A stretch of 64,000 nucleotides of DNA, taken from positions 2,282,551-2,346,550 of the forward strand of contig NZ_CP189850.1 of NCBI RefSeq assembly GCF_050271975.1. The letters run 5' to 3'. Shown piece by piece: positions 1 through 64,000 of this stretch. This DNA is from Litorimonas sp. WD9-15. GTDB lineage: Bacteria > Pseudomonadota > Alphaproteobacteria > Caulobacterales > Maricaulaceae. How positions within the stretch are numbered: position 1 is the first letter of the stretch; every line of letters starts with the position of its first letter. Below the pieces are notes generated by a model, which was not told the origin of the DNA, did not search any database, and saw only the letters and a program-made list of their open reading frames with translations. The position numbers were made by a program, and so were the translations under genes.

Positions 1-204
1 CACTCCAATTGTATAGCCTTTCAAACGATCGCCGCGTCCTTCCAATGTTTCCTCGACGACAAAGCGCAGGAAACGTTTCATGCGGGTTGTATCTCGGAAA
101 AGGGCGTCTTCGCAGATAAGTTCTAAGGCCTGCCTGACGAGAACCGCTTGCGCATCTTCATCAGGACCGGGCATGGCAGTCATAGCTGACATTGCAGCAG
201 ACAT
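1..204 (-). CDS. partial CDS (N-terminal 68 aa, runs off window start); hypothetical, possibly N-terminus of a regulator/cyclase-type protein
   Basis: Reverse-strand reading from ATG at 202-204 (preceded by AGGAG RBS) gives MSAAMSAMTAMPGPDEDAQAVLVRQALELICEDALFRDTTRMKRFLRFVVEETLEGRGDRLKGYTIGV with no stop before window edge. Confidence 0.3.
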   Translation of the reverse strand, partial: MSAAMSAMTAMPGPDEDAQAVLVRQALELICEDALFRDTTRMKRFLRFVVEETLEGRGDRLKGYTIGV

Positions 205-355
205 AGCGCTCCTAAATCCCACATTATTTGAATGGAGGCCTACGCGTGTAATCTCCGACTTGCAACAGATCGACTGGGTAAAATTGTCCCGATTCTGATT
301 TGTTGTTCAATATCGTGGGCTTGCTACGTCGGCATGTCCGACATAACAGAGCGTT

Positions 356-814
356 ATGAACTCTATTTCGAAAATTGCCGCGCTCTCGATCCTGCCGATT
401 ATGATCTCGGCCTGTGCCTCAACGCCCAATCCGGCCAAGGTCTGCACGGCGGAATGGATTGCCCCGCGCGCCGACCGCGCCGTCGAGCGAATCGAGAAGA
501 AAGCGTCTCGGGCCATCAAGACTTTGGCGGCGGCCTCCCAAACGCTAGCAGAGGGCAAAACGCCCGGCTTGTTCCAATCGCTTGCGGCGTCCCGCGCATT
601 GGGGAGCCTTGAGAAAGAATTGAAAAACGGCAAGGGTATTCAGGATCTTCGAACAGTTGCGAAAACCTGCAATGATCCGGAAATTATCTCCGATGGCATG
701 CGGAGCTTGCTTGAGCGTCAGGGCGTGTCCGACAGTTTTATCTCTCAAATCGAATCCTTCGGAATATATCAGGACCTGATCTCCGGGATCGCCGAACCAG
801 AGACGTCTTCATAA
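356..814 (+). CDS. hypothetical secreted lipoprotein (lipobox ...MISAC)
   Basis: 152-aa ORF, N-terminal signal peptide MNSISKIAALSILPIMISACAST with Cys lipobox; helical low-complexity remainder. Confidence 0.5.
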   Translation: MNSISKIAALSILPIMISACASTPNPAKVCTAEWIAPRADRAVERIEKKASRAIKTLAAASQTLAEGKTPGLFQSLAASRALGSLEKELKNGKGIQDLRTVAKTCNDPEIISDGMRSLLERQGVSDSFISQIESFGIYQDLISGIAEPETSS

Positions 815-872
815 AGCCTCGCGACAGTGTCCTCGCCTTGACCGCGGGGCGCTCTGAAATTAGGTCGCGCTC

Positions 873-1784
873 ATGACCTATCACGTCGCAGCCCTGTACC
901 AATTTACGTCTCTCCCCGATTACGTCGCCTTGCGCCCGATCTTACAGGATATGTGCGACCTGTTGGAGATCAAGGGGACAATCCTTTTGGCCTCTGAGGG
1001 CATAAACGGTACGGTTGCTGGCTCAGAAAAATCCATCACGGATATGCTCGCATTCCTGCGCGCCGATCCGAGACTCGCTGATCTCGAAGCCAAATTCTCC
1101 ACGGCCAAGGACCAACCCTTTCATCGGATGAAAGTGCGTTTGAAGAAAGAGATCGTGACGATGGGCGTGGACGGGATTGACCCGAACGAGACCGTCGGGA
1201 CCTATGTCGATCCTGCCGATTGGAACGCGCTGATAAGCGATCCCAACACTATCTTGATCGACACACGCAATGATTATGAAGTCGAGATCGGCACATTTAA
1301 AGGCGCCGTCAATCCTGAAACAGAAACCTTCCGCGAGTTCCCCGCTTGGGTCGAAGCCAATCGCGACAACCTAAACAAGCCTAAAGTCGCCATGTTCTGC
1401 ACGGGCGGTATCCGTTGCGAGAAGGCCTCGTCCTTTATGAAACAAAACGGCTTTGACGATGTCTATCATCTCAAGGGCGGCATCCTGAAATATCTTGAAA
1501 CCCAGCCACAATCCGAAAGCCTGTGGGAAGGCGATTGTTTCGTGTTCGACCAGCGAGTCGCCGTTACACATGGCTTGGAAGAGAGCGAATATAACCAGTG
1601 CTTTGCCTGCCGCCGCCCGCTCCTGCCCGAAGATATGGACCGTCCCGAGTATCTTCTCGGCGTATCGTGCCATCGCTGTCACGCAGAGATGAGCGACGAC
1701 CAGAAAGCCCGCTTTGCAGAGCGGCAAAAGCAGATTGCCCTCGCCAAATCGCGCGGGGAAGACCATATCGGGCGCAAGGCATGA
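873..1784 (+). CDS. trhO: rhodanese-domain protein, UPF0176/YceA family (tRNA uridine-34 hydroxylase TrhO)
   Basis: 303 aa; N-terminal [10 protein letters not shown]...ASEGINGT signature of YceA family, central rhodanese fold with [10 protein letters not shown] active-site Cys, C-terminal CxxC...CxxC. Confidence 0.8.
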
Positions 1785-2386
1785 GCGGACATATTCTCTA
1801 TTCTTTCCGCCGCTGCCCCTATGCGATGCGGGCGCGGATGGCGCTCTATCTCGCGGGAACGGAATATGAGCACCGCGAAGTCAGCCTGCGCGACAAGCCC
1901 GAGGCCATGTTGGAGGCCTCACCCAAAGGGTCTGTTCCTGTTTTCATGACGTCCAATGAAGAGGTCATTGATCAAAGCCTCGATATTCTCCGCTGGGCAA
2001 TACCTGATGCCGCCCTGAAGATGGAATTTGTCGCGCAAATAGACGGCCCGTTCAAACACCATCTGGACCGTTATAAATATGCATCGCGCTATGACGAAAC
2101 AGCGAAACGCGGCGATGTCGACCTCGGCCACCGCGCGGAAGCTGTTGAAATATTGCAACCTTTCGAACGGACTTTGGAAATACAGACCTTTCTCTCGGGC
2201 GCCGATATGGGTCCCACAGACATCGCGACATTTCCCTTCATCCGCCAATTTGCAGCTGTCGAGCCCGATTGGTGGTCGAACGAGTCAGGACTTCCCAAGA
2301 TGCGGGATTGGCTGAAAAACTGCATCACATCCGATCTGTTCAAAGCGATCATGGAGAAATATCCCCTCTGGTCGCCGCCGGAATGA
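1782..2386 (+). CDS. glutathione S-transferase N-terminal-domain family protein (glutaredoxin-2-like)
   Basis: ATG at 1782 overlaps trhO stop (ATGA); [22 protein letters not shown] thioredoxin-fold start typical of GST_N/Grx2-like proteins. Confidence 0.65.
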
Positions 2387-2542
2387 CACGGCCTCTCCCG
2401 TCAGCCTGTTGAGATTAAGAGTATAGTCACTGATAAGCGGACCGATTTGCGGTTATCAACACGCAGGGACACAATCCATCTTGCCAGCCCCCACCACATC
2501 CATAGCCTATCCTTAAAGAGACAAGTGATTCATTGGACCCTG

Positions 2543-3076
2543 ATGTCATACGCTGACCAACGTCAAATTCGCCCCAACCCGACATTGTCGAGTGCTGTGG
2601 GCCTGCGCCAAAATCCGCTGGATGTGTTTACACGCATCTGCCTGGCCGAAGGTTATGACAATGAGCGTATGGATATAAACGAGCTTCACATCACCCTGCC
2701 CGGCCTGTGGTGCGAGCATGATGTGTCCCTGAGCTGGAATCCGGCCACAGAGCAGGTTCAGGTCTTTCTTGTTTTTGATGGTAAACTTCCGGGTGGACGG
2801 TCTGATGATATTTGTCGTCTGATGAGCTTGTTGAATGAACGGCTCGTCTCCGGACACTTTGATTATTGGGACAAGACACGCTGCCTCGTTTATCGCGATT
2901 CGGTCTCCCTGCGTGGCGGTGCGAAACTTGGGCTAGAACAAGGTTTAGACCTTCTCTCTCTCGCCCTGGATGCGGCGGAGCGCGGCTATCCGGCTTGCCA
3001 ATATGTGACATGGGCGGGCAAATCACCGGAAGATGCCCTCACCTCTGCCCTCGTTGACTTGGCGGCAAATCCGTAA
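2543..3076 (+). CDS. YbjN-domain protein (putative sensory transduction regulator family)
   Basis: 177 aa from internal Met MSYADQ; pattern of YbjN family; stop overlaps proC start. Confidence 0.5.
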   Translation: MSYADQRQIRPNPTLSSAVGLRQNPLDVFTRICLAEGYDNERMDINELHITLPGLWCEHDVSLSWNPATEQVQVFLVFDGKLPGGRSDDICRLMSLLNERLVSGHFDYWDKTRCLVYRDSVSLRGGAKLGLEQGLDLLSLALDAAERGYPACQYVTWAGKSPEDALTSALVDLAANP

Positions 3077-3885
3077 TGGCGCAGACACACCTTCTCATCG
3101 GCGCGGGGAAGATGGGCGGCGCACTACTTAAGGGCTGGCTTGAATCCGGATTGGTGTCCCGACGCAATCTGTGCATCCTTGACCCAAACCCCGGGACGGA
3201 GGCCGTTTACGCAATTGAGAAAGGCGCGAAGCATCTTCACGCGCCCCAAGATATCCCGAAATCTGTCAGGACTGTCCTGCTTGGGATTAAGCCGCAAATA
3301 TTTGAACAGCTAGGCCCTGAACTCGGCGAAAGCTTGCCTGAGAAAGCGATTATTGTTTCGATTCTTGCGGGAACAAGCCTTCGGACCCTCCGCAAACACC
3401 TGGGTGAGCGTACAATTATCCGTGTCATGCCCAATACACCCGCCGCAATTGGCGCCGGTATAAGCGCTATGTTCGCCGATCCAACTGTTTCGGAAGAACA
3501 TCTGGATCTCACTGAAGCCCTTCTCACCGCAGGTAGCAAGGTCGTACGCGTTGAAAGCGAATCCGCACTCAATGCCGTTACAGCCGTGTCCGGTTCCGGT
3601 CCTGCTTATGTTTTTCACCTCGTCGAAACACTCGAAGCCGCCGCCCGCGATCTGGGATTGCCCAAAGAAATCGCCGCAGAACTGGCGCGCGAGACGATCA
3701 TCGGCTCCGCCAAATTACTGGAGGACAGCTCTGAAACGCCGGGCACGCTTCGAAAGAACGTCACCTCCCCTAATGGCACGACACAGGCAGCCTTGGACGA
3801 GCTTATGTCGGAAAACGGCCTTTCCCGTTTGATGCTGCAGGCCGTGCGCGCCGCCTTTGCGCGGGCGAAGGAATTGGCAGGCTGA
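3076..3885 (+). CDS. proC: pyrroline-5-carboxylate reductase
   Basis: 269 aa; N-terminal Rossmann LIGAGKMGGALLKGW and ProC-typical SGSGPAY...NVTSPNGTT motifs. Confidence 0.9.
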   Translation: MAQTHLLIGAGKMGGALLKGWLESGLVSRRNLCILDPNPGTEAVYAIEKGAKHLHAPQDIPKSVRTVLLGIKPQIFEQLGPELGESLPEKAIIVSILAGTSLRTLRKHLGERTIIRVMPNTPAAIGAGISAMFADPTVSEEHLDLTEALLTAGSKVVRVESESALNAVTAVSGSGPAYVFHLVETLEAAARDLGLPKEIAAELARETIIGSAKLLEDSSETPGTLRKNVTSPNGTTQAALDELMSENGLSRLMLQAVRAAFARAKELAG

Positions 3886-5190
3886 TTAAAGCGGTAATCT
3901 CAGCGTCGCCCGAAGCCCACCTTTCGGACTATCCGCCAACAGGATCGTCCCGCCATGCAATTGCGCGATATCCTGCGCGATGGACAGGCCCAGACCGATG
4001 CCCTCGATATTCTGGTTCCGCGCTCCGTCCAATCGCTGGAAAGCCTTGAAGACCTCACTACGTTGTTCAATAGGAATTCCTGGACCGTCATCCTCGACGT
4101 GAAACATCAGGAAATCTTCCGTGTCTTCAATGCGTAAATCCACATTCGACCCATATTTCCGCGCATTATTGATGAGATTCCCGAGCGACCGCCGCAACAT
4201 AACTGGACGAATTGAAATATCCCGATCTTCAAAATCAGACACCTCAACATCGTCCCTTCCTTTCATTGTTTGCGTAACGAAATCAGCTAATCGCACAGTG
4301 TCTGGCTTTTCCGTCCCCATGCCCCGCGCAAAGTCGAGATAGCCCGTCAGCATGGCCTCCATCTCGTCGACATCCCGCCGAGCTGCGCGCGTATCTTCCG
4401 TATCATCCTGCATGGCGAGTTGGAGTTTGAGCCGCGTCAGAGGCGTCCTTAGGTCATGCGACACGCCTGCCAGCATGAGGGTCCGCTGCTCTAAATGCCG
4501 TCTGATCCGGCTTCGCATTTTGAGGAAAGACTGTCCTGCCATACGCACCTCTGACGCTCCACGCGGCTTAAAATCGGAAATATCCTGCCCCTTACCAAAG
4601 CTCGTCGCAGCATCCGCGAGTTCTTTAATCGGGTCTGACTGCCGCCGAATGAATAAAATTGAGATGAGCGAGAGTAGGACCGTCGCGGTAATCAGCCAGA
4701 AGATGAAGACGTATCCCGTCGGCGCAAAGACCCGTTCCCGCGCCGCAATAAATCGCAAGACACCTTGATCGACCTTCACCTGAATATCGACGTGATTGGG
4801 ATAACGCGTCGTGTCGAACCAGAACGGTTCATCCAATGTCTCGTTCAGGGATCGGCGGAGCGTCTTATCCAGCGTGGAGAAAAACGCATTTCGATTAGAT
4901 GTTGGCAGAAGCTCATCCGGGCGAAGCACCACGGAGAGCTCCATATCCGGCCGCAGCAGCGCGTCCAGTGACTTCGCATTTTCATCTGTCGGGTCTTGCT
5001 GGAATAGCTGCACCGCCACCGCGACATCCGCCGCGACAGAATCGGACAGGTTCGATGTCACCCGCGCCCAATGCGCGTTGAAGAAGAACCAGGCCACCGC
5101 CATTTGCATGACGACAATCGGCAGGATGATAATCAGAAAAGCGCGCCAGAAGATCGACTTTGGCAGGATATTTCGTAAGCTCGGTTTCAC
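3886..5190 (-). CDS. sensor histidine kinase, EnvZ-like (2 TM, HAMP, HisKA, HATPase_c)
   Basis: 434 aa; H-box LAGVSHDLRTPLTRLKLQLAM closely resembling EnvZ, G-boxes DDGPGIP and GIGLGLSI; 4-bp gap to downstream response regulator. Confidence 0.85.
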   Translation of the reverse strand: MKPSLRNILPKSIFWRAFLIIILPIVVMQMAVAWFFFNAHWARVTSNLSDSVAADVAVAVQLFQQDPTDENAKSLDALLRPDMELSVVLRPDELLPTSNRNAFFSTLDKTLRRSLNETLDEPFWFDTTRYPNHVDIQVKVDQGVLRFIAARERVFAPTGYVFIFWLITATVLLSLISILFIRRQSDPIKELADAATSFGKGQDISDFKPRGASEVRMAGQSFLKMRSRIRRHLEQRTLMLAGVSHDLRTPLTRLKLQLAMQDDTEDTRAARRDVDEMEAMLTGYLDFARGMGTEKPDTVRLADFVTQTMKGRDDVEVSDFEDRDISIRPVMLRRSLGNLINNARKYGSNVDLRIEDTEDFLMFHVEDDGPGIPIEQRSEVFKAFQRLDGARNQNIEGIGLGLSIAQDIAQLHGGTILLADSPKGGLRATLRLPL

Positions 5191-5193
5191 AAC

Positions 5194-5892
5194 TTACGCA
5201 ACATCAGAGACGAGGCGATACCCCTCGCCCCGCACTGTGAGAAGATACTGCGGCTCGGACGGATCATTTTCCAGTTTCCGGCGCAGGCGTGTCATCTGCA
5301 CATCAACGGCTCGTTCCGATTGCGCTTTTATATTCTCGGACAGAATGTAGCGCGAAACGACCGCTCCCGATTGCCCAGCCAGCAAAGCGAGCAAGGTCTG
5401 TTCCCCCGTCGTCAGCCGCATTTGCTTTCCATTTTTGCGCAGCAATCCCTTCGCAAGATCAAATTCATACGGCCCAAAAACGACCTTATCCGTTGTCAGT
5501 TCTCTCCCCGTCCGGCGGAAAATATTATCGATGCGCAGTAGCAATTCCTCCGGCTCGAACGGCTTGGGCAGATAATCATCCGCGCCGGACCGCAGACCTG
5601 CAATCCGCTGTTCTGCCTCGCCCAAAGCCGTCAGCAGGATAATCGGCACATCGTGATGTTCCCGCAATGATTTGGTCAGGGACAAGCCGTCCTCCCCCGG
5701 CATCATAATATCCAAAATCAGCAGGTCATATTTCAGACCCTGCATTTTCAATCGCGCTTCATCGGCACTGCCGGCTGTACTCGCACGGTAACCCTGCTTG
5801 ATGAGGTAGCGGGACAGCAAGTCACGGATCCGGTCATCATCATCGACAATCAGGACATGCGTGTCGGAACGATCCAAATATGTGGTACTCAT
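5194..5892 (-). CDS. OmpR-family response regulator (receiver + winged-helix)
   Basis: Start set at internal Met MSTTYL (upstream extension lacks homology); VLIVDDDDRIRDLL...LDIMMPGEDGLSL and C-terminal LLTVRGEGYRL match OmpR. Confidence 0.9.
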   Translation of the reverse strand: MSTTYLDRSDTHVLIVDDDDRIRDLLSRYLIKQGYRASTAGSADEARLKMQGLKYDLLILDIMMPGEDGLSLTKSLREHHDVPIILLTALGEAEQRIAGLRSGADDYLPKPFEPEELLLRIDNIFRRTGRELTTDKVVFGPYEFDLAKGLLRKNGKQMRLTTGEQTLLALLAGQSGAVVSRYILSENIKAQSERAVDVQMTRLRRKLENDPSEPQYLLTVRGEGYRLVSDVA

Positions 5893-6017
5893 CCGTGCAA
5901 CTCCCCAAAATTCGCATATATTTTTCTTGGCATAGACGATAGATGACTTGTAACGAAGACGCTTGCAAGACTGGCGGGCTTCACGGCTTGCTTCATGTTG
6001 GAAAGACGAGAGAGACA

Positions 6018-6896
6018 ATGATCGAGAAAGCTTATCATGACCGCGACGGCGAAATTTGGCTGGACGGGAATTTTGTGGATTGGCGCGAGACAAAAATTCA
6101 CGTCTTGACGCATTCGCTGCATTATGGGTCCTGCGTATTTGAAGGCAATCGCGCATATGGCGGGAAGATTTTCCGCCTGTCTGACCATAGCCAGCGCCTC
6201 ATCAATTCGGCCAATCTCCTCGGCTATGAAATTCCTTATACGCGGGATGAAATTGACCAAGCCTGTCTCGACACATTGGCGAAGACGGGGTTGGACGATG
6301 CCTATCTCCGCCCCTTTGCGTGGCGTGGATCGAATATGATGGGTGTCGCCTCCAAAAACAATCAGATCCATTTCGGCGTGGCCGCTTGGCATTGGGGTAG
6401 TTATTTTGAGGACAAGATGAAGGGCATCCGTCTCTGTATTTCGGATTGGATTCGTCCTGACCCGCGCTCTGCACCCTGTAAATCCAAGGCCGCCGGCCTC
6501 TATATGATCTGCACCCTTGCCAAGGATAAGGCCGCCGCCACGGGCTGGGATGACGCCCTGATGTATGATTTCAAAGGCCGTGTTGCCGAATGTACAGGTG
6601 CGCATATTTTCTTTGTCCGAAACGGCGAATTGCATACCCCGACCAATGATATCCTCCTTGAAGGTATCACCCATGACACGGTCATCAAACTGGCCGAAAA
6701 GCGGGGCATTAAAGTGCATAAGCGCGATATCCATCCGTCTGAAATGCCGCATTTCGAAGAGTGTTTCGTCGTCGGCACCGCCGCCGAAGTAACGCCCGTG
6801 CGCGAAATTGACGGGATGCATTACGTGGTTGGCGAGACCACAAAGACCCTTGCCACGGATTATGATGATTGCGTCCGAGGTAAGATAGCGATTTAA
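6018..6896 (+). CDS. ilvE: branched-chain-amino-acid aminotransferase
   Basis: Start at MIEKAYHDRDGEIWLDG; fold-type IV PLP aminotransferase pattern (SKAAGLYM...ECTGAHIFFV..GITHDTV) characteristic of IlvE. Confidence 0.9.
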   Translation: MIEKAYHDRDGEIWLDGNFVDWRETKIHVLTHSLHYGSCVFEGNRAYGGKIFRLSDHSQRLINSANLLGYEIPYTRDEIDQACLDTLAKTGLDDAYLRPFAWRGSNMMGVASKNNQIHFGVAAWHWGSYFEDKMKGIRLCISDWIRPDPRSAPCKSKAAGLYMICTLAKDKAAATGWDDALMYDFKGRVAECTGAHIFFVRNGELHTPTNDILLEGITHDTVIKLAEKRGIKVHKRDIHPSEMPHFEECFVVGTAAEVTPVREIDGMHYVVGETTKTLATDYDDCVRGKIAI

Positions 6897-7289
6897 CCAA
6901 GCGGAACCTGCGACCGCCCATCTTGGAGTCAGCATTGGCGTATTTTCCCTGAAAATGGGACTGTCCGCGCGGTGGCATCCGGAATGGAGACCAAAGTTCT
7001 AAGTGTTTTATCCGAATGTCCAGCGCATGAGAGTGTGAAATGGGTCGGCGATACCGTTACGTTTCCAAATCTCGAACCCCACCATTTCCAAGCGGCGAAG
7101 TCCTGACGCTGTGTACATATGGCTTACGCCATTTGTACTACCACGCGGCGGTGCGGCTCCAACGGCGGCCTTACTTGACTGCGGGTGTCACAACCCGTCA
7201 GGCGCTCGCGGCTGGGCCCCTCAACCCGGATGTCAAACCGAGCCAATAGGCACACCCTCTCTCAAACCGGCAGATGACGTCCTACCTGT

Positions 7290-7330
7290 CCCGTGTCTGA
7301 AAGAACGAGTGTTAATATGACACGGGTTTT
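7290..7330 (+). terminator. candidate intrinsic terminator hairpin (tcccgtgtc ... gacacggg + TTTT)
   Basis: 9-bp GC-rich inverted repeat followed by T-run at end of a 430-nt ORF-poor region downstream of ilvE. Confidence 0.4.
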
Positions 7331-7459
7331 ATAAGTGGGGATTATGTTTTTTATAAATGCGGGGTTGGGGCATATTTCACTCCTTAAAACCCACAACAAC
7401 ACTGCTGTTCTACAAATTTAAAATGCAGGTCGCTTGCATATCATATGTATGCATATTAA

Positions 7460-7987
7460 ATGATCGATATGATTACAAAGCATGATGATTTGCTGGGAAC
7501 CCTTATTCATGATGTGGCGCATCTTTTGCGTCTCAATATTGATAGACGTCTCGAAAGCCATAACCTGACACGCGTGAAATGGCTCGCATTGGGCGTACTC
7601 TACCATAAGGACGCAACGACACAGTCTGAACTCGCAAGTGCGATGGAACTGGGGACGGCCTCAGTTGGGCGGCTCGTCGATAGGCTTGTCGTCAGGGGAT
7701 TCGTTGAACGTCGGCAGGATCCAGAAGATCGTCGGGCCTATCGCCTCTTTCTTACCCAAACAGCCTTGGCTCTCTTAGAAGAACTTGAGGATATTGGGGT
7801 AGAGCTAAGGGAAGAAACGCTGCAATCCTTATCTGATCAGGATATCGGAACGCTCAACTCAGGTCTTTTGAAAATAAAATCGAACCTTCAATCCCTGTCT
7901 ACAACTCTGATTGTTGCCACCGGATTCTTCGTTCACAAAACATCAACTTATTCTTATGCGGTCACAGATTTGGCCGGATCAATCTAA
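7460..7987 (+). CDS. MarR-family transcriptional regulator
   Basis: 175 aa; winged-helix segment LTRVKWLALGVLYHKDATTQSELASAMELGTASVGRLVDRLVVRGFVERRQDPEDRRAYRLFLT is a canonical MarR fold; AT-rich promoter region upstream. Confidence 0.8.
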   Translation: MIDMITKHDDLLGTLIHDVAHLLRLNIDRRLESHNLTRVKWLALGVLYHKDATTQSELASAMELGTASVGRLVDRLVVRGFVERRQDPEDRRAYRLFLTQTALALLEELEDIGVELREETLQSLSDQDIGTLNSGLLKIKSNLQSLSTTLIVATGFFVHKTSTYSYAVTDLAGSI

Positions 7988-8071
7988 AGGGCGCACCACA
8001 GGAATTAAGAGACCTCATCGTCACGCCTATCAATTAACTCGCTTCGGCGATCTATCAATCAGGAATACAAA

Positions 8072-8296
8072 ATGAAAATTTACATTAGCGCTTTTGTGGG
8101 TGCCCTCTTTTTAATGCTCATGGCCGGTTTATTGGTAGAGGGCGTCGTCTGGGCTATTTTGTCAGCCTTCCATGCCTCTAAAACGGTATTGTTGACGGCC
8201 GAGGCTTTCATGCTCGCCCCTCTTCTCGTCATGTTTGGATTTACGTTTAAATCCACACTCTCCACAGAAAGAGAACTGGCCGAACAGGGATATTAG
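8072..8296 (+). CDS. small hypothetical membrane protein (2 predicted TM helices)
   Basis: 74-aa ORF with two hydrophobic stretches; RBS-like aggaat upstream; no recognisable family. Confidence 0.3.
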   Translation: MKIYISAFVGALFLMLMAGLLVEGVVWAILSAFHASKTVLLTAEAFMLAPLLVMFGFTFKSTLSTERELAEQGY

Positions 8297-8423
8297 ATTG
8301 GGCAGAGGAGAATTTCTGGCAGCACATATTTATTAACAGCGCTGACGCGACGTTGATAAATATCAAATCAAACTCAATAAGACTGACACCCACGCACTGT
8401 AAAAGCGCGTGGGAGATTACAGA

Positions 8424-9983
8424 TCAGGTCAGATCGCATTGCCCTGAGAAGTTCGGCTCCATCAACTTAACCCGATTATACAGGCTGAACTTATCCCTAT
8501 TCGGATCTGTTTCAGCTTGTTTTTTCGCCGTTTTAAAATACTCGCAAGCGCGAATTGTTTTACCGGATTTCATGAGAATATTTGAGAGATCCAGGGTCCC
8601 GCTGACACTGTTAGAGTCCCAATAAACGTCCTCATACACTTCCGCCGCATAGGTCGCCACAGGCGTGACAGGAATGTCGGACGCGCCGTAAATCGACATC
8701 ATGTGAGAGACCGCTGTGTAATCCTCGTCATTCTCAAGTAATGCAGCCTCAAAATATTGGATGGATTTTTTCATGTCATCATTCAATTCGAAAATGCGCG
8801 GTTCCGTGTCTTCCAAATCTTCGAATTTCAAATCATGGGATTTATGAAAATAGACATCCCCCATAACGCGTAGAGGCTCAATTCCGTCCGGGTCCTGCGA
8901 CAGCGCGGCTTGTGAGTATAAGACCGCTTGATCAAAGTCCTGTGCGTTGATGAAATAAGTGGCCCGCGCCGCAAGAGACTCCGCCGTCTGGCCGTTCTTT
9001 TTCTCAAATACGTTCAGCTTTTTACCATAGTCATTCATAGTCTTTTTATTGACAAATGAGCGCTGCCCCAATGCCATTTGCAAATTGAGCTCGGCTTTTG
9101 ACAAGCGTGTCGACTTCATATTCACAGCCATAAATTCAGCCTTGGGCTGGAATTGTTGCACATTAAATCGATCATCCTCGAAATAATCACGCGCCGCTTC
9201 GTGGAATTCCTGAGGGGTTATTCCAAATCCTTCCTCAAAAGCTTTGATAGGTTCTTCGCCGGAATTTATAAGTTCGAGATAGTAACCCAAACGACTTGAT
9301 AGCTCTTTTTCAGAATGCAGGTAATGCACGTAGAGCCAGCTTTGCGCATAAAATTGGTTAAGTAATAGACCGCGTTTGGAGCCTTTATCAGCAAAAGGAT
9401 AAACGCGAATGGCGCTGATTACATCTTCAACATCTACCCAATCCGGCCCGCCCCGCATCAAACCTCTGGCATGTTTTGCCGCCGCTCGGCCAACCATTAA
9501 TGTGCCGTCCCGCATCGTAAAGGTTGAAAGATAATTGGCATGACCTTCATCATACCAACGCGGATAGGCCGTATCCATGTAACCATGCAAAACGTGATGG
9601 CTATATTCATGAAGCGCGACTTGGTTTGTGAAACTATTCTGCTTTTTACTATCGGCCAATGGCGTCAACATGATTGGGCCGTCATAACCCTGTGTGTAGA
9701 GTCCTGCGATGCCACGCGTTCCCGTAAATTTGCTTAAGCCAGAATCGGAATCAAATGCATAAATCGTGAGTTTCTTGCGGTCCGGTGTTGGCTTCACACC
9801 CCCAAGTGTCATGATAAGCTTGCGGTAAACTTCCATCTTCTCGACGGTCTGCTTTGCCTGGTTCAGTTTGACGTCGCCATATAAGACGATATTTTCAGAC
9901 TCTACCTTTAACGGGTCCGCATAGGCCGTTGAGGTCATCAATAAAATTGAACTGCTAATCCCAACTAAAAGCTTTTTCATCAT
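8424..9983 (-). CDS. secreted putative zinc metallopeptidase (HExxH) with C-terminal TPR-like helical repeats
   Basis: 519 aa; signal peptide MMKKLLVGISSSILLMTSTAYA; HEYSHHVLH motif; repeated helical/TPR-like C-terminus. Confidence 0.55.
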   Translation of the reverse strand: MMKKLLVGISSSILLMTSTAYADPLKVESENIVLYGDVKLNQAKQTVEKMEVYRKLIMTLGGVKPTPDRKKLTIYAFDSDSGLSKFTGTRGIAGLYTQGYDGPIMLTPLADSKKQNSFTNQVALHEYSHHVLHGYMDTAYPRWYDEGHANYLSTFTMRDGTLMVGRAAAKHARGLMRGGPDWVDVEDVISAIRVYPFADKGSKRGLLLNQFYAQSWLYVHYLHSEKELSSRLGYYLELINSGEEPIKAFEEGFGITPQEFHEAARDYFEDDRFNVQQFQPKAEFMAVNMKSTRLSKAELNLQMALGQRSFVNKKTMNDYGKKLNVFEKKNGQTAESLAARATYFINAQDFDQAVLYSQAALSQDPDGIEPLRVMGDVYFHKSHDLKFEDLEDTEPRIFELNDDMKKSIQYFEAALLENDEDYTAVSHMMSIYGASDIPVTPVATYAAEVYEDVYWDSNSVSGTLDLSNILMKSGKTIRACEYFKTAKKQAETDPNRDKFSLYNRVKLMEPNFSGQCDLT

Positions 9984-10203
9984 GACAGGTCCCTTAAATA
10001 ATCTTTAGAGAAGCTTCAAACGTTGAGCGTGCTTGGTCAAGAGTGATTTCCCGGATGTTCCTGAGAAAATACATCTCGGTGAACAGACTATAATGTTTAA
10101 TGAACGTATTGAATGATCACGCACAGCCGTTCAAAACGCCGAATTCTATGGCCTGATAAAGCTGTTTAAAAAAGCGAATCTACTCAAATTTATATGGGCG
10201 CAG

Positions 10204-11001
10204 TTAATCCTTGCGCGCCGTCCCCCGCCCCTTCGCCAAAGCTTTCACAATGCCACGAAACGTGCGCACCTCCTGCTCACTCATCTTCGCACGGGTTAGC
10301 GGCGCGCGGATATTTTGTTGCATTAAGTTCCGCTTTGTTGCGGGAAAGAAGAATCCCGCATTGTCGAGTTCCTCTTCCAGATGCTCGAATAGGCGCGTCA
10401 GGTCTTCGCGCGGGGCGACCTCGCTGCGCACGCCTTCGAAAATATCCGGCACCTGCACATCTCCCGCCTGCGCCCAGAGAAAGGCAAAGAGGTTCACGGC
10501 TTGGGCGAGGTTCAAGGATTGAAATGCCGGATTGACGGGATAGGTCAGGATGGCATCCGCCATCACGACATCAGCATTGGTCAGGCCCGCTTTTTCAGGA
10601 CCGAACAGCACACCGACCCCTGCCCCGATTTGCGCGCGCATTTCACCGCCGACCACATCAGTCCCAACCACAGGAATTTCGAGTTCACGGCGACGCGCCG
10701 TTGCCGCAAGGACATAGGAGAGATCGGCCACGGCCTCTTCCACCGTCTTGTAGAGTTTCGCATTTTGCAGAACGGGCAGCGCACCCGACGCCATCGCATC
10801 CGCATCCGGATTGGGCCACCCATCGCGCGGCGCAACAAGGCGAAGTTCCGTCAGGCCGAAATTAAGCATACCCCGCGCGCAAGCCCCGATATTCTGACCC
10901 AGTTGCGGCCGCACGAGAATCACGACGGGCGCGGGCGCAGCATCCGGCGTCACAACGCGCCCCAATTGGTCTTTCCGGGCTTTCCCAACTTTGTTGTACA
11001 T
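10204..11001 (-). CDS. SpoU/TrmH-family RNA 2'-O-methyltransferase (TrmJ-like)
   Basis: 265 aa; SPOUT motifs VILVRPQLGQNIGACARGMLNFG and GVLFGPEKAGLTN. Confidence 0.8.
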   Translation of the reverse strand: MYNKVGKARKDQLGRVVTPDAAPAPVVILVRPQLGQNIGACARGMLNFGLTELRLVAPRDGWPNPDADAMASGALPVLQNAKLYKTVEEAVADLSYVLAATARRRELEIPVVGTDVVGGEMRAQIGAGVGVLFGPEKAGLTNADVVMADAILTYPVNPAFQSLNLAQAVNLFAFLWAQAGDVQVPDIFEGVRSEVAPREDLTRLFEHLEEELDNAGFFFPATKRNLMQQNIRAPLTRAKMSEQEVRTFRGIVKALAKGRGTARKD

Positions 11002-11077
11002 ATATTCGGCTTTAAGTTTACAGGGTCGGATGTTATGGGCCGCCCAACAGAATTAACGTCCGTTTAATGAGGAAAAC

Positions 11078-12289
11078 ATGGCTAAAATCAAGGTGACAAA
11101 CCCCGTCGTTGACATGAACGGGGACGAGATGACCCGCATCATCTGGGACATGATCAAGGATCGCCTGATCCATCCCTATCTGGATATCGACCTGCTGGAC
11201 TATGATCTCTCTATCCAATCGCGCGACGCGACTGACGATCAGATCACTGTCGATGCGGCCAATGCGATCAAAAAACATAATGTCGGCATTAAATGCGCAA
11301 CGATCACGCCGGATGAGCAACGCGTCGAAGAATTCGATTTGAAGAAGATGTGGCGCTCTCCGAATGGCACAATCCGTAACATCCTTGGTGGTGTTGTCTT
11401 CCGAGAGCCGATTATCTGTAACAATGTCCCGCGCCTCGTGCCGGGCTGGACACAGCCTATCGTCATTGGCCGTCACGCTTTTGGCGATCAGTACAAAGCG
11501 ACAGACTTCCTCGTCCCCGGCGAAGGTAAGCTGACCATGAAATGGGAAGGCACAAATGGCGAAACTATCGAGCGCGAAGTGTTCGACTTCCCTGAAGCCG
11601 GTGTGGCTATGGGGATGTATAATCTCGACGCCTCGATTCGCGACTTCGCCCGCGCCTGTTTTAATTACGGCACGCAGCGCCGATGGCCGGTCTATCTGTC
11701 GACGAAGAACACTATCCTCAAAAAATATGACGGACGGTTCAAAGATATCTTCCAAGAGGTTTACGATACGGAATTTGCGGAGAAGTTCGAAGAGTTTGGC
11801 GGCGAATACCAACATCGCCTGATCGACGATATGGTCGCGGCGGCGATGAAATGGTCCGGTGGCTATATCTGGGCCTGTAAAAATTATGACGGCGATGTGC
11901 AGTCCGACACCGTCGCGCAAGGGTTCGGGTCGCTCGGCCTGATGACATCCTTCCTGCTGACGCCGGATGGAAAGACGATGGAAGCCGAAGCCGCGCACGG
12001 TACGGTGACACGTCACTATCGTAACCACCAGAAGGGCGAAGCGACCTCGACCAACTCCACCGCATCGATCTTCGCCTGGACACGCGGTCTCGCCCATCGT
12101 GCGAAACTGGATGATAACGAGGCCCTCGCAAAATTTGCGGGCGGGCTGGAATCCACAGTGATTGAAACCATTGAAGGCGGTCAAATGACGAAAGACCTCG
12201 CGCTCCTTGTTGGGGACCAGCAAGGTTGGCTGACGACGGAGGGCTATCTCGAAGCGATTGCCGAGAATTTCGAACGGAAGATGACGTAA
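11078..12289 (+). CDS. icd: NADP-dependent isocitrate dehydrogenase, dimeric (eukaryote-like IDH1) type
   Basis: 403 aa; [23 protein letters not shown]... and [37 protein letters not shown] characteristic of dimeric NADP-IDH. Confidence 0.9.
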
Positions 12290-12310
12290 GTCAGACTGAT
12301 ATTAAAACAG

Positions 12311-12349
12311 AAAAACCCGCCGCGAGACCCTCGCGGCGGGTTTTTATTT
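12311..12349. terminator. bidirectional intrinsic terminator (cccgccgcgag/ctcgcggcggg, A-run before, T-run after)
   Basis: Perfect 11-bp GC stem flanked by AAAAA and TTTTT between the two convergent IDH genes. Confidence 0.8.
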
Positions 12350-12384
12350 GGGAGCGTCGTTACGCCCTCGCTTGTGGAAAGCGC

Positions 12385-14571
12385 CTAACCAATAATCGCA
12401 TTCAACGTTTTTGACGGACGCATTATCGCGGACACTTTTTCCGCATCTGCATGATAATATCCGCCCATATCAGCAGGCTTGCCTTCATCAGCCTTTAGTT
12501 CACTCAATATTCTTTCTTCATTCTCAACGAGTTGCTGACGAATCTTCGCGAAGTGAGCCTTTAGGCCTTCATCCTCATATTGCAGCGAGATGGCTTCCGC
12601 CCAATAGCGCGCGAACCAGTAATGGGAGGAACGGTTATCATTATCGCCGACCTTACGGCCCGGAGAATGGCCTTCTACCAACAGGAACTCCGTCGCCCGT
12701 TCAACGGCCTCACCAAGAATGGCGGCTTTTGGACGGTTCTTTGTCGCGAGGAAGTTGAAGCTTTCGCCGAGTGCGCAGAACTCCCCGAGGCTGTCCCAAC
12801 GCAGATGGTTCTCCTCTTGCAACTGCTCCACATGTTTTGGCGCGGAACCGCCTGCTCCTGTTTCGAACAAGCCACCCCCATTCATGAGTTTAACGATGGA
12901 GAGCATTTTAGCCGATGTGCCAAGCTCAAGAATCGGGAACAAATCCGTCAAGTAATCGCGCAAGACGTTACCCGTAATGGTCACGACATCATGGCCTTTG
13001 GTCATTTCTTCGAGTGTGTAGCTGGTCGCTTCACGCGGGGCGAGAATTGGAATGTCTTTTCCAGCCTCCTCCAAAGCCGGCTTTACATATTTAATGAGTT
13101 CCGCATCATGAGCGCGATTGGCATCCAGCCAGAACGCGGCCAAGCCGGTTGCATCAAAACGCTCAATGCCGAGCTTAATCCAATCGAGGATCGGCGCTTT
13201 TTTGGCTGTACAGGACCGCCAAATATCACCCGCTTCGACTTCATGGCTGATAATCGTTTCACCGTTCTCAAGAACGATCGACATTATCCCGTCAGAGGGT
13301 GCCGTAAAAGTTGTTGGATGGGACCCATATTCTTCGGCCTTTTGCGCCATCAGGCCGACATTGGACACAGCGCCACAGGTCGTGACGTCGAGTTTGCCGT
13401 TTTTCTTAAAGAACTCAACGGTCTCATCATAAACGGGCGCATAGCAATTATCAGGGATGCAGCATTTCGTATTAGCGGGTTCACCGTCCGGTCCCCAACC
13501 AATACCGCCGGCCTTGATAACGGCTGGCATAGACGCATCAATAATGACGTCGGACGAGACGTGAAGGTTGGTAATCCCCTTATCGGAATTGACCATATAG
13601 AGCGGCGGCTTGGCGGCAAGCGCGGCCTTTAAATCCGCTTCCATTTCGGCATTGCCCGCAATTAATTTTTCCAACGTGCCAATGCCTGAATTCGGATTAA
13701 AATCGAGTGCGTCACCATGTTTGGCGAGGAAGTCTTCGAGGTAGACCGAGACAAAATGTCCAAAGATAATCGGGTCAGAGACCTTCATCATCGTAGCCTT
13801 GAGATGGACCGAGAACAGCACGCCCGGCTCCATTGAGGCGACTTCTTCTTTTATGTAGGCGCGCAAGGCTTTCGCGGACATGTATGTGCCGTCAACAATT
13901 GTGCCTTCTTCATAGGACAAGCCGTCTTTCAGAACTGTTTCCTCGCCCGCTTTATTCGTGAAGATAATTTTAGCACCACCCGCTTGCGCGGCTGAAATCG
14001 TGACAGACTTTTCGTTCGCGTAGAAATCATTGCCCGGCATTGAGGCCACAGTCGTCTTATTATCCGCTGTCCACTCACCCATACGGTGCGGGTTCAGCTT
14101 AGCATAGGCCTTGACCGCTTTCGCAGAACGGCGATCAGAATTACCCTCGCGCAAAACGGGGTTCACGGCAGAGCCTTTGATTTTGTCATATTTCGCACGC
14201 ACTGCTTTTTCAGCATCGGATTGTGGGTCCGTTGGATAATCAGGGATCGGATAGCCTTGCGACTGAAGTTCACTAATCGCCTCTTGCAACTGCGGGACTG
14301 ATGCCGAAATATTCGGCAATTTGATGACATTCGCATCCGGAGTTTTTACGAGCCGTCCGAGTTCCGCAAGATCGTCAGAGACCCGCTGATCATTGGAAAG
14401 GAGATCCGGGAACAGCGACAGGATACGTCCTGCGAGTGAGATATCCCGTGTTTCAACCTCAATATCCGCAGCCTTAGCAAAGGCCGTGATGATGGGCAGC
14501 AAGGAATTACGGGCCAGCTCGGGCGCTTCGTCGACGATTGTGTAAATAATATCAGGTGTCGTTTTTGTCAT
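12385..14571 (-). CDS. NADP-dependent isocitrate dehydrogenase, monomeric type (~740 aa)
   Basis: Start at [11 protein letters not shown] (verified codons at 14569-14571 on reverse strand); length and sequence (LLPIITAF..., [13 protein letters not shown]) typical of monomeric IDH. Confidence 0.9.
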
Positions 14572-14767
14572 ATGTCTCGGTCTTCCAGGCATTTCAAAAG
14601 GATGTCGTTCTTCTTGACCTCTATCCATCCGGAACCCCGGCGGAAGAGATATTCGCTCGCCTTCCTATAGGAATGTTCGGCTTTTTAAAGGTCTATCAAA
14701 TGGCCCACACGATATATTCATCAATGCATATTGTGGTCCCGCTGCCTGATTTGTGTCACAATAAGGT

Positions 14768-15610
14768 ATGACAGATATTTCAAAATGGCTGGGCCCGGAA
14801 AGCTTTGAAGACGCGAAAGTGCGTTACGACACAGAAGGCTATCTCGTTTTCGAGAACGTCCTTTCGCAAGACAAACTCACGGCGATCAAAACGGCCCTCG
14901 CGCCTCATCTTGACACCCCGCTGAAAGGTCGGAATGATTTCGAAGGGACGCGGACAAACCGTGTCTATGCTTTATTGGCCAAGCATCCCATTTTCGCGGA
15001 ACTCGCGACGCATCCCCTGGCCCTCAGCTTTGCGGAGGCCGAGCTCGGCGAGTCGATGTTACTCTCGGCCTGCCTCGCCATTCAATTGCATCGGGATGAA
15101 ACGGTGCAGCCCTGGCATCATGATGATGCGCATATGCTTGCCGCACGTCCTCGCCACGCTTGGGGACTGTCGGCCTTCTGGGCGATTGACGCGACAACGG
15201 TAGAAAATGGGGCGACGCAATTCATTCGCGGGAGTCATGAATGGGGCGACGCCGAAAACCCACTGGACGTCACGGGCGAAGTCTTCGAACGCCATGATCG
15301 AGATTACAGCAGGGATGACGCCAAGTTCGATATTGTGACGCCGGAACTGCCGGCTGGCTCTCTCATGATTGCCAAAAGCACGCTTTGGCATCGCGGCGGC
15401 GCGAACCGGACGGATCAATCTCGAACCATTATCACACCACAATATTGCGTGGGGTGGGCGCGACAATTGGAAAACATGTCGCTTGCCGTACCGCCGGAAA
15501 TTGCAAGTAAGCTCCCAAAACGTGCGCGGGAACTCTTAGGCTATTCCATCCACTCGCCCTTCATGGGCTATGTGGACGGGATGCATCCTGCAAAAAAACT
15601 CAACATATAA
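14768..15610 (+). CDS. phytanoyl-CoA dioxygenase (PhyH) family Fe(II)/2-oxoglutarate oxygenase
   Basis: 280 aa; PhyH-like pattern incl. HHDDAH and ...LWHRGGAN. Confidence 0.75.
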   Translation: MTDISKWLGPESFEDAKVRYDTEGYLVFENVLSQDKLTAIKTALAPHLDTPLKGRNDFEGTRTNRVYALLAKHPIFAELATHPLALSFAEAELGESMLLSACLAIQLHRDETVQPWHHDDAHMLAARPRHAWGLSAFWAIDATTVENGATQFIRGSHEWGDAENPLDVTGEVFERHDRDYSRDDAKFDIVTPELPAGSLMIAKSTLWHRGGANRTDQSRTIITPQYCVGWARQLENMSLAVPPEIASKLPKRARELLGYSIHSPFMGYVDGMHPAKKLNI

Positions 15611-15644
15611 AGACGAAAAAGTCTTTGGTCGCGCCATCATCGTA

Positions 15645-16455
15645 TGAAATCTGTGACCCGTAAAATACTCTCCATTCTTCTCCTCGCCTTTGGATTTCCA
15701 CTCGGTGCATTTGCCGATGATAAAGCTGAGAGTGAGAGCTATATTGATCTGGGCGGTGCCGTTCTGACGCGCCCCGCCTATGTCTGATCTGAGGATTATC
15801 AGACTAACCTCCTGCCCTATATCGGCTTTCAAGACCTTTACGGCTTTGACCTGTCCGGGCTGCGACTGTCCCGAACTGTTTTTGAGGCAGGGACAGGTCA
15901 AGGCCCCGGGACCTGATCCCTTCAGGCCGGCCCAAGTCTGGGTTTCGACTTTGGGCGTGATAGCAATGACGGTCCGACCTTGGAAGGATTAGACGACATA
16001 GACTCGAGTGCGGTTTTGGGTGGATATGTGAAGTCCACAATCGGCATTATCGGATTTGATATGTCAGCGGGACAGGACATCATTGGCGATCACGATGGGT
16101 TCGTCACGGATCTGTCAGTTGGCACGCGCTACCCCGGAAAAGGCTGGTATATATAGCCCATCGCGACGCTCAGTTAGGCGGACGCAAATTATACGCAATC
16201 TATTTACGGTATTACATCGGATCAGGCTGCGGCCTCAAACCTATCCGCATTTGATGTAAAGAGCGGGTTTCACCAAGCTTCCGTCACAGTTTTAGGCGGG
16301 GTGGACATTGATGTAAATTGGAGTTTAACAGGCGTCATATCTTACCGCGAAGCGTTGGGCGATTATCGCGACAGTCCGATTATGACAGCCCCTGACGGTT
16401 CAGCGTCAGGCTTATTTGCAACACTCGGCATCACACGCCGATATAACTTGAACTA
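15645..16455 (+). pseudogene. MipA/OmpV-family outer-membrane protein gene disrupted by several frameshifts
   Basis: Signal peptide ORF MKSVTRKILSILLLAFGFPLGAFADD stops at 15786; MipA-like segments (YIGFQDLYGFDLSGLRL; SLGFDFGRDSNDGPTLEGLDDIDSSAVLGGYV; ALGDYRDSPIMTAPDGSASGLFATLGITRRYNLN*) continue in three other frames. Confidence 0.55.
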
Positions 16456-16507
16456 AAATATAAACACCCCGCCATCTGGCGAGGAGCTTTATTTGATTAG
16501 AACGCAA

Positions 16508-19189
16508 TCAGGCAACGAAATCGTCTATCGTAATATCGCCGTCCATGACATTCGCGATGCGGAGTTGATCTCCATTCCCGAAATCAAGGATGAGGTAGAT
16601 TGAGGCCATGAAAGCGTTATCAATGGCAGTCTGAATCTCAGCTGTCGTATAGCCCGTCGCTTGGAGCTCGTCGATACCATCTTCAAAATCTTGAATAATA
16701 TCGACACCATAGCCGACACCAAAGACGAATAAGTCCCCTCCGGTTCCGCCGTTCAGACGATCATTGCCCGTTCCGCCATCCAAGATGTCGGGCCCTTCAC
16801 CGCCGAATAGACGATCATCATCAGCGCCGCCGAGCAAGATATCAGATCCGTCGCCGCCGAGCAGCGTATCATCGCCAGTGCCGCCAAAGAGTTCGTCATT
16901 GTCGATACCCCCACCGAGCGTATCATTTCCAGCATCCCCATTCAGGATATCTTCACCCTCATTTCCGATCACGCGGTCATTATCATCACCACCATTAATC
17001 GTATCGTTACCCTCGCCACCAAAAAGACGGTCACGACCTGCGCCGCCGGTAATCTCATCATTTCCTAACTCACCATAGATCAGATCATCATCGGCTTCCC
17101 CGAAGAGAAAATCGCCATCGTCACCACCAAAGATGCGATCATCGCCATCACCACCAGTGATGGTATCCGTACCCTCGCCGCCAAATAGACGGTCAAGGCC
17201 AGCTTCACCATTTATGATATCATCGCCGCCTTCGCCGCGGATTGTATCGCCCTGCGCACCACCAAAAATTGTGTCACCGCCAGCGTCACCATCAATATTA
17301 TCCACCCCATCTCCGCCAAGAATGGTGTCTGAACCTTCCCCGCCAAAGATCCGGTCATTCCCGGCACCACCTTCGATATAGTCGTCATCTAGATCACCGA
17401 AAATTGTATCGCGATCCGCACCGCCAAAGATGGAGTCTACCCCATCACCGCCGCGCAGCGTATCACGGCCACCATTTCCATAGAGACGATCAAAGCCTTC
17501 ATCGCCCCGAATAGTATCATTGCCCGTGCCGCCATAAGCATGGTCATCGCCTAAACCCAAGACTATGAAATCGCTCCCACGTCCTCCGAGTGCAACGTCG
17601 TCACTGTCAAATGTTCTGAGTTCATCATTGCCGGCACCACCGACAAGGCGATCACTATCGGCTGTCCCATTAATGACATCATTACCCGTTGTGGCGGGTT
17701 GCGTCTCAAAAGTGACCGTAAAGTTTTCTTCGATCTGCCCACTCGTTAAGGCGGCATTCGCACCATAAAAAGCGCGCATATCAATATCGCCGCCTCCTGC
17801 TTCTCCAATGGCAAACAGGAAATCATCCAAGAACGTAAATAAGGCGAAGGGTTCAGCATCAGTCAAACGCACACGCCCGGATTGAACGGTCCCGTCGGCC
17901 AGTGTTGCGGAGACACCGAGACTCACCAAACCTTGGCCTGTGTTTGTAGCAGAGCGTGATACGAACAAGCCCGTCGAACTAAATGTCGTTGAGAGATCTG
18001 CAGCAACATCCAAAGTGACATTATTAGCCAATGAATCGCGCCGGTTGACGAGTTCCACCGTCGCATCATTCTGCACATCATATCCAAGGTCGCGGAATAC
18101 AGCGAGTTCGATAGCGCCAATTGTTGTGACATCGCCCAAAACAACGCTCGGGTTCATGAGAGCAAACCGTAGATCTGTTTCCTGGCCAAAAGCATCAAAC
18201 CGCCCGAAATGAGACACGTCTGACCCAGCGCTGTTAAAGAGATACTCCGCCAGGACGTCCTCGCCGTAAACATCCAGAACATTATCGCCGCTATAGCGGG
18301 GTACGAGTGTGCCGAACCCTTCAACACCAAAATCAACATTTACACCGTAGGTGGACTCAATGTTTGGTGGATTGCTTGGGTTTGAAGCATTGCCGGAATT
18401 ATCGCGGAATGAGAAAAACCCCAAACCATGCATAATTTCATGAGTGAGAACGGAAACATAATCGATCTGATTTGCACCCGGCATTCTGTTCGCACCCGTT
18501 TCCAAGAATGCACTGGCACTCGTCAGGAAATCGGTATTCACCGTCACAACGATATCAGCGCCTGCCCCATTTGGGTCATTACCCGTGACAAATTCAAGTT
18601 GTGACGCTGTTACAATTTCGGAAAACCCGTTAATCGTTTCACCGCTAAAATAGAGTGCCCCCGCACCTGCGGACGCAACCGTACTCGGCCCTTGCTGGGC
18701 TAAAGTGATGGCAACATCCAATGATGCGCCGGCGGCAGCTTGAATATATTGCGCAATATTATTGAGCGCGGCCTGTGCCAAATCTGTCACCTGTTGAACA
18801 TATTGATCCAGGTCGGAATTGCCGCCTGTCGAGACGGAAATCGTGGACCCGAAGAGATTTGACATAGGCGCGGTCAACCCCGGAATGGCCATGAAATTCG
18901 AGGCATTCCCAAAATTAAAATTGTCAGGGTCGTAATCAGCCCAAGCCGAGTCAGCACCGTAGAGATTATCCATAATCTCATCACCAACATAGCTATAGCC
19001 CGGGGGAAGAATAGCGCCGTCAAAAGGCGAAAAGATCAAAGACGAATATATCGAGACGGGATTAAGTGTGAAAACTGGAGGCTCAAAGGTGAAATCAACT
19101 TCAAATTCGTCCGGCATCTCCAACATGTCGGGTACCCATTCAAGGTCAAATGAGCTGAAGTTTTCGAGTGTTTCAATGCGATATGCCAT
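16508..19189 (-). CDS. large RTX-repeat (hemolysin-type Ca-binding) protein with N-terminal HExxH domain; probable type I secretion substrate
   Basis: Start at MAYRIETLE (RBS aagggg); N-terminal ~470 aa with [19 protein letters not shown]; C-terminal ~40 tandem GGxGxDxUx nonapeptides and acidic C-terminal tail; no signal peptide. Confidence 0.85.
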   Translation of the reverse strand: MAYRIETLENFSSFDLEWVPDMLEMPDEFEVDFTFEPPVFTLNPVSIYSSLIFSPFDGAILPPGYSYVGDEIMDNLYGADSAWADYDPDNFNFGNASNFMAIPGLTAPMSNLFGSTISVSTGGNSDLDQYVQQVTDLAQAALNNIAQYIQAAAGASLDVAITLAQQGPSTVASAGAGALYFSGETINGFSEIVTASQLEFVTGNDPNGAGADIVVTVNTDFLTSASAFLETGANRMPGANQIDYVSVLTHEIMHGLGFFSFRDNSGNASNPSNPPNIESTYGVNVDFGVEGFGTLVPRYSGDNVLDVYGEDVLAEYLFNSAGSDVSHFGRFDAFGQETDLRFALMNPSVVLGDVTTIGAIELAVFRDLGYDVQNDATVELVNRRDSLANNVTLDVAADLSTTFSSTGLFVSRSATNTGQGLVSLGVSATLADGTVQSGRVRLTDAEPFALFTFLDDFLFAIGEAGGGDIDMRAFYGANAALTSGQIEENFTVTFETQPATTGNDVINGTADSDRLVGGAGNDELRTFDSDDVALGGRGSDFIVLGLGDDHAYGGTGNDTIRGDEGFDRLYGNGGRDTLRGGDGVDSIFGGADRDTIFGDLDDDYIEGGAGNDRIFGGEGSDTILGGDGVDNIDGDAGGDTIFGGAQGDTIRGEGGDDIINGEAGLDRLFGGEGTDTITGGDGDDRIFGGDDGDFLFGEADDDLIYGELGNDEITGGAGRDRLFGGEGNDTINGGDDNDRVIGNEGEDILNGDAGNDTLGGGIDNDELFGGTGDDTLLGGDGSDILLGGADDDRLFGGEGPDILDGGTGNDRLNGGTGGDLFVFGVGYGVDIIQDFEDGIDELQATGYTTAEIQTAIDNAFMASIYLILDFGNGDQLRIANVMDGDITIDDFVA

Positions 19190-19404
19190 AGCGTCGCCCC
19201 TTAAATTTAATGATCGTTTTTCTGCATTTTCATACGGGTCAATGATCACTCTTACGCTTTTTAGGCGAATTCGCTAGGGTTTTTCTGGAGTCTAAAAATA
19301 CCAGAGCATAAAGCCCATTGAAAACAGTGAGTTACGACAAAACCCACAGACATTTTTAAATTCAACCTAAGGTTTTTGGTCACATATTTTTACTTAGATA
19401 AAGA

Positions 19405-19450
19405 AAAACCCGCCCCACCGAGTGGTGAAGCGGGTTGAATATTTCAGTAG
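19405..19450 (-). terminator. intrinsic terminator downstream of RTX gene B (aacccgcttcaccactcggtggggcgggttttt on reverse strand)
   Basis: GC-rich hairpin followed by T-run on the minus strand immediately after the 19460 stop. Confidence 0.7.
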
Positions 19451-19459
19451 GAAATTAAA

Positions 19460-22180
19460 TTAGACGAGCATCATGCCGTCATCAGCATCCAACCCGATGA
19501 TATCGTCGGCTGTAATATCAGCAATATCGACACCTTCGAGGACGACAGCAACGCCGCCGCCGAGAGCCAGGATGAGATTTCCATCAAGAACGAAAGCACC
19601 GTCAAGTGCGCCCTGAATTTCAGCTTCTGTAAAGTCTGAGAGGTCGATCATATCCGTGCCATCCTCAAAGTCGGTAATGATATCAACACCATTGCCTTGA
19701 GATGCGACAAACACATCGGCGCCAGCTCCGCCCGTCAGTGTGTCCTGTCCTGCACCACCGTTAAGCGTGTCATTTCCAGACTGACCATTCAGAAGGTCAT
19801 CACCCTCACCACCGGTCAAGCTGTCATCACGACCGCCACCGAGCAGAATGTCATCACCTGTTCCACCATCGAGAATGTCGTTACCGGAACCACCGTTCAA
19901 ACGATCAGCTCCGTCGCCGCCAGACAAGCTGTCATCACCAAGACCACCCTGAATGAAGTCGTCTCCATCATCACCGGATAGGGTATCATTGCCGCTGCCG
20001 CCGCCGAGCGTATCATCGCCGTCGCCGCCAGACGCAAAGTCATCGCCGTCCTCACCAAGAATCATATCATTCCCGGCTTCGCCAAAGAGTGAATCATCAC
20101 CGACTTGACCATTGAGCATGTCATCGCCGTCACCGCCGGCAAGCGTATCGTCGCCGTTTCCGCCGAGAAGTGAGTCGTCTCCGGCTTCGCCAAAGAGCGA
20201 GTCATCACCGGCTTGGCCGTCCATCTCGTCATTGCCGTCCCCACCAACGACTGTGTCATTGCCGGAGCCGCCGAGAAGATCATCATCGCCAGCGCCACCA
20301 TCAACGAAATCATCGCCTGCGCCGCCACTAACGAAATCGTCGCCATCACCGCCAAGGGCTGTATCATTACCAGTTCCGCCTCTCACAACATCGTCACCGG
20401 CACCGCCGTCAACAAAATCATCAAAGCCGCCCCCGTCAACAACATCATCGCCTTCGCCGCCAAAGGCCGTGTCATTACCGGATCCTGCAAACAAGCGATC
20501 ATCACCAGCACCACCATTGAGTGTGTCGTCTCCGCCACCTCCGCCGAGATAGTCATCGCCAGCGCCGCCATTAAGACCATCATCACCGCCACGACCAACT
20601 AGCGTATCATCGCCGTCTTCACCGTAGAAAATATCTACACCCGTGCTGCCGCGCATGATGTCGTTACCTGTGCCGGCAAAGTAAATGGAAGGTAGATTGA
20701 ATGTGTTCTCCATGACATCATCACCATCAGTTCCCATATCGAGATCAGCGATGAAAGTCAGGCGTGTTGTTTCATTAGAGTCTACATCGAGCTGCGCACC
20801 GTTAAAGAGGCGTACGTCAACGGCTGCAATATCTGTTTCAACAATTGCGCGAAGCATCTCTTCAGTGAAGGCAAACCCGACGGCACTAGCGTCAGCTGGA
20901 ACTTGAATACGGTCTGTAATACTTGTGCCGTCCAAAGTTGTCACTTCAATGCCAACAGAACCAGGCAACGAGAAGAAGAGCGATTCCGCGTCCAAAACAA
21001 CATTGATCCCGGCTGATCCGCCGCCAAAGCCAATAAATGTCGGACTAGCAACAGTCGGCGTGAATGGAAGACCATCAAACTCGTTCACGAGTGGAGTATC
21101 CTCGGGAATAATGACTGTATAGAAAAGGTCTTGAAGAACTGCGAGTTCAAGAAGGCCTATTTCAGCGACATCGCCACGGTTTGAGGCCGGATTCATCAGT
21201 GCAATCGCTGTGTCAGCAATTGATCCATCAGGATTGAATAATGCGAAATGCGAGACGTCTGAACCACCGCTGTTAAAGGTCGTCTCTAACTGAACTTCTG
21301 TTCCGTAAACGTCGACGACATTAGCGCCATCATATGTGGCAGAGAGGAAATCTTCGCCGATGTCTTCAAAATCAACGCTTAAGCCATAAGTTGACTCAAT
21401 TGGTCCACCATTGAATATCACATCCTCTCCCGAATTATCCCGGAAAGAGAAAAAGCCGAAACCATGCAGGAGCTCATGCACAAGAATTGAAACATAGTCC
21501 AAAGAACCTGCCGGAACAACGCGGTCAGGGTCTGTACCAAAGAAGGCAGACGGCTGTGTGAGGAAATCTGTGTTGATGTTTACAAAAATATCAACCGCAT
21601 CGCCATTCGGGTCCTGTCCAGTCACCATTTCGATCTGCGTACCCGTCAGAATTTCCTGAACGCCATCAACTTGTCCACCAAAGAACAAAGCCGCCGCACC
21701 AGCAGAGGCAAGAACACTTGGGCCTTGTTGTACGAGGCTAATCCCAACTTCGATGGAAGCGCCATCCGCACCAACAAGGAACTGACCCAGATATTCCATT
21801 GCGGCCGTTGCAACTTCGACCACGAGTGGGATAAAGTCGTTCAGCTCATCATTACCACCATTATCGACGAAGAAGTCGAAACCGAAATTTGAAGTCGGCG
21901 CCGTGAGGCCCGGAATAGCATTTGTTGCAAAAACGCCCGGCTGTCCTGTAAATGCAGAGGCCGAACCTTCACCAACCGGAATACCACGGTCGAGCATGGC
22001 TTCAACAAATGAGCTGTCGAGTTGTACCAGCTCCAGACCGTCAAATGGATTGCGGGTCGCATTTGGGTTCAAAGTCGACGTCATATTGAAATTAGACCCG
22101 AAGTCCATTTCAACGCCCGCGCCGCCATCAATCAGGACATTGTCCTCATACAAATCGTTCAAATCGAAAATAAAGCTCAT
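19460..22180 (-). CDS. paralogous RTX-repeat protein with N-terminal HExxH domain; probable type I secretion substrate
   Basis: 906 aa; [22 protein letters not shown] aligns with paralogue; C-terminal RTX nonapeptide array (GGAGDD..., GGDGDD...). Confidence 0.85.
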
Positions 22181-22311
22181 CGTCCCACCCTTTGGATACA
22201 GTTATAGTTGTTAACACTTTGATAACCTTTTTCAGGCGGGTCAAAGAAAAAATACTAAAAGGCGAGTATATGGGGGGCTTTACGTCTTATAATTCAGTAA
22301 ATTGATTTAGG

Positions 22312-22674
22312 TTAAGATGCTGCCTCAACCCAAACGCCCAATTCGTTACCGCTAGGGTCCATAAAGTGGAATCTTTTCCCGCCAGGGAAATTATAGGTCG
22401 GCACTTTGATCGTTCCGCCTGCTGTCACAATGGCGGATTCGGTGGCGGCAAGGTCGTCAGAGTAAAGTATAATAAAGGCGCCTGCAGGTTGCGGCGAGAT
22501 ATAGGTTTTATCCGCATCAAATCCGCCCTCAATTCCGGCTCCGTGAAAAGCGGCATAAGTCGGACCGTAATCCGTAAATGTCCAGCCGAAGACCGTGCCG
22601 TAAAACGCCTTCATATCAGTGACACTCAGCGCAGGCAGTTCGATATAATGGATTTTATGGTGATTATCCGACAC
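22312..22674 (-). CDS. VOC (glyoxalase/bleomycin-resistance) family protein
   Basis: 120 aa; two beta-alpha-beta-beta-beta modules typical of VOC fold. Confidence 0.7.
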   Translation of the reverse strand: MSDNHHKIHYIELPALSVTDMKAFYGTVFGWTFTDYGPTYAAFHGAGIEGGFDADKTYISPQPAGAFIILYSDDLAATESAIVTAGGTIKVPTYNFPGGKRFHFMDPSGNELGVWVEAAS

Positions 22675-22686
22675 GGCTTGCCCTCT

Positions 22687-23313
22687 CTATAAAGTGCGCG
22701 ATTTTCCCGCTTCGACCATATCGAGATCTAGCGGCATCAAGTCCGTCGTTGCGACTTTCGTGCGCGGTTTCTCGAATAGGGTCAATGTCCCGTCAATCAC
22801 GGCGAGGAGCTTTCCGCCGGGCGCGAGTTGTTCGAGCAGGGTTTCGGGTTCGGCCCTGAGCGCATAACCCAGAATAATCCGATCAAAGGGCGCCTGCCCC
22901 GGCCACCCATAACGTCCGTCCCCGTGCCGCGTGACAACATTATGGATACCCAAAAGCTTAAACCGCGCATCTGCCTCCCGGATGAGCGTCTTATAACGCT
23001 CGACCGTGTAGATGCGGGTCGTCATATGAGACAGCAGCGCAGCAAGATAACCCGTTCCCAATCCCGTCGTTAGGACCTTCTGATCCGGTTGTACGTCCAA
23101 GAGCTGTACCATCAGGGCAGAGGTCATGGGCGGCGGCAGGGTCTGCCCGCAGGCAATCGGAATATTGACCGCATCATAGGCGAGTTTGCGTTTGTCCATC
23201 GGCACAAAATGTCGACGCGGCGCGAGTTCGACCGCGCGGAGGACGGCATTCGAAGAAATCCCGCGACTGCGCAGCCGCATAATCATGTCTATCAATCCGG
23301 GATCAATGCTCAC
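22687..23313 (-). CDS. pcm: protein-L-isoaspartate O-methyltransferase
   Basis: SAM-binding VLTTGLGTGY and PCMT pattern; overlaps surE stop as in conserved surE-pcm operon. Confidence 0.85.
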   Translation of the reverse strand: MSIDPGLIDMIMRLRSRGISSNAVLRAVELAPRRHFVPMDKRKLAYDAVNIPIACGQTLPPPMTSALMVQLLDVQPDQKVLTTGLGTGYLAALLSHMTTRIYTVERYKTLIREADARFKLLGIHNVVTRHGDGRYGWPGQAPFDRIILGYALRAEPETLLEQLAPGGKLLAVIDGTLTLFEKPRTKVATTDLMPLDLDMVEAGKSRTL

Positions 23314-24062
23314 GTGAGGAGTTTGGCCAAACTGTCTTCATGCGTCAAATCCGTATGAAGCGGCGTGATACTGACATAGCCGTCATAGATCGCGCGGAGG
23401 TCAGTGCCTTGCGGGGGATCAGATTTCTTCGCGCCGTAAGTCAGCCAGAAATAGTCGCCCCCGCGCGGATGATCCCGACGATCCACACCCGTCATTTGAA
23501 AATCCCGATGGCCTTGGCGGGTGAATTGAACGCCTTTGACTCCGTCAACGGGCGTATCCGGAAAGTTAACATTCGGGACAACGTTTTTCGCCCAGCCTTT
23601 ATCCAGTAAATCGCGCAAGACCTGCGGACCATGCGCCAATGCTGTCTCCCACGGCAGGCTAGACGCGCCTTGAAATCCGCGCGCGAGGGAGAGCGCGACG
23701 GATGGAACGCCCATCTGCATGCCTTGTAGCGCGCCCGCGACCGTGCCGGAAAACGTGACATCCTCGGCCAGGTTCTGCCCACGATTGACGCCCGAGAGGA
23801 TGAGGTCGGGCGGAGAGTCGGGCATTAGGGCTTTCATCGCAACAATAACGGAATCAGTTGGCGTCCCTGTGACCGAGTAAATTCGCTCATCAATTTTCTT
23901 GAGCCGGACAGGGTTATGAAGAGATACCCCACGCGACGCCGCAGACTGTTCCGTATCCGGCGCGCAGGTCCAAACATCACCCGAGATTTGCAGCGCGATT
24001 TCTCGTAGAACAGAAATGCCCCGCGCATTTACGCCATCATCATTAGTAAGGAGGATTTTCAT
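23310..24062 (-). CDS. surE: 5'/3'-nucleotidase SurE
   Basis: MKILLTNDDGVNARGI... canonical SurE N-terminus; 250 aa. Confidence 0.9.
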   Translation of the reverse strand: MKILLTNDDGVNARGISVLREIALQISGDVWTCAPDTEQSAASRGVSLHNPVRLKKIDERIYSVTGTPTDSVIVAMKALMPDSPPDLILSGVNRGQNLAEDVTFSGTVAGALQGMQMGVPSVALSLARGFQGASSLPWETALAHGPQVLRDLLDKGWAKNVVPNVNFPDTPVDGVKGVQFTRQGHRDFQMTGVDRRDHPRGGDYFWLTYGAKKSDPPQGTDLRAIYDGYVSITPLHTDLTHEDSLAKLLT

Positions 24063-25327
24063 CCAACAATTTCCAAACCACCCATATAGGGCACCAACGC
24101 GTCGGGCACGGTCACAGTCCCGTCTTCATTCTGATAATTTTCCAGCACCGCGACGAGAGTCCGCCCCACGGCCAAACCACTGCCGTTTAGGGTATGGACG
24201 AAGCGGTTATCCTTCTCCGCGAATTTATAGCGGGCATTCATGCGGCGGGCTTGGAAGTCTCCGCAATTGGAGATGGAACTGATCTCGCGGTACGTATTCT
24301 GGCTCGGCAACCAGACTTCGATGTCATAGGTCTTCCGCGCCCCAAACCCGAGATCGCCCGTGCAGAGCTCGACGACGCGGTAAGGCAGGTCCAGCTTTTG
24401 CAGGACCAATTCGGCGCAACGCAGCATATTCTTATGTTCGGCCTCGCTGTCATCAGGTTTACAGATGGTGACGAGTTCGACCTTATTGAACTGATGCTGA
24501 CGGATCATGCCCGTCGTATCGCGACCCGCAGATCCGGCTTCAGACCGGAAACAAGGCGTATGCGCTGTCATCCGACGCGGGAGCGTGTCGGCGTCGAGGA
24601 TGGACTCGCGAACGGTGTTGGTTAGGGAGACTTCGGCGGTTGGAATGAGGTAGTGATCCTCTCCGGCGGGGTAGAGATCCTCCGCAAATTTAGGGAGTTG
24701 GCTCGTGCCGTAAAGCGCCTTCGGCCAAACTAGGAATGGCGGGCTCGTCTCCTCAAACCCCTCCGCCGTTTGCATATCCAACATCAACGCAGCGAGCGCG
24801 CGGTCCATCCGGCTCAACGCGCCTCGCAGGATGACAAATCTGGACCCGCTCATCTTCGCCGCCGTCTCAAAATCCATCAGGCCGAGCGCGACACCAATAT
24901 CTTCATGAGACTTCGGCTCGAAATCGAACACGCGGGGCTCACTCCATTTCGTGAGTTCGACATTATCGTCTTCGCTCTCGCCTTCCGGAGTTTCGGCAAA
25001 GGGGATGTTCGGGAGGCTGGAGAGAAGGTCATGCAACATCGCCTTCTCGCTCTCGACCTGTGCGCCCATCGCCGCGATAACGTTCTTCGCGCCCGCGACT
25101 TCGGTTTTCAAACGTTCGGCCTCTTCCTTATCGCCCTTGGCCATCGCTGCGCCGATCAGTTTGGAACTTTTATTTCGAGCGGCTTCGGCCTCTTGCACAA
25201 CTTGCATGGCTTTGCGGATCAGTTTGTCCTGATCGATGATTTTCTTTGTCTGCGGTTCCAATCCGCGCTTCGCCCATAAACGGTCGAATTCCTCGGGATT
25301 TTCGCGGATGGCTTTGATGTCGAACAT
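24059..25327 (-). CDS. serS: serine--tRNA ligase
   Basis: 422 aa; N-terminal coiled-coil MFDIKAIRENPEEF..., class II aaRS motifs. Confidence 0.95.
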   Translation of the reverse strand: MFDIKAIRENPEEFDRLWAKRGLEPQTKKIIDQDKLIRKAMQVVQEAEAARNKSSKLIGAAMAKGDKEEAERLKTEVAGAKNVIAAMGAQVESEKAMLHDLLSSLPNIPFAETPEGESEDDNVELTKWSEPRVFDFEPKSHEDIGVALGLMDFETAAKMSGSRFVILRGALSRMDRALAALMLDMQTAEGFEETSPPFLVWPKALYGTSQLPKFAEDLYPAGEDHYLIPTAEVSLTNTVRESILDADTLPRRMTAHTPCFRSEAGSAGRDTTGMIRQHQFNKVELVTICKPDDSEAEHKNMLRCAELVLQKLDLPYRVVELCTGDLGFGARKTYDIEVWLPSQNTYREISSISNCGDFQARRMNARYKFAEKDNRFVHTLNGSGLAVGRTLVAVLENYQNEDGTVTVPDALVPYMGGLEIVG

Positions 25328-25475
25328 GGGAGTACCTGTTTCGATAAGGGTTATTTTGCGCCGCTATAGACAGGGCTTGCCGCGCGGTAAAGTGCGCGGC
25401 GCGTAAGCTCTGATTAACCAAGAATTCCTATGAAGATTTTGAAATTCTCACAGCTGATTTTCGAAAGACTGTAAC

Positions 25476-26213
25476 ATGTTCTCCCGCCTCGCCATTCCGC
25501 TCGTCTTGTTATTCGTGCCGCTGACGGCACACGCGCAGGAAGACGCCGGATGGACGGGCGAATTTGCCCTGAATGGGTCCGCGACAACGGGCAATAATAA
25601 GACCACAGATGTCGGCTTTGCCACGAAAATTTCCAATCGTGGCAGCGACTGGCGGCATAATTTCAAAGCCAGCGCAGATTATGGCCGCAATAGCGGGAAC
25701 ACAAATAAGCGTCGCTACCGTCTCGGCTATAAAATAGGACGTGACCTCGCCTCGCGTGTCTATGGCTTTGCCAATGCTGATTATTATAGCGATGATTTTG
25801 GCGCCTATAAACATGGCCGTTTTCTTGGCGCGGGTGTCGGTTATTCCGTTCTCGTCGACGGTCCGACACTTTGGCGATTGGAAAGCGGTGCAGGTTACCG
25901 TTCGCAGAAAGCGCGCCTCGCAGCCGGCACACCCGGCGGTGAAGCCAGTCGGGAGGAGGAATTTGCCTCCGCCAGACTCTTCTCTGATTTTGAGCATCTT
26001 TTTCATGAAAATTTCAAAGTCACAAACGATACGGAACTCTTCTATTCTGACATTGACACGTTCTTCATCAATGAAGTCGCGGCCACCTCCAAAATGTTTG
26101 ATCGCCTCGCCCTGCGTGTCAGTTTCCGCGTTGAAACGCATACAGATGTCCCTGAGGGTCGTGAAAAGACCGACACGATCAGTCGCATCGGGATTGTCTA
26201 CACCATGAAATAG
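25476..26213 (+). CDS. DUF481-family outer-membrane beta-barrel protein
   Basis: 245 aa; signal peptide ...LTAHAQ; alternating beta-strand pattern, terminal aromatic. Confidence 0.65.
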   Translation: MFSRLAIPLVLLFVPLTAHAQEDAGWTGEFALNGSATTGNNKTTDVGFATKISNRGSDWRHNFKASADYGRNSGNTNKRRYRLGYKIGRDLASRVYGFANADYYSDDFGAYKHGRFLGAGVGYSVLVDGPTLWRLESGAGYRSQKARLAAGTPGGEASREEEFASARLFSDFEHLFHENFKVTNDTELFYSDIDTFFINEVAATSKMFDRLALRVSFRVETHTDVPEGREKTDTISRIGIVYTMK

Positions 26214-26228
26214 GCGCAGAATGGGAAC

Positions 26229-26726
26229 ATGTTGTCCCACTTGCTCCTGATGCGTCACGCAAAATCCTCTTGGTCGGACGGAAGCCTAAGCGATCACGAG
26301 CGCCCATTGAATGAACGTGGCAAAACCGCGGCGACCAATGTTGGCGCGGCGCTCACGGCCAGAGGCTACGCACTCGATACAATATGGAGCTCTGACTCTA
26401 AACGCACGCGCGAAACGGCGATGCGCCTTATCCGCGTTACACCGGGGGCGCAGACCGTCAATTATACGCCGGACTTCTACCATGCGGGCGTCCAAGATGT
26501 TCTGCGGGTTTGCGGCATCACGCCGGAACCTGACGGCGCATTAATGCTACTGGGGCATAATCCGGGTTGGTCGGACCTCCACCACTATTTCACAGGGCAG
26601 CCCCATGATTATCCGACGGGGGCTTGCACAGTTCTGAAACGCGTCCCGAAAGGCCAGAGCGACTGGCTAGACCCGAAAGCGTGGCGATTTGTCGATCTTA
26701 TTTTACCGCGAGATCTGGAAGCATGA
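26229..26726 (+). CDS. histidine phosphatase superfamily protein (SixA-like phosphohistidine phosphatase)
   Basis: LLLMRHAKSSW (RHG motif) and HNPGWSDL second His motif. Confidence 0.75.
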   Translation: MLSHLLLMRHAKSSWSDGSLSDHERPLNERGKTAATNVGAALTARGYALDTIWSSDSKRTRETAMRLIRVTPGAQTVNYTPDFYHAGVQDVLRVCGITPEPDGALMLLGHNPGWSDLHHYFTGQPHDYPTGACTVLKRVPKGQSDWLDPKAWRFVDLILPRDLEA

Positions 26727-26935
26727 GGTCCGGCAAGACGTCGGCTATTATCCGGCTCGCTCTCTCAATCTTTTTCTTCCCCGCCGTCTTTGGCACCATG
26801 ATCTGGCTCTGGATGACCGGGCAGCATTGGGTATGGGGTGTTTTAGTGATTGCAGCCGTCTTAATCTTTGATCCGATCTACCGGATTATCGGAGGCTCAA
26901 TTTTAAGCTGGCGACCACATCCACGCGACAAATAA
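26723..26935 (+). CDS. small hypothetical membrane protein
   Basis: ATG overlaps upstream stop (ATGA); 70 aa with two hydrophobic helices. Confidence 0.35.
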   Translation: MRSGKTSAIIRLALSIFFFPAVFGTMIWLWMTGQHWVWGVLVIAAVLIFDPIYRIIGGSILSWRPHPRDK

Positions 26936-26970
26936 AAAAAGACCCTGCGCCTGGGGAAGACACAGGGTCT
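26933..26970. terminator. bidirectional terminator hairpin (gaccctg...cagggtc) with A-run upstream and T/A-run downstream
   Basis: 7-bp perfect stem between convergent genes; poly-A on plus strand gives T-run for minus-strand gene at 27101. Confidence 0.6.
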
Positions 26971-27100
26971 ATAAAAATTTCGGGCCAAGGGGATAGACCC
27001 GAATAGCGTCAACCAACAAGGGACCTGCAGTCGGTTAACAACATAGTTACGCAATACCTTAGCAAGTCAGATTTATCCGCAGTTAAAATTTTGCGGGTTT

Positions 27101-27514
27101 TTAACCCAGCTTTCCACCGACGCTCAGCAGCGTGTCCTCGCGCCGCAGCATCCAGAGCAAGCCCATCGCAGCCGCAGCGGGAATAGCGGCGAGGAAGAGT
27201 TGGTTAAAGCCTTCGGTGCCCATGATGTAGGCCGGCAAAGCAATCAGAATTGCGCCCGCATGAAGAATAAAGACGAGGCCGTAGCTCACGGATTTCTTCA
27301 ATCCGATAAGAAACGCAATGAGCAAAGCCATCCAGAATACGCCAATCACAAGCCCCAAGGAGTCGGACAGGCCGGAGACGTGGTAGTATTTTTTGGCAAT
27401 CCCGCTCGCGGATTCAGGACTCGTAAATCGCATGATCTGCCAAGGCAGCAGGAAGTAGAAAATAGAAAGCCGCGTCAGGAAAAGCGCAGGTTTCAGGAAT
27501 TTAGTTTCAGTCAT
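27101..27514 (-). CDS. DoxX-like small integral membrane protein
   Basis: 137 aa, four hydrophobic segments. Confidence 0.45.
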   Translation of the reverse strand: MTETKFLKPALFLTRLSIFYFLLPWQIMRFTSPESASGIAKKYYHVSGLSDSLGLVIGVFWMALLIAFLIGLKKSVSYGLVFILHAGAILIALPAYIMGTEGFNQLFLAAIPAAAAMGLLWMLRREDTLLSVGGKLG

Positions 27515-27587
27515 AGCAAGTCTCTCAATTGATTTGCGCGCCCCCTAACAGGAACGTGCATCAACTGGGAGACACGAAAACGAGAGC

Positions 27588-28916
27588 CTAAGCCGTTTCG
27601 CCGTGCAGACGCGCTTTCGCTTTTTCCGCACCGAGCAGGACCAGCATATCATCCATGGACGGACCATGCGCTTGCGCGGTTAGAGCGAGGCGGAGCGGCA
27701 TGAACAGCCCCTTTCCCTTACGACCTGTCTCAGTCTTCAAATAACCGATGAGTTCGGACCATGTTTCCGGCAGGACCGTGTCGGGCAGAAAATCCGCTGC
27801 GGCGTGACAAAAGTCTTTGTCTTCCTCCGCAATCTCACCCGCCATGGGTTTCAGGACGATATCGGCCCAGTCATCAACGTCGGAGATTTTCTCGATATTC
27901 GCGCGAACGATATTCCAGAACGCGGCATCACCCGGCACGCGGTCCGCGACGGCGTCATAATGCGTTTCATGGAGGAGTTTGGCGTTGAGAGCTGTCAGGT
28001 CTCTTTCATCAAATCGCGCGGGCGCACGGCCAATCTTGTCGAATGAAAATTCTGAGGCCAGCGCCTCAAGACTGTGACGAATTTCAACCGAATCCGACGT
28101 TCCGATTTTTGCGAGGAGCGACGCAATCGACATCGGTTCAATCCCCTGCTCCCGCAGTTCCAACATGGAGAGCGAGCCGAGGCGTTTGGAGAGTGATTTT
28201 CCATCCGCACCAACGAGGAGCGGCGTATGCGCGAATTGCGGTAGATGGTCTGAGAGCGCTCGAAAAATTTCAATCTGCGCGCCACTATTCGTGACGTGAT
28301 CTTCGCCGCGAATGACATGCGTGATCTTGGCCTCAATATCGTCGACAACACTGGGTAATGTGTAGAGATAGGACCCGTCGCCGCGAATAAGGACCGGGTC
28401 AGAGAGCGAAGACATGTCTATCGTCTGATCACCGCGCACCATATCCGTCCACGTCACCGTCCCGCCGGAAAGTTTAAACCGCCAATGCGGGGTCCGCCCT
28501 TCCGCTTCATAGGCGGACTTTTGTTCATCCGTCAGCTCCAGCGCCGCGCGATTATAGACAGGCGGTTTGCCCGCAACGCGCAGGAGTTTCCTCTGGCGGT
28601 CGAGTTCGTCCGAAGTTTCATAACAGGCATAGAGCAGACCGTCGGCTTTCAACTTCGCTGCCGCTGCGTCATACATGCCGAAACGCTCGGATTGTTTGAA
28701 CGTCCTGCCCCATGTCACGCCGAGCCATGACAGGTCATCTTTGATGCCCTGCTCAAATTCCGCCGTAGACCGTTCCAGATCCGTGTCATCAATGCGTAGG
28801 ATGAAGGTCCCCTGCTCTGCCTGCGCGAATAGCGCATTCATCAGGGCGGTACGGACATTGCCGACATGGAGGCGACCCGTCGGGGACGGCGCAAAGCGAA
28901 CAATAGGAGTGGACAT
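27588..28916 (-). CDS. gltX: glutamate--tRNA ligase
   Basis: 442 aa; FAPSPTGRLHVGNVRTAL (HIGH) and class I KMSKS-equivalent KLSKR. Confidence 0.9.
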   Translation of the reverse strand: MSTPIVRFAPSPTGRLHVGNVRTALMNALFAQAEQGTFILRIDDTDLERSTAEFEQGIKDDLSWLGVTWGRTFKQSERFGMYDAAAAKLKADGLLYACYETSDELDRQRKLLRVAGKPPVYNRAALELTDEQKSAYEAEGRTPHWRFKLSGGTVTWTDMVRGDQTIDMSSLSDPVLIRGDGSYLYTLPSVVDDIEAKITHVIRGEDHVTNSGAQIEIFRALSDHLPQFAHTPLLVGADGKSLSKRLGSLSMLELREQGIEPMSIASLLAKIGTSDSVEIRHSLEALASEFSFDKIGRAPARFDERDLTALNAKLLHETHYDAVADRVPGDAAFWNIVRANIEKISDVDDWADIVLKPMAGEIAEEDKDFCHAAADFLPDTVLPETWSELIGYLKTETGRKGKGLFMPLRLALTAQAHGPSMDDMLVLLGAEKAKARLHGETA

Positions 28917-30586
28917 TAAATCTCACCTTCAGGAATCTTATCGCGATAGCGATTTGTGATCGGGTAGCGGCGGTCGCGCCCGAAATTCTTTGTGCCGATT
29001 TTCACACCCGGTGGCGCTTGGCGGCGTTTATATTCAGCGATGTAGAGCAGATTTTGAATCCGTTTCACATCCGCCTCGCTATGGCCGCGCAGCAATATCT
29101 CTTCAATCGGCAATTCCAGTTCGATGAGGCACAGCAATAGATCATCCAGCACGTCATATTCGGGCAAGCTGTCACTGTCTTTCTGGTCATCGCGGAGTTC
29201 TGCAGAGGGTGGTTTTGTAATGATACGTAACGGAATGGGGGCATCCGCGCCGAGTAGGTCTTCCGGTGTATTCGCATTCCGCCAATGGGCGAGTTGGAAG
29301 ACTTCGGTCTTATAAACGTCTTTCAACGGATTATATCCACCGCACATATCACCATAGAGCGTGGCGTATCCCACGGCCATTTCCGACTTATTGCCCGTTG
29401 TCACGAGCATCGGTCCGAACTTGTTGGACAGTGCCATGAGGGTCAGGGCGCGGCTGCGGGATTGGATGTTTTCTTCCGCCGTTGAGGGTTCAAGATCACC
29501 AAAAAATGGCGCTAACATTTCATCAAATGCGTCAATCGCGGGCTTAATCGGGATGGAATCGTAACGACATCCTAGACGTTCACAGCACTGTTCCGCGTCA
29601 GTAAGTGAGTCGCCGGATGTGTATTTCGTCGGCATCATAACCGCCCAAACCCGGTCGGGGCCGAGTGCATCAACGGCAATCGTTGCCGCCATGGCACTAT
29701 CTATACCGCCGCTCATGCCCAAAATAATTTGCTTGAAACCGTTCTTATTGACGTAATCGCCGAGGCCCAAACACATGGCACGCCAGTCGGCTTCATAACC
29801 GGAAAGTTGGACTTCCTGTTTGGCCGCGACGCAAGTCCAGACACCGTCAATTTTCTCCCATGTCGCGACGTCGTAATCGTCCACAAAGCTCTTGAGCGAT
29901 TGAACGATTTCGCCGGTGGCTGACATCGAAAAACTCGACCCGTCAAAGACCAATTCATCCTGCCCGCCGACCTGATTCACATAGACGAGCGGGAGGCCTT
30001 CGGTGATAACTTTATCGCCCATCGCCGCCGCGCGTTCCGACAATGCCGTACGCCGCCACGGGGAGCCATTCGGAGAAATCATCAGTTCCGCGCCGGCGCG
30101 GTCCAAATGCGCCGCAACCGTGTCTTGCCAGAGGTCTTCGCAGATCGGGAGGCCAATCGAAACACCATTAAAATCAATAGGCTGAGGCAGTGGACCTCGT
30201 GTGAAAACACGGGCCTCATCAAAGACACCGTAATTAGGCAAATGATGTTTAAACCGAATATCCGTGATCTCTCCACCCCGCATAAACAGCGCCGCATTAT
30301 AGAGATTTCCGTCCGCTTTCCACGGCGCGGAAAACACGATTGCGGGACCGTTTTTCGTCGCTTTCGCGAGACGCTCACAGGCGGTTTTGCAATCCGTCAC
30401 AGCGGACGGGCGCAGGACCAAATCTTCGGGCGCATAACCGATAATAAACAGCTCTGAAAAGACGATAATATCCGCGCCATCCGCTTTCGCTTTGGCGTAA
30501 TGATTTTCCGCTTTTTTCAAATTGCCGGGGATATCCCCGACGACCGGATTAGCTTGGATGGAGGCGATTTTGAGACGTGTTGTCAT
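28916..30586 (-). CDS. nadE: glutamine-dependent NAD+ synthetase (N-terminal CN-hydrolase + C-terminal NAD synthase)
   Basis: Start at MTTRLKIASIQANP; nitrilase-type domain followed by PP-loop ILGMSGGIDSA; stop overlaps gltX start by 1 nt. Confidence 0.9.
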   Translation of the reverse strand: MTTRLKIASIQANPVVGDIPGNLKKAENHYAKAKADGADIIVFSELFIIGYAPEDLVLRPSAVTDCKTACERLAKATKNGPAIVFSAPWKADGNLYNAALFMRGGEITDIRFKHHLPNYGVFDEARVFTRGPLPQPIDFNGVSIGLPICEDLWQDTVAAHLDRAGAELMISPNGSPWRRTALSERAAAMGDKVITEGLPLVYVNQVGGQDELVFDGSSFSMSATGEIVQSLKSFVDDYDVATWEKIDGVWTCVAAKQEVQLSGYEADWRAMCLGLGDYVNKNGFKQIILGMSGGIDSAMAATIAVDALGPDRVWAVMMPTKYTSGDSLTDAEQCCERLGCRYDSIPIKPAIDAFDEMLAPFFGDLEPSTAEENIQSRSRALTLMALSNKFGPMLVTTGNKSEMAVGYATLYGDMCGGYNPLKDVYKTEVFQLAHWRNANTPEDLLGADAPIPLRIITKPPSAELRDDQKDSDSLPEYDVLDDLLLCLIELELPIEEILLRGHSEADVKRIQNLLYIAEYKRRQAPPGVKIGTKNFGRDRRYPITNRYRDKIPEGEI

Positions 30587-30800
30587 AGGCCTCACGCCAT
30601 AGCCCTGCCCGCCCGCTTTGGCAAACAACGCAGAAAAGTTTTTTTATTTTTCCGCTTGCCAAAAAATAAAACCGCCACTAGACGCCGCCTCCCGCTGCTT
30701 CGGTAGCTGAACTTCTACGGTCCGGATTGTTTGAATTCCGGCCAGTGCGGTCTGTCCCTGACGGTTTCGTATGCTGTGAGTCGGTTAGCGTGTTGCGGGT

Positions 30801-30882
30801 GTTTGTGTAGCCAAGCGGTTAAAGGCAGCTGACCTCACAGTCAGTCACTTATGTGTACGCAGGTTCGAATCCTGTCACAAAA
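30801..30882 (+). pseudogene. degenerate type-II (long variable arm) tRNA-like element with 6-nt anticodon loop
   Basis: 3-bp D-stem gcc/ggc with aagcggttaaa loop, ctgac/gtcag anticodon stem enclosing only 6 nt, variable hairpin cac-ttat-gtg, T-arm gcagg-ttcgaat-cctgt, imperfect acceptor. Confidence 0.45.
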
Positions 30883-30884
30883 TA

Positions 30885-30959
30885 ACAACTGTAGCTCAGA
30901 GGAAGAGCACTGAACTTATAATTCAGCTGTCGCGGGTTCGACTCCCGCCAGATGTACCA
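30885..30959 (+). tRNA. tRNA-like gene with UAU anticodon (Ile2-type) and one acceptor-stem mismatch; may be a pseudo-tRNA
   Basis: 75 nt: acaactg/ta/gctc-agaggaa-gagc/a/ctgaa-cttataa-ttcag/ctgtc/gcggg-ttcgact-cccgc/cagatgt/a/cca; encoded CCA; A:A mismatch at 4:69. Confidence 0.45.
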
Positions 30960-30960
30960 C

Positions 30961-31002
30961 GGGATGCCCATACGGGCTTGGGTTCGACTCCCAACAAGCG
31001 AC
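30961..31002 (+). other. tRNA 3'-half-like fragment (T-arm ttggg-ttcgact-cccaa)
   Basis: Directly abuts preceding tRNA-like unit with no spacer; only T-arm recognisable. Confidence 0.35.
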
Positions 31003-31427
31003 TGTAAATCGCTTTCCATAACGACGTTCCGGGTGGACGTCAGGAAGATAGATACGGTTGGTAATTTTGGATGGGCTTTCCCTTGGGCGAGCTGTGTCTG
31101 ACTGCGCCTGCCTCTCTACTTTCCTTACAGATTAGACCGACCTCGCGGTGGCCCGCTTTGTGCGCCCCTCGTGTCGGGCACAGACATGGTTCGGCCCGTA
31201 TGTGGGTGTGTCGCGCCAGACCTGTGTCCAAACTTGCGGCCCGCATCTGCGGTCCCCGTGGGTCCGTCGCGTCTGCGTCAGCGTCTGCCCGGGCGTCTGA
31301 GTTTTACCTCGCGGCCCTCATGGGGAGGACCGCCTTCACCGGGACGTTCGTCCCCTCAACCCAACCGGACAATCCTGTCCAACCGAAAGGAACGTCACAC
31401 GTGCAATAACTGCGAAGGAGAAATGCT

Positions 31428-32573
31428 ATGACCAAAGTGACACATAAAATACTCGGCCTCGAAGCCATCGTCCCCGAAACCGAACGGGCCATCGTCCTGA
31501 AAGACGGTGTGTTCGATTCCGTCCTGACACCCGGACGGCACATGATTGGCCATCTCGGCAATCAAACCAAGTTCGAGGTCAAAGCCTATACTTTGAGCAA
31601 GGACGCGATCCATAGCGACCTCCTGAGCACATTGTTCCGGAACCATCCTGACGCGCTTGGCACAATTCTGACGACTGTCGAAACGGGCGAAGATGAAATG
31701 GCAATCCTGTCCTTGGACGGCACGCCCCGGCTCATCGTTGCGCCTCTGTCTCGGACTATGGTCTGGACGGATGCGGGTCTCTGGTCCGTCGAGCGGGTAA
31801 ATCTCGCCGATGGTTTCGTCATGACGGACGCGTTGTCGAAGCGGTTGATGCGGGTCTCCTCGGACTTCATCAAACGGTTCAAAGTTGAGCACGGTCAAGT
31901 CGGATTGCTGCATGTTGACGGAAAGCTGGTGGGAGACCTCTCCCCCGGTGGTCACGCACTCTGGTCCTACGGTAAGGTCATCTCGGTCAAACTCGTCGAT
32001 ACGCGGGAACACGCGCTCGATGTCACGGGCCAAGAAGTCTTGACGAAAGACCGGGTTTCGATCCGGGTGAACCTGTCGGCGACATACCGGGTGACCGACC
32101 CTGTGAAAGCCGTCACGGAAGTCAAAGACTTCCACGATGCGCTTTACCGGGCGCTCGGCGCGGCTTTCCGGTCCTCCCTGGCGACCAAAACGCTGGACGC
32201 GGTTCTGGCCGAAAAAGGCGCGGTGGATGCGGAAGCGTCAGCCACGGTTGTCTCGGACATGGCCAAAGCCGGTATCGCGGTTTCGGGCATCACGCTGAAG
32301 GATATCATCCTGCCCGGCGAGATGCGGGACATCCTAAACACGGTTGTATTGGCCGAAAAGGAAGCCGAAGCCAACGTCATCCGGCGTCGGGAAGATGCGT
32401 CCGCGACGCGGGCGCTGCTCAACACCGCCAAAGTCATGTCGGATAACCCCGCCATGATGCGGCTGAAAGAGCTCGAAGCGCTGGAAGGCATCGCCGAGAA
32501 AGTCGGCACGCTGACCGTTCACTCAGGCACAAAAGGCCTGATGACGGAAATAGCTTCGCTGTCGGCGGAGTGA
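31428..32573 (+). CDS. SPFH/band-7 (stomatin/slipin-like) domain protein with ~200-aa N-terminal extension
   Basis: 381 aa; C-terminal TLKDIILPGEMRDI...AEKEAEANVIRRREDASATRALLNTAKVM typical of SPFH proteins; strong aggaga RBS; GC-rich, CGG-codon-rich composition unlike neighbours. Confidence 0.7.
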   Translation: MTKVTHKILGLEAIVPETERAIVLKDGVFDSVLTPGRHMIGHLGNQTKFEVKAYTLSKDAIHSDLLSTLFRNHPDALGTILTTVETGEDEMAILSLDGTPRLIVAPLSRTMVWTDAGLWSVERVNLADGFVMTDALSKRLMRVSSDFIKRFKVEHGQVGLLHVDGKLVGDLSPGGHALWSYGKVISVKLVDTREHALDVTGQEVLTKDRVSIRVNLSATYRVTDPVKAVTEVKDFHDALYRALGAAFRSSLATKTLDAVLAEKGAVDAEASATVVSDMAKAGIAVSGITLKDIILPGEMRDILNTVVLAEKEAEANVIRRREDASATRALLNTAKVMSDNPAMMRLKELEALEGIAEKVGTLTVHSGTKGLMTEIASLSAE

Positions 32574-32619
32574 TGGAAGCGAATCAAGAGTGACCCGTCC
32601 CTGCGACAGTGGGGGCGGG

Positions 32620-34146
32620 TCAACCGTTAGCAATGCACATTTTTACTTCTTCCCTTAATTCTTGTGTAATCTCTTCAGAACCAAAGTTTTTCCAATCCAC
32701 TTCACCACCAAATATGTTTTTGAGATCGTCTAGGACTTCAGATTGTGCTTCTTGAAAGCGAAAATTATGATCTCCTTCATATTTAATCGCATCCATTGTC
32801 CGCATAAGTGTTTTTACAGCCTCATTGACCATTACATCAACATCTGTTCCCTCTGGGATAGTCGCTGGAGTAAGCTTAACTGTAGTAGAAATTAAACAGC
32901 GGGTCGAAACTTCAAGACTTTTTTTTGTCTGTGAACGCTTACGGAATTCGTCCGCCAAACTCCGGAACATATCAATATTTAGGTTCACACTGTGCTGACC
33001 ATTACTTTGGGTTTGCGTAAATTCGCGGTCTGCCGCATTTTTCGCAATCACGATATTCGCGCTTGGATTGACATATATATATTGACCGTAAATCCCGACG
33101 GCAAAGAAATCGCCCTTATTCGGGCCTTCCTGCGGCATTGGCACCCACCATTGATAGCCATAACCCGTGCCACGAATGGGATGGACATTCGGTGAATGAT
33201 TTGTTGTTGAGTCCGCAACCCAATCTGCCGGAACAATCTGTTCGCCTTTCCATTCTCCCCCTTGCAAAAATAGCTGACCAAACTTCGCGTAGTCGCGCGT
33301 GCGCAAGTTCAGCCCACCAAGCGCAAAGGCTACATCATATCCATCCGTCATGTAATATGGCGCTTTACCCATTCCGAGATTATCGCCATAGGTTTCTTCC
33401 CAAAGCTGATGCAGGGACTTTCCTGTGACTTTGCGCAAAGCCATCGCTGCAACATGGGTATCAATCGAGACATATTGCCAGACTGTACCCGGTTCATAGT
33501 GGCGCTCGGTCAGCGTCTCCGTATATTTATCCATCGACCCGCCGAGACCAAGAACGCGGCCCATATCATTGATATCGGATTTCGGGTCCATATAGTCTTC
33601 GTTAAAACGCACACCGCTGGTCATATTCAGGATATTCGCGACTGTCGCGCCCTCATAAGCCGTCCCGATAAGTTCAGGAAGATAGACTTCAATTGGTTTT
33701 GAAATATCCATCAGACCGTCTTCAATCGCCTGACCGTAAAGGCCGGACATAAAGGACTTCGCGACCGACCAACTTATCCGCAAGTCGTCTTTCTCTGTGC
33801 CGAGATAATAGCTCTCATGGATAAGCTTGCCGTCCTGAATGATGACAAGTGCCGTTGTATCCAGTTCTTTCAGAACATCGGAGAGTTGTAACGCTTCGCC
33901 CTGTATCGTCACGGTCTCGGGGATTGGTCGAATGTCTTCTTCCCACGGTTCAGGCGTTCCGATTTTTAAATCATGATGGAGAAAGGCGGAGTCCATAGAC
34001 GAGAAGTTCGTCACGATCTTATCCTCATCAAACAGCGTGTTGACGGTTTTTAATCGATTGATCGTGGTCCAATTCAACGCGATCAGAATGCCCGCCGCCA
34101 GAAATAAGAGCAGAATGCCAATTCCGATTTTCTTCATCAAACTCAT
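32620..34146 (-). CDS. membrane-anchored serine hydrolase of beta-lactamase/transpeptidase-like superfamily
   Basis: 508 aa; N-terminal TM anchor, SxxK motif SVAKSF, AT-rich codon usage distinct from neighbours; 4-nt overlap with downstream oxidoreductase. Confidence 0.7.
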   Translation of the reverse strand: MSLMKKIGIGILLLFLAAGILIALNWTTINRLKTVNTLFDEDKIVTNFSSMDSAFLHHDLKIGTPEPWEEDIRPIPETVTIQGEALQLSDVLKELDTTALVIIQDGKLIHESYYLGTEKDDLRISWSVAKSFMSGLYGQAIEDGLMDISKPIEVYLPELIGTAYEGATVANILNMTSGVRFNEDYMDPKSDINDMGRVLGLGGSMDKYTETLTERHYEPGTVWQYVSIDTHVAAMALRKVTGKSLHQLWEETYGDNLGMGKAPYYMTDGYDVAFALGGLNLRTRDYAKFGQLFLQGGEWKGEQIVPADWVADSTTNHSPNVHPIRGTGYGYQWWVPMPQEGPNKGDFFAVGIYGQYIYVNPSANIVIAKNAADREFTQTQSNGQHSVNLNIDMFRSLADEFRKRSQTKKSLEVSTRCLISTTVKLTPATIPEGTDVDVMVNEAVKTLMRTMDAIKYEGDHNFRFQEAQSEVLDDLKNIFGGEVDWKNFGSEEITQELREEVKMCIANG

Positions 34147-35048
34147 GCTTGATCCCCATCTATTTGCGCGGCCACCCTCACCGCGATTAATCCATCCGCA
34201 GCAGACACCAGAACGGGCGTCCCTTCCAGCACGGCCTCGACAAAGATATTCGTTGCCGCGCCGAGACTGTCTTTTGCACGCGGGTCATCCCCAAAATTTG
34301 CGTTCAGATCGAATGGCGTATCATGTGTGAGTTTCTTTGCATTGAAATCAATCTCAACCGCGCCGGATGGATAGGTCAGAACCATGCGACGCTGCGGCGT
34401 TTCCGTCACGCGACTGGCCCGCAGAACAGCCTTCGCTTCGCTATAGATTAGCGTCACGTCTGCCTCATCCGGTGTTTTTGATTTTACCGCTTTCGACTGG
34501 CCGGAAACATCATCAGGCGCTGCACCGAAGAGAGCCGTACAAAGATCAATATCATGCGTCATAAGATCCATTGTGACCGATGTATCAGTCCCGCGTTGTG
34601 AATAACCATTGGCACGGATAGCCTCGACACGAAGTGGTGTCTCTTTGACCTTATCCAAACCAATCGCGCGAAGGACCATCCGCTCTTGATGACCGACCTG
34701 GACGATGAGGTTACTCCGTTGGGATAACTCTAAAATCCGTTCCGCTGCACTCACACCTACCGCCAGTGGTTTTTCAATGAGGCAATGGCACCCCGCCTCT
34801 AACGCTTGGATTGCCATGCCTCCATGGAAACTCGCAGGGCAAGCAATGACCATGGCGTCGCACTGAGAGACTAGCGCCTCTGCATCCATTGCGCCAACCT
34901 TGTGTTTCTTAGCGAGCGCCGCCGCGCGACCCTGATCAAGGTCATGGACCCCGACAAACTCCAAACGCGGGTGCACAGCGAGTTTATTCGCGTGATATCC
35001 CGCAAAGACGCCAGCACCAATAAGGCCAATTTTTAAACGTTGTGTCAT
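34143..35048 (-). CDS. Gfo/Idh/MocA-family NAD(P)-dependent oxidoreductase
   Basis: IGLIGAGVFAGYHANK Rossmann N-terminus and family pattern. Confidence 0.8.
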   Translation of the reverse strand: MTQRLKIGLIGAGVFAGYHANKLAVHPRLEFVGVHDLDQGRAAALAKKHKVGAMDAEALVSQCDAMVIACPASFHGGMAIQALEAGCHCLIEKPLAVGVSAAERILELSQRSNLIVQVGHQERMVLRAIGLDKVKETPLRVEAIRANGYSQRGTDTSVTMDLMTHDIDLCTALFGAAPDDVSGQSKAVKSKTPDEADVTLIYSEAKAVLRASRVTETPQRRMVLTYPSGAVEIDFNAKKLTHDTPFDLNANFGDDPRAKDSLGAATNIFVEAVLEGTPVLVSAADGLIAVRVAAQIDGDQA

Positions 35049-35322
35049 AGGGTCTTAACGCCCTCTGACCACGATTTTGCAAGAAAAAAGGGAGAATCAC
35101 TTGCGACAATCCGTCCGATAAGGGGCTGTAATTCCGGACGTTTCAGCTTTTCATGGATGCTCCAGCTACGATTTGAACGGGTTTTAAACAGAAAAACGGT
35201 CCAAAACCTCTCTAAAACCCAATAAAACCGTAGTTTTTAGTGACTCATTAACTCCAATCGCTAGGGTCAGCATCAACTATCCGGCAAAAGATTCGGAAGT
35301 CTCATCACTAGGGAGATCCAAG

Positions 35323-35595
35323 ATGAACAAAAAAGAACTCATTAGCGCAATCGCAGACCACACAGGTTCCACACAAGCGGTTGCCGGTGACATGCTCAGC
35401 GCATTCATCGAAACTGTCACAAACGAAATGAAGCAAGGCGACGGGTCCAAAGTTGTCATTCCCGGCTTTGGTCAGTTCATCGCAAAGCATCGCGAATCCC
35501 GCGAAATGCGCAACCCAGCCACAGGCAAAATGATGATGTCAAAAGCCAAGACATCCGCATCATTCAAGCCGGCGGCGGCGCTGAAAGACCTCTAG
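35323..35595 (+). CDS. hup: HU-family nucleoid DNA-binding protein
   Basis: 90 aa; MNKKELISAIA...GFGQFIAKHRESREMRNPATGK canonical HU/IHF fold; followed by terminator. Confidence 0.9.
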   Translation: MNKKELISAIADHTGSTQAVAGDMLSAFIETVTNEMKQGDGSKVVIPGFGQFIAKHRESREMRNPATGKMMMSKAKTSASFKPAAALKDL

Positions 35596-35614
35596 GGCTT
35601 CGTTAGATAGATAT

Positions 35615-35645
35615 GAAAAAGCCGCCTCTAGGGCGGCTTTTTTTT
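35615..35645 (+). terminator. intrinsic terminator (gccgcc tctag ggcggc + T8)
   Basis: Perfect GC hairpin then TTTTTTTT directly after hup. Confidence 0.8.
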
Positions 35646-35663
35646 GATTTAATTTGGAATAAT

Positions 35664-37043
35664 TTAGCCTGCAAGACGCGCGGCCTCTTCCTTCCGGTAA
35701 CTACCGAGTTCCTCAGAGATCAAAAACGCCAGCTCCAAAGCCTGGTTTGCGTTCAAACGCGGGTCGCAATGCGTGTGATAACGGGAGGACAGATCCTCTT
35801 CGCGCACGGCCATGGCCGAACCGCCCAGACATTCCGTCACGTTCTGTCCTGTCATCTCGAAATGTACGCCGCCTGGCCAGCAGTTTTCGCTATGGAGGAC
35901 CTGCATAAATTGACGGACTTCAGTTAGGATGTAGTCAAACGGGCGTGTCTTGAACCCACTATCCGTTTTAATTGTGTTGCCATGCATCGGGTCGCAAGAC
36001 CAGACGACGTGACGGCCCGCGGCTTTCACAGCCCGCGCGAGGCTCGGCAGGCCTTTCGCGACTTTGTCGTGGCCATAACGGGCAATCAAAGTCATACGAC
36101 CTGGGATATTTTCGGGATTGAGAACATCGAGAAGTCGCAGGAGTTCATCCGATTCCAACCCTTCCCCGATCTTCATCGCAATCGGGTTTTCAATCCCGCG
36201 CATGAATTCGACATGAGCATGGTCCAGTTGACGCGTACGGTTCCCGATCCAAAGCATGTGCGCAGAGGTGTCATACCAACGGCCCGTCGTACTATCGATA
36301 CGGGTCATGGCTTCCTCATAGCCCAGCAGCAAGCCTTCATGGGATGTATAATAATCCGTCGCGGCCATTTGCGGCGTAGAGTCCGGAGTCACGCCACAGG
36401 CTTCCATGAAGTCCAGCGCGTCTTCGATTTTCTCGCAGAGTTCCTTATATTTTTTCGTCTGCTCTGACCCGTCGACAAAGCCGAGTGTCCATTTATGGAT
36501 ATTACGAAGGTTGGCGTAACCGCCCGTTGAGAAAGCCCGCAGTAGGTTCAGCGTCGAGGCGGACTGTCCATAGGCTTTGAGCAACCGTTTCGGGTTCGGC
36601 GTCCGTGATTTTGGATCAAAGGCCATCGCGTTGATATTATCCCCGCGATAGGACGGGAGTGTCACACCGTCGCGAACTTCGACGGGCGAACTACGTGGTT
36701 TGCCAAATTGTCCGGCAATGCGACCCACTTTGACAACAGGCTGACCCGCGCCGTAGGTCAGCACGACAGCCATTTGCATCATAACGCGAAACATATCGCG
36801 TAAGTTATCAGGATGAAATTCCTTGAAGCTCTCAGCGCAGTCCCCGCCCTGCAGCAAAAAGGCTTTACCCATGGCCACATCACCGAGACGGTCACGCAGA
36901 CGACGCGCTTCCCCCGCGAAAACGAGTGGCGGATAGCCCTTCAATGTTGTCTCGACTTCCGCAAGCTTATCCAGATCCGGATAATCTTCCGGAATATGTT
37001 TGGCAGGTAAGGCTCGCCAGCTGGAGGGGGTCCATTTTGTCAT
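35664..37043 (-). CDS. 3-deoxy-7-phosphoheptulonate (DAHP) synthase, class II (plant-type)
   Basis: 459 aa; [23 protein letters not shown]... and [11 protein letters not shown], class II DAHPS hallmarks. Confidence 0.9.
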
Positions 37044-37142
37044 GTCTTCAATTCCTTCGCGCGAAAACGTTTCGCGACAGACCTTTATCTATAACGATAT
37101 TGGCAAAAAATGCCTAGACTCCATGTCAGTCTAATCAAACCA

Positions 37143-38531
37143 CTAGGAGACGACAGTCGTTTTGTTAATTTCACGGGGCTTCAGTGTGACAATCTCTTCT
37201 GAAATTGTTGGATGCACGGCACAGGTCGCGTCAAAATCGGCCTTTGTCAGGCCCGCCTTCACACAGATACCAAGAATTTGGATCAGCTCACCACTGTGAT
37301 CGCCGACAAGGTGAACCCCAATAACGGTTTCCTCATCGCCCTTGGTGATCAATTTCATAAAGACGCCTTGCGGATCACCCGACAAGATATTCTTCATCGG
37401 ACGAAATTTTGTCGAATAAACCGTGACAGCGTCGCCATGTTTCTTACGGGCTTGCGCTTCAGTCAAGCCAACAGTCCCGACCGGTGGTCGTGTGAAGACC
37501 GCACTCGCAATCTGCTCATGATCATAAGCGGTCGGATTGTCTTTATAACGTGTCTCGATGAAGGCCATACCTTCGCGAATGGCGACGGGCGTTAAGTTCA
37601 TGCGGTTGGTCACATCGCCAACGGCATAGATGTTATCCGCTGTTGTCTTAGAAAATTTATCGACTTTGACAGCGCCGCCATCCTCAACTTCGACACCCGC
37701 ATTTTCTAAGCCGAGACCGGAGGTGTGCGGCTTACGGCCCGTCGCCATAAAGACGAGGTCTGTGCCGATTTTGGAACCATCATCAAAGGTTACGATATAT
37801 CCGCCCTGCGTTTCCTTGATCTCTGTCGGACTGATATTGAATTTTAGATCAATTCCGTTGTTTTCTTGGACAAGCGCGACCTTATCGCGAACTTCCGCAT
37901 CAAAACCGTTCAGCAGGCGTCCCCCGCGATAGGCCTGCACGGTCTTCACGCCAAGGCCCGCATAAATGCCCGCAAATTCACAAGCAATATAACCGCCACC
38001 AATGATCAGAACACGTTCCGGCAATTTATCGAGCGTGAAGGAATCGTCAGAGACGATCGCATGTTCGATCCCCTTAATCTCGGGTGCCCAAGGCCGGCCA
38101 CCAACAGCGATGAGAATTGTCTCTGCCGTAATCAGCTTTCCGCTTTTGGTTAGACGCACGGTGTGATTGTCGACAAATTCCGCGCGCTCACGGAACACCG
38201 TCGCGCCGTTCTTCTCAAGTATTGTTGAGTATATACCAGACAGGCGAGAAACTTCTTTCTGAATGGCATCCCGTAGTGTTGGCCAATCGAAAGACGTCTC
38301 GCCGAAGCTCCAGCCATAGCCCTTCGCTTCCTCCAAACTCGCACCGTAATCCGCACCATAGACAAGGAATTTTTTCGGAACACAGCCGCGAACAACGCAG
38401 GTTCCGCCAGGCAAGCTTTCCTCTGCCACGCCGACACGTTTACCAAGCTGCGCCGCCATGCGACCAGAGCGGACGCCACCGGAGCCCGCACCGATGACGA
38501 AAAGGTCAAAGTCATATTTTTGATCGGTCAT
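37143..38531 (-). CDS. gor: glutathione-disulfide reductase (FAD/NAD(P) pyridine-nucleotide disulfide oxidoreductase)
   Basis: 462 aa; FDLFVIGAGSGG, redox-active GGTCVVRGCVPKK, C-terminal HPTISEE dimerisation/active His-Glu. Confidence 0.8.
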   Translation of the reverse strand: MTDQKYDFDLFVIGAGSGGVRSGRMAAQLGKRVGVAEESLPGGTCVVRGCVPKKFLVYGADYGASLEEAKGYGWSFGETSFDWPTLRDAIQKEVSRLSGIYSTILEKNGATVFRERAEFVDNHTVRLTKSGKLITAETILIAVGGRPWAPEIKGIEHAIVSDDSFTLDKLPERVLIIGGGYIACEFAGIYAGLGVKTVQAYRGGRLLNGFDAEVRDKVALVQENNGIDLKFNISPTEIKETQGGYIVTFDDGSKIGTDLVFMATGRKPHTSGLGLENAGVEVEDGGAVKVDKFSKTTADNIYAVGDVTNRMNLTPVAIREGMAFIETRYKDNPTAYDHEQIASAVFTRPPVGTVGLTEAQARKKHGDAVTVYSTKFRPMKNILSGDPQGVFMKLITKGDEETVIGVHLVGDHSGELIQILGICVKAGLTKADFDATCAVHPTISEEIVTLKPREINKTTVVS

Positions 38532-38557
38532 GAGGGCTTAATCCTGTTATTTGTTTT

Positions 38558-39019
38558 CTACCGTCGACGACGCCGGCGTCTTTGTGAGCTGTTCGTTGAG
38601 GAGATAGGAACGCCTTCTCCATTTAACAATTCAAGAATGCGTGCTGTCCGCGCTTTTACGAACCGCATCGTGATATTATTCACGTTCATCATGTGAGATG
38701 AGGTTGGATTATTCAGACCTTGCCGAAAATCGTTAACGGTGCTTTCCAACATCCATTTTGGTAGCGCCTCTTGAAAATTATATGCGAGCCGTTTTTCGGC
38801 GCCCGCATCCAATGCCTGGCTAACGCGCTTATACGCGTCTTCTTCGGGCATTTTATCCCCAAATGAAAAATGGCCATGATAGTCTTCATCAAAGAGAGTT
38901 GAGAGATCAAAGCTCTCCGCGATTTCACGTGCATATTTAAGGCGCTTATCATGATCGCGATCTTGAACAAATCTCACGATTGCGACGATGATGATGCCTA
39001 TGAATATCCAGACTAACAT
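38558..39019 (-). CDS. hypothetical protein with N-terminal TM helix; C-terminal poly-Arg tail likely artefact of reading through a GC palindrome
   Basis: 153-aa ORF; last codons overlie perfect palindrome gacgacgccggcgtcgtc (38563-38582). Confidence 0.35.
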   Translation of the reverse strand: MLVWIFIGIIIVAIVRFVQDRDHDKRLKYAREIAESFDLSTLFDEDYHGHFSFGDKMPEEDAYKRVSQALDAGAEKRLAYNFQEALPKWMLESTVNDFRQGLNNPTSSHMMNVNNITMRFVKARTARILELLNGEGVPISSTNSSQRRRRRRR

Positions 39020-39027
39020 CTGAACGC

Positions 39028-39732
39028 TTAATCCCGAGCAAGCTCAATGACGCGAGCATGATCGGCTTCGCCAACGACGATAACATCCGCGAGGTCAATA
39101 AATAGGCCATGTTCCATCACCCCCGGAATTTGACTGAGCGCTAAAGCTGTATCCGCCGGATTTGGAATTTTACGACACTTGCTGTCTAGGATGTAGTTCC
39201 CACCATCTGTAATAAGTGGGCCTGAGCCGTCTTTCATTTGACGCAGGACAGTCTGCGCTTCCTCACACCCCGTCGTCTTCAAAGCATCGAAGACCTGTTC
39301 CGCCGTCAAGGCCATACCAAAGGGGTCAACTTCGATAGGCAATGGGAATGCGCCCAGCATCTCTACCATTTTTGTGCCGTCGACGATAACGATCATACGG
39401 TCAGACGCGTGGGCGATAATCTTCTCCCGCAGGAGACAGGCGCCTCCTCCTTTAATAAGATTAAAGGCCGGATCGACTTCATCCGCGCCATCAATTGTCA
39501 GGTTAATCCGGTCAACCTTATCCGGTTCCGCTAAAGGAACGCCTGCCTCTATCGCACATTCAGCGGTCCGTTTGGATGTTGGAACACCCACAATTTTCAT
39601 GCCACCCGCAACGCGGTCACCCAAGGCTTCGATAAAAATTTCAGCTGTTGAACCGGAGCCCAGTCCCAAAGTCATGCCGGATTCGACGAACTCCAAAGCA
39701 GCCATGGCTGCATTTTCTTTAACGACACTCAT
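39028..39732 (-). CDS. rpiA: ribose-5-phosphate isomerase A
   Basis: 234 aa; LGLGSGST and IDGADEVD, GGGACLLREK motifs. Confidence 0.9.
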   Translation of the reverse strand: MSVVKENAAMAALEFVESGMTLGLGSGSTAEIFIEALGDRVAGGMKIVGVPTSKRTAECAIEAGVPLAEPDKVDRINLTIDGADEVDPAFNLIKGGGACLLREKIIAHASDRMIVIVDGTKMVEMLGAFPLPIEVDPFGMALTAEQVFDALKTTGCEEAQTVLRQMKDGSGPLITDGGNYILDSKCRKIPNPADTALALSQIPGVMEHGLFIDLADVIVVGEADHARVIELARD

Positions 39733-41090
39733 GACTTTTTCTTCTGTTTTAGCTTTTCTTGAACAGCGCGGAAACGTGCGCCCCAGCCATCCTTATTAAC
39801 TTGTTTCGACCGCGCGAGCGCAAGCGCATCATCAGGTACATTCTCGGTCACGACTCCGCCGGAGCCGAGAAATGCGCCAGCACCGATTGTAACGGGCGCG
39901 ACAAGCGAACTGTTCGAACCGACAAAGGCCCCGTCTCCAATGATGGTCTTATGCTTGTTATATCCATCATAATTGCAAGTAATCGTGCCTGCGCCGACAT
40001 TGACACCCTCGCCCAATTCCGCATCACCAACATAGGAAAGGTGATTGATTTTACTGCCTTTTCCGACAATAGCTTTCTTCGTTTCCACGAAGTTTCCAAC
40101 TTTCGTATTTTCCGCCAAATGCGTTCCGGGACGGAGGCGGGCAAATGGTCCGATCTGCGCATTCTCTCCAATGTCTGTACCTTCAATATGGCAGAAACTA
40201 TGGATTGTCGCGCCCGAATGGACGGTAACACCCGGACCAAAGACGACATTCGCATCAATGCTGACATCCGGTTCAATCATTGTATCATAGGCGAAGAAGA
40301 CGGTCTCAGGATGTTTCAAACTCACACCACTACGCATAGCGTTCTCGCGCATAACGGTTTGAAATGCTGCCTCTGCACGCGCGAGATCAGTCCGGTCATT
40401 GACACCGAGCACTTCGGTTTCCGGCGCATGAACGACTGTGGCGGCTTTTTTTTCTCCGCGCAGAATTTCTACGATATCTGTGAGATAATATTCGCCCTTG
40501 GCATTGTCATTTGTGACACGGTCACAAGCCCCAAAAAGATCAGCGGCAGACGCCGCCAAAACGCCCGAATTACAAATCCCTATCTTTAATTGCTCAGGTG
40601 AAGCCTCTTTCGCCTCAACGATGGCGTGGAGGTCATTTCCGTCCACGACCAAACGGCCATAGGCGGCAGGATCTTCCGGTTCAAACCCAAGGACGGCGAG
40701 AGAATGAGTCTCAAACGCTTTGAACACGCCCTCTAGGGTCGGAACAGAAATTAACGGCGTATCCGCATAGAGCACGACAACATGACCGTCGAAATCCCGC
40801 AGGGCCTCCTTCGCACATTGCACGGCGTGGCCCGTCCCCATCTGCGGTTCCTGAATAGCAATATCGAGACCGAGGTCGCGTGCGGCAGCTTGGACATCCA
40901 CATTGCCCTCCCCGACAACACAGACAATCCGTTCAATCCCCGCATCACGGGCCAGCGATGTCACCCAGTTCAACATGGGGCGCCCGCCCACAGGATGTAG
41001 GACTTTCGAGCGAGCGGATTTCATCCGCGTGCTTTTCCCAGCGGCAAGAATGATGGCGGCGCGTTTAGTTGCAGTGTTCATAGGACTCAT
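39729..41090 (-). CDS. glmU: bifunctional UDP-N-acetylglucosamine pyrophosphorylase / glucosamine-1-phosphate N-acetyltransferase
   Basis: 453 aa; N-terminal AIILAAGKSTRMKS nucleotidyltransferase motif, C-terminal left-handed beta-helix hexapeptide repeats. Confidence 0.9.
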   Translation of the reverse strand: MSPMNTATKRAAIILAAGKSTRMKSARSKVLHPVGGRPMLNWVTSLARDAGIERIVCVVGEGNVDVQAAARDLGLDIAIQEPQMGTGHAVQCAKEALRDFDGHVVVLYADTPLISVPTLEGVFKAFETHSLAVLGFEPEDPAAYGRLVVDGNDLHAIVEAKEASPEQLKIGICNSGVLAASAADLFGACDRVTNDNAKGEYYLTDIVEILRGEKKAATVVHAPETEVLGVNDRTDLARAEAAFQTVMRENAMRSGVSLKHPETVFFAYDTMIEPDVSIDANVVFGPGVTVHSGATIHSFCHIEGTDIGENAQIGPFARLRPGTHLAENTKVGNFVETKKAIVGKGSKINHLSYVGDAELGEGVNVGAGTITCNYDGYNKHKTIIGDGAFVGSNSSLVAPVTIGAGAFLGSGGVVTENVPDDALALARSKQVNKDGWGARFRAVQEKLKQKKKS

Positions 41091-41158
41091 CTAATCGGAA
41101 TTTCTTAGTGGAGCTAGCGTATCGCGCGACAGACCGCACGGATTTTCGAAAGCTAAAT

Positions 41159-41857
41159 ATGCAAAAACTGCCTGCGCCCCTTTTATCAGGTCTCAGCATC
41201 GCTTTTGATCTCGACGGGACTCTTGTCGAAACAGCGCCAGACCTCGTTCGGGTGACGAGTGAAGTCATTGCGACACGTGGACACGGACCTGTTAACTACA
41301 AACTCGCCCGGGCAGAAGTCGGATATGGTTCACGTAAAATGCTGCGCACGGCTTTGAACGCCGTTGGCGATCAGGTGAACGAAGCCGATATGGATGATTT
41401 GCAAGCGCTGTTCCTAAAACTCTACGCCGACAGCCTCGACCACCTCTCGCATCCTTTTCCCGGCGTTGAAGAGACGCTCATCACATTAAATGCGCTGGGC
41501 GCAGAACTCTCAGTCTGTACAAACAAACCCGGCTGGCTCGCCCGACCCTTAATGGAAAAGCTCAACCTAAGTCGTCACTTCGTAAGAATTATTGGGGGAG
41601 ATGATGTCCCACGCAAGAAACCGGATGCGGATCATATTTTCGCGGCCGTGGGGCACCGCAACAGTTGTCGCATCATCATGGTCGGGGATAGTTGGCCGGA
41701 TATGCGGTCCGCGCAAAATGCTAAGGCTTTTCCGATCCTTATGACCTATGGCTATACGCCCTTACCCCAAATACGATTAAGGGCCGGATCACGATTATCG
41801 CGGTTTCGCGATATCGTGCCGACCCTTCAAGCCCGCATATCTGCAGGCCGAATTTAG
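41159..41857 (+). CDS. gph: HAD-superfamily hydrolase, phosphoglycolate phosphatase-like
   Basis: Start at MQKLPAPL; motif I FDLDGTLVET, motif III K, motif IV GDSWPD. Confidence 0.7.
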   Translation: MQKLPAPLLSGLSIAFDLDGTLVETAPDLVRVTSEVIATRGHGPVNYKLARAEVGYGSRKMLRTALNAVGDQVNEADMDDLQALFLKLYADSLDHLSHPFPGVEETLITLNALGAELSVCTNKPGWLARPLMEKLNLSRHFVRIIGGDDVPRKKPDADHIFAAVGHRNSCRIIMVGDSWPDMRSAQNAKAFPILMTYGYTPLPQIRLRAGSRLSRFRDIVPTLQARISAGRI

Positions 41858-41863
41858 TTCGAT

Positions 41864-42064
41864 TTAACCGAAATTTTCAGTCGAATTCGTTGGAACGCCG
41901 TTCACGAGGTTAGAGCGGACATCTGTCCGCGCGGAGCGCATGGAGGCTAAAAATCCACCTTGTATCAGGTTCACACGGACATCATGTCCACGTTCCGCCC
42001 AATAGGCTTCGATTTGCTCTTTCAAGCGTTCTGCGCCTTCGCGCGTGCAATAATCACCTTTCAT
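41864..42064 (-). CDS. small hypothetical protein (66 aa)
   Basis: ORF MKGDYCTREGAERLKEQIEAYWAERGHDVRV...; no family recognised. Confidence 0.3.
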   Translation of the reverse strand: MKGDYCTREGAERLKEQIEAYWAERGHDVRVNLIQGGFLASMRSARTDVRSNLVNGVPTNSTENFG

Positions 42065-42480
42065 AACAAGGCCCTTTTTTATGTTAGCAGCGGGTCAATC
42101 TGACCGCGCCCGCGTTTGTTACTTCCCTTACCAATAAAGTAAGAAGCCTCAGTTCGTATTCAATCCGAATTATAGGGTTTTCTTATAAAAATTGGTAATC
42201 TTCGCGGAAACTGCGTTTAACATGCAAGTCCGCATTGACTTGCGGGGCTATAACTCTGGCGGGCTTTTTTGCAAGTGAATAACAGTGAATATTATCATTC
42301 AAACCTAAATAAATTTGAATATTAATAAATAACTTCTTCTGAATTCTAGCCCGAGATTACCGAGATAAAAGCGCAAGAATTTAACGGGCGATCATATCTT
42401 TATCGAACGGATTATCGAAAAGACGCAATCCAAATTTTCGAAAAATCGATTGGCCACATTACTGCCCTTATTGACCCGCC

Positions 42481-43290
42481 TTAACCCGCTGGGTCGCTCA
42501 TCGCTTCCATATTGGCATCGGCTTGTTTGATTGCCGCTTCCAGGCGTTCTTCAGCCGTTTGTAGGTTCTTCTTCGGATCCTGATAAAAGGCCGTGAGCTT
42601 CATAATGTTGAGAAACGTCTTGTTCAGCACGCGACCGCCTAGCTTCATTGGACGGTCGAAATCGAATAAGAGAATGACGCGCTCTTCGTCGGTGTCGTTC
42701 CAGACCTCGTGCTCATAGGTGTCGTCAAACACAAAAATCTCCCCCTCTTTCCACGGCGTGATCGTATCATCGACGCGAATGCGACACTGCTCACGATCCT
42801 TTGGGATGATGAGCCCGAGATGGGAGCGCAGAATACCCTTGGTCACACCTTTATGGGCGGGAATATGATATCCGGGCGCGAGGATAGAGAACATGGCCGT
42901 CTGAAGATTCGGCACTTTTTCGAGAATATCAGAGGTTTTCGGCGCTAGTGCCGCATTTTTCTCCAACCGTTGACCAAATCCGAACAGCACGAATGTTTTC
43001 CAGTTATTCTCTGTTGAGAGACGGTACTGGTCCGGCGAGACTTCGTGAAATGTCGGAATGGCATCGCGGAATTTCAGGACCTCACGCGCTTCCACCTGAA
43101 TGGTTTCCCAATTCTCAGTGAAATCCTTCAGGAATGGGAAGTGATCATTCGCGATCTTGGGCGTGTCGGGCACTTTAGATTGTCCACTTTGAAACTTCGC
43201 AATTTTGCGCACGAGTTTCTTGCCATTCCGTTTGACGAAAGCCCGGCGTGGGTTGGTCAGATGTTTGGGTTTCTCAACAGGTGTAGCCAT
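42481..43290 (-). CDS. aspartyl/asparaginyl beta-hydroxylase family 2-oxoglutarate/Fe(II) oxygenase (LpxO-like)
   Basis: Start at MATPVEKPK; C-terminal HKGVTKGILRSHLGLIIP...FDDTYEHEVWN 2-His-1-carboxylate pattern. Confidence 0.7.
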   Translation of the reverse strand: MATPVEKPKHLTNPRRAFVKRNGKKLVRKIAKFQSGQSKVPDTPKIANDHFPFLKDFTENWETIQVEAREVLKFRDAIPTFHEVSPDQYRLSTENNWKTFVLFGFGQRLEKNAALAPKTSDILEKVPNLQTAMFSILAPGYHIPAHKGVTKGILRSHLGLIIPKDREQCRIRVDDTITPWKEGEIFVFDDTYEHEVWNDTDEERVILLFDFDRPMKLGGRVLNKTFLNIMKLTAFYQDPKKNLQTAEERLEAAIKQADANMEAMSDPAG

Positions 43291-43301
43291 AATTTGGCGC
43301 T

Positions 43302-44522
43302 TTACCCCTGCGCGCGTTCTTCGTCCACCATGTAATCCCGCGTGACGGGCAGCGCATGCACATCCTTTGTCAGCTGGATTTGGAAATTCATATGTTTGCC
43401 GAGTTGGAATGAGAGCTCCGAGATGGAGAGGTAAAATTCCCACATGCGGAAGAATTCTTCCCCCATCATCTCAACGATTTCGGCCTTTTGCGCCTGACAG
43501 CGCTTATTCCACTCAGCCAGCGTGTAGGCGTAATGAAGGCGCAGGATTTCACAATCCGAGACCCAGAGTCCCGCCTTCTCAATTTCAGCAAATGTTTCGG
43601 ATAAGGCAGGAGAATATCCACCCGGGAAAATATATTTTCGGATCCACGCACCGGTCGTGCCGGGACCACCCTTCCGGCCAATCGAATGCACAAGAGCGAC
43701 GCCCTCATCCGTTAGCAATTCACGTATCGTCTCAAAATATTCGGCAAAATGCCCGATCCCAACATGTTCGAACATTCCGACAGACACGATGCGGTCAAAA
43801 GGGCCTTCAACATCGCGGTAATCCTGCAATCGGATATCGACGAGATCTTCGAGGCCAGCGTCTTTCACCCGCTCTATTGCGAGGCTGTGCTGTTGAGTCG
43901 ACAGTGTAACGCCCACGACTTTGACGCCGTGTTCTTTCGCAAGATGCATTGCCATGCCGCCCCAGCCACACCCGATATCCAATACGCGCTGCCCGGCTTT
44001 CAGGTCCAATTTCGCCGCGATATGGCGCTTCTTGGCGAGTTGCGCCTCTTCCAGTGTCATGTCTGGGTCAGAGAAATAGGCGCAGCTATATTGCATGTCC
44101 TCGTCGAGGAACATTTTATACAGCTCGTTCGAAATATCGTAATGCGCCTTGACATTGGCCGAGCTGGCCGCGCGCGGATTGCGTTGATGCCAGCGTTTGA
44201 TTTTCTTATTCCACGCTTTGACTTTCGACCGAATAGGCCCTTTGCGGAGGCCGTCACGATTATTTGCGAAGACAGTCAGGAAATCATGGATCGTACAGTC
44301 GACCATTTCCAAACGGCCATCCATATAGGCTTCGCCCGCCACAAGTTCTGGGTTCTTCACTAACGCCATTGGAAGCGCAGTATCATTGATTTTGATTGTG
44401 GCCGATGGCTCTCCGCCTGACCCATAGGTGGTGGACGTGCCGTCAGGCAATATAACGGTCAATGCACCCTTCGATACGAAGCGCTGCATGACTTTATCTA
44501 ATAGAGTAGTACCGAGTCCCAT
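43302..44522 (-). CDS. cfa: cyclopropane-fatty-acyl-phospholipid synthase
   Basis: 406 aa; SAM motif VLDIGCGWGGMAMHLA and CFA family pattern ...VSVGMFEHVG. Confidence 0.9.
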   Translation of the reverse strand: MGLGTTLLDKVMQRFVSKGALTVILPDGTSTTYGSGGEPSATIKINDTALPMALVKNPELVAGEAYMDGRLEMVDCTIHDFLTVFANNRDGLRKGPIRSKVKAWNKKIKRWHQRNPRAASSANVKAHYDISNELYKMFLDEDMQYSCAYFSDPDMTLEEAQLAKKRHIAAKLDLKAGQRVLDIGCGWGGMAMHLAKEHGVKVVGVTLSTQQHSLAIERVKDAGLEDLVDIRLQDYRDVEGPFDRIVSVGMFEHVGIGHFAEYFETIRELLTDEGVALVHSIGRKGGPGTTGAWIRKYIFPGGYSPALSETFAEIEKAGLWVSDCEILRLHYAYTLAEWNKRCQAQKAEIVEMMGEEFFRMWEFYLSISELSFQLGKHMNFQIQLTKDVHALPVTRDYMVDEERAQG

Positions 44523-44564
44523 CTAAACGTTTTAGCCGAGTCTAGAGCTGACTCCAATCACGTT

Positions 44565-45320
44565 TTAGATAACAGCGAAGCGTTGACGCGCCATTTCGGA
44601 ATTTCCAAACAGCGAACGGCAGATTTCGTAATCTTCCGGCGTATCCAATTCGGACCAATCGGCACCTTTAATGTTGATTGTATCGATACGTTGTCCGGCC
44701 TGTGCCAGTCCGTGGATCGCAGACAAGAACCAGCTTTTCGTGCCGTCACGTGTCTTCATCAGGCGTTTGAGCTCATTGCGGAATGTCTTGGTACCCTCAC
44801 CCATAAAGCGAAGCATGCCGATGGATTCGCCGTCAGTTTCGGTCAATGGTAACGTCTTACCAATCGCCGTCAGACGCGGCCCATCGAGCGTGACCTTCAT
44901 GTCGTCGCCGTCATAATAACCCTTCTGGTCAATCGTGACGGCAATATGTGTTTTCGGTGCCGCAAGAATCGTTTGGAGCAATTCCGGTGAGAACAGCGTA
45001 TCGCCGTTAATGAGAAGGAAATCTTTCTTCATCGACTTTCGTGCCATCCAGCAAGAAGCCAGATTATCTGCAACTTGGAAGAAAGGGTTATAAAGCGTTT
45101 TGACCTTCGGCCCGGATTCACGCGCATCAATTTCGGCTTTGACCATGTGGCTATTAAAGCCCGTAATGACGGTCGCTGTTTTGACCCCATGTGCGAAAAG
45201 TGTGTCCAATTGCATACCCAAAACGGTCGTATTCCCGATGGGGAGAAGACATTTCGGCAAATTTGTTGTCAGCGGCAGGAGGCGTGATCCGCGGCCTGCG
45301 GCGAGAATAATAGCGTGCAT
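44565..45320 (-). CDS. small sugar/alcohol-phosphate nucleotidyltransferase (NTP_transferase family; LicC/IPCT-like)
   Basis: 251 aa; MHAIILAAGRGSRLLPLT...PKCLLPI signature G-rich loop of nucleotidyltransferases. Confidence 0.7.
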   Translation of the reverse strand: MHAIILAAGRGSRLLPLTTNLPKCLLPIGNTTVLGMQLDTLFAHGVKTATVITGFNSHMVKAEIDARESGPKVKTLYNPFFQVADNLASCWMARKSMKKDFLLINGDTLFSPELLQTILAAPKTHIAVTIDQKGYYDGDDMKVTLDGPRLTAIGKTLPLTETDGESIGMLRFMGEGTKTFRNELKRLMKTRDGTKSWFLSAIHGLAQAGQRIDTINIKGADWSELDTPEDYEICRSLFGNSEMARQRFAVI

Positions 45321-45349
45321 TGAAAATCCAGCCTGTATCTTTGTCTTTT

Positions 45350-46021
45350 CTACTTAGACCAATCAACGGTTTCAAAACCATGAATGGCCGCCTCGCGAGT
45401 GAGTTTCGCATCAGCATTAACGGCCACGCCTTTGTCCGCAAATTTTAAAACGGGCAAGTCGGAATAACTGTCTGAGTACATAGTGATATGCGCTGCCTCA
45501 CGTTGGAAATCATCAAATGTTTCCAAACGTTTCGCCAGCATGTCCAATTTTCCGGGGCCATAGCAATTCTCGGAGCCAAAATAACGGGCGCATTTCCCGT
45601 CTTTCCACGCGAGTTTTGTACAGATCACCTCGTCAATGCCCAAGCGTTTGGCGATGGCTTCAACAACAATATCGGCTCCGGCGGAAGCTATGATAATTTT
45701 ATCCCCGGCTGCACGATGAATATCAAGCTGTCGGACAGCCCCGGGGCGGAGGCCATTTGCAATTTCGTTATCTGCAAACTTGTCGGCTAAAGCCTCCAAA
45801 ACGTCACGGCTTTGCCCAGACAGACTCCACCGTAACATACCCCGTTTGACGGAAATGCGCTCCGTTGAACCGACCTTGTAAATCAACTGTCCAAATCCGG
45901 CTCGCGCCCATAATCCAACTAGTTTCCAAGGCATTCCTTTGACAGAAAGCGAGACATACCGCCCCCACGTCCCACGGGTCGTGATCGTCTCATCCAGATC
46001 AAAAATCGCGTAACACTTCAC
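45350..46021 (-). CDS. HAD-IB subfamily phosphatase
   Basis: 223 aa; motif I FDLDETI; abuts upstream gene (46021/46022). Confidence 0.7.
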   Translation of the reverse strand: MKCYAIFDLDETITTRGTWGRYVSLSVKGMPWKLVGLWARAGFGQLIYKVGSTERISVKRGMLRWSLSGQSRDVLEALADKFADNEIANGLRPGAVRQLDIHRAAGDKIIIASAGADIVVEAIAKRLGIDEVICTKLAWKDGKCARYFGSENCYGPGKLDMLAKRLETFDDFQREAAHITMYSDSYSDLPVLKFADKGVAVNADAKLTREAAIHGFETVDWSK

Positions 46022-48529
46022 CTACGCGTCCATCCAGCTCGCGAGGGGGCGTTTGGCGAGAAGGCCCGCGATCAATGTACAGAAATTGGCGAAAATACAG
46101 ATCCAAGTCCACGCCGCAATCAGGAGGAACGCCCAATAACCTGCACCCGCAAAGACCACTGTAAGCATTATCCCGATCATCATAATGAACGTATTCGGGT
46201 TTCTTCGTGCGATGAAGAACCGAAGACCGGAATTAAAACGCGTCCAGACGTGAATATGAAATCCGTGCTGGCGCATAAAGATACCTTCAATCACGCGGTC
46301 CACGACATAGCCCACCCAAATCGCAAGCAGCGCGATAAAGAGCGGGTCGGACATTTGATACGTTCCGCCCAAACCGATCATCCACGCCCAGTACCAGAAG
46401 GGTGGATGGACGAGATCAATCCCGTGGTCATAAATATTGCCCCAATAGGAATAGGTCATGGTCGTCCGCGCCAGCTTCCCATCAACCGTGTCCAAGAAGG
46501 TCATCGTCCAGCCACACAGGAAACCCAGCGCCCAGAATTCATTCCAGAAGAACCATGTCGCCGCCAGCATCAGGAAGAAACCAACAGTCGTCACCTGATT
46601 GGGAGAAAGGCGCAGCCAAGCGCAGAACCGCGTGACATAAAAAGCCGGAACCGGCCAAAACCACTTCGTCACGAAATCGGTAATGCCTTTGTAAGAGGAC
46701 TTAAACTGACGCCGCATAATATCGAGGATAGGTGTCTCGTTCGTATCCAACACATAGGGCGCCTCCTGCTTGCGCAGGGATTTGATATAACCGTCATTCA
46801 CGTCGGAGGGGGCCGCGACAACGAAGTCTTCCCCTGCAAGTGCGTCAACCGTATTGCCGATGAAGCGCTCTGCCTCTGCCTGCGTAGCTGTAGAGAGACT
46901 GACGATCACACCGTTCTCTACGAGGGCCGTTCGTTCCGTCTTCGCAAAAGACTTGGACAGTTCTGCGGACATAATCCAGTCGACATGGTGCCAAATGCCT
47001 TGATCATTCACCTCAAGTGGAAGCGTGACATCCGCACCCGCTTTCTTGAACGCCCTGACCTGCCATTCCTTCAGGGGCAACCCCCAAATCTTGGCATCGG
47101 TTTCACCGATCAGGCCGAATCCCGGCGCTGTATTTTCCATTGCTGTTTCCGCTCCATGTGTTCGGGCTACGACTTTATCTAAAGCTTGTTTGGCAAGGAA
47201 GAGCAGAAGCCCGACCGCCACAAGATTTCCGGCAATCGCCGCCCATCCCGGTGCCATATGACCGATTGTAAAACTCAGGATGAAAAACGAAACAATATAA
47301 ACGAAAACCCCTGCCCCGCGCGCGTAAATCGCGCGTTCGGGATGATCCGTTGCATAAAGGACCGGGTAGAGAGGCGCCGCCATACCTAAGAGAGCTGCCG
47401 CAGGAACCAGTAAACTCGCAAGCGGCGCAGACTCGATATAATCCTGTGGTAGGAAAGACCCCAATAAACCACCCAAGAAGAGCCATATGAACAGGGAAAC
47501 TGTGAGGCCGAAAACCAGTAATATAACGGCTGTTTTAATGACCAGCCGCCAAATCTTGGCCGCCTCTCCCATCGTGACCATTTTCGCCAATTCCGGATAA
47601 ATAACTTGATCGAGGAGCTTAAACCCTTCGGAAAGAAGCTTCGCAATCTCTTCTGCAATGCGGTAAATCGAAACCCAACCCGCCCCGAACACTGCCATAA
47701 CAAGCAGCACTGGAAGGTGAACATTTGAAGCGGCGAGTGTCGAGTCGATATTTGCCTTAATCACGAAGGGCCAAACGCCCTTGCGCGGATTCAGAATATT
47801 CGATTTCGCCCTTAGAACAGGTTTCAACAATCGCCGTTTCCGCAGCTCAATCGCGGCGAGAAGTGGCATCGTCAGATAATCTGCCAGTGAGCCGATGAAC
47901 CAAGCAAGTAAGAAACCTTCCAGGCCCGCGCCTAATTGCGCAGCAATAACGACGCCGACAAAGCGAACCGCCGGCATAATAACGCCGTGCCACGCCAGAA
48001 CGTCAAAACGGTCAAAAAGACGGAAGACACCTATCGATGTGCCGCGATGGCGCAGGAGTAGCAGTAAGGAGTAGAAAATAACAAGTGTCTGCAATGTGCG
48101 AATATCAACAGACTGCCCGTCACGCTGGAACAGAGCTGGGAAACTTTCCGCAATGAAAACAACAAGCCAGAAACAGCAGACAGCCCCGATAAAGGCGACG
48201 ATCGCCGACAATATATCAAGCTTATAACCAAATTGCAGAAGCCGCGCGAGGCCCGTCGCATCATCATTTTTGACATCATCCATGCCAAACCGAATGATCG
48301 TTTGCCATGCCTGAAACGTCGCGAGTTGTGCGAAGAAAAGGTGATAGGCGTGAATAAAAAGGATAACACCCAAGGCCGCCACACTGAGGAATTTTGCCGC
48401 AATCAAAAGACTGCCAAGACCCAATAAGACTGACAGCACTTTTGAACCGACCATCAGCCCCGTATTGGCGGCGATACGCTTGCCGACGGAGTCAGTTGAA
48501 GCAACGGTCAGATTAGGCGATGTCATCAC
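46022..48529 (-). CDS. fusion protein: N-terminal MprF-type flippase-like polytopic domain + central soluble domain + C-terminal CDP-alcohol phosphotransferase domain
   Basis: 835 aa; ~8 TM helices in first 330 aa; C-terminal DTVDGKLARTTMTYSYWGNIYDHGID = D-G-x2-A-R-x8-G-x3-D-x3-D motif at approx 46400-46495; start overlaps upstream stop (ATGA). Confidence 0.75.
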   Translation of the reverse strand: MMTSPNLTVASTDSVGKRIAANTGLMVGSKVLSVLLGLGSLLIAAKFLSVAALGVILFIHAYHLFFAQLATFQAWQTIIRFGMDDVKNDDATGLARLLQFGYKLDILSAIVAFIGAVCCFWLVVFIAESFPALFQRDGQSVDIRTLQTLVIFYSLLLLLRHRGTSIGVFRLFDRFDVLAWHGVIMPAVRFVGVVIAAQLGAGLEGFLLAWFIGSLADYLTMPLLAAIELRKRRLLKPVLRAKSNILNPRKGVWPFVIKANIDSTLAASNVHLPVLLVMAVFGAGWVSIYRIAEEIAKLLSEGFKLLDQVIYPELAKMVTMGEAAKIWRLVIKTAVILLVFGLTVSLFIWLFLGGLLGSFLPQDYIESAPLASLLVPAAALLGMAAPLYPVLYATDHPERAIYARGAGVFVYIVSFFILSFTIGHMAPGWAAIAGNLVAVGLLLFLAKQALDKVVARTHGAETAMENTAPGFGLIGETDAKIWGLPLKEWQVRAFKKAGADVTLPLEVNDQGIWHHVDWIMSAELSKSFAKTERTALVENGVIVSLSTATQAEAERFIGNTVDALAGEDFVVAAPSDVNDGYIKSLRKQEAPYVLDTNETPILDIMRRQFKSSYKGITDFVTKWFWPVPAFYVTRFCAWLRLSPNQVTTVGFFLMLAATWFFWNEFWALGFLCGWTMTFLDTVDGKLARTTMTYSYWGNIYDHGIDLVHPPFWYWAWMIGLGGTYQMSDPLFIALLAIWVGYVVDRVIEGIFMRQHGFHIHVWTRFNSGLRFFIARRNPNTFIMMIGIMLTVVFAGAGYWAFLLIAAWTWICIFANFCTLIAGLLAKRPLASWMDA

Positions 48530-49263
48530 TGACGGTCTGCCAAAATCTGCTCAACCAGTTCGAGGTCGGACGGTTTATCAACGTCAATCGCAGCTTCGGC
48601 AAATGGGATCAGAACTGGGGCCGCCGTAATGCCGATGCGGCCTGCGGCATATTCAAAGGCGCCGCCCAAAGACAACCGCCCCGCCGCGAATTTGATCCCG
48701 ATACCGACCCCGACTTTTTTGGCCAATTTGAGCGGGTTTTTGCGCAAATGCTGAACCGACTGCCAGAATGCGATGGCTTTTAGGCCGTCCTCATTCGCAA
48801 TATAAAAGAGGTTGCACCCCGATACGGCGTAGTCAGAAAAGCGGAGATAGGTCCGTTTCGTCGTTGGATATTCAGCTTGAATAACCTCTTCTGTCGCGAG
48901 ACCAACACAAATATCTGTCCCTTCGGCCACGGCTCCGGAAACAAACGCTTCAACCATTTCGGGTGCCAGAAGCGCATGATCACAAGTCGTCACAAGGCAG
49001 GGATAGGTATCAATGTCTTCTAACCCCAAAAGGACACTATCCGCAGGTCCCTCGCCGCTGGGCACTTCTGTCAAGTCACTGCCCGAATAGCCGGAGATAT
49101 GAGGTGTCGGCATATTTGCGTCGGACAGCGCCGTACGAACACGGTCCAACATAGAAATGCCCGCCACAGAAATTTCCGCCTTGTGCGATACGCCCTTCGC
49201 CTCACAAAGCGGATCTACCACGCCTGCACGCTGCCCTGCCAAAATGAGAACGCTTGCGACCAT
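48526..49263 (-). CDS. MobA/CofC-like (NTP_transf_3) nucleotidyltransferase
   Basis: Start set at MVASVLILAGQRAG (glycine-rich NT loop); 245 aa; overlaps neighbours at both ends. Confidence 0.55.
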   Translation of the reverse strand: MVASVLILAGQRAGVVDPLCEAKGVSHKAEISVAGISMLDRVRTALSDANMPTPHISGYSGSDLTEVPSGEGPADSVLLGLEDIDTYPCLVTTCDHALLAPEMVEAFVSGAVAEGTDICVGLATEEVIQAEYPTTKRTYLRFSDYAVSGCNLFYIANEDGLKAIAFWQSVQHLRKNPLKLAKKVGVGIGIKFAAGRLSLGGAFEYAAGRIGITAAPVLIPFAEAAIDVDKPSDLELVEQILADRQ

Positions 49264-49264
49264 G

Positions 49265-50419
49265 TCAGCCGATCCGTTTTTCATACATGCGGTAAGTTTT
49301 ATAAGGCACGGCGCTGGCTTGCTCACAAATTGAAATCATGCCGTCATTATCCTCGAGAATCCAAGACAGCTCGCAATAGGTATAGCCCTTTTGGCGCGCG
49401 GCTTCGAACACAGTTTCGCACAGAGCTGCAACAAGTCCGAGCCCCTTGCGCGTGCCGTGATGTTTTGTACGGAGTCCCATCAGCGGCACCCGCGCCTGTT
49501 TCGCCTTCCCAGACTTTAGACGGTAAATAAGCTTGGCCCAATTGAACGGGAAGAGTTTCCCATCAAAGCCCTTTGCCAATTCGTTCAAGTCCGGAATCAG
49601 GCAGATAAAAGCGGCGGGCTCCCCGTCAATCTCGCCTATATAAAAACAATCCGAAGCAATGAGCGGTTTCATCTCTTTGGCGAGGTGCTGGATAGCGTCA
49701 TCCGGGAATTCTAGGAATCCCCAATTATTGCCCCACGCATCGTTGAAGATGCTCATGGCCAATTCGATATCGCGCGTGAAATTCTTTGGATCGAGTTTCC
49801 GCCAGCTTACGGCTTTGGACTTGGTCGCATAATCAACCATCATGCGTGTCACTTTCGGGCGCGGATATCCGGCGTGTAAATCCGCTTGAAAGGCGTACAT
49901 ATCAATCGCTTTGGCATAACCAGCCGTCTCGACCATGTCTTGATAATAGGGTTTGCCATATGACATCAGGACGACATTGGGACTATCAAACCCTTCAACA
50001 AGGAGGCCGACCTCCTCATTCACGCCCCATTGCGCAGGGCCGACCAATCGCTTTCGGCCTTTGTCTTTGGCCCATTCATCGGCCCTATTGAGGAGCATTT
50101 TGCCGAGTTCCGGATCATTTTCGCAATCAAAATAGCCAAAAAAGGCTGTTTCAACATCGTGCTGTCGATCATGGGCGGGATTTGTAAAAACCGCAATCCG
50201 GCCAATAATCGCGTCTCCTCTAACCGCTAGAAATAACGAGCGGTCCAAGTCTTTCGCAGCTGGATTCTTTACAGGGTCTAGCTGCTCTTTGCGCTCCAAC
50301 CTTAATGGCGGCGCCCAACTCGGATCCCCCCGATAAAGATCATAGGGCAAGTCTAGGAATTGCTGGACCTGCGCCTTTGTTTGAACGGAGACGATTTTGA
50401 TGTCGGCATTGGTCGGCAA
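49265..50419 (-). CDS. GNAT-fold N-acyltransferase, two-lobed ~384 aa (candidate lipid N-acyltransferase)
   Basis: Length and paired GNAT-like halves; first gene of the coupled operon. Confidence 0.55.
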   Translation of the reverse strand: MPTNADIKIVSVQTKAQVQQFLDLPYDLYRGDPSWAPPLRLERKEQLDPVKNPAAKDLDRSLFLAVRGDAIIGRIAVFTNPAHDRQHDVETAFFGYFDCENDPELGKMLLNRADEWAKDKGRKRLVGPAQWGVNEEVGLLVEGFDSPNVVLMSYGKPYYQDMVETAGYAKAIDMYAFQADLHAGYPRPKVTRMMVDYATKSKAVSWRKLDPKNFTRDIELAMSIFNDAWGNNWGFLEFPDDAIQHLAKEMKPLIASDCFYIGEIDGEPAAFICLIPDLNELAKGFDGKLFPFNWAKLIYRLKSGKAKQARVPLMGLRTKHHGTRKGLGLVAALCETVFEAARQKGYTYCELSWILEDNDGMISICEQASAVPYKTYRMYEKRIG

Positions 50420-50466
50420 TGCGATTCCCCCGCATCATTAAAAGTCCTGCAGGTATCGAATCCCTG

Positions 50467-51015
50467 TCAGGAAAGGTCAACCAGATGGATGTCGATGTCG
50501 ACGCCCTCCATCGGGACGTCAAATCCTGTCTCAGAGAATTTTGGAAGCCTTAGGGATTTGATTTCAGGGTTGTTTGACAAACCATAAGGCTCTTTGGGCT
50601 TAAAATTCCAAGCCTTTTTCAACCGGCGATCTCCGTCCTTATCGTGATAGCCGACGAGTGCATACTCGCCGGGCAGAGGCAGATTGATACAGACTTTGAC
50701 GGAACCGTCCTCTGCTGGAACACGAATACGGCGAAGTTTTCCTTTTTTCTTGAGAAAATCGCGCTCGCCAAACAGTTCTACCTTCACCATTCCAACTTTG
50801 GAGACATTGTGAATGGTGGCCCGAATCTGCAGAGCGCCCGGCACGCACGTGTCGGCTTTGTCTCGAGGATAGAGTTCTAAGCCGCGCTCCACACCTATTT
50901 CAGATAAGGTTTCTCGGAACTCATCATTGTCATCAGACCCATTATCCTGCGCGACCGCAAAACCGGCCGAGCCCATCATGCTCAAGATGACGAAAGCTTT
51001 AGACAGTTTTCTCAT
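50467..51015 (-). CDS. DUF2141-family secreted protein
   Basis: Start at MRKLSKAFVILSMMGSAGFAVAQ signal peptide; YALVGYHDKDGDRRL...PKEPYGLSNNPE matches DUF2141 core. Confidence 0.6.
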   Translation of the reverse strand: MRKLSKAFVILSMMGSAGFAVAQDNGSDDNDEFRETLSEIGVERGLELYPRDKADTCVPGALQIRATIHNVSKVGMVKVELFGERDFLKKKGKLRRIRVPAEDGSVKVCINLPLPGEYALVGYHDKDGDRRLKKAWNFKPKEPYGLSNNPEIKSLRLPKFSETGFDVPMEGVDIDIHLVDLS

Positions 51016-51133
51016 GTAGGCATTTGATTTCACGACGGTGTTTCCTTAAGCCTCACTGAACCCAAAAAAGGTCCTTAACAGCCATATGGGAAACGATTCC
51101 TCTGTCGTAAAGGCGTAATCACAGACCTGTCAT

Positions 51134-52369
51134 ATGGGCCGATTGAACCGATATATCCTGAAAAAAGCCTCGACAAGTGTCGGTGGGCTGGTCGTTTTCG
51201 CCTGTTGCGTTCTGCTAATGGAACGCCTGTTACGTATTTTCGAAATTGTTACAAATTCGACAAATCCTGCTTCTGACGCGACAAATATGATCGTGAACCT
51301 CCTGCCCTATTATCTCGGCATGGCGGTTCCGATGGCGTTGCTACTTGGCACAATCATCACGGTGGACCGCTTGTCAAAGTCGTCTGAATTGACCGCGGCT
51401 CTTGGTGCAGGCGTATCTCTTTTCCATATGACAAAGCCGTTCTTATGGCTCGCAATTTTCCTTGCAGGCCTGACCATGTTTATCGAAGGCTATATGCAGC
51501 CTGTTGGACGGTATAATTATCGCCAGGTTCTTCACGTCGTGAAACAGCAGAGTTTTACGGCGGCCTTACGAGAAGGCACGTTTACGGAAGTCTTAGACCG
51601 TACTTTTTTTGCGGGCACAGATTCGCCTGATGGCTCCATCGGACCAATCTTCATTTACGAAATGGTGGATGATGTGAACGCGAACGGAGAGCCCGTCAAA
51701 GGCTATCGCATTACAACGGCGGGCAAAGGCGAAATTACAATTCGCGATAAAGTCGATAATGCAAAAACAGGCGCACCCGTTTTGAACCTTGCAGAAGGGC
51801 GCGGTTTTCAAGTTTTGAATAGCACACTTTCGGGACAACTTGAATTCGGCGAGTTGACTGTTGCGGGCGCGACGAGTGAGACGGAATATCGCGTACGCGG
51901 TGATGATGAGCGGGAAATGACATCACTGGAGCTCTTTGCGAACCGTAAAGGTTCTGCTACCTCAAATATTGATCAAAACACAAATAACGCAGCGCTTCAC
52001 CTTCGCGTTTCCAAAGCCGTCCTTCTGATTTTACTTCCCTTCATCGCCGTGCCCTTCGGCCTGAACTACGGCCGAAACCCCTCCTCTGCCGGAATTTTTG
52101 TTGGCGTGGTCTTTCTGGTCTCACTTCAAAAAGCACTGGAATTTGGACAGTCATTGGGGGCGGCTGGAAAAATCCCGCCTTGGCTCGGCATTTGGGGGAT
52201 TATTGGTGTCGTCGCGATCTTCGCCTTCTTCCTGTTTTGGAAAAGCGCCTATAAAATGGGTCAGCCGCCTCTCACCTCATTCTCGCATTGGGTGGGACAC
52301 ATCAAAGGCGAGCTGCTTGGTGCGCTTAAGAAACTGACCCGCGACCGAAGGATCCCACAGGATGTATAG
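51134..52369 (+). CDS. lptF: LPS export ABC transporter permease LptF (YjgP/YjgQ family)
   Basis: 411 aa; MGRLNRYILKK... six TM with large periplasmic beta-jellyroll insert. Confidence 0.85.
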   Translation: MGRLNRYILKKASTSVGGLVVFACCVLLMERLLRIFEIVTNSTNPASDATNMIVNLLPYYLGMAVPMALLLGTIITVDRLSKSSELTAALGAGVSLFHMTKPFLWLAIFLAGLTMFIEGYMQPVGRYNYRQVLHVVKQQSFTAALREGTFTEVLDRTFFAGTDSPDGSIGPIFIYEMVDDVNANGEPVKGYRITTAGKGEITIRDKVDNAKTGAPVLNLAEGRGFQVLNSTLSGQLEFGELTVAGATSETEYRVRGDDEREMTSLELFANRKGSATSNIDQNTNNAALHLRVSKAVLLILLPFIAVPFGLNYGRNPSSAGIFVGVVFLVSLQKALEFGQSLGAAGKIPPWLGIWGIIGVVAIFAFFLFWKSAYKMGQPPLTSFSHWVGHIKGELLGALKKLTRDRRIPQDV

Positions 52370-53441
52370 GTTTGGCCTCTACATATCGAAGACTTTTCTC
52401 TTCACATGGCTGACCGTCGTCTTTGGGTTTCTAACATTGATCGGCCTGCTCGACAGTCTCGCGAATGGCGGAGATATTGTCGCCGATGGCAGTGGTTTTG
52501 CAGGAACGTTCAAATATATGTTTCTGCGCGCCCCTGTGATTTTTGACCGTATCTTTGTCTTCACCCTCGTCGTCGCAATCCTATTGACCTTCGTTAAACT
52601 CATCCGGCAACATGAGTTGGTTGCCCTGCTTGGCTTTGGCATATCCGCCACAAAGCAAGTCTGGCTGATGACGCCCGCCGTTGTCGGTGCGGCTATCATG
52701 TCGGTCATCTTTATCGACCTCGCCATGGCCCCCGCCGTTCGTTCATTACAAGCTTGGGGGATTGGCGAATATAAGGTGAAAAATATAACGGCGGAAAACC
52801 CGCTCTGGCTGGAAGATCGTGGTCGTATCGTGCGGGCCACAGACCGCCTTGGTTATAATAGTCTTGGTAATCTCAAGTTCTTCTTCCGAAGCGAAACCGG
52901 AGAAGTCGAACGCATTTGGCATGCCGAAAAGGCGGATTATCAAGACCCCAACTGGCTGTTGACTAATGTCGAGCAACTGGATGTCAAAGACGCGGACGGG
53001 GAGTCGCGAGAGCTTCGACCCGTCGCAGGAACGCGGGTTTGGGAAACGCGACAAACACCCACATCAATCGCCCGCCTCGCCGCAGAGCCGCGGGACCTCT
53101 CATTGTCCGAAATGCGGAATTTCTCCAAACGCGGCAATAGCGGGTCAAAACCAAGCTTTGCTTATAAATTCTGGCACGCACACCGTCTCACACGTCCCCT
53201 CGCCGCTTTCATATTGCTCATTGCCTGTGCTGCTCTCATGCAGCGGACAGGCCGTGAAGATACGGGCGACAAGACACTCATCATCGGCATTACGATGGGT
53301 TTTGTATTCCTCATCATTGACGGCGCGATGGCGACCTTTGCGGCGTCGGGCGGGATGGGTGTCCTACCCGCGATTGCGATACCACTGCTTCTCTTTGGAG
53401 TTACGGGCGCATATCTTCTGTTGAAAACAGAAAGTCTGTAA
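52362..53441 (+). CDS. lptG: LPS export ABC transporter permease LptG
   Basis: 359 aa; MYRFGLYISKTF...; 8-nt overlap with lptF. Confidence 0.85.
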   Translation: MYRFGLYISKTFLFTWLTVVFGFLTLIGLLDSLANGGDIVADGSGFAGTFKYMFLRAPVIFDRIFVFTLVVAILLTFVKLIRQHELVALLGFGISATKQVWLMTPAVVGAAIMSVIFIDLAMAPAVRSLQAWGIGEYKVKNITAENPLWLEDRGRIVRATDRLGYNSLGNLKFFFRSETGEVERIWHAEKADYQDPNWLLTNVEQLDVKDADGESRELRPVAGTRVWETRQTPTSIARLAAEPRDLSLSEMRNFSKRGNSGSKPSFAYKFWHAHRLTRPLAAFILLIACAALMQRTGREDTGDKTLIIGITMGFVFLIIDGAMATFAASGGMGVLPAIAIPLLLFGVTGAYLLLKTESL

Positions 53442-53449
53442 ACTTCGCT

Positions 53450-54349
53450 ATGAGACGGCTCTTCATAGTCAATTCTTTGTCAGAGCGCGTCGCACGTAAG
53501 GGCTCCGTTCTGCATGAACTCTACGGCGATACAGACGATATTTTTTATCTGGATCCTTTCGACTACCTCCCATCCACTGTTGAGAGAGCAGCGATAGACA
53601 AGGTCGAACATGTCATCATTGAAGGCGGAGACGGGACTGTTCAGGGCGTCATATCCGAATTTCTCCGACAAGAAGACAGGTTCGCAAATTTTCCAAAATT
53701 CTCCATCATCCCGGGTGGCATGACAAACCAGGTTGCCAAGAATATAGGTTTTGCGTCGGCGAGCCCACATAGAGTTAAAACAAAACTCGCGTCAGAACTC
53801 TCACCAACTAACAACCCACTTCTCATCGCGTCTGAACTGGACGGCCCTGATTATTCCGGTTTTCTCTTCTCGACTGGCGCGATTCCGCAGATCACACGCT
53901 ATACGACCGGCCAATTGCACCGCAAAGGGATTGGCGGATCATTGGCCGTGTTTGGCGGTATTCTCAAAGGTATTCGTGGCGACGACGCGACGCTGATGCA
54001 ACTGACGTCTGTTCATCTTGATGATCTCTATGAAGGTGAACATCTGGGCACAGTTATCACGACCCTTCCCGGTCTCATCTTGGGTCTCGACCCGTTTTGG
54101 GGAGAAGAAGAGGCTCCGCTTCGCCTGACTTGGGTGACGTCAGGTTATAAAAAACTGGGCCGCAATATTCTTGGCTTATGGCTGGGTCGCAAATCAGTTG
54201 ATCGCCGCAAAGACGGCATCTTCTCAGTCTGTCGTAACGAAATTAATTACAGCTATTCCGGCCCCGTCGTGTTGGACGGCGAATTTCTTTCATTCCCGTC
54301 AGGCAAATTTACTGTCCGCGCCAGCCGTCCTGTGACATTCCTACGATAG
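53450..54349 (+). CDS. diacylglycerol-kinase catalytic-domain (DAGK_cat/YegS/LCB5) lipid kinase; candidate ceramide/sphingoid kinase
   Basis: 299 aa; IIEGGDGTV (GGDGT ATP-site motif), IPGGMTNQ. Confidence 0.75.
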   Translation: MRRLFIVNSLSERVARKGSVLHELYGDTDDIFYLDPFDYLPSTVERAAIDKVEHVIIEGGDGTVQGVISEFLRQEDRFANFPKFSIIPGGMTNQVAKNIGFASASPHRVKTKLASELSPTNNPLLIASELDGPDYSGFLFSTGAIPQITRYTTGQLHRKGIGGSLAVFGGILKGIRGDDATLMQLTSVHLDDLYEGEHLGTVITTLPGLILGLDPFWGEEEAPLRLTWVTSGYKKLGRNILGLWLGRKSVDRRKDGIFSVCRNEINYSYSGPVVLDGEFLSFPSGKFTVRASRPVTFLR

Positions 54350-55270
54350 ATGAGCACGGTTCTGGATATCATAAAGGGTGAAACACTCGACCCGCCGGCG
54401 CGCGTCACTGCTGTTATGGACGCGATTCGCGCCCGTCACACCGATCGTGTTCAGGCCATGGTGTATTATGGCAGCTCATTACGAGAGCTGGATAACTCGG
54501 AAAAAATGCTCGATTTCTATGTGCTAGTAGATAGCTACCGTAAAACCCATGGTACCGGACCACGCGCCCTCATAAATCGCCTCATACCTCCCGCCGTTTA
54601 TTACCTCGAAAGAGAGAATGAGGACGGCACGCTAAGCACATGCAAATATTCAATTTTAAGCCTGTCGGAATTTGAAAGGCGCTGTAGTTCCAAGGCCTTC
54701 CTCTCACAGGTATGGGGACGCTTTTCGCAACCCTGCGCAGTCCTCTGGTCTAAGGAAGAGACCGTCTTGGATCGTGTCTGGGCGGGACGCGTTAAAGCTG
54801 TTGAAACGATGGCAGCGGAAACAGCGCCACTTCTCGAAGGACGCGCAACTGCCGCAGTATTTTGGGGGCGCGGATTTTACGAGAGCTACCAAACTGAGCT
54901 TCGCCCCGAAAGCTCTACCGGACGCGCAGAGGAAATCGTCGCCCGATTTGCGGAACGCTATGAAGCGATCACGACAGCTCTTTACGGCGCACCGGATGAA
55001 AACGGTAATTATGAAATTCCGCAGAAACCTATCGGAAAAGCCAAGCGCAGATGGTTCTTGCGACGTCTCTTAGGCAAGCCTGCCGCCGCGATCCGCGTGC
55101 TGCTCGGAGCAGCGACATTTGATGGTGGGATTGATTATGTCGCCCGAAAGGTAGAGAATCACTCCGGAGTCAAATTGGACCCCACACCTGCGCAACGTCG
55201 TCATCCGGTGCTACATTCACCGTTTTTGTTCTGGAAACTATGGCGAAAAGGCGCTTTTCGGGCAAATTAG
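54350..55270 (+). CDS. Tam41/Mmp37-like nucleotidyltransferase-fold protein (mitochondrial-type CDP-diacylglycerol synthase homologue)
   Basis: 306 aa; MVYYGSSLRELDNSEKMLDFYVLVDSY...YYLE pattern resembling Tam41 family; abuts kinase gene (54349/54350). Confidence 0.5.
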   Translation: MSTVLDIIKGETLDPPARVTAVMDAIRARHTDRVQAMVYYGSSLRELDNSEKMLDFYVLVDSYRKTHGTGPRALINRLIPPAVYYLERENEDGTLSTCKYSILSLSEFERRCSSKAFLSQVWGRFSQPCAVLWSKEETVLDRVWAGRVKAVETMAAETAPLLEGRATAAVFWGRGFYESYQTELRPESSTGRAEEIVARFAERYEAITTALYGAPDENGNYEIPQKPIGKAKRRWFLRRLLGKPAAAIRVLLGAATFDGGIDYVARKVENHSGVKLDPTPAQRRHPVLHSPFLFWKLWRKGAFRAN

Positions 55271-55362
55271 GCGAAAATGTGACAATATTGAGGCGCGTCT
55301 TTATTGAAACTTCATTTTCATATGCCTAGCCTTGACATATCCGGGGCGCCCTGGAGACGCCG

Positions 55363-55566
55363 ATGAGAGACTTTACCAGTTACGCCAATCATATCACCTT
55401 AACGGTGTTGATTTCAGTCCTATTAATCGGGTCATGGATAGCTGGGCAAACATCTCGTGCTGGTGGAGATACCGACACAATCCTCATTGCAACATTTATG
55501 TTATTAATCCCTTGCGCATTAGCAGCGCTTTATCTGCAAACCCGCGCAGAAGAAGAAGAGGGCTAA
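55363..55566 (+). CDS. small hypothetical membrane protein
   Basis: 67-aa ORF with two hydrophobic helices. Confidence 0.25.
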   Translation: MRDFTSYANHITLTVLISVLLIGSWIAGQTSRAGGDTDTILIATFMLLIPCALAALYLQTRAEEEEG

Positions 55567-55567
55567 C

Positions 55568-56800
55568 CTATTCCGCGGCCTGCATCCGGATCATCATACC
55601 GGACATAATTTCGGCCTGACTGGCCTTCATTCGCCCAAATGCATCAATGATAATATTCACATCGCTTTCCGTATGCGCCGCAGAGAGTGAGATACGGAGC
55701 AAAGACGAGCTCTGCGGTGTTCCGGGTGGAACAGCGAGGTTCACGTAAACGCCGTTTTCCATCAGCCAATTCCATTCCATCGCTGCAATGCCTTCATTAG
55801 GACGACGCACAGCGATGACGGGACTCGGGTCAGCGCAGAGGTCGAAATCCAAAGCCTTCAACCCGGCATGAAGCTGTTGCGCCCGCGCTTTCAAATTCTC
55901 GCGCAAGTACCCACCCGTCTTGACCTTCTCAACGGCGACACGCGCCGCGCAAATATTGGCGGGCGTGGCAGACGCCGTAAACATATAGGGGCGCATAACT
56001 TTGCGTGTAATTTCAAATTGAGGATGTTTGGACGCACAAAATCCACCGACAGAAGCAAGGGATTTTGAGAATGTGCCCGATATAAAGTCAACCTGATCCA
56101 AAACGCCCTGCTCTTCCGCAATGCCGCAGCCAGTGGGGCCGAACACACCGTAGGAATGCGCTTCATCGATAAAGAGATAGCCGCCATGACGGTGCGTCAC
56201 ATCGAGAAATTCATCCACGGGCGCAATATCACCGAACATGGAATACATACCTTCAATCACAACAAGGGCATTGCCGCCCTCAATCTCACCTTGTCGGCGG
56301 AGACGTTTATCCAGATCTTCCGGGTTATTATGGCGGAAACGAATGGTCGACGCATTGGTCAGGCGCGATCCATCAATGATACAGGCATGCGCATCTGCAT
56401 CCATAAAGATGACATCTTTATCACCGGCCAGCCCCGAAATCGCGGCAAGGTTCGTCTGATAGCCCGTCGTAAACACGATACAGGACGGCATTCCGAAATG
56501 TTCTGCCAAGGCCTGTTCCAAATCTGTGTGTTCTGCATATGTTCCGTTTGCAACGCGGGATCCCGTCGTACCCGTACCGTGATCATCAACAGCAGTTTTC
56601 GCGGCGGCGCGACAATCCTCATCGAATGTCAGGCCGAGATAGTTATTCGTACCAGCCAGAAGAATTTCGCGGTTACCGATACGCCCGCGGGTCGCGGACA
56701 AAATATCATCGAATTTCACGCCCAGCGCATCGGCGCCGATCTTCATCATCATATCAACGCGCGTTTGAAGCGGTGCGTATTTGTCAAACAAAGCCGTCAT
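55568..56800 (-). CDS. spt: serine palmitoyltransferase (alpha-oxoamine synthase family, PLP)
   Basis: 410 aa; long colinear matches to Sphingomonas SPT (ILLAGTNNYLGLTFDED, IRFRHNNPEDLDKRL, VIEGMYSMFGDIAP, DEAHS..GTFSKS PLP-Lys, YVNLAVPPGTP). Confidence 0.85.
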   Translation of the reverse strand: MTALFDKYAPLQTRVDMMMKIGADALGVKFDDILSATRGRIGNREILLAGTNNYLGLTFDEDCRAAAKTAVDDHGTGTTGSRVANGTYAEHTDLEQALAEHFGMPSCIVFTTGYQTNLAAISGLAGDKDVIFMDADAHACIIDGSRLTNASTIRFRHNNPEDLDKRLRRQGEIEGGNALVVIEGMYSMFGDIAPVDEFLDVTHRHGGYLFIDEAHSYGVFGPTGCGIAEEQGVLDQVDFISGTFSKSLASVGGFCASKHPQFEITRKVMRPYMFTASATPANICAARVAVEKVKTGGYLRENLKARAQQLHAGLKALDFDLCADPSPVIAVRRPNEGIAAMEWNWLMENGVYVNLAVPPGTPQSSSLLRISLSAAHTESDVNIIIDAFGRMKASQAEIMSGMMIRMQAAE

Positions 56801-57048
56801 CAGGACATCAATCCTTTTGCGGCCAGTGAAAGTTCGCCAACGGTTTTAATGTCGGACACCATCTCCATCGGAATTGAGATATCGTAATGATCTTCCAACT
56901 CCATAATAAAATCGAAAACGGCCACCGAATCGACCTCCAGATCCGACATAATGCCAGAAGACCGCTCAATCGGCAGGCCCTTGGGATTATACGGCTTCAA
57001 AAGCTCACAAATCTTATCGTAAATCTCTGACTCAGTGGGGGCGGTCAT
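56800..57048 (-). CDS. dedicated acyl carrier protein
   Basis: 82 aa; DLEVDSVAVFDFIMELE with phosphopantetheinylated Ser context; stop overlaps spt start. Confidence 0.8.
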   Translation of the reverse strand: MTAPTESEIYDKICELLKPYNPKGLPIERSSGIMSDLEVDSVAVFDFIMELEDHYDISIPMEMVSDIKTVGELSLAAKGLMS

Positions 57049-57119
57049 GGCAGTCTTTCATTTCAAACGTGCTCGTCGCTATCAAAGACAGCGCACGGCG
57101 TAAAGCCGTGCCCTCAGAC

Positions 57120-58910
57120 CTATTTTGACGCGCTATCTGCAACAACTCTTAAAGTTTCATCCGATTGCAAGTCGATGATCGCGCCTTCGAGGAACTTTGC
57201 CTTCACACGGGCACGGGAAAGCTTGCCGGAGCTGGTGATAATCATCGTTGATTTTGGCACCAACATCAGGCGGACGGGCACACCAACCTCCAGGCGAATC
57301 GCCGCCGTGACAGCCGTATAAATTTCTTCCAATAGCTTCGGGTTACGCGTTCGACATTCAAGCAATAGCATAATGTCTTTTTCATCACCCGCACCCCCAA
57401 TGGCAAACGCACAGGCCCGACCACACCGATGTGGCGCGGCAGCTTGTGCGGCCCATTCAATATCCTGTGGCCAAATATTCCGGCCATGCCAGAGAATCAG
57501 GTCCTTAAAACGTCCTGTGACAACCAATTGGCCTTCATGCCAATATCCGGCATCGCCTGTGTCCAACCACCCGTCTTTTGAGAAAGAAGCTTCCGTCGCC
57601 TGCGTATTTCGGAAATAGCCGGGAGACACGGACGGTCCACGGAGACAAACACGGCCAACTTGCTTTTCAGACAAAACGTTATCGTCAAAATCACGAATTT
57701 CGATTTCATGATCCGGTAGGACATGTCCGCAAGCCACAAAAGACCGTCGGCTTTCCTCGCGCGTGACCTCAGACGCTTCAACAGCCTCAGACGTACGCGC
57801 GTAGCGCTCCATATCGATTGTGTGTGTCTTTAGCCCCTGCCCCAATGGCGCAAAAGTTGCGGCCAATGTTGTTTCTGCCAAACCGTATGACGGTGTAAAA
57901 ACGCCCTGCCCAAAACCCATATCTGCGAATAGGTTTTGAAAATCTGTCAGAGGTTCAGGACGCACCATATCACCGCCAATCCCGGCCACACGCCAACTCG
58001 ACAAATCAAGCTCACGATCTTCACGCCAACGCCGCACGCAGAGTTCGTAGCCAAATGTGGGTGAGTAAGAGAGCGTGCCCTTATGATCAGAGATCAATTG
58101 CAGCCATGTAATAGGCCGGCGCGTAAAGTCCTGTGGATCAATGTAATCAACGGACATTTGTGCCGTCATCGGCGCGATCAAAAACCCGATCAAACCCATA
58201 TCATGATAGAGCGGGAGCCAAGAGGTCCCCCGGTCTGTCTCGGTCATTTTCATACCGTGTTTCGTAATCGCCAAGCAATTGGCACAGACGGATTTCTGCG
58301 TTCCAATAATACCCTTTGGCGAAGAAGAGGAACCAGAAGAATATTGAATATAACAGAGATCATCCTTACCAAATGGTCGCAAAACATCTCCCTTTGGCAA
58401 ATTCCCAACAGCCTCAAATGTCATCACTGGAATCGCCTGATCATTTAAGGCCGAACGCATAATGCCGTCCATTGATTCCGGGCATAAAAGTGCGTGAAAA
58501 TCACCCGTATCAGCCATCCGTTGCAATTGCCGTTCATACGAACTCCGCCCGCCCAGCGTAACAGGCAGCGGTACAGGGGCAGCGACAAGACCTGCATATT
58601 GGCAGGCGAAAAACATAACCGCGAATTCGGGAGTCGAAACGGCCGCAATTCCAATACGTGAATTTTTCTTGGCGAATGGAACAAGGCGCTTTGCCATCTC
58701 AATAGCTTGGCTATGAAGATCAGCATAAGAAAGCGCCGCCTTTGGACGTGCTTTACCATCGAAATATGACAGTCCCGTCTTTGCTGTTGCGGCATAGTCG
58801 AGTGCATCACACAGGGTTTCAAAATCGCCATGTCGAATGGGGACACCCCGTTCAGTCGGCAGAACCTGGATGGTTTCGGCTTCAGTCATACTCATATCTC
58901 GCTCAGTCAC
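57120..58910 (-). CDS. acyl-ACP synthetase / fatty-acyl-AMP ligase (ANL adenylating superfamily)
   Basis: 596 aa; AMP-binding motif YIQYSSGSSSSPKGI; directly upstream of ACP-spt. Confidence 0.8.
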   Translation of the reverse strand: MTERDMSMTEAETIQVLPTERGVPIRHGDFETLCDALDYAATAKTGLSYFDGKARPKAALSYADLHSQAIEMAKRLVPFAKKNSRIGIAAVSTPEFAVMFFACQYAGLVAAPVPLPVTLGGRSSYERQLQRMADTGDFHALLCPESMDGIMRSALNDQAIPVMTFEAVGNLPKGDVLRPFGKDDLCYIQYSSGSSSSPKGIIGTQKSVCANCLAITKHGMKMTETDRGTSWLPLYHDMGLIGFLIAPMTAQMSVDYIDPQDFTRRPITWLQLISDHKGTLSYSPTFGYELCVRRWREDRELDLSSWRVAGIGGDMVRPEPLTDFQNLFADMGFGQGVFTPSYGLAETTLAATFAPLGQGLKTHTIDMERYARTSEAVEASEVTREESRRSFVACGHVLPDHEIEIRDFDDNVLSEKQVGRVCLRGPSVSPGYFRNTQATEASFSKDGWLDTGDAGYWHEGQLVVTGRFKDLILWHGRNIWPQDIEWAAQAAAPHRCGRACAFAIGGAGDEKDIMLLLECRTRNPKLLEEIYTAVTAAIRLEVGVPVRLMLVPKSTMIITSSGKLSRARVKAKFLEGAIIDLQSDETLRVVADSASK

Positions 58911-59246
58911 GTCGACTTGACGTACTTTTACAAAAACAGGGTCAATAGGACGTTAACCCTATTTGTAAATGCCCCCGAACATACATCCCACAACTCAAAA
59001 CGCATATCATATAAGATGAAATATGAGTCTCACGCGATGTTACGCAATGTGACAGTTCTGTTGCAGTTTATGACAGTGAAGTCGAGTCTAGGGTATCTGC
59101 GCAACTAACTGAAAAATCATTACATCAATCGCAATTGATTTACCTACGCTAGCGCTACAGCGAGATAGCCTTAACCGTTATACTTGAGAGAGATTAGATG
59201 TAACGGTCTGACATACCAAACCAAAGCTCCCATCAGGATCTAAGAC

Positions 59247-59321
59247 TGGTGGGCGATACTGGGATTGAACCAGTGACCCCTGCCGTGTGAAGGCAGTGCT
59301 CTCCCGCTGAGCTAATCGCCC
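59247..59321 (-). tRNA. tRNA-Val (anticodon CAC)
   Basis: Reverse complement GGGCGATTAGCTCAGCGGGAGAGCACTGCCTTCACACGGCAGGGGTCACTGGTTCAATCCCAGTATCGCCCACCA folds as canonical cloverleaf, CCA encoded. Confidence 0.85.
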
Positions 59322-59380
59322 GTCAGTTCTGACGCGAAAGGCCTCTTAAGGGCTGGGGCTGGACTGTCAACCATTTGGCC

Positions 59381-60421
59381 TCAGTCGGATAATCCGAGTC
59401 GAGCTCTCGCCATGGAGTCGGCAACGACGGTCGTCGCAACCTGATGTTCTGCCGCCTCATCGAAAATCGATTTCAATGTTGTTTCAAGACCTTCCAGCTT
59501 TCCCCTCACCCAATTCGGGTCATAGGTGCCACTGACTTCTGCGGCGACATTGATTATGCCGCCTGCATTGATGACGTAATCCGGCGCATAGAGAATGCCG
59601 CGTTGCCGGCACGCCTCCCCCATCTCCGGCGTGGCGAGTTGATTATTGGCCGCGCCGGCAATGATACCCGCCCGGATATGCGGGAGAGTTTTTTCCGACA
59701 CCGCGCCGCCCAAGGCGCAGGGGGCGTAGATATCGACGGTTTCTTTATGAATGTCCTGCGGGTCAACGAGCATAGCACCCAGCTCATCTTGCGCCTTATC
59801 CAAAACAGCGCGGTTGATATCTGTCACGACAAGTTGACAGCCCGCGCCGTGGAGATGCTCACAAAGCGCATAGCCAACGTGACCGAGCCCCTGCACGGCA
59901 ACGCGAAGGCCTCTTAAAGATTCGAGACCAAATTTGTGGCGCACCGCAACCTTTATGCCGCGAAACACACCTTCTGCGGTGACTGGGGACGGGTCACCCG
60001 AAGCCGCGGGCCCGGTATCAAGACCAGCCACATAATCCGTTTGCGTCTTAATTATCCGCATATCATCCGGAGACACGCCTACATCTTCCGCTGTGATATA
60101 AGCACCACCAACGGCCTCGACGGCCCGACCATAAGCGGCGAATAAGGCGTCCCGATCAAACATGGTTTCCGGGCGCAAAATCACGGCTTTTCCGCCGCCT
60201 AATTCCAATCCCGCCATCGCATTTTTATAGCTCATAGCTTTTGACAGACGGAGCGCATCCGTCAGGGCGTCATCCTGATTGATGTAAGACCAGAGCCGCG
60301 TACCACCCGCAGACGGACCGAGCGTCGTATTGTGCACGGCGATGATAGCGCGCAATCCTGTTGCCTTATCGGTGAAGACATGCACGCCTTCATGGTCATC
60401 ATAATCGGGATGGTCGAACAT
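59381..60421 (-). CDS. Leu/Phe/Val-type amino-acid dehydrogenase (Glu/Leu/Phe/Val DH family)
   Basis: 346 aa; GLELGGGKAVI catalytic Lys motif, Rossmann VQGLGHVGY. Confidence 0.8.
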   Translation of the reverse strand: MFDHPDYDDHEGVHVFTDKATGLRAIIAVHNTTLGPSAGGTRLWSYINQDDALTDALRLSKAMSYKNAMAGLELGGGKAVILRPETMFDRDALFAAYGRAVEAVGGAYITAEDVGVSPDDMRIIKTQTDYVAGLDTGPAASGDPSPVTAEGVFRGIKVAVRHKFGLESLRGLRVAVQGLGHVGYALCEHLHGAGCQLVVTDINRAVLDKAQDELGAMLVDPQDIHKETVDIYAPCALGGAVSEKTLPHIRAGIIAGAANNQLATPEMGEACRQRGILYAPDYVINAGGIINVAAEVSGTYDPNWVRGKLEGLETTLKSIFDEAAEHQVATTVVADSMARARLGLSD

Positions 60422-60423
60422 GG

Positions 60424-61407
60424 TCAGCCGTCTTTCAATGTGGTCAGGCCTGCCGCAGCCGTCTTAAGGAGGGAAAGCGCCATCGCGCCACCTGTACCAT
60501 CACCAATGTTTATGCCGAGGTCCAAAATTGGCGACAGTTGCAGACGCGAGAGCAAGGCATCATGGGCAGGTTCGGCAGAGCAATGCGACGCGATACAATG
60601 GGCGACAGATTTTGGGTCAATTGCGTGAAGAACTGCCGCCGCCGCACAACTGACATAGCCGTCCAGTAGAACGGGTATGCGCTGATGTCCCGCCGCCAGA
60701 ATCGCGCCGATCATCCCCGCAATATCACGCCCGCCAAAGATACGAAGCGTATCGAGTGGATCATCAAGATGGCCGCTATGCGCCTCTATTCCGGCTTCCA
60801 CCGAAGAAATACGCGCCTTCGCCGCCTGTCCACCGGCCCAGTAATTAGCCGCACCCCCATAGAGAGACATTGCGATTCCGGCGGCTGCCGTCGCTGCGCC
60901 GTACCCTGCATTGCCCAATATAATGACGTCCGCGCCTTCGGCGACGACTTCCATTCCGAAAGCAATTGCGGCGGCGCAATCCCGTTCTGACAAGCTGGGC
61001 TCACGTGTGAAATCCGCGCTCGGATATTCTAAACCGAATTCGTAGACTTTGAACGCCGCGCCCAAATCGGATGACATGCCGCGAACGGCCGCCGCACCTT
61101 CGGTCAAGCTTACGACACGGGCTTTTGAGGCTTCGATGATATCCGCATCTGACATTTGCGACGCCACGCCATGTGTTCCCGCAAAGACGGCGATGAGCGG
61201 TCTGGACAGGCGGGGTAGCTGTCCGCCCTGAATGCGGGCAATCTCCGTCAAGGCCCCCTCCAAAGTGCCGAGTGGACGCAAACCCCGCCCTAATGTCTTG
61301 AAGATTGCGCCGAGATCATCGGCCGACACACCGTCCACGGGCGGCATTGACCGCACGAGGTCGCGGATATCGTCAAAAGGACGGCCCTGTTTGTTAGCTT
61401 CGGTCAT
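60424..61407 (-). CDS. cobT: nicotinate-nucleotide--dimethylbenzimidazole phosphoribosyltransferase
   Basis: 327 aa; CobT family pattern (AVFAGTHGV..., ILGNAGYGAATAA..., GDGTGGA). Confidence 0.85.
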   Translation of the reverse strand: MTEANKQGRPFDDIRDLVRSMPPVDGVSADDLGAIFKTLGRGLRPLGTLEGALTEIARIQGGQLPRLSRPLIAVFAGTHGVASQMSDADIIEASKARVVSLTEGAAAVRGMSSDLGAAFKVYEFGLEYPSADFTREPSLSERDCAAAIAFGMEVVAEGADVIILGNAGYGAATAAAGIAMSLYGGAANYWAGGQAAKARISSVEAGIEAHSGHLDDPLDTLRIFGGRDIAGMIGAILAAGHQRIPVLLDGYVSCAAAAVLHAIDPKSVAHCIASHCSAEPAHDALLSRLQLSPILDLGINIGDGTGGAMALSLLKTAAAGLTTLKDG

Positions 61408-61509
61408 GTCTGTCTCGCGTGAATCACTTTGTTAACTGTGAATTCAATACGTCAAATATTGGCACATAGCCTTAAAGTCTTTTCAAATATTTCCAGATAA
61501 AGAAAGATC

Positions 61510-62037
61510 ATGCTGACAAAGACCGCAATTAACGCAGTAACCATTATCGCCGTCTGTGCGGCGGGGGTGTTCTATCTGAATAACCGCTCAGCTGACATTC
61601 CGGTTCCAGCCCCTGCACCTGTTGTCGAAGCGCCTGTGAAAGCCGCGCCGAAAGTTCGTCAATCAGCATCTGTTCTCTCTATCCCCAAGGACCCGCGTTC
61701 CGGGCAATATCATTTTACGGGGCGTGTAAATTCCGGGTCTGTAAAATTTCTAGTCGATACTGGAGCTTCGGCCATCGCCCTCACGCTCAATGATGCCCGG
61801 AAGGCCGGAATTGATCTCAATCGTTTACAATATAATGTTCCCGTCTCAACAGCAGGCGGCATAAATTATGCGGCGGCTGTTCGACTGGACCGCGTGAGCT
61901 TGGGTGGAATTACTTTGCGCGATGTCGATGCACTCGTGCTTCGAGAGGGACTTGATATATCCCTCCTCGGCATGACGTGGTTGGGGCAATTGCAGGAAGT
62001 AAAAGCTACGCCCAGCGCGTTACTCTTGCGGCTTTAA
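61510..62037 (+). CDS. retropepsin-like clan-AA aspartic protease (TIGR02281 family), membrane-anchored
   Basis: 175 aa; N-terminal TM; catalytic FLVDTGASAIAL (DTG). Confidence 0.7.
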   Translation: MLTKTAINAVTIIAVCAAGVFYLNNRSADIPVPAPAPVVEAPVKAAPKVRQSASVLSIPKDPRSGQYHFTGRVNSGSVKFLVDTGASAIALTLNDARKAGIDLNRLQYNVPVSTAGGINYAAAVRLDRVSLGGITLRDVDALVLREGLDISLLGMTWLGQLQEVKATPSALLLRL

Positions 62038-62882
62038 AACAAGCCGGCCTTTCGCGCCATATTCAGCGCCACCAACGCAAGGCATATCCCGAAAACCCGC
62101 CTCAAGACTATAGCATCTAAACGATGGGCGAGCTTCGCGCCTAACGGTACAAATGGCCAAGCCGCCAGAGTGATGAGTGCAAATCCCAAGAGATTGACAT
62201 AGCCGAGCGATCCCGCCGGACGATCAGAAATGCCCCATCCGCTGACAATAAAGCCCAGTGTTGCCGGAACCGCGATGAACAAGCCAAAGGCCGCCGCCGT
62301 GCCAATCGCGCGATGAATGGGTGTTCCGCAGATTGCAAGGAGCGGAACCGACAGCGATCCACCGCCAATCCCCATGAGGGATGAGAGAATGCCAACACCG
62401 CCGCCTGCAATCAGAGGGGCTGGTCCTTTGGGCACTGAGTCGCGAAGTTGAAAGCTTGGGCGTCCAAAGATGAACTGCAACGCGACGACGAAGGCAATGA
62501 CGGCGAACAATATTGTCAACGCAGCGCTGGATAATTTCGGCGCGATCCAAACGGCGGCGATAAAGGCGCCAACACCAATCCAGAGTGCGTAACTTTGCCA
62601 CCACCGCCTACCCGGCCAAACGAGTGACATATCGACAGCACCGCGCGCATGGTGGGCGCGCGTTGAACGGGTCGCATTCAGGATGATCACAGCCGCCGAG
62701 GTCGCGACGGCGCAATGCATGACAACTGACTCAGGTACACCTAATTCTGTAAAAGCGTAGAATAATGCCGGTACCATGACGGCTCCACCGCCAATCCCGA
62801 ACAGCCCCGACGTCAGTCCTGCAACGACCCCGACAGCTGTCAGCGCGAGCATTAATGGCCAGAATTGCAGAAGCTCTGTCAA
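62034..62882 (-). CDS. TauE/SafE-family (DUF81) sulfite/anion exporter
   Basis: 282 aa; two repeated 4-TM halves each with GxGGG (GIGGGAVMVP; GIGGGSLSVP). Confidence 0.8.
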   Translation of the reverse strand: MTELLQFWPLMLALTAVGVVAGLTSGLFGIGGGAVMVPALFYAFTELGVPESVVMHCAVATSAAVIILNATRSTRAHHARGAVDMSLVWPGRRWWQSYALWIGVGAFIAAVWIAPKLSSAALTILFAVIAFVVALQFIFGRPSFQLRDSVPKGPAPLIAGGGVGILSSLMGIGGGSLSVPLLAICGTPIHRAIGTAAAFGLFIAVPATLGFIVSGWGISDRPAGSLGYVNLLGFALITLAAWPFVPLGAKLAHRLDAIVLRRVFGICLALVALNMARKAGLF

Positions 62883-63866
62883 TTAAGCGGCTTGCGCGGC
62901 AGTGTGCATGGCGGTCAAGCCTTCGCGTAACACATCTGAGGGCTTTAGCTTTTGCCCTAAACCCTCGGAGAGCGTTCGCCGCCAAAGCCTTGCGCCCGGC
63001 TGTCCCGCGAAGAGCCCCATCACGTGTCGGATTAAGGCTTTGGTGGAGCGATCTGTGTCCTCGCGGCTTACGGCGTAACGGATGAGTCGGTCTGCGATAT
63101 CCAGACGGGACACATTAAATGCGGGACCGTCGAACCACTGCTGATCCACCTCTGTCAAAATCCACGGCGTGTTATAGGCCGCCCGCCCAAACATGACACC
63201 GTCTAGCGTATCGCCAGCAATCTCTGCCGCATGGGAGACATCGGTCAATTGACCATTCACGATGATCTCCAAGTCTGGAAACTTCACTTTCATGGCGTGG
63301 ACGAGGTCATAATCAATGGGAGGGATGGTGCGGTTATCTTTCGGAGACAGACCTTTCAGCCAAGCCTTACGCGCATGGATAATGAAAGTTTTGCACCCCG
63401 CACCCGCGACCGTTTCAATGAAGCCCGGCAATGTCGCGTGGACATCCTGATCATCAATCCCCAATCGACATTTGACCGTGATCTCTGTCTCACTCGCGCT
63501 GGACATCGCTGTGAAACACTCCGCTACCAAACCCGGCTCCGCCATCAGGCACGCACCGAATCGTCCGGCCTGCACGCGGTCAGAGGGGCAACCCACATTC
63601 AGGTTTATTTCATCATAGCCATAACCCGCGCCAATCTCCGTCGCTTTTGCAAGCTTCTGCGGATCACTCCCGCCAATTTGAAGGGCAACAGGATGTTCTT
63701 CGGGGTTATAGCCGAGCAACCAATCGCGATGACCATGAATCATGGCATCCGCGACCACCATTTCAGTGTAAAGACGCGTCTGGACGGATAATTGACGGTG
63801 GAACCACCGGCAATGCCGGTCCGTCCAATCCATCATAGGCGCAACGCTGACGTGATAATCTCTCAT
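62883..63866 (-). CDS. dusA: tRNA-dihydrouridine(20/20a) synthase
   Basis: Start at MRDYHVSVAPMMDWTD; TIM-barrel Dus motifs incl. NVGCP catalytic Cys. Confidence 0.85.
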   Translation of the reverse strand: MRDYHVSVAPMMDWTDRHCRWFHRQLSVQTRLYTEMVVADAMIHGHRDWLLGYNPEEHPVALQIGGSDPQKLAKATEIGAGYGYDEINLNVGCPSDRVQAGRFGACLMAEPGLVAECFTAMSSASETEITVKCRLGIDDQDVHATLPGFIETVAGAGCKTFIIHARKAWLKGLSPKDNRTIPPIDYDLVHAMKVKFPDLEIIVNGQLTDVSHAAEIAGDTLDGVMFGRAAYNTPWILTEVDQQWFDGPAFNVSRLDIADRLIRYAVSREDTDRSTKALIRHVMGLFAGQPGARLWRRTLSEGLGQKLKPSDVLREGLTAMHTAAQAA

Positions 63867-63943
63867 ATTCACAGGCCTTAAACGCAAAACGCCCCGAACA
63901 AAAGTCCGAGGCGTTTGAGTATCTATTTCCATTTCCGGAGAAA

Positions 63944-64000
63944 TGGCGCGAGTGACGGGACTCGAACCCGCGGCCTCTGGCGTGACAGGCCAGCGCTCTA
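63944..64000 (-). tRNA. tRNA-Asp (anticodon GTC), 3' portion; truncated by window end
   Basis: Reverse complement ...GCTGGCCTGTCACGCCAGAGGCCGCGGGTTCGAGTCCCGTCACTCGCGCCA: anticodon loop CTGTCAC, T-arm, acceptor + CCA. Confidence 0.8.

Follow-up and report, generated by a model that had tools for sequence, protein, structure and literature searches.

Five ORFs, read from the sequence, lie on the minus strand of the window (the whole 64,000-nucleotide stretch that was analysed) where the initial annotation had placed them (Table 1). Their junctions bear out the proposed packing with overlapping or abutting boundaries, the spacers being 1, -4 (or -1), 0 and 29 nt. The TGA stop of the GNAT-fold gene, bCerS, is separated by a single base from the ATG of a CC_1153-type nucleotidyltransferase (NT). 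The stop of the NT gene and the start of the following fusion gene share the sequence GTGATG, thus the overlap is either GTGA (4 nt) or TGATG (1 nt), and the "ATGA" assigned to 48526-48529 was a trivial slip. The TAG stop of the fusion directly abuts the in-frame GTG of a HAD-IB phosphatase, which is followed after 29 nt by cpgD. The same boundaries were called independently on a metagenome contig (L081) that is identical. The gene order of the block is repeated in Hellea, Henriciella and Hyphomonas genomes, so the arrangement is not a matter of chance.

The run of genes in this direction probably extends beyond the five. Upstream is a DUF2141 gene that probably opens the transcription unit and whose position is conserved in Hellea, Henriciella and Hyphomonas loci. 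Downstream are cfa and an OlsC/LpxO-like hydroxylase. The cfa product matches Pfam CMAS with 315 bits, in agreement with NCBIfam, and the gene comes after cpgD in loci L001, L002, L006, L008 and L009. The hydroxylase matches Pfam Asp_Arg_Hydrox and the NCBIfam models for OlsC (223 bits) and LpxO, and is 269 aa long in the L081 gene calls.

Table 1 Features of the locus, by position in the window.
Feature	Position	Strand	Length	Remarks
OlsC/LpxO-family lipid acyl hydroxylase	42481-43290	minus		11 nt downstream of cfa
Cyclopropane-fatty-acyl synthase (cfa)	43302-44522	minus		42 nt downstream of cpgD
CpgD, CTP:phosphoglycerate cytidylyltransferase	44565-45320	minus	251 aa	CC_1152/CCNA_01210 ortholog
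HAD-IB phosphatase	45350-46021	minus	223 aa	Cytoplasmic; CpgA-HAD-CpgD slot
Flippase::CpgA fusion	46022-48529	minus	835 aa from GTG or 834 aa from ATG at 48526	
CpgA	46022-47146	minus	Fusion residues ~462-835	CC_1159/CCNA_01217 ortholog
Wzx/MOP-type flippase	47147-48529	minus	Fusion residues 1 to ~461	CC_1166/CCNA_01224 ortholog
MobA-like nucleotidyltransferase	48526-49263	minus	245 aa	CC_1153/CCNA_01211 type
bCerS, bacterial ceramide synthase	49265-50419	minus	384 aa	GNAT fold; CC_1154/CCNA_01212 ortholog
DUF2141 gene	50467-51033	minus	188 aa	47 nt upstream of bCerS; Pfam DUF2141
LptF2 and LptG2, sphingolipid-specific ABC permease pair	51134-53441	plus		Paralogs; CC_1156/CC_1155
CpgB, ceramide kinase	53450-54349	plus		DAGK_cat; reciprocal with L025 CpgB, 27%, E 2e-14
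CpgC	54350-55270	plus		Reciprocal with L025 CpgC, 31%, E 9e-36
Spt	55568-56800	minus		Pfam; reciprocal L025 match, 49%
AcpR	56800-57048	minus		Pfam; reciprocal L025 match, 44%
AasR, acyl-ACP synthetase	57120-58910	minus		Pfam; reciprocal L025 match, 44%

Orthology was judged against a reference locus from Caulobacter sp. BE264 (L025), which the published cpgD primers match with 0-2 mismatches, bounding L025:3520-4281. The Pfam content of L025 corresponds, gene for gene, to CC_1152 to CC_1168 in the published supplementary text. Best hits between the window and L025 agree in both directions for CpgD, CC_1153, bCerS, CpgA and CC_1166, as they do for the neighboring LptF2/G2, CpgB, CpgC, Spt, Acp and AasR. 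These reciprocal best hits to a primer-anchored Caulobacter locus, together with the collinear synteny of the block seen across dozens of genomes, identify the five genes. Pfam and NCBIfam profile searches confirm the domains first called (GNAT, NT, CDP-alcohol phosphotransferase, HAD-IB and LicC/IPCT-like NT).

The GNAT protein, initially listed as an acyltransferase of a head-group pathway, is instead the reciprocal best hit of the gene at the CC_1154 position in L025 (37.5% identity over ~380 aa, E 1e-79). Acetyltransf_1 covers residues 224-363, in the C-terminal lobe, and the gene adjoins a CC_1153-like gene in nearly all loci compared. Judged by sequence, this 384-aa protein is bCerS, an enzyme of lipid backbone rather than head-group synthesis. 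The neighboring NT has a longest ORF of 48526-49326, and its start is most likely the ATG at 49263. It matches NTP_transf_3 and the structure of TTHA0179 (PDB 2dpw, E 1e-18), and is the reciprocal best hit of L025:4278-5129 (36% identity, E 2e-44). CPG2 formation in Caulobacter genetically requires CC_1153 (PMC11324152).

The fusion protein contains two domains that separate, in a representative library, into families of stand-alone flippases (~460 aa) and stand-alone CpgA proteins (~380 aa). The N-terminal domain is the reciprocal best hit of L025:17181-18512 (27% identity, E 9e-39). Polysacc_synt or Polysacc_synt_3 is matched by 4 of 10 stand-alone homologs of ~460 aa, and Pfam gave no Polysacc_synt match in the window fusion itself. 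The AF2 model is all-helical for residues 14-461, and Foldseek matched it to WzxE (TM-score of 0.76 on the target) and MurJ (PDB 9g9p and 6nc6), MOP-superfamily flippases of lipid-linked oligosaccharides whose fold is common to the N-terminal 460 residues. As modelled, the N-terminus first described as "flippase-like" has a MOP/Wzx fold, not that of an MprF-type flippase. Identity to WzxE and MurJ is 13-18%, the presumed cargo is a phosphosphingolipid rather than an undecaprenyl-diphosphate-linked glycan, and neither is covalently fused to a biosynthetic transferase. For CC_1166, the flippase role is a bioinformatic and cofitness proposal only.

The CpgA part comprises a cytoplasmic α/β domain and a CDP-alcohol phosphotransferase membrane domain, and is the reciprocal best hit of L025:9986-11113 (37.5% identity, E 1e-78). 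CDP-OH_P_transf spans residues 642-804 (numbering of the 835-aa form), and the motif D-x2-D-G-x2-A-R-x8-G-x3-D-x3-D is intact. Foldseek returned AF2299, PIP synthase and IPCT-DIPPS (TM-score of ~0.7 on the target, ~380 columns). [quoted passage not shown] However, identity is ~17%, the proposed donor is CDP-glycerate rather than CDP-inositol, the acceptor is a lipid, and a MOP flippase is additionally fused. CpgA also occurs naturally in other fusions, CpgA::DAG-kinase-like and NTP_transf_3::CpgA, which again link it to partners from this pathway.

CpgD matches NTP_transferase, of the LicC/IPCT type, and NTP_transf_3, and is the reciprocal best hit of L025:3520-4281 (49% identity, E 2e-67). 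We checked the residue positions given in PMC13228409. G12, R16, K26, N90, N110, G111, D112, M147, K161, S170 and W201 are kept, and T88A and T93S are substitutions relative to the Caulobacter enzyme. Every glycerate-contacting residue is conserved, as are the substrate and catalytic residues. Caulobacter CpgD has been established, biochemically and structurally, to form CDP-glycerate from CTP and 2-phosphoglycerate.

The HAD-IB phosphatase scores 90.6 bits with Pfam HAD and 111 bits, over the cut-off, with TIGR01490, and carries a DLDET motif at residues 8-12. Its closest PDB entry, 3fvv, is an uncharacterised protein, and it has no ortholog in Caulobacter. We surveyed 51 CpgA-centred loci, each of at least 18 kb, counting partners within 10 kb. 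The HAD was found in 12 and a CC_1158-type Metallophos protein in 37, with both in 0 and neither in 2. This mutual exclusivity looks new, and is partly phylogenetic since one family supplies most HAD loci. In the same sample bCerS accompanies CpgA in 48 loci, CC_1153 in 49, CpgD in 44 and Spt in 38.

Beyond the five genes, the spt-acp-acyl-ACP-synthetase core, estimated at about 5 kb away, measures 5.1 kb off. The LptF2/LptG2 pair matches Pfam LptF_LptG, scores under the NCBIfam equivalog cut-offs, and is the best hit of Caulobacter LptF2/LptG2, whose function is taken from bioRxiv 10.64898/2026.04.12.717747. No homolog of CerR, HIT, CC_1158, CC_1167 or LptC2 was found within the 64-kb window; the complete pathway must need CerR, at least, to be encoded elsewhere.

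Comparison with the Caulobacter crescentus sphingolipid/CPG2 cluster, CC_1152-CC_1168 (CCNA_01210-01226; PMC9393093, PMC11324152, PMC12275187), reveals orthologs of cpgD, CC_1153, bcerS, cpgA, CC_1166, lptF2 and lptG2 within 15 kb, and of cpgB, cpgC, spt, acpR and aasR within the same 15 kb. In contrast to Caulobacter, the gene order is rearranged, flippase and CpgA form one polypeptide, and a HAD-IB phosphatase is present, whereas neither the metallophosphoesterase CC_1158 nor the HIT protein CC_1157 is. The window also lacks CerR, CC_1167 and LptC2, and cfa and the LpxO/OlsC-like hydroxylase are appended. Hyphomonas neptunium HNE_1579-HNE_1594 (orthology table of Olea-Ozuna 2024, PMC11324152) is collinear with the window, in the order CpgD, (HNE_1580), CpgA, HIT, CC_1153, bCerS, (HNE_1585), LptF2, LptG2, CpgB, CpgC, Spt, Acp. 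In a Hyphomonas locus (L017), the HAD sits in the HNE_1580 slot. In Hyphomonas, the flippase has a gene of its own beyond aasR, and a HIT gene lies between CC_1153 and cpgA. Relative to this arrangement, the flippase has moved in, HIT has gone, and flippase and CpgA are fused.

Thus, the block is very probably the form that the alphaproteobacterial ceramide and CPG2 (ceramide-diphosphoglycerate) locus takes in Hyphomonadaceae (Hellea-type). The pathway had been thought undescribed, but Caulobacter genes with an established genetic or biochemical link to ceramide/CPG2 synthesis are the reciprocal best hits of four of the five genes, or five of six domains (PMC11324152, PMC12275187, PMC9393093). 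The initial annotation was right to suggest Caulobacter cpgABC and bcerS for comparison. Its guess of a ceramide-phosphoglycerate-type head group was correct, and its logic of activation to CDP-X followed by transfer of phospho-X onto a lipid fits the published CpgD/CpgA model. Its tie between a sphingolipid head-group toolkit and spt also held, with Spt within 10 kb in 38 of the 51 CpgA loci and bCerS in 48; neither the profile searches nor this survey placed the block in a different established pathway.

We propose that, at the cytoplasmic face, bCerS would form the ceramide backbone by N-acylating the Spt product, an activity shown for the Caulobacter ortholog. CpgB would then phosphorylate ceramide and CpgC would convert ceramide-1-phosphate to CPG (ceramide phosphoglycerate), following Caulobacter genetics and CpgB biochemistry. 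CpgD would make CDP-glycerate from CTP and 2-phosphoglycerate, from which the CpgA module would move phosphoglycerate onto CPG, yielding CPG2 and CMP, a step of the published model that comes from genetics only. The CC_1153-like NT would be needed for the same CPG to CPG2 step. The trimming step proposed at first is a putative one, drawn by analogy with PIP synthase and PIP phosphatase. The published Caulobacter scheme requires no phosphatase, and CC_1158 merely "contributes" to CPG2 formation, so the role of the HAD is conjectural. It may take the job of CC_1158, most likely by hydrolysing a phosphomonoester or nucleotide by-product that would otherwise limit the CPG to CPG2 step. We found no lipid data for this organism or any Hellea/Litorimonas strain in the literature searched.

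The HAD also bears on an unlikely alternative for the lineages with this gene, in which the CDP-alcohol transferase forms a phosphorylated intermediate that the HAD trims, so that the head group finally made is not that of Caulobacter CPG2. The HAD-IB enzymes include phosphomonoesterases for phosphoserine and histidinol phosphate, and the tight CpgA-HAD-CpgD packing (0-nt and 29-nt spacers) is conserved in Hyphomonadaceae and recurs in Kiloniellales, Ca. Nitrotoga and an unclassified alphaproteobacterium (L034, L021, L057). A CDP-alcohol phosphotransferase gene likewise adjoins a phosphatase gene in PgsA with PgpA/B/C and DIPPS with DIPP phosphatase; for CPG2 synthesis, however, a phosphorylated intermediate would be hypothetical, and the HAD belongs to the uncharacterised TIGR01490 subgroup. 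The CPG2 structure is provisional and CpgA chemistry comes from genetics only, but the glycerate-contacting residues of CpgD are identical to those of the Caulobacter enzyme, which does not use 2,3-bisphosphoglycerate. Moreover, the phosphoesterase that the HAD replaces only enhances CPG2 yield, which suggests the same pathway, not a new one.

An inositol- or polyol-phosphate pathway of the IPCT/DIPPS or archaetidylinositol-phosphate-synthase type, with the HAD as terminal phosphatase and a compatible solute or inositol lipid as product, is highly improbable. The fold matches (PIPS, AF2299, IPCT-DIPPS) point that way, as do weak NCBIfam matches, all far under cut-offs: the transferase matches archaetidylinositol phosphate synthase, PIP synthase and IPCT/DIPPS, the last of which is also matched by the small NT. 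However, IPCT/DIPPS-type matches show superfamily membership only, the reciprocal orthology of CpgD (49%) and CpgA (37.5%) is much stronger, CpgD keeps the glycerate-binding residues, and dozens of genomes carry the block inside a sphingolipid locus. Equally slim is the chance of a capsule, O-antigen or teichoic-acid-like module with a Wzx exporter and a CDP-alcohol transferase acting on an undecaprenyl-linked carrier, as the MOP/Wzx fold and an automatic JGI homolog name ([quoted passage not shown]) might imply, since the block has no glycosyltransferase, polymerase or chain-length genes, is consistently linked to bCerS, Spt, CpgB and CpgC, and has Caulobacter orthologs with demonstrated sphingolipid phenotypes.

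The CPG2 system is already known (Zik 2022, PMC9393093; Olea-Ozuna 2024, PMC11324152; Dhakephalkar 2025, PMC12275187), and only the fusion of the flippase to the head-group transferase and the different phosphatase are new in this marine counterpart of the Caulobacter genes. The flippase::CpgA fusion itself looks new and confined to a Hellea-type clade. Within the ceramide and CPG2 locus, the attached Wzx/MOP domain would flip the anionic lipid, once complete, to the periplasmic leaflet; from there LptF2G2 (with LptB) would extract it for transport to the outer membrane.

The five minus-strand open reading frames, read from the window sequence, lie at the positions set out by the initial annotation, and Pfam and NCBIfam returned the domains it had named: GNAT, NTP_transf_3, CDP-OH_P_transf, HAD-IB and a LicC/IPCT-type NTP_transferase. 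The junctions were read directly. The bCerS stop codon is separated by one base from the ATG (49263) of the CC_1153-type nucleotidyltransferase gene, and the TGA of the latter overlaps the GTG/ATG start of the gene for the 835-aa flippase::CpgA fusion. This overlap had been given as ATGA; the sequence is GTGATG, and the overlap is GTGA or TGATG. The HAD gene begins, in frame and without spacer, with a GTG directly after the fusion TAG, and a 29-nt spacer lies between it and cpgD. Independent gene calls on an identical metagenome contig (L081) give the same boundaries.

The closely spaced, co-directional run comprises eight genes, not five, with a DUF2141 gene upstream and genes for a cyclopropane-fatty-acyl (cfa) synthase and an acyl hydroxylase downstream. 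The position of the DUF2141 gene next to bCerS is conserved in Hellea, Henriciella and Hyphomonas loci, and the gene is missing from the published sphingolipid-cluster gene list. The cfa synthase and OlsC/LpxO-like hydroxylase genes again follow cpgD in the Hellea-type loci L001, L002, L006, L008 and L009, and may serve in modification of the ceramide acyl chains. The Caulobacter hydroxylase is of the DesA type, is not related to OlsC/LpxO and is encoded away from the cluster. A promoter and terminator scan of positions 42000–51400 gave the same counts as shuffled sequence and is thus uninformative on the operon boundaries. Beyond the cluster, the GlmU-like and HAD_2 genes are of an ordinary housekeeping type.

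Features of the sphingolipid locus and its surroundings, with best matches in the Caulobacter sp. BE264 reference locus (L025)
Positions	Strand	Feature	L025 match	Identity	E-value	Remark
39729–41090	−	GlmU-like bifunctional nucleotidyltransferase/hexapeptide acetyltransferase				beyond the cluster
41108–41857	+	HAD_2 phosphatase				beyond the cluster
42481–44522	−	cfa synthase and OlsC/LpxO-family acyl hydroxylase				gaps of 42 nt and 11 nt after cpgD
44565–45320	−	LicC/IPCT-type nucleotidyltransferase	CpgD	49%	2e-67	
45350–46021	−	HAD-IB phosphatase				
46022–48529	−	fusion, C-terminal part	CpgA	37.5%	1e-78	
46022–48529	−	fusion, N-terminal part	CC_1166	27% over ~440 aa	9e-39	
48526–49263	−	245-aa nucleotidyltransferase	CC_1153	36%	2e-44	
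49265–50419	−	GNAT-fold protein	bCerS	37.5% over ~380 aa	1e-79	
50467–51033	−	DUF2141 protein				47 nt upstream of bCerS
51134–52369	+	LptF-like				below NCBIfam equivalog cut-off; best hit of Caulobacter LptF2
52362–53441	+	LptG-like				below NCBIfam equivalog cut-off; best hit of Caulobacter LptG2

We compared the block with the Caulobacter crescentus sphingolipid cluster CC_1152–CC_1168. [quoted passage not shown] In Caulobacter, CpgA, CpgD and CC_1153 are each needed for ceramide phosphoglycerate (CPG) to be converted into ceramide diphosphoglycerate (CPG2), and the CC_1158 metallophosphoesterase contributes to this step. A genome scan with the CpgA-domain alignment and 10-kb flanks yielded 80 loci with organism names; genomic hits number 580 or more in all. 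Within this set the L025 locus served as the reference, since the published cpgD cloning and deletion primers match it with 0–2 mismatches, and the Pfam domains along it follow the published cluster one gene at a time, with HIT, Metallophos, the CerR epimerase and LptC2 among them. The L025 genes were taken as the open reading frames containing tblastn matches.

Best hits between the window and L025 agree in both directions for all five pathway parts. The flanking region holds LptF/LptG-like, DAG-kinase-like, Spt, small ACP and AMP-binding proteins and a gene without a Pfam match, and the window neighbours match LptF2, LptG2, CpgB, CpgC, Spt, Acp and AasR of L025. Judged on sequence, the LptF/LptG-like pair is probably the sphingolipid-specific permease described in a 2026 preprint rather than the canonical exporter of LPS. 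No homolog of CerR (CC_1164), HIT (CC_1157), Metallophos (CC_1158), CC_1167 or LptC2 was found within the 64-kb window, so CerR is either encoded elsewhere or replaced. The acp–aasR gap is just 72 nt (57048–57120). The block, which had been put forward as an undescribed pathway, is by orthology to the Caulobacter genes the known CPG2 system in a variant form; the proposed class of chemistry and the link to spt hold.

The same comparison alters the role of the GNAT gene. It had been viewed as a GNAT-like acyltransferase of a head-group pathway, and by reciprocal best hit it is the ceramide synthase bCerS, a GNAT-fold ortholog of CCNA_01212 (Acetyltransf_1, 29.6 bits in Pfam), with Spt, AcpR and AasR encoded 5–8 kb away. 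Its predicted reaction is acylation of 3-ketosphinganine or sphinganine. Proteins annotated as "GNAT family acetyltransferase" at such loci can, on these sequence grounds, be renamed bCerS. For the 245-aa nucleotidyltransferase a CofC identity was not supported, as Pfam returned only generic NTP_transf_3 and NCBIfam no match. Its closest solved structure is the uncharacterised TTHA0179. A literature search on CC_1153, CC_1166 and HNE_1580 found nothing beyond Olea-Ozuna 2024.

CC_1152 is CpgD, a CTP:phosphoglycerate cytidylyltransferase that produces CDP-glycerate (PMC12275187), and for which crystal structures have been reported (PMC13228409). The window protein has the LicC/IPCT-type (COG1213) fold, matches Pfam NTP_transferase and NTP_transf_3, and has LicC (1jyk), PntC (6pd1) and a T. 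maritima protein (4jd0) as its best PDB sequence matches. Its reciprocal best hit in L025 is the gene that the published cpgD primers flank, which makes it an ortholog of the characterised CCNA_01210. Using the CTP, Mg2+ and glycerate contact residues listed in the preprint (PMC13228409), nine of the eleven are identical (G12, R16, N90, N110, G111, M147, K161, S170 and W201). The two changes are T88A, at a position that makes its contact through the backbone carbonyl, and T93S, in which the hydroxyl is retained. Identity extends to K26 and D112. The window CpgD is predicted to make CDP-glycerate from CTP and phosphoglycerate.

Next to these conserved parts, the 835-aa protein joins two families that are usually separate. 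In an exhaustive search of 1.8 billion representatives, a family of ~460-aa membrane proteins matches residues 1–455 and one of ~380-aa proteins matches residues 465–834, and only one other full-length fusion cluster exists at the 50% identity level. Homologs of the fusion are found in Litorimonas and Hellea and in marine Caulobacterales related to them. Stand-alone CpgA homologs of 375–400 aa align from residue ~465. By reciprocal best hit the CpgA module is orthologous to CCNA_01217, and its gene is linked to cpgB, cpgC and spt. The CpgA module scores 31 bits against PF01066 (Pfam cut-off 22 bits), and its motif D-x2-D-G-x2-A-R-x8-G-x3-D-x3-D, which reads FLDTVDGKLARTTMTYSYWGNIYDHGID in the translation, is invariant in both alignments (A1 and A2). 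The initial annotation had drawn an analogy with IPCT/DIPPS and with PIP synthase plus its phosphatase. In NCBIfam no equivalog-level match was reached with the IPCT/DIPPS, AIP synthase and PIP synthase models (27–36 bits versus cut-offs of 170–580). "CDP-alcohol phosphatidyltransferase family protein" entries at such loci can be renamed flippase-CpgA, a proposal based on homology.

The AlphaFold2 model of the fusion (mean pLDDT of 80) shows three modules, an all-helical N-terminal domain, an α/β domain (469–610) and a helical C-terminal domain. The flippase domain is helical over residues 14–461, with pLDDT mostly 80–90, and adopts a MOP fold, a fold of 12–14 transmembrane helices. Foldseek related it to WzxE (TM-score of 0.76 on the target) and to MurJ and MATE proteins (E-values of 1e-7 to 1e-5). 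An MprF-type flippase was considered for this N-terminal region and rejected because the fold is MOP/Wzx. The window protein has no match to Pfam Polysacc_synt or Polysacc_synt_3 at E<0.01, while four of ten stand-alone homologs match, some above the gathering score, and PF01943 is precomputed for several fusion homologs. The α/β and C-terminal modules together resemble AF2299, PIP synthase and IPCT-DIPPS, with the AF2299 likeness extending over ~380 columns. The α/β domain takes the place of the cytoplasmic domain that precedes the membrane domain in CpgA.

Comparison of gene orders places the fusion in an evolutionary series. The orthologs published for Hyphomonas neptunium (HNE_1579 to HNE_1594; PMC11324152) run in the same order as the window genes. 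In Hyphomonas the order is CC_1153, HIT (on the opposite strand), CpgA, HAD and CpgD, with the flippase gene far off, and in Henriciella it is CC_1153, flippase, HIT, CpgA, HAD and CpgD. In the Hellea-type locus L008 the two are separate open reading frames, of 459 aa for the flippase and 375 aa for CpgA, that abut without a spacer (8651–11158); this may be either a split intermediate or a state to which the fusion has reverted. Flippase and CpgA are fused, and HIT is lost, in eight Hellea-type genomes and the window. The two genes thus range from far apart (Hyphomonas) through adjacent (Henriciella) and abutting (L008) to fused (Hellea type).

Other natural CpgA fusions are present in the representative library, to a DAG-kinase-like domain and to NTP_transf_3, which indicates that CpgA repeatedly fuses to pathway partners. 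The CpgA::DAG-kinase-like proteins are ~740–790 aa long (P0166, P0207 and P0236), and P0182 is an NTP_transf_3::CpgA protein. By analogy, the IPCT-DIPPS layout of P0182 hints that the CC_1153-type nucleotidyltransferase supplies the donor to CpgA. An apparent flippase::CpgA::HAD triple fusion (P0081, 1041 aa, on a JGI contig) was set aside, as the scrambling of its last ~40 CpgA residues ahead of the HAD part makes an artefact of frameshift or assembly probable. Nine beta- and gammaproteobacterial loci (L037, L040, L045, L050, L051, L055, L059, L069 and L078) encode two CpgA paralogs each, and most are without a separate ceramide-kinase match. According to a JBC 2024 paper no sphingolipid flippase has been identified, and the flippase::CpgA fusion hence provides circumstantial support for CC_1166 in that role.

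The surrounding gene content was surveyed in those CpgA-centred loci that reach 18 kb or more, 51 in all. Of these, 49 carry the CC_1153-like gene, 48 bCerS, 44 CpgD and 38 Spt, which bears out the co-occurrence of the block with spt and assigns it to sphingolipid synthesis, not to a capsule, teichoic-acid or cofactor pathway. A HAD gene occurs in 12 of the loci and a CC_1158-type metallophosphoesterase in 37, with both in none and neither in two. The window HAD protein matches HAD-IB TIGR01490 (111 bits against a cut-off of 98.3 in NCBIfam) and carries DLDET at residues 8–12 and a DSYSD motif. The gene has no Caulobacter counterpart and no mention in the literature searched. It sits between cpgA and cpgD in Hyphomonadaceae, and the CpgA-HAD-CpgD triad also occurs in a Kiloniellales MAG, a Candidatus Nitrotoga genome and an unclassified alphaproteobacterial MAG. 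We read this pattern as a putative non-orthologous replacement of one phosphoesterase by another, which speaks for a phosphoesterase function that genuinely belongs to the pathway and is under selection. The exclusivity is partly phylogenetic, since most HAD loci belong to one family. Candidates for the HAD substrate include a lipid intermediate that carries a phosphate, a nucleotide by-product such as CMP, and a phosphoglycerate pool.

We propose that the pathway would run as follows. By orthology to proteins whose activities were shown in Caulobacter, bCerS would form the N-acyl bond in the cytoplasm, CpgB would phosphorylate ceramide and CpgD would make CDP-glycerate. CpgC would then form CPG, and CpgA, CC_1153 and CpgD would form CPG2; these steps are assigned by genetics, for CpgA in Caulobacter. 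The HAD may support the CpgA step, and the MOP domain of the fusion may flip the finished anionic lipid for LptF2G2-LptB, a complex that cells making CPG2 have lately been shown to need (bioRxiv 10.64898/2026.04.12.717747). It is possible, if rather unlikely as a whole, that the fusion obligatorily couples the last head-group transfer to translocation, that the missing flippases for bacterial sphingolipids, feeding LptF2G2, are MOP proteins of the CC_1166 type, and that the mutually exclusive HAD and metallophosphoesterase mark a phosphatase step so far missed, which would imply either a phosphorylated intermediate or a nucleotide by-product with inhibitory action.

Although the locus is a variant of the CPG2 system, not a new pathway, it offers two testable leads, the fusion and the phosphatase swap. 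The former is a natural Rosetta stone that ties a candidate flippase physically to CpgA and bears on inner-membrane flipping, and the latter bears on the role of the accessory phosphoesterase. Anionic CPG2 sphingolipids let Caulobacter live without lipid A and are a target of polymyxin, and the pathway is also present in the abundant, seaweed-associated marine Hyphomonadaceae.

Follow-up and report, generated by a model that had tools for sequence, protein, structure and literature searches.

The closest described system is the ceramide phosphoglycerate pathway of Caulobacter crescentus, encoded at CC_1152-CC_1166. CpgA (CCNA_01217/CC_1159) is a CDP-alcohol phosphotransferase-family protein that is needed for the conversion of ceramide phosphoglycerate (CPG) to CPG2, a requirement that rests on Caulobacter genetics, since the ΔcpgA mutant loses CPG2 and keeps CPG. 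CpgD makes CDP-glycerate, the hypothesised CpgA donor (PMC12275187), and CerR is reported to be periplasmic. LptF2G2 is required for sphingolipid export (bioRxiv 10.64898/2026.04.12.717747). Loss of lptF2G2 was found to be toxic or unobtainable except in strains that also lack spt or cpgB. How bacterial sphingolipids pass over the inner membrane is an acknowledged gap in the field; the same 2026 preprint describes surface transport as 'a mystery' and leaves flipping aside. CC_1166 (CCNA_01224) was proposed to be a phosphosphingolipid flippase from the domain annotated in it and from cofitness data (Olea-Ozuna et al. 2024, S1 Text), its mutants showing cofitness with lptF2 and cpgD. A CC_1166 orthologue is reported to be absent in N. 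eutropha, A. vinelandii and P. luteola, all three of which have cpgA. Both CC_1166 and cpgA/CC_1159 have been discussed before, as separate Caulobacter genes. Our literature search found no relevant description of a Wzx/CDP-alcohol-transferase fusion.

Gene neighbourhood of the fusion

We analysed a window of 64,000 nucleotides from Litorimonas sp. WD9-15 (contig NZ_CP189850.1), which contains an 835-aa open reading frame joining homologues of these two proteins. Its neighbours match the Caulobacter genes spt, acpR, aasR, bCerS, cpgB, cpgC, cpgD, CC_1153 and lptF2G2. The genes are as follows.

44565..45320, reverse strand: CpgD-like CTP:phosphoglycerate cytidylyltransferase (NTP_transferase), the presumed CDP-glycerate maker (domain match)
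45350..46021, reverse strand: HAD-IB phosphatase, whose start abuts the fusion-gene stop (TAG-GTG)
46022..48529, reverse strand: whole fused ORF, 835 aa, with GTG start at 48529 and TAG stop at 46022-46024
48526..49326, reverse strand: MobA/CofC-like NTP_transf_3 protein, CC_1153 homologue, whose stop overlaps the fusion-gene start
49265..50419, reverse strand: bCerS-like N-acyltransferase (CC_1154 homologue)
51134..53441, forward strand: LptF2/LptG2 paralogues (CC_1156/CC_1155 homologues), sphingolipid extraction permease
53450-54349, forward strand: CpgB-like ceramide kinase (DAGK_cat)
54350-55270, forward strand: CpgC-like protein
55568-56800, reverse strand: Spt, ceramide backbone gene
56803-57048, reverse strand: AcpR, ceramide backbone gene
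57120-58910, reverse strand: AasR, ceramide backbone gene

The Caulobacter loci recovered here follow the published order CC_1152...CC_1166, and the CpgD homologue shares 47-50% identity with the ORF at the CC_1152 position of these loci. When it was compared with the PDB by sequence, no chain named CpgD was matched; the best matches were LicC (1jyk) and T. maritima 4jd0. Of 85 loci, 24 have the HAD-IB gene immediately after cpgA. A search of the window at E <= 1e-3 did not find CerR, CC_1167-like or HIT (CC_1157-like) genes and recovered AcpR alone, and the calcineurin-type phosphoesterase domain reported for CC_1158 was absent from the Pfam-scanned window genes. No glycosyltransferase, Wzy or Und-P genes were present among the cluster genes tested, nor was a myo-inositol-phosphate synthase among the neighbours tested. 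A scan for promoters and terminators over 41.8-51.3 kb gave counts close to the shuffled expectation and was therefore uninformative. Collectively, homology and synteny assign the fusion gene to a bacterial sphingolipid (ceramide phosphoglycerate) cluster.

Extent, distribution and origin of the fused reading frame

The fused gene probably starts at the ATG at 48526, one codon into the ORF, giving a protein of 834 aa: this ATG overlaps the stop of the upstream gene as TGATG, and a 100%-identical database protein has 834 aa. Nearly all of the at least 120 homologues listed are 824-871 aa long, with query coverage of 99-100%. A single ORF was seen again in 11 independently assembled loci (a near-identical pair being counted once), and more than 100 non-redundant proteins of ~834 aa were found across NCBI, JGI, ENA and Logan assemblies. 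Among 1.84 billion proteins, the full-length fusion forms one representative cluster at 50% identity. A sequence-only reading of this DNA had first proposed that a flippase-type polytopic domain is joined here to a CDP-alcohol phosphotransferase, and this fusion is thus genuine and conserved across more than 100 assemblies. That reading did not place the gene in a sphingolipid cluster. Its public annotation, 'CDP-alcohol phosphatidyltransferase family protein', omits the flippase half, and the JGI name is 'O-antigen/teichoic acid export membrane protein'.

The fusion is limited to a small group of marine bacteria. The flippase gene and cpgA are distant from each other in Caulobacter and Hyphomonas. 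In Henriciella they are neighbours separated by ~350 bp, in Fretibacter rubidus and L013 they abut and share a frame (TAA-ATG), and in Hellea, Litorimonas and related Caulobacterales MAGs they are fused into one ORF. Loss of the one in-frame stop codon between abutting flippase and cpgA genes would account for the origin of the fusion; the opposite event, in which a fused gene was split in Fretibacter and L013, would be the less parsimonious account. CpgA fusions to other partners, namely DAGK_cat (CpgB-like) and NTP_transf_3 (CC_1153-like), occur elsewhere, so that fusion to CpgA tracks pathway membership.

A flippase homologue was found within the sphingolipid clusters of Caulobacter, Phenylobacterium, Brevundimonas and Henriciella, and the CC_1166-type gene stands beside aasR as a separate gene in Caulobacter, Hyphomonas and Sphingomonas. 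Its position beside early ceramide genes in Caulobacter and Hyphomonas also fits the flipping of an earlier intermediate. In 25 of the 63 loci with adequate flanks, no flippase homologue lies within 10 kb of cpgA; the homologue is not universal among cpgA loci, a point against its being a CPG2 flippase.

Domains of the fused protein

The domains of the fused protein, all encoded on the reverse strand, are given below with their basis.

47192..48529, reverse strand: 12-TM MOP/Wzx-type (Polysacc_synt-like) domain, aa 1-446 (Foldseek, CC_1166 homology, PF01943 in relatives)
47105..47191, reverse strand: fusion junction, aa 447-475, variable in length and sequence (pLDDT, alignment)
46694..47104, reverse strand: cytoplasmic alpha/beta domain native to CpgA-type proteins, aa 476-612 (AF2 secondary structure, homologues)
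46025..46693, reverse strand: juxtamembrane helices and 6-TM CDP-alcohol phosphotransferase domain (PF01066), aa 613-835 (Pfam, PDB sequence and fold matches)
46415..46492, reverse strand: catalytic signature DTVDGKLAR-x8-GNIYDHGID, aa 680-705 (motif match, conservation)

Alignment identifies the N-terminal half as a homologue of CC_1166, the putative sphingolipid flippase of Caulobacter. Residues 17-444 align with the ORF at the CC_1166 position of Caulobacter sp. CCH9-E1 (29% identity, E 9e-44), and the half is 56% identical to a stand-alone 464-aa Fretibacter protein. The best structural matches in Foldseek were MurJ, WzxE and MATE, all of the MOP superfamily, with ~440-480 aligned columns for MOP matches, an E of 1.3e-7 for MurJ (6nc6) and target-normalised TM-scores of 0.73-0.75 for the inward-facing WzxE entries 9g9p and 9g9n. 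WzxE was also the sole PDB match of the family sequence profile (E 0.012). The N-terminal half of the query itself had no Pfam match at E <= 10; PF01943 was detected in 11 of 24 aligned relatives (best E 2.8e-17) and PF13440 in 9 of 24, and one or the other of these families is assigned in the precomputed annotation of several fused homologues. The half is conserved on a par with the remainder of the protein (majority fraction 0.69).

The sequence-only reading had described this domain as MprF-like and ~330 aa long; it is in fact ~446 aa with 12 TM helices. Because it has no Pfam match whatever at E <= 10, it has none to the MprF/LPG-synthase TM family. MprF was also absent from the best 50 PDB fold matches and from the sequence-profile matches at E <= 1. 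These Pfam, fold and sequence-profile searches led us to reject an MprF-like N-terminal domain.

On the basis of alignment, aa 464-835 are a complete CpgA-type protein, in which a cytoplasmic alpha/beta domain precedes the 6-TM CDP-alcohol phosphotransferase. Residues 464-833 align with residues 5-377 of the 379-aa ORF at the cpgA position of Caulobacter sp. CCH9-E1 (38% identity, E 2e-82), and the half is 44-46% identical to syntenic Hyphomonas proteins of 378 aa. The alpha/beta domain is also present in stand-alone CpgA homologues of ~375-400 aa. Members of the CpgA group stand alone at this length, whereas here the CpgA-type protein sits after a 446-aa MOP domain.

A ~200-aa soluble linker (aa 447-642) had been proposed between the halves, with the junction at 47500-47600. 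Only aa ~447-475 form a variable junction, at nt 47105-47191, and aa 476-612 are a folded domain. The majority fraction falls to 0.41 at ~447-475 compared to 0.59-0.78 elsewhere, and the pLDDT of the AF2 model is below 50 at aa 459-466. Within the junction, M464 (ATG 47140-47138) aligns with the N-terminus of stand-alone CpgA and is preceded by a GGAG 11 nt upstream. Any Met is retained in the junction of just 17 of 46 fused proteins, suggesting that the fused frame is needed for the CpgA half to be made.

The sequence DTVDGKLARTTMTYSYWGNIYDHGID at aa 680-705 matches D-x2-D-G-x2-A-R-x8-G-x3-D-x3-D. In 64 diverse relatives (29-60% identity), D680, D683, G684, A687, R688 and G697 never vary and conservation is 90% or more at D701 and D705, so the CDP-alcohol phosphotransferase motif that had been noted from the translation is intact and conserved. 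The Pfam family CDP-OH_P_transf (PF01066) was matched at aa 642-804 with 31.1 bits against a cutoff of 22. Foldseek matched the transferase domain to PIPS, AF2299 and IPCT-DIPPS at E 5e-7 to 5e-6, and alignments to the AF2299 and AfCTD-PIPS fusion chains spanned ~380 columns; a likeness of the soluble region to the AF2299 N-domain is suggested by this alignment length alone. The best NCBIfam matches were inositol-phosphate enzymes, far under their cutoffs (NF041135, 28 bits against 580). No NTP-transferase Pfam match was obtained for the soluble region at E <= 10, and PDB sequence-profile matches of the C-terminal half were restricted to the TM domain. We therefore discarded the candidate reading of the soluble region as a degenerate or active IPCT-like cytidylyltransferase.

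The predicted topology has 18 TM helices, N-in and C-in, with 29 K+R in inside loops compared to 1 in outside loops. By the positive-inside rule, the N- and C-termini are predicted to be cytoplasmic, as are the soluble domain and the catalytic motif, which spans the TM14/TM15 loop. With a pTM of 0.55, the AF2 model does not reliably place the two membrane domains relative to each other.

Proposed function and alternatives

We consider it likely that the ORF is a fusion of a MOP/Wzx-type putative sphingolipid flippase with a homologue of CpgA (CC_1159/CCNA_01217), which makes and then flips an anionic sphingolipid. Donor, acceptor, flipping and the passage of lipid from one half to the other are inferred in the scheme that follows. 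The CpgD homologue next door would make CDP-glycerate in the cytoplasm, and from this donor the CpgA half would add phosphoglycerate to ceramide phosphoglycerate of the inner leaflet. CMP would be released, and the lipid formed would be the highly anionic ceramide di-phosphoglycerate (CPG2) or a variant close to it, a head group suggested by orthologues that are 38-50% identical. The tethered 12-TM MOP half would take the CpgA product and flip it to the periplasmic leaflet, and the neighbouring LptF2G2 complex would extract the lipid for transport to the outer membrane. With the active site and termini predicted at the cytoplasmic face, 'synthesise, then flip', as in the sequence-only reading, is still the most economical interpretation. 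The published CPG2 scheme assigns no role to the conserved HAD-IB phosphatase, and the chemistry in this cluster may therefore be different. In the literature, no MOP-family protein has been demonstrated to flip a ceramide-anchored substrate.

The main value of the fusion is as Rosetta-stone evidence pointing to a sphingolipid flippase. Its conservation is independent evidence that the MOP protein works with the last head-group enzyme, and so are the intermediate gene arrangements and the parallel CpgB-like and CC_1153-like fusions. One gene would give an experimental handle on the functions of both cpgA and CCNA_01224. If the proposal is true, the cargo of MOP/Wzx proteins widens from polyprenyl-linked glycans to ceramide lipids.

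There is a small chance that the protein is a coupled synthase-exporter, in which the lateral gate of the MOP half receives the lipid straight from the CpgA active site. Direct transfer would keep the highly charged sphingolipid from ever accumulating in the inner leaflet. In the extreme version, a processive CpgA would build poly(phosphoglycerate) on ceramide, in a teichoic-acid-like manner, for export by the Wzx-like domain; higher-order phosphoglycerate polymers explicitly could not be excluded by Zik et al. In either case this would be the first MOP flippase with a demonstrated sphingolipid cargo, and the first found fused to its own cargo-completing enzyme.

Alternatively, the MOP half may flip an early intermediate: oxidised ceramide would be brought across from the cytoplasmic leaflet to CerR, the periplasmic reductase, and the CpgA fusion would reflect co-regulation or complex assembly instead of a transfer of product. 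Since CerR is periplasmic, an early translocation step is required, for which the literature names no flippase, and in Caulobacter and Hyphomonas the flippase gene adjoins aasR/cerR/acpR/spt and not cpgA. However, the fusion partner is the final cytoplasmic head-group enzyme, the gene is shifted beside cpgA and off the early genes in Henriciella, Fretibacter and Hellea, and the cofitness of CC_1166 mutants is with lptF2 and cpgD. Moreover, neutral ceramides flip unaided, a transporter is required when the head group is multiply charged, and the substrates of known MOP flippases carry large anionic head groups. We regard an early-intermediate flippase as unlikely, although it is the best placed of the rivals.

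Next in order, and doubtful, is a different head group: the transferase half may attach another phospho-alcohol (e.g. phosphoglycerol or phosphoinositol), or use a phosphorylated acceptor that the HAD-IB enzyme trims, so that the exported lipid is not CPG2. PgsA/Pgp, PIPS/PIP-phosphatase and DIPPS are models cited for such trimming. The HAD-IB gene that abuts the fusion gene and recurs after cpgA, the failure to find a CC_1157 (HIT) homologue or a CC_1158-type calcineurin phosphoesterase domain in the window, the mere 38% identity to Caulobacter CpgA, and the inositol-phosphate enzymes among the sub-cutoff NCBIfam matches are all consistent with it. The full syntenic set of cpgB, cpgC, cpgD and CC_1153, the closeness of the CpgD homologue to that of Caulobacter, and the lack of a myo-inositol-phosphate synthase among the neighbours tested argue instead for CPG2 or a close variant.

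It is very improbable that the N-terminal half works as an ordinary Wzx on an Und-PP-linked glycan, or as a membrane scaffold that transports nothing, and that the fusion is meaningless for sphingolipids. PF01943 and PF13440 are polysaccharide-flippase families, in line with the JGI name, but the cluster genes tested include no glycan-assembly genes of the kinds sought, the homologue lies inside sphingolipid clusters of four other genera, and the half is as well conserved as the rest of the protein. Finally, there is next to no chance that the fusion is an artefact of sequencing or assembly, with a stop or frameshift missed at the junction, and this possibility, which the sequence-only reading had named as a way to be refuted, was discarded: although the close relatives Fretibacter and L013 have an in-frame stop precisely there, the ORF is conserved across the assemblies of four sources and unbroken in the 11 independent loci, with Hellea balneolensis represented on an 893-kb contig and a Litorimonas sp. 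WD9-15 protein on a 3.1-Mb contig.

Comparison with known systems

The flippase-CpgA fusion shares with Caulobacter CpgA an end-to-end alignment of its C-terminal half to a ~379-aa protein, with the cytoplasmic domain, the 6-TM domain and the motif in common, and the cluster partners cpgB, cpgC, cpgD, CC_1153, bCerS and lptF2G2. In contrast to Caulobacter, the CpgA-type protein forms the C-terminal 45% of an 835-aa polypeptide here, and it has a HAD-IB neighbour that is absent from the Caulobacter cpg gene list. The N-terminal half resembles CC_1166/CCNA_01224 (IPR002797 Polysacc_synt) in size, cluster membership and alignment over aa 17-444. CC_1166 is a separate gene beside aasR, whereas the N-terminal half is covalently joined to CpgA.

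With the lipid-linked-glycan flippases WzxE, MurJ and TacF, the N-terminal half shares the 12-TM fold (Foldseek E ~1e-7), the N-in/C-in orientation and conserved Arg/Asp in the helical core. The likeness in sequence is marginal (profile E 0.012, WzxE only). Their cargo is anchored to undecaprenyl-pyrophosphate, whereas the presumed cargo here is ceramide-anchored, and none of the known MOP flippases is fused to an enzyme that completes its own cargo. AF2299 and IPCT-DIPPS of Archaeoglobus, the best PDB matches for the C-terminal half by sequence and by fold, have the same domain order, with the 6-TM catalytic domain placed after a cytosolic alpha/beta domain. Unlike in IPCT-DIPPS, the soluble domain has no nucleotidyltransferase Pfam match, and the cytidylyltransferase is a separate gene, the CpgD homologue at 44565-45320.

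MprF is unrelated in fold and family. Its soluble synthase is C-terminal and aminoacyl-tRNA dependent; at the C-terminus of the fusion there is no aminoacyl-phosphatidylglycerol synthase domain, and a CDP-alcohol phosphotransferase is found there instead. The likeness to MprF is one of concept only, in that a head-group-modifying enzyme and the putative flippase for its product would be combined in one polypeptide.

A single reading frame joins two normally separate proteins

The fusion gene (46022..48529, minus strand) is a single unbroken frame of 835 aa counted from GTG. Translation probably begins at the second codon, ATG at 48526, since this codon shares bases with the upstream gene's stop (TGATG) and a database protein that matches at 100% identity has 834 aa. 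At the 90% level the window protein clusters with one from Litorimonas sp. WD9-15, and its public annotation is only 'CDP-alcohol phosphatidyltransferase family protein'. The homologues among the matches listed (n = 120) are nearly all 824-871 aa long, with 99-100% of the query aligned, and a single fused ORF recurs at 11 independently assembled loci (one near-identical pair counted once), including one on an 893-kb contig of Hellea balneolensis. These homologues and loci rule out an assembly artefact and confirm the sequence-only reading that a flippase-type domain is fused to a CDP-alcohol phosphotransferase. In a profile search of 1.84 billion representatives, the only full-length fusion was P0121 (842 aa), besides fragments. 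Many separate proteins of ~465 aa matched query positions 1-455 and many of ~375-400 aa matched positions ~465-833, indicating that each half is normally a complete protein and that the soluble domain belongs to the transferase half.

The anatomy of the protein was derived from hydropathy and an AlphaFold2 model (mean pLDDT 80.1), whose pTM of 0.55 makes its placement of the two membrane domains, as in a continuous groove, not reliable.

Up to about aa 446-461: helical membrane bundle, 12 TM helices (hydropathy and AlphaFold2)
aa 459-466: short low-confidence stretch (AlphaFold2)
aa 470-612: alpha/beta domain (AlphaFold2)
aa 619-823: second helical membrane domain, 6 TM helices (hydropathy and AlphaFold2)

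The short loops carry 29 Lys and Arg on one side versus 1 on the other, which indicates an N-in, C-in topology with 18 TM helices and implies that the 196-aa soluble region and the catalytic motif are on the cytoplasmic side. The first membrane domain, initially read as ~330 aa, spans about 446 aa by hydropathy and AlphaFold2, and most of the supposed 200-aa linker belongs to a folded domain. Junction-like behaviour is confined to aa 447-475; this is the least conserved segment (majority fraction 0.41 versus 0.59-0.78 elsewhere) and differs in length and sequence among fused homologues.

The N-half is a MOP/Wzx-type protein and the C-half is of the CpgA type

A Foldseek search of the whole model against the PDB returned two interleaved sets of matches, one for each half. 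The N-half (aa 1-446) matched MOP-superfamily transporters, namely MurJ (6nc6, E 1.3e-7), inward-facing WzxE (9g9p and 9g9n, target-normalised TM-scores 0.73-0.75) and MATE transporters. Its sequence alone had no Pfam match; in a 24-member alignment of its relatives, PF01943 was found in 11 members and PF13440 in 9, and the sole match of its profile in the PDB was WzxE (E 0.012). The ORF at the CC_1166 position in Caulobacter sp. CCH9-E1 (459 aa) aligned with window aa 17-444 at 29% identity (E 9e-44). By fold and topology the N-half is of the MOP/Wzx kind, and it is a CC_1166 homologue, although its own Pfam score is under detection. The MprF-like assignment made from sequence failed all tests applied, and MprF was absent from the best 50 Foldseek PDB matches.

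The C-half (aa 464-835) contains Pfam CDP-OH_P_transf at aa 642-804 (31.1 bits versus a cutoff of 22). The textbook signature noted earlier, DTVDGKLAR-x8-GNIYDHGID, is present at aa 680-705; among 64 relatives sharing only 29-60% identity, each key residue is either invariant or conserved in at least 90%. Foldseek matched the C-half to PIPS, AF2299 and IPCT-DIPPS in the PDB, and its profile matched the AfCTD-PIPS fusion, AF2299, PI synthases and choline/ethanolamine phosphotransferases. At the cpgA position of Caulobacter sp. CCH9-E1 lies a 379-aa ORF (PF01066) that aligned with window aa 464-833 at 38% identity (E 2e-82). Save for being stand-alone, the C-half passes as a member of both the CDP-alcohol phosphotransferase family and the CpgA orthologous group.

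The fusion gene lies in a sphingolipid cluster

The surrounding block corresponds to the C. crescentus sphingolipid region CC_1152-CC_1168 and is also kept in Hellea.

50467-51033, minus: DUF2141 protein, first in transcription order
Minus: GNAT-like 384-aa protein, second
Minus: MobA-like NTP_transf_3 protein, third, directly upstream of the fusion gene
46022..48529, minus: fusion gene, fourth
45350-46021, minus: HAD-IB phosphatase, fifth, adjoining the fusion stop (TAG-GTG)
Minus: NTP_transferase (cpgD homologue), sixth
42481-44522, minus: CFA synthase, then Asp/Arg-hydroxylase-family protein, seventh and eighth
Plus, divergent from the minus-strand genes: two LptF/LptG paralogues
Plus, same divergent group: DAGK_cat kinase
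Plus, same divergent group: 306-aa protein without a Pfam domain
55568-58910, minus, past the plus-strand group: aminotransferase (spt), small ACP (acpR, 56803-57048) and AMP-binding enzyme (aasR)

In Caulobacter, cpgD (CC_1152) encodes the CTP:phosphoglycerate cytidylyltransferase that makes CDP-glycerate (PMC12275187), CC_1153 a MobA/CofC-like nucleotidyltransferase, bCerS (CC_1154) the ceramide synthase, lptG2 and lptF2 sphingolipid-specific Lpt paralogues, and cpgB the ceramide kinase; cpgC, spt, acpR, cerR and aasR are other head-group and ceramide genes. CC_1166 carries the Polysacc_synt signature IPR002797 and has been proposed as a putative phosphosphingolipid flippase (PMC11324152 and its S1 Text). 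A one-genome-per-species scan yielded 80 cpgA-type loci, and 15 window proteins were compared with 85 loci by tblastn. Caulobacter, Phenylobacterium and Brevundimonas loci showed exactly the published order (cpgD, CC_1153, bCerS, lptG2, lptF2, ..., cpgA, cpgB, cpgC, spt, ..., aasR, flippase), each gene being matched by its window counterpart. No cerR, CC_1167-like or HIT (CC_1157-like) gene was found in the 64-kb window (tblastn E <= 1e-3), so the ceramide reductase must be encoded elsewhere.

HAD-IB lies directly downstream of cpgA in 24 of the 85 loci, from Maricaulales to Candidatus Nitrotoga and Kiloniellales (L004 11143-11832, L005 11161-11847; also L024, L034 and L064). It is absent from the published Caulobacter cpg gene set and has no role in the published scheme for ceramide di-phosphoglycerate (CPG2), so the chemistry may differ in detail: HAD-IB might stand in for the CC_1158 phosphoesterase or perform an unrecognised dephosphorylation step.

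The CFA synthase and the LpxO/OlsC-type hydroxylase end the gene string downstream of the cpgD homologue, likewise in Hellea loci, and may tailor the acyl chain of the sphingolipid; published species of ceramide phosphoglycerate (CPG) may bear an acyl hydroxyl group of unplaced position. In some relatives (L002/L003 14129-15727) a 532-aa GMC/DAO-type oxidoreductase, with no equivalent in the window, separates the cpgD homologue from the CFA synthase. The DUF2141 protein between bCerS and lptF2 is conserved from Maricaulales to Caulobacter at most loci (e.g. L026 8521-9012) and is not mentioned in the cited sphingolipid gene lists.

The fusion has a traceable origin

The arrangement of flippase and cpgA genes shifts stepwise between lineages. 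In Hyphomonas they are far apart (listed as HNE_1594 and HNE_1581), and the H. polymorpha locus reads cpgA-HAD-cpgD without an adjacent flippase. In Henriciella the two are co-oriented, the flippase gene immediately preceding cpgA with ~350 bp between them. The genes abut in frame (...TAA ATG...) in Fretibacter rubidus, whose proteins are 56% and 54% identical to the two fusion halves, and in one uncultured Caulobacterales MAG (L013). A single ORF is found in Hellea spp., related MAGs and the window; Hellea is placed, like Fretibacter, in Robiginitomaculaceae (order Maricaulales). Most simply, the genes would first have relocated, then come to abut and finally lost the stop codon between them; that Fretibacter and L013 split secondarily is a less simple history. 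Stand-alone CpgA begins where window M464 (ATG 47140-47138) lies in the alignment, and 11 nt upstream of M464 is a GGAG (47138-47155, minus strand); this arrangement may be left over from the ancestral ribosome-binding site or act as a weak internal start. M464 is not conserved in most fused homologues; only 17 of 46 have a Met anywhere in the junction, so that most can make the transferase half only within the fusion.

In other lineages, CpgA-type database proteins carry a C-terminal DAGK_cat (CpgB-like kinase) domain (P0184 and P0192, 738-779 aa) or an N-terminal NTP_transf_3 (CC_1153-like) domain (P0177, 698 aa), so fusion partners track pathway membership. P0189, P0205 and P0239 (~740-790 aa) have a C-terminal extension without a Pfam match. 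P0263 (616 aa) is also among the CpgA-type proteins with other fusion partners.

The fusion suggests a cargo for the flippase

Both halves have a specific homologue among the pathway genes, the fusion is conserved and keeps an intact catalytic motif, and by topology both catalysis and the soluble domain are cytoplasmic. Deletion of cpgA abolishes CPG2 and leaves CPG (PMC9393093), and LptF2G2, which pairs with LptB, is needed for sphingolipid export (bioRxiv 10.64898/2026.04.12.717747). Extrapolating from what is known of Caulobacter genetics and of CpgD biochemistry, CDP-glycerate would come from the adjacent CpgD homologue; in the inner leaflet the C-half would move phosphoglycerate onto CPG and so produce CPG2, with release of CMP; the MOP half would flip the multiply charged CPG2, and LptF2G2 would then extract the flipped lipid.

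Alternatively, the MOP protein could translocate oxidised ceramide early rather than the finished lipid: CerR is reported to be periplasmic (PMC11087976), which requires oxidised ceramide to cross at an early stage as well. The fusion partner is the last cytoplasmic head-group enzyme, which argues that the cargo is the finished anionic lipid. No flippase homologue was found within 10 kb at 25 of the 63 cpgA loci with adequate flanks, and its reported absence from some cpgA-bearing beta- and gammaproteobacteria means that another flippase must serve there.

The literature already covers both parts, the pathway and the suggestion that CC_1166 is a flippase. The novelty lies in the covalent joining of the two parts, in how narrowly the fusion is distributed (one 50%-identity cluster in 1.84 billion representatives) and in an origin that can be traced. 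A specialist would not be startled by the fusion, but as Rosetta-stone evidence it is useful for a gap that is openly acknowledged, and the gene is a convenient experimental handle.

Follow-up and report, generated by a model that had tools for sequence, protein, structure and literature searches.

The window analyzed here, i.e., the whole 64-kb stretch of DNA, contains a gene for a kinase of the DAGK fold followed on the same strand by a gene for a 306-aa protein, with two permease genes on one side and spt on the other (Table 1). Both open reading frames were found as the original prediction described them: the first encodes a kinase with a GGDGT motif, and the N-terminal string then quoted for the second, MVYYGSSLRELDNSEKMLDFYVLVDSY, was located at residues 37-63. 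The kinase stop codon TAG (54347-54349) is directly followed by the ATG of the next gene (54350), with a spacing of zero, so the two genes indeed abut at 54349/54350. Upstream, the two LptF_LptG-family frames share 8 nt, and another 8 nt separate the stop of the latter frame from the kinase ATG, in line with the predicted location directly downstream of lptG. The orientation of spt had, by contrast, been misread: the pair was said to be upstream of this gene and divergent from it, but spt lies on the minus strand and its stop (55568) faces the stop at 55270, so that the arrangement is convergent, tail-to-tail, with 297 nt in between. The initial observation was thus confirmed in part, for the reading frames and their neighbors but not for the orientation of spt, while its interpretation was supported, the nucleotidyl activation step as a hypothesis.

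With -8, +8 and 0 nt between them, lptF2, lptG2, cpgB and cpgC are very probably carried on one transcript, judging from this spacing. The Rfam scan of the window returned four tRNAs only, with none of its models matching in the 297-nt spacer; promoter- and terminator-like sites were not commoner than in shuffled sequence, and none was located at gene junctions.

Table 1. Genes of the locus, with their coordinates in the window and the features supporting their names.
Gene or product	Coordinates	Strand	Features
cpgD-like CTP:phosphoglycerate cytidylyltransferase	44565..45320	-	Pfam NTP_transferase, NTP_transf_3, IspD
HAD-IB family hydrolase, conserved locus member in clade	45350..46021	-	TIGR01490 111 bits, cutoff 98
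Fusion of CC_1166-like flippase (aa ~17-457) and CpgA CDP-alcohol phosphotransferase (aa ~473-808)	46022..48529	-	Pfam CDP-OH_P_transf aa 642-804
CC_1153-like MobA/CofC-type nucleotidyltransferase	48526..49326	-	Pfam NTP_transf_3
bCerS-like ceramide synthase (GNAT-type N-acyltransferase)	49265..50419	-	weak Pfam Acetyltransf_1 match
DUF2141 protein, divergent from lptF2	50467..51033	-	Pfam DUF2141 E 2.8e-21
lptF2-like permease	51134..52369	+	Pfam LptF_LptG E 2.4e-58; NCBIfam LptF 200 bits, below cutoff of 230
lptG2-like permease	52362..53441	+	Pfam LptF_LptG E 8.9e-43; NCBIfam LptG 175 bits, below cutoff of 240
cpgB-like bacterial ceramide kinase	53450..54349	+	DAGK catalytic fold, GGDGT ATP motif, 299 aa
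cpgC-like Tam41-fold protein	54350..55270	+	306 aa; NTase and winged-helix core ~1-227, basic amphipathic C-terminal module ~228-306
spt, serine palmitoyltransferase	55568..56800	-	NCBIfam NF047599 544 bits, cutoff 500
acpR-like dedicated acyl carrier protein	56800..57048	-	Pfam PP-binding; position of HNE_1591/CC_1163
aasR-like acyl-ACP synthetase (fatty acyl-AMP ligase)	57120..58910	-	NCBIfam NF006624 666 bits, cutoff 600; position of HNE_1593/CC_1165

Neighboring genes and their conservation

The gene order lptF2-lptG2-kinase-Tam41-like gene, then spt-acpR-aasR, is that of HNE_1586-1593 of H. neptunium, genes which have been assigned one by one to Caulobacter genes, except for cerR (HNE_1592); a Hyphomonas locus (L080) displays the same order, cerR included. 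Neither cerR nor the HIT gene was found by tblastn over the window, where no LptC2 was seen either, the DUF2141 gene being the conserved neighbor instead. The lptF2-like gene occupies the position of HNE_1586, the CC_1156 orthologue, and the lptG2-like gene that of HNE_1587, the CC_1155 orthologue. LptF2 of the window showed weak similarity to LptF2 of Pseudomonas luteola (E 1e-9); the corresponding BLASTP comparison of the LptG2 proteins was not significant (E 0.036), so that the LptG2 assignment rests on position and family. Judged from the 64-kb window, the upstream permeases are probably the sphingolipid-specific paralogues LptF2/LptG2, which would link the pair to sphingolipid export and not to LPS export. 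The tie to lipid export proposed at the outset is retained, but LPS is probably not the lipid concerned.

The remaining neighbors are in line with this picture. The bCerS-like protein is 38% identical (E 3e-98) to FOB45_16305 (L081:2707-3861), the CC_1154 orthologue of P. luteola, the CC_1153-like protein is 36% identical (E 1e-47) to FOB45_16310 (L081:3923-4675), and the cpgD-like protein is 45% identical (E 1e-77) to FOB45_16315 (L081:4666-5448), its trio of Pfam matches being reported for CC_1152 too. The fusion protein shares 38% identity (E 5e-66) with the P. luteola CpgA orthologue, while its N-terminal part resembles the gene at the flippase position in Hyphomonas (28%, E 6e-35) and a gene with a weak Polysacc_synt match in the distant locus L083 (26%, E 2e-20). 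The window thus holds a nearly whole ceramide diphosphoglycerate (CPG2) locus, comprising spt, acpR, aasR, bCerS, cpgA, cpgD, the CC_1153-like gene and lptF2G2.

A genome scan was run with a 13-sequence alignment of the 306-aa family, and the best 80 loci, one per species, were compared. All of them belong to Maricaulales, Hyphomonadaceae or Parvularcula and none to Caulobacter, so the Caulobacter correspondence is drawn through a P. luteola accession instead (see below). Among these best 80 loci, the kinase gene immediately precedes the Tam41-like gene in every case (80/80; gap of -7 to +12 nt), and LptG2 (76/80), LptF2 (73/80), the DUF2141 gene (69/80), bCerS (68/80) and the HAD-IB gene (57/80) recur; the acpR-like gene is kept beside spt in 50/80, and a single alignment spans the flippase-CpgA junction in 30/80. 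spt lies within the flank in 51 of the 71 such loci having at least 2 kb downstream, and is convergent in all 51. The kinase also directly precedes the Tam41-like gene in the P. luteola locus and in the distant metagenomic locus L085. However, in the distant locus L083 the Tam41-like gene follows cpgA and not a kinase, and in L084 the kinase and the Tam41-like gene are separated by one gene. Kinase adjacency and the convergence of spt are beyond chance among related loci, yet the adjacency is not universal. With these 80 loci and more than 1000 family clusters, the cpgB-cpgC unit is widespread.

Relation of the pair to CpgB, CpgC and Tam41

The kinase sequence contains IIEGGDGTVQGV and has GGDGT at residues 59-63. 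It matches Pfam DAGK_cat (E 3.7e-10, residues 39-106), and matches to PDB sequences reach only E 0.07 to 0.7. A single cysteine is present in the whole sequence, which hence lacks the CxxxCxxC motif of eukaryotic CERK, and no TM helix is predicted (maximum 19-residue hydropathy, 1.27). Homology to FOB45_16335 (L081:9066-9992), the P. luteola orthologue of CC_1160/CpgB, extends over residues 7-278 (28% identity, E 3e-24), and FOB45_16335 itself adjoins the CpgC orthologue FOB45_16340. The traits that characterize CpgB, i.e., a DAGK/LCB5 domain, a GGDG motif, no CxxxCxxC, homology to a published orthologue and distinctness from YegS, were all found in the window kinase. Scores against the YegS/DgkB-type NCBIfam models were indeed 15-34 bits, for cutoffs of 118-387. 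A generic YegS, the outcome that the original prediction saw as fatal to itself, was rejected on these scores, on the full-length CpgB homology, on synteny, the linkage to sphingolipid genes being constant, and on published genetics; the CpgB clade is also separate from YegS in a published phylogeny. From homology and synteny, the window kinase is predicted to be a ceramide kinase making ceramide-1-phosphate (C1P).

As a single sequence, the 306-aa protein gave no match against Pfam, NCBIfam or PDB sequences, so that a profile was needed to place it. Full-length homology was found to QEU29244.1 (P0299; 29% identity, 53% positives, E 3e-44, residues 4-288), as well as to P0267, the cluster representative of the latter (phmmer E 1.6e-38). 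QEU29244.1 is FOB45_16340, the P. luteola orthologue of CC_1161/CCNA_01219 (S2F Table, PMC11324152). The link to Caulobacter CpgB and CpgC runs via this accession and the published orthologue tables, in which identities of 30% and 29% (E 9e-32 and 1e-20) are given between Caulobacter and P. luteola. Membership of the CpgC family is indicated by this homology to a published orthologue together with the co-encoded cpgB and sphingolipid genes. In our opinion, the two open reading frames very probably encode CpgB and CpgC orthologues, as judged from sequence and gene order, and the early guess of a ceramide-phosphate branch as in Caulobacter was well founded. The pair is already described, the window adding an ordinary member to a known system, and the gene pair itself holds nothing new to specialists.

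A profile search of the 306-aa family against the PDB ranked Tam41 first, and PF09139 was the only recurrent Pfam family among relatives of the protein, with sub-threshold to weak matches in 29/120 of them (best E 1.4e-7). The resemblance to Tam41 initially perceived from the sequence alone has survived profile searching. The 306-aa protein itself had no Pfam match even at E <= 1 and remained under every Pfam and NCBIfam threshold; since the PF09139 gathering threshold was missed, it is filed as a superfamily or sister-family homologue, outside PF09139 proper. A search started from a fragment of S. pombe Tam41 found just one 92-aa protein. The NTase and winged-helix domains by which Tam41/Mmp37 is recognized are present in the 306-aa protein, followed, as in Tam41, by a C-terminal membrane-binding region of ~75-80 aa.

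Across 120 sequences with only 29-63% identity to the window protein, no variation is seen at eleven positions, among them G41, D55, K99, R124, Q127, E183, R185 and E187, and most of the eleven fall on residues of the Tam41 pocket. When S. pombe Tam41 is aligned by HMM, Y40-G41-S42 corresponds to YGS, D55-F56 to DF, K99-Y100 to K156-Y157, R124 to R180, P128 to P184, and Y180/E183/R185/E187 to Y/D/R/E. The human equivalents of K99 and R124, namely K109 and R133, are reported as CTP-pocket residues (PMC8935507). The Tam41 pocket residues compared here are cited second-hand, after PMC8935507 and PMC11646218; T199 and N208 could not be placed. According to these accounts, the position of a lysine of the Tam41 CTP pocket (human K136, S. 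pombe K183) is held by the invariant Q127 in the window family, so nucleotide choice or pose may differ from Tam41. As in Tam41, a single acidic residue of the classical NTase triad is kept, D55 being followed by F-Y. The C-terminal 82 residues have a net charge of +14 and form Trp/Phe-rich amphipathic helices, with no TM segment predicted. Columns conserved at 90% or more number 14 in the C-terminal 79 residues (including Y263, K267, R270 and H271) versus 20 in the 227-residue core, i.e., a density ~2x that of the core, and the family has its own highly conserved C-terminal motif, DYxxWKIERHSGV.

Proposed pathway and alternative readings

Mechanistically, Spt, AcpR, AasR and bCerS, encoded alongside, would supply ceramide, which the soluble DAGK-fold kinase would phosphorylate to C1P with ATP, as purified Caulobacter CpgB does. 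The abutting Tam41-fold protein, a putative peripheral-membrane enzyme, would act on C1P and, as the likeliest chemistry for its fold, may perform the Tam41 reaction on a sphingolipid (C1P + CTP -> CDP-ceramide + PPi). CMP might then be displaced by glycerate or phosphoglycerate, yielding ceramide phosphoglycerate (CPG), by analogy with the CdsA/Tam41, PgsA, Pgp route. The second phosphoglycerate would be added by the CDP-glycerate synthase CpgD together with CpgA, which in the window is joined to a flippase. A single lptF2-lptG2-cpgB-cpgC transcript would tie the making of the headgroup to LptF2G2, the exporter of sphingolipids. It is highly probable that the pair corresponds to cpgB and cpgC of a CPG/CPG2 locus, with these proposed steps. 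The more specific proposal that CpgC is a CDP-ceramide synthase (CTP:ceramide-1-phosphate cytidylyltransferase) stands, in our view, at about even chances.

The fold and pocket evidence strengthens the CDP-ceramide hypothesis without proving it. The Tam41 resemblance and the idea of an "NDP-ceramide" were published in 2024 (PMC11324152), and the literature of 2026 still calls the CpgC mechanism unidentified. [quoted passage not shown] Against the CDP-ceramide route, there is no known enzyme taking CDP-ceramide to CPG, which these cpgA and cpgD mutants still contain, and no report of CDP-ceramide or of any nucleotide-activated sphingolipid intermediate was found in the literature consulted.

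It is conceivable, albeit rather doubtful, that CpgC is instead the complete glycerate-adding enzyme, forming the C1P-glycerate phosphodiester itself without releasing free CDP-ceramide, either through an enzyme-bound nucleotidylated intermediate or by a LicD/fukutin-type phospho-alcohol transfer, with the C-terminal module as glycerate site. LicD and fukutin are NTase-fold phosphotransferases. Addition of glycerate to C1P by CpgC was indeed proposed by Zik et al.; no separate first-glycerate transferase is known, CPG is retained by cpgA and cpgD mutants, and the conservation of the C-terminal module exceeds the needs of a mere membrane anchor. However, the two Tam41 enzymes of solved structure go no further than the CDP-lipid, the residues common with Tam41 are CTP-pocket residues in the second-hand accounts, and attaching glycerate directly is energetically unfavorable in the judgment of Olea-Ozuna et al.

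Two further readings are far less credible. We consider it most improbable that the pair serves a CdsA-independent glycerolipid salvage, in which a YegS/DgkB-like kinase would convert DAG to PA and a Tam41-type synthase PA to CDP-DAG, even though DAG is in vitro about as good a substrate of Caulobacter CpgB as ceramide, a bacterial Tam41 homologue (Firmicutes bacterium) makes CDP-DAG, and some family members bear the UniRef name "Phosphatidate cytidylyltransferase" or "Matrix Mmp37". The pair is embedded among sphingolipid genes in every examined locus, Spt, bCerS and CerR are encoded in almost every genus that has cpgB, cpgB deletion leaves PA levels unchanged in Caulobacter, and loss of cpgC specifically eliminates CPG, with C1P still present; with the kinase far under the YegS and DgkB cutoffs as well, synteny, model cutoffs and published genetics led to the rejection of CDP-DAG salvage. 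Nor does it seem at all likely that the 306-aa protein, though of the Tam41 fold, is a scaffold without catalytic activity, binding lipid and handing C1P to another enzyme or to LptF2G2. The absence of two of the three canonical NTase carboxylates, the Gln in place of the pocket lysine described for Tam41 in the sources cited above, and the co-encoded exporter might suggest such a role, but active Tam41 enzymes are likewise single-carboxylate, the eleven invariant positions persist in 120 diverse sequences, and the mutant phenotype is a biosynthetic block, with C1P accumulating and no CPG, not a transport defect.

If CpgC is a CDP-ceramide synthase, bacteria would assemble the headgroups of phosphosphingolipids by a logic resembling that of the Kennedy/CDP-DAG routes, and the conserved C-terminal module (W235...Y263, K267, R270, H271, G273) would be a catalytic or substrate-selecting element and not a simple membrane anchor. 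CPG2 is an anionic sphingolipid of the outer membrane which lets Caulobacter survive without lipid A and is the target of colistin there. In the window, nearly the whole CPG2 pathway is encoded again, its genes closely packed, in a marine alphaproteobacterium of the Maricaulales near Litorimonas.

Comparison with known systems

The window kinase shares with CpgB of Caulobacter (CCNA_01218/CC_1160) the DAGK/LCB5-type domain, the GGDG motif, the absence of CxxxCxxC and the linkage to sphingolipid genes; CpgB is a soluble enzyme, which agrees with the lack of a predicted TM helix here, although identity to the P. luteola orthologue is low. With the soluble lipid kinases YegS, DgkB and BmrU, it has in common the DAGK_cat superfamily and the nucleotide-binding GGDG loop, but model scores set it apart from them. 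Similarly, the 306-aa protein belongs, via QEU29244.1, to the same family as Caulobacter CpgC (CCNA_01219/CC_1161), with an expected identity of only ~30%. The neighbors are the same, cpgB being directly upstream and spt, acpR, aasR, lptF2G2, bCerS, cpgA and cpgD being in the locus, and the InterPro/Tam41 resemblance published for CC_1161 applies to the window protein as well. Compared with the Caulobacter locus, the window has the HAD-IB gene in place of the CC_1158 metallophosphoesterase, neither a HIT gene (CC_1157) nor cerR, a cpgA fused to a flippase, and the kinase-cpgC pair directly after lptG2. As for the LptF2/LptG2 exporter (CCNA_01214/01213), an LptF_LptG pair, in the window a probably paralogous one, lies inside the sphingolipid locus without lptB alongside in both cases, and the window pair is in the position of its H. 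neptunium orthologues; it differs in being apparently cotranscribed with cpgB-cpgC.

Tam41/Mmp37 (S. pombe 6IG2/6IG4; Firmicutes 7ECD; PF09139) and the window protein have in common the YGS...DF motif with its single carboxylate, the K-Y, R-F-x-x-P and Y-x-x-[DE]-x-R...E motifs, including the two residues reported second-hand for the CTP pocket, and a C-terminal membrane-binding tail of similar length. The window protein is, however, only 15-17% identical to Tam41 and under the Pfam threshold, with Gln127 for the pocket lysine and a C-terminal motif of its own. The substrate of Tam41 is phosphatidic acid, in a cardiolipin context, whereas that of CpgC is genetically C1P, in a sphingolipid context. 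The CdsA/Tam41, PgsA, Pgp pathway would follow the same logic as that proposed here: a lipid phosphate is turned into a CDP-lipid, a transferase of the CDP-alcohol type then exchanges the headgroup, and a dephosphorylation possibly follows. Among the genes of the window locus are those for a Tam41-like enzyme, for CpgA, which is PgsA-like, and for a HAD phosphatase. This analogy, which we infer, involves here a ceramide lipid, a glycerate headgroup and CpgA at the second addition.

Arrangement and identity of the kinase and Tam41-like genes

Both abutting open reading frames of the original prediction, a GGDGT kinase and a 306-aa protein, were indeed present, the stop codon of the former being followed by the ATG of the latter with zero spacing (...CGA TAG ATG AGC...). 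The orientation of spt had been misread as divergent from the pair: it lies on the minus strand and is convergent, 297 nt separating its stop codon from that of the 306-aa gene. Base composition was unremarkable (GC 0.52), an Rfam search of the pair's region gave no match, and promoter- or terminator-like matches stayed at the level of shuffled sequence, with none at gene junctions.

Coordinates of features in the window
Feature	Position	Strand	Remarks
Iso_dh-family dehydrogenase	11078-12289	+	adjoins the next feature, in the order listed
monomeric isocitrate dehydrogenase	12385-14628	-	
tandem ~910-aa proteins	16508-19249; 19460-22180	-	many RTX calcium-binding nonapeptide repeats
OlsC/LpxO-like acyl 2-hydroxylase	42481-43443	-	locus edge; call below equivalog cutoffs
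cyclopropane-fatty-acid synthase	43302-44522	-	locus edge
cpgD	44565-45320		45% identity to FOB45_16315
HAD-IB hydrolase	45350-46021	-	TIGR01490, above cutoff; SerB/histidinol-phosphatase-like
flippase-CpgA fusion	46022-48529	-	835 aa; MOP/Polysacc_synt-type CC_1166-like aa ~17-457, CpgA ~473-808
DUF2141 gene	50467-51033	-	
LptF_LptG-family ORF 1	51134-52369	+	8-nt overlap with ORF 2
LptF_LptG-family ORF 2	52362-53441	+	stop 8 nt 5' of kinase ATG
kinase	53450-54349	+	299 aa, contains IIEGGDGTVQGV (ORF table)
Tam41-like gene	54350-55270	+	306 aa, residues 37-63 = MVYYGSSLRELDNSEKMLDFYVLVDSY (ORF table)
spt	55568-56800	-	
acpR-aasR	56800-58910	-	71-nt gap between the two
tRNA gene	59250-59321	-	~340 nt past aasR start (58910); next gene an unrelated ELFV-family dehydrogenase

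Judged by homology, this pair is exactly the one known from the literature as cpgB/cpgC. [quoted passage not shown] Homologues of CC_1161 carry InterPro IPR015222 (Tam41/Mmp37), and an NDP-activated ceramide has been suggested (Olea-Ozuna et al., 2024, PMC11324152). The link to Caulobacter was made at accession level, via Pseudomonas luteola orthologues. The family member P0267, which matched the window protein (phmmer, E 1.6e-38), heads a cluster with P0299, whose accessions include QEU29244.1, i.e., FOB45_16340, the published orthologue of CC_1161; this protein aligned with the window protein over its full length (29% identity, E 3e-44). The window kinase likewise matched the P. luteola gene immediately 5' of cpgC in that locus, L081 (FOB45_16335, DAGK_cat, 308 aa; 28% identity, E 3e-24), tabulated as the CC_1160 orthologue. 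Gene order, lptF2-lptG2-kinase-Tam41-like/spt-acpR-aasR, was that of H. neptunium HNE_1586-1593, assigned one by one to Caulobacter genes in the literature, except for cerR (HNE_1592). These full-length CpgC, adjacent CpgB and gene-order matches bear out the predicted correspondence with the Caulobacter ceramide-phosphate branch. In the Hyphomonas locus L080 the order was as published, cerR separating acpR from aasR; a ~300-aa ORF occupies this place in other relatives, e.g., L015 and L080.

A generic YegS identity, raised in the original prediction as an alternative, was ruled out. Residues 39-106 of the kinase matched Pfam DAGK_cat (E 3.7e-10), but all YegS, DgkB and BmrU NCBIfam models scored 15-34 bits against cutoffs of 118-387, and PDB sequences of YegS and DgkB reached E 0.07-0.7 at best, so that the kinase is a diverged superfamily member and not YegS. 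Its single cysteine excludes the CxxxCxxC motif that eukaryotic ceramide kinases have, and hydropathy gave no segment of transmembrane grade, two traits also described for Caulobacter CpgB.

The Tam41-like protein

Searched alone against Pfam, NCBIfam and PDB sequences, the 306-aa protein gave no match. Its family is large (exhaustive phmmer: 1034 50%-identity clusters at E <= 1e-3, 268 at E <= 1e-30). A profile from a 120-sequence family alignment (A1), run against 177,635 PDB sequences, ranked S. pombe Tam41 first (6IG2/6IG4, E 1.6e-5); PF09139 (Tam41_Mmp37) was the only recurrent Pfam family among A1 members (29/120, best E 1.4e-7); and Foldseek, with an AlphaFold2 model built from A1 (pLDDT 94.3, pTM 0.91), also placed Tam41 on top (E 6.7e-8). 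Failure in profile searches had been set beforehand as the refutation of the Tam41 call, which thus survives, all three approaches giving Tam41.

Eleven residues are invariant in A1: G41, D55, P81, K99, R124, Q127, E183, R185, E187, Y263 and K267. In the HMM alignment, Y40-G41-S42, D55-F56, K99-Y100, R124-F125 and P128 paired with Y-G-S, D-F, K156-Y157, R180-F181 and P184 of S. pombe Tam41, Q127 with K183, and Y180, E183, R185 and E187 with Y, D, R and E; the offset of 6 between chain and native numbering was checked in the same alignment at the residue where 6IG2 and 6IG4 differ (F240A). According to PMC8935507, K109, R133 and K136 of human Tam41 are CTP-pocket residues, and human Y110 and P137 correspond to S. 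pombe Y157 and P184; on these assignments, the family keeps two of the three mapped residues and has an invariant Gln at the third. Tam41 is described in PMC11646218 as retaining just one of the three NTase carboxylates, and the CpgC-like family also has a single one, D55, followed by F-Y. The architecture agrees too with that of Tam41 (NTase domain, winged helix and ~74-residue C-terminal membrane-binding tail): the last 82 residues, of net charge +14, form amphipathic helices rich in Trp and Phe, and none of transmembrane type is predicted. This agreement is broken at one striking point, since conserved columns are about twice as dense in the tail, which has the family motif DYxxWKIERHSGV, as in the core (>=90% conservation in A1: 14/79 versus 20/227).

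Conservation of the sphingolipid locus

The best 80 species-level loci of one genome scan came from Litorimonas, Algimonas, Hellea, Robiginitomaculum, Maricaulaceae, Hyphomonas and Parvularcula; the closest relatives were Litorimonas and Algimonas (~80% amino-acid identity), Litorimonas belonging to the Maricaulales, family Robiginitomaculaceae. The kinase lay directly upstream of the Tam41-like gene in 80/80, accompanied by homologues of LptG2 (76), LptF2 (73), DUF2141 (69), bCerS (68), the flippase/CpgA (65) and CC_1153 (64). Spacing between the kinase stop codon and the next gene, whose closest in-frame start was taken, ranged from -7 to +12 nt; 53 of these loci had an ATGA overlap (-4). 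Taking that start skews the figures toward small values. Among three more distant metagenomic/MAG loci, L085 was arranged as the window, the kinase of L084 lay one gene away, and in L083 cpgA, with no kinase, overlapped the Tam41-like gene, followed by flippase and spt; the kinase and CpgC genes are thus adjacent very often, though with exceptions. The spt gene lay in the flank of 51 of the 71 loci whose downstream flank reached 2 kb or more, convergent in 51/51 and within 600 nt in 42; in the other 20, mostly Hellea and relatives, it was elsewhere. The link to sphingolipid genes was kept in every locus with sufficiently long flanks.

Most of the pathway to ceramide diphosphoglycerate (CPG2) is encoded in the window, a CC_1153-like nucleotidyltransferase, bCerS and the DUF2141 gene being among the locus members; cerR (CC_1164) and the HIT gene (CC_1157) were searched for and are absent from the 64 kb. 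The C-terminal half of the fusion matched P. luteola CpgA (38% identity, E 5e-66), and one alignment spanned the junction in 30 of the best 80 species; in the other loci with the flippase in the flank, it is unfused and adjoins cpgA (three loci), lies far from it (L080) or occurs where the flank has no cpgA. Such a fusion suggests physical coupling of the last headgroup step to flipping. The HAD-IB gene, between cpgD and the fusion gene, has homologues in 57 of the best 80 loci, whereas Caulobacter has in its place the metallophosphoesterase CC_1158, absent from the window; the HAD-IB protein could be a phosphatase acting on phosphoglycerate or a phosphoglycerate-bearing lipid.

Several side observations should be noted. 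The DUF2141 gene adjoins lptF2 divergently in 69/80 loci; LptC2 has been reported as Caulobacter-restricted, and one distant locus carries an LptD_N (LptA/LptC-like) gene at the DUF2141 position (L083:3038-3538). The two locus-edge ORFs overlap by 142 nt, so that the listed start of one (43302-44522, by coordinates) is probably too far upstream; cpgC has Asp_Arg_Hydrox genes on its flanks in P. luteola (L081) and in its vicinity in L083. PF06258 ('mitochondrial fission ELM1'), another family whose name refers to mitochondria, occurs near the Tam41-like gene in gammaproteobacterial-type loci (L081:12687-15104, L084:1-1048, L084:8974-10137), with none in the window.

Proposed mechanism and relation to the known pathway

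In orthologues, CpgB produces C1P, which persists without CpgC, CPG being absent; CDP-glycerate is the product of CpgD, and CpgA and CpgD are needed for the second phosphoglycerate only. LptF2, LptG2 and LptB form a complex, and lptF2/lptG2 are deletable only when spt is absent. The window genes would have the same functions, the four plus-strand genes presumably forming one transcript. CpgC may perform the Tam41 reaction on C1P, yielding CDP-ceramide, and glycerate would then be installed by a later transferase or by the C-terminal module of CpgC. Completion of glycerate addition by CpgC itself, whose tail is so densely conserved, is the main rival and a real, if clearly less probable, alternative. 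Pure glycerolipid salvage (DAG to PA to CDP-DAG) would suit a DAGK_cat protein beside a Tam41-like one, and is very improbable next to the sphingolipid genes and the orthologue data; a non-catalytic 306-aa protein, with a pocket Lys replaced by Gln, is just as hard to credit given the other invariant residues.

CpgC activation of C1P thus remains the preferred reading, and the earlier observation is real save for the orientation of spt, its interpretation being supported. Publications of 2022-2026 already cover the gene pair, its likeness to Tam41, the notion of an NDP-ceramide and the connection with LptF2G2, so that the finding is a rediscovery, and the window locus differs from the known system by minor local variants.
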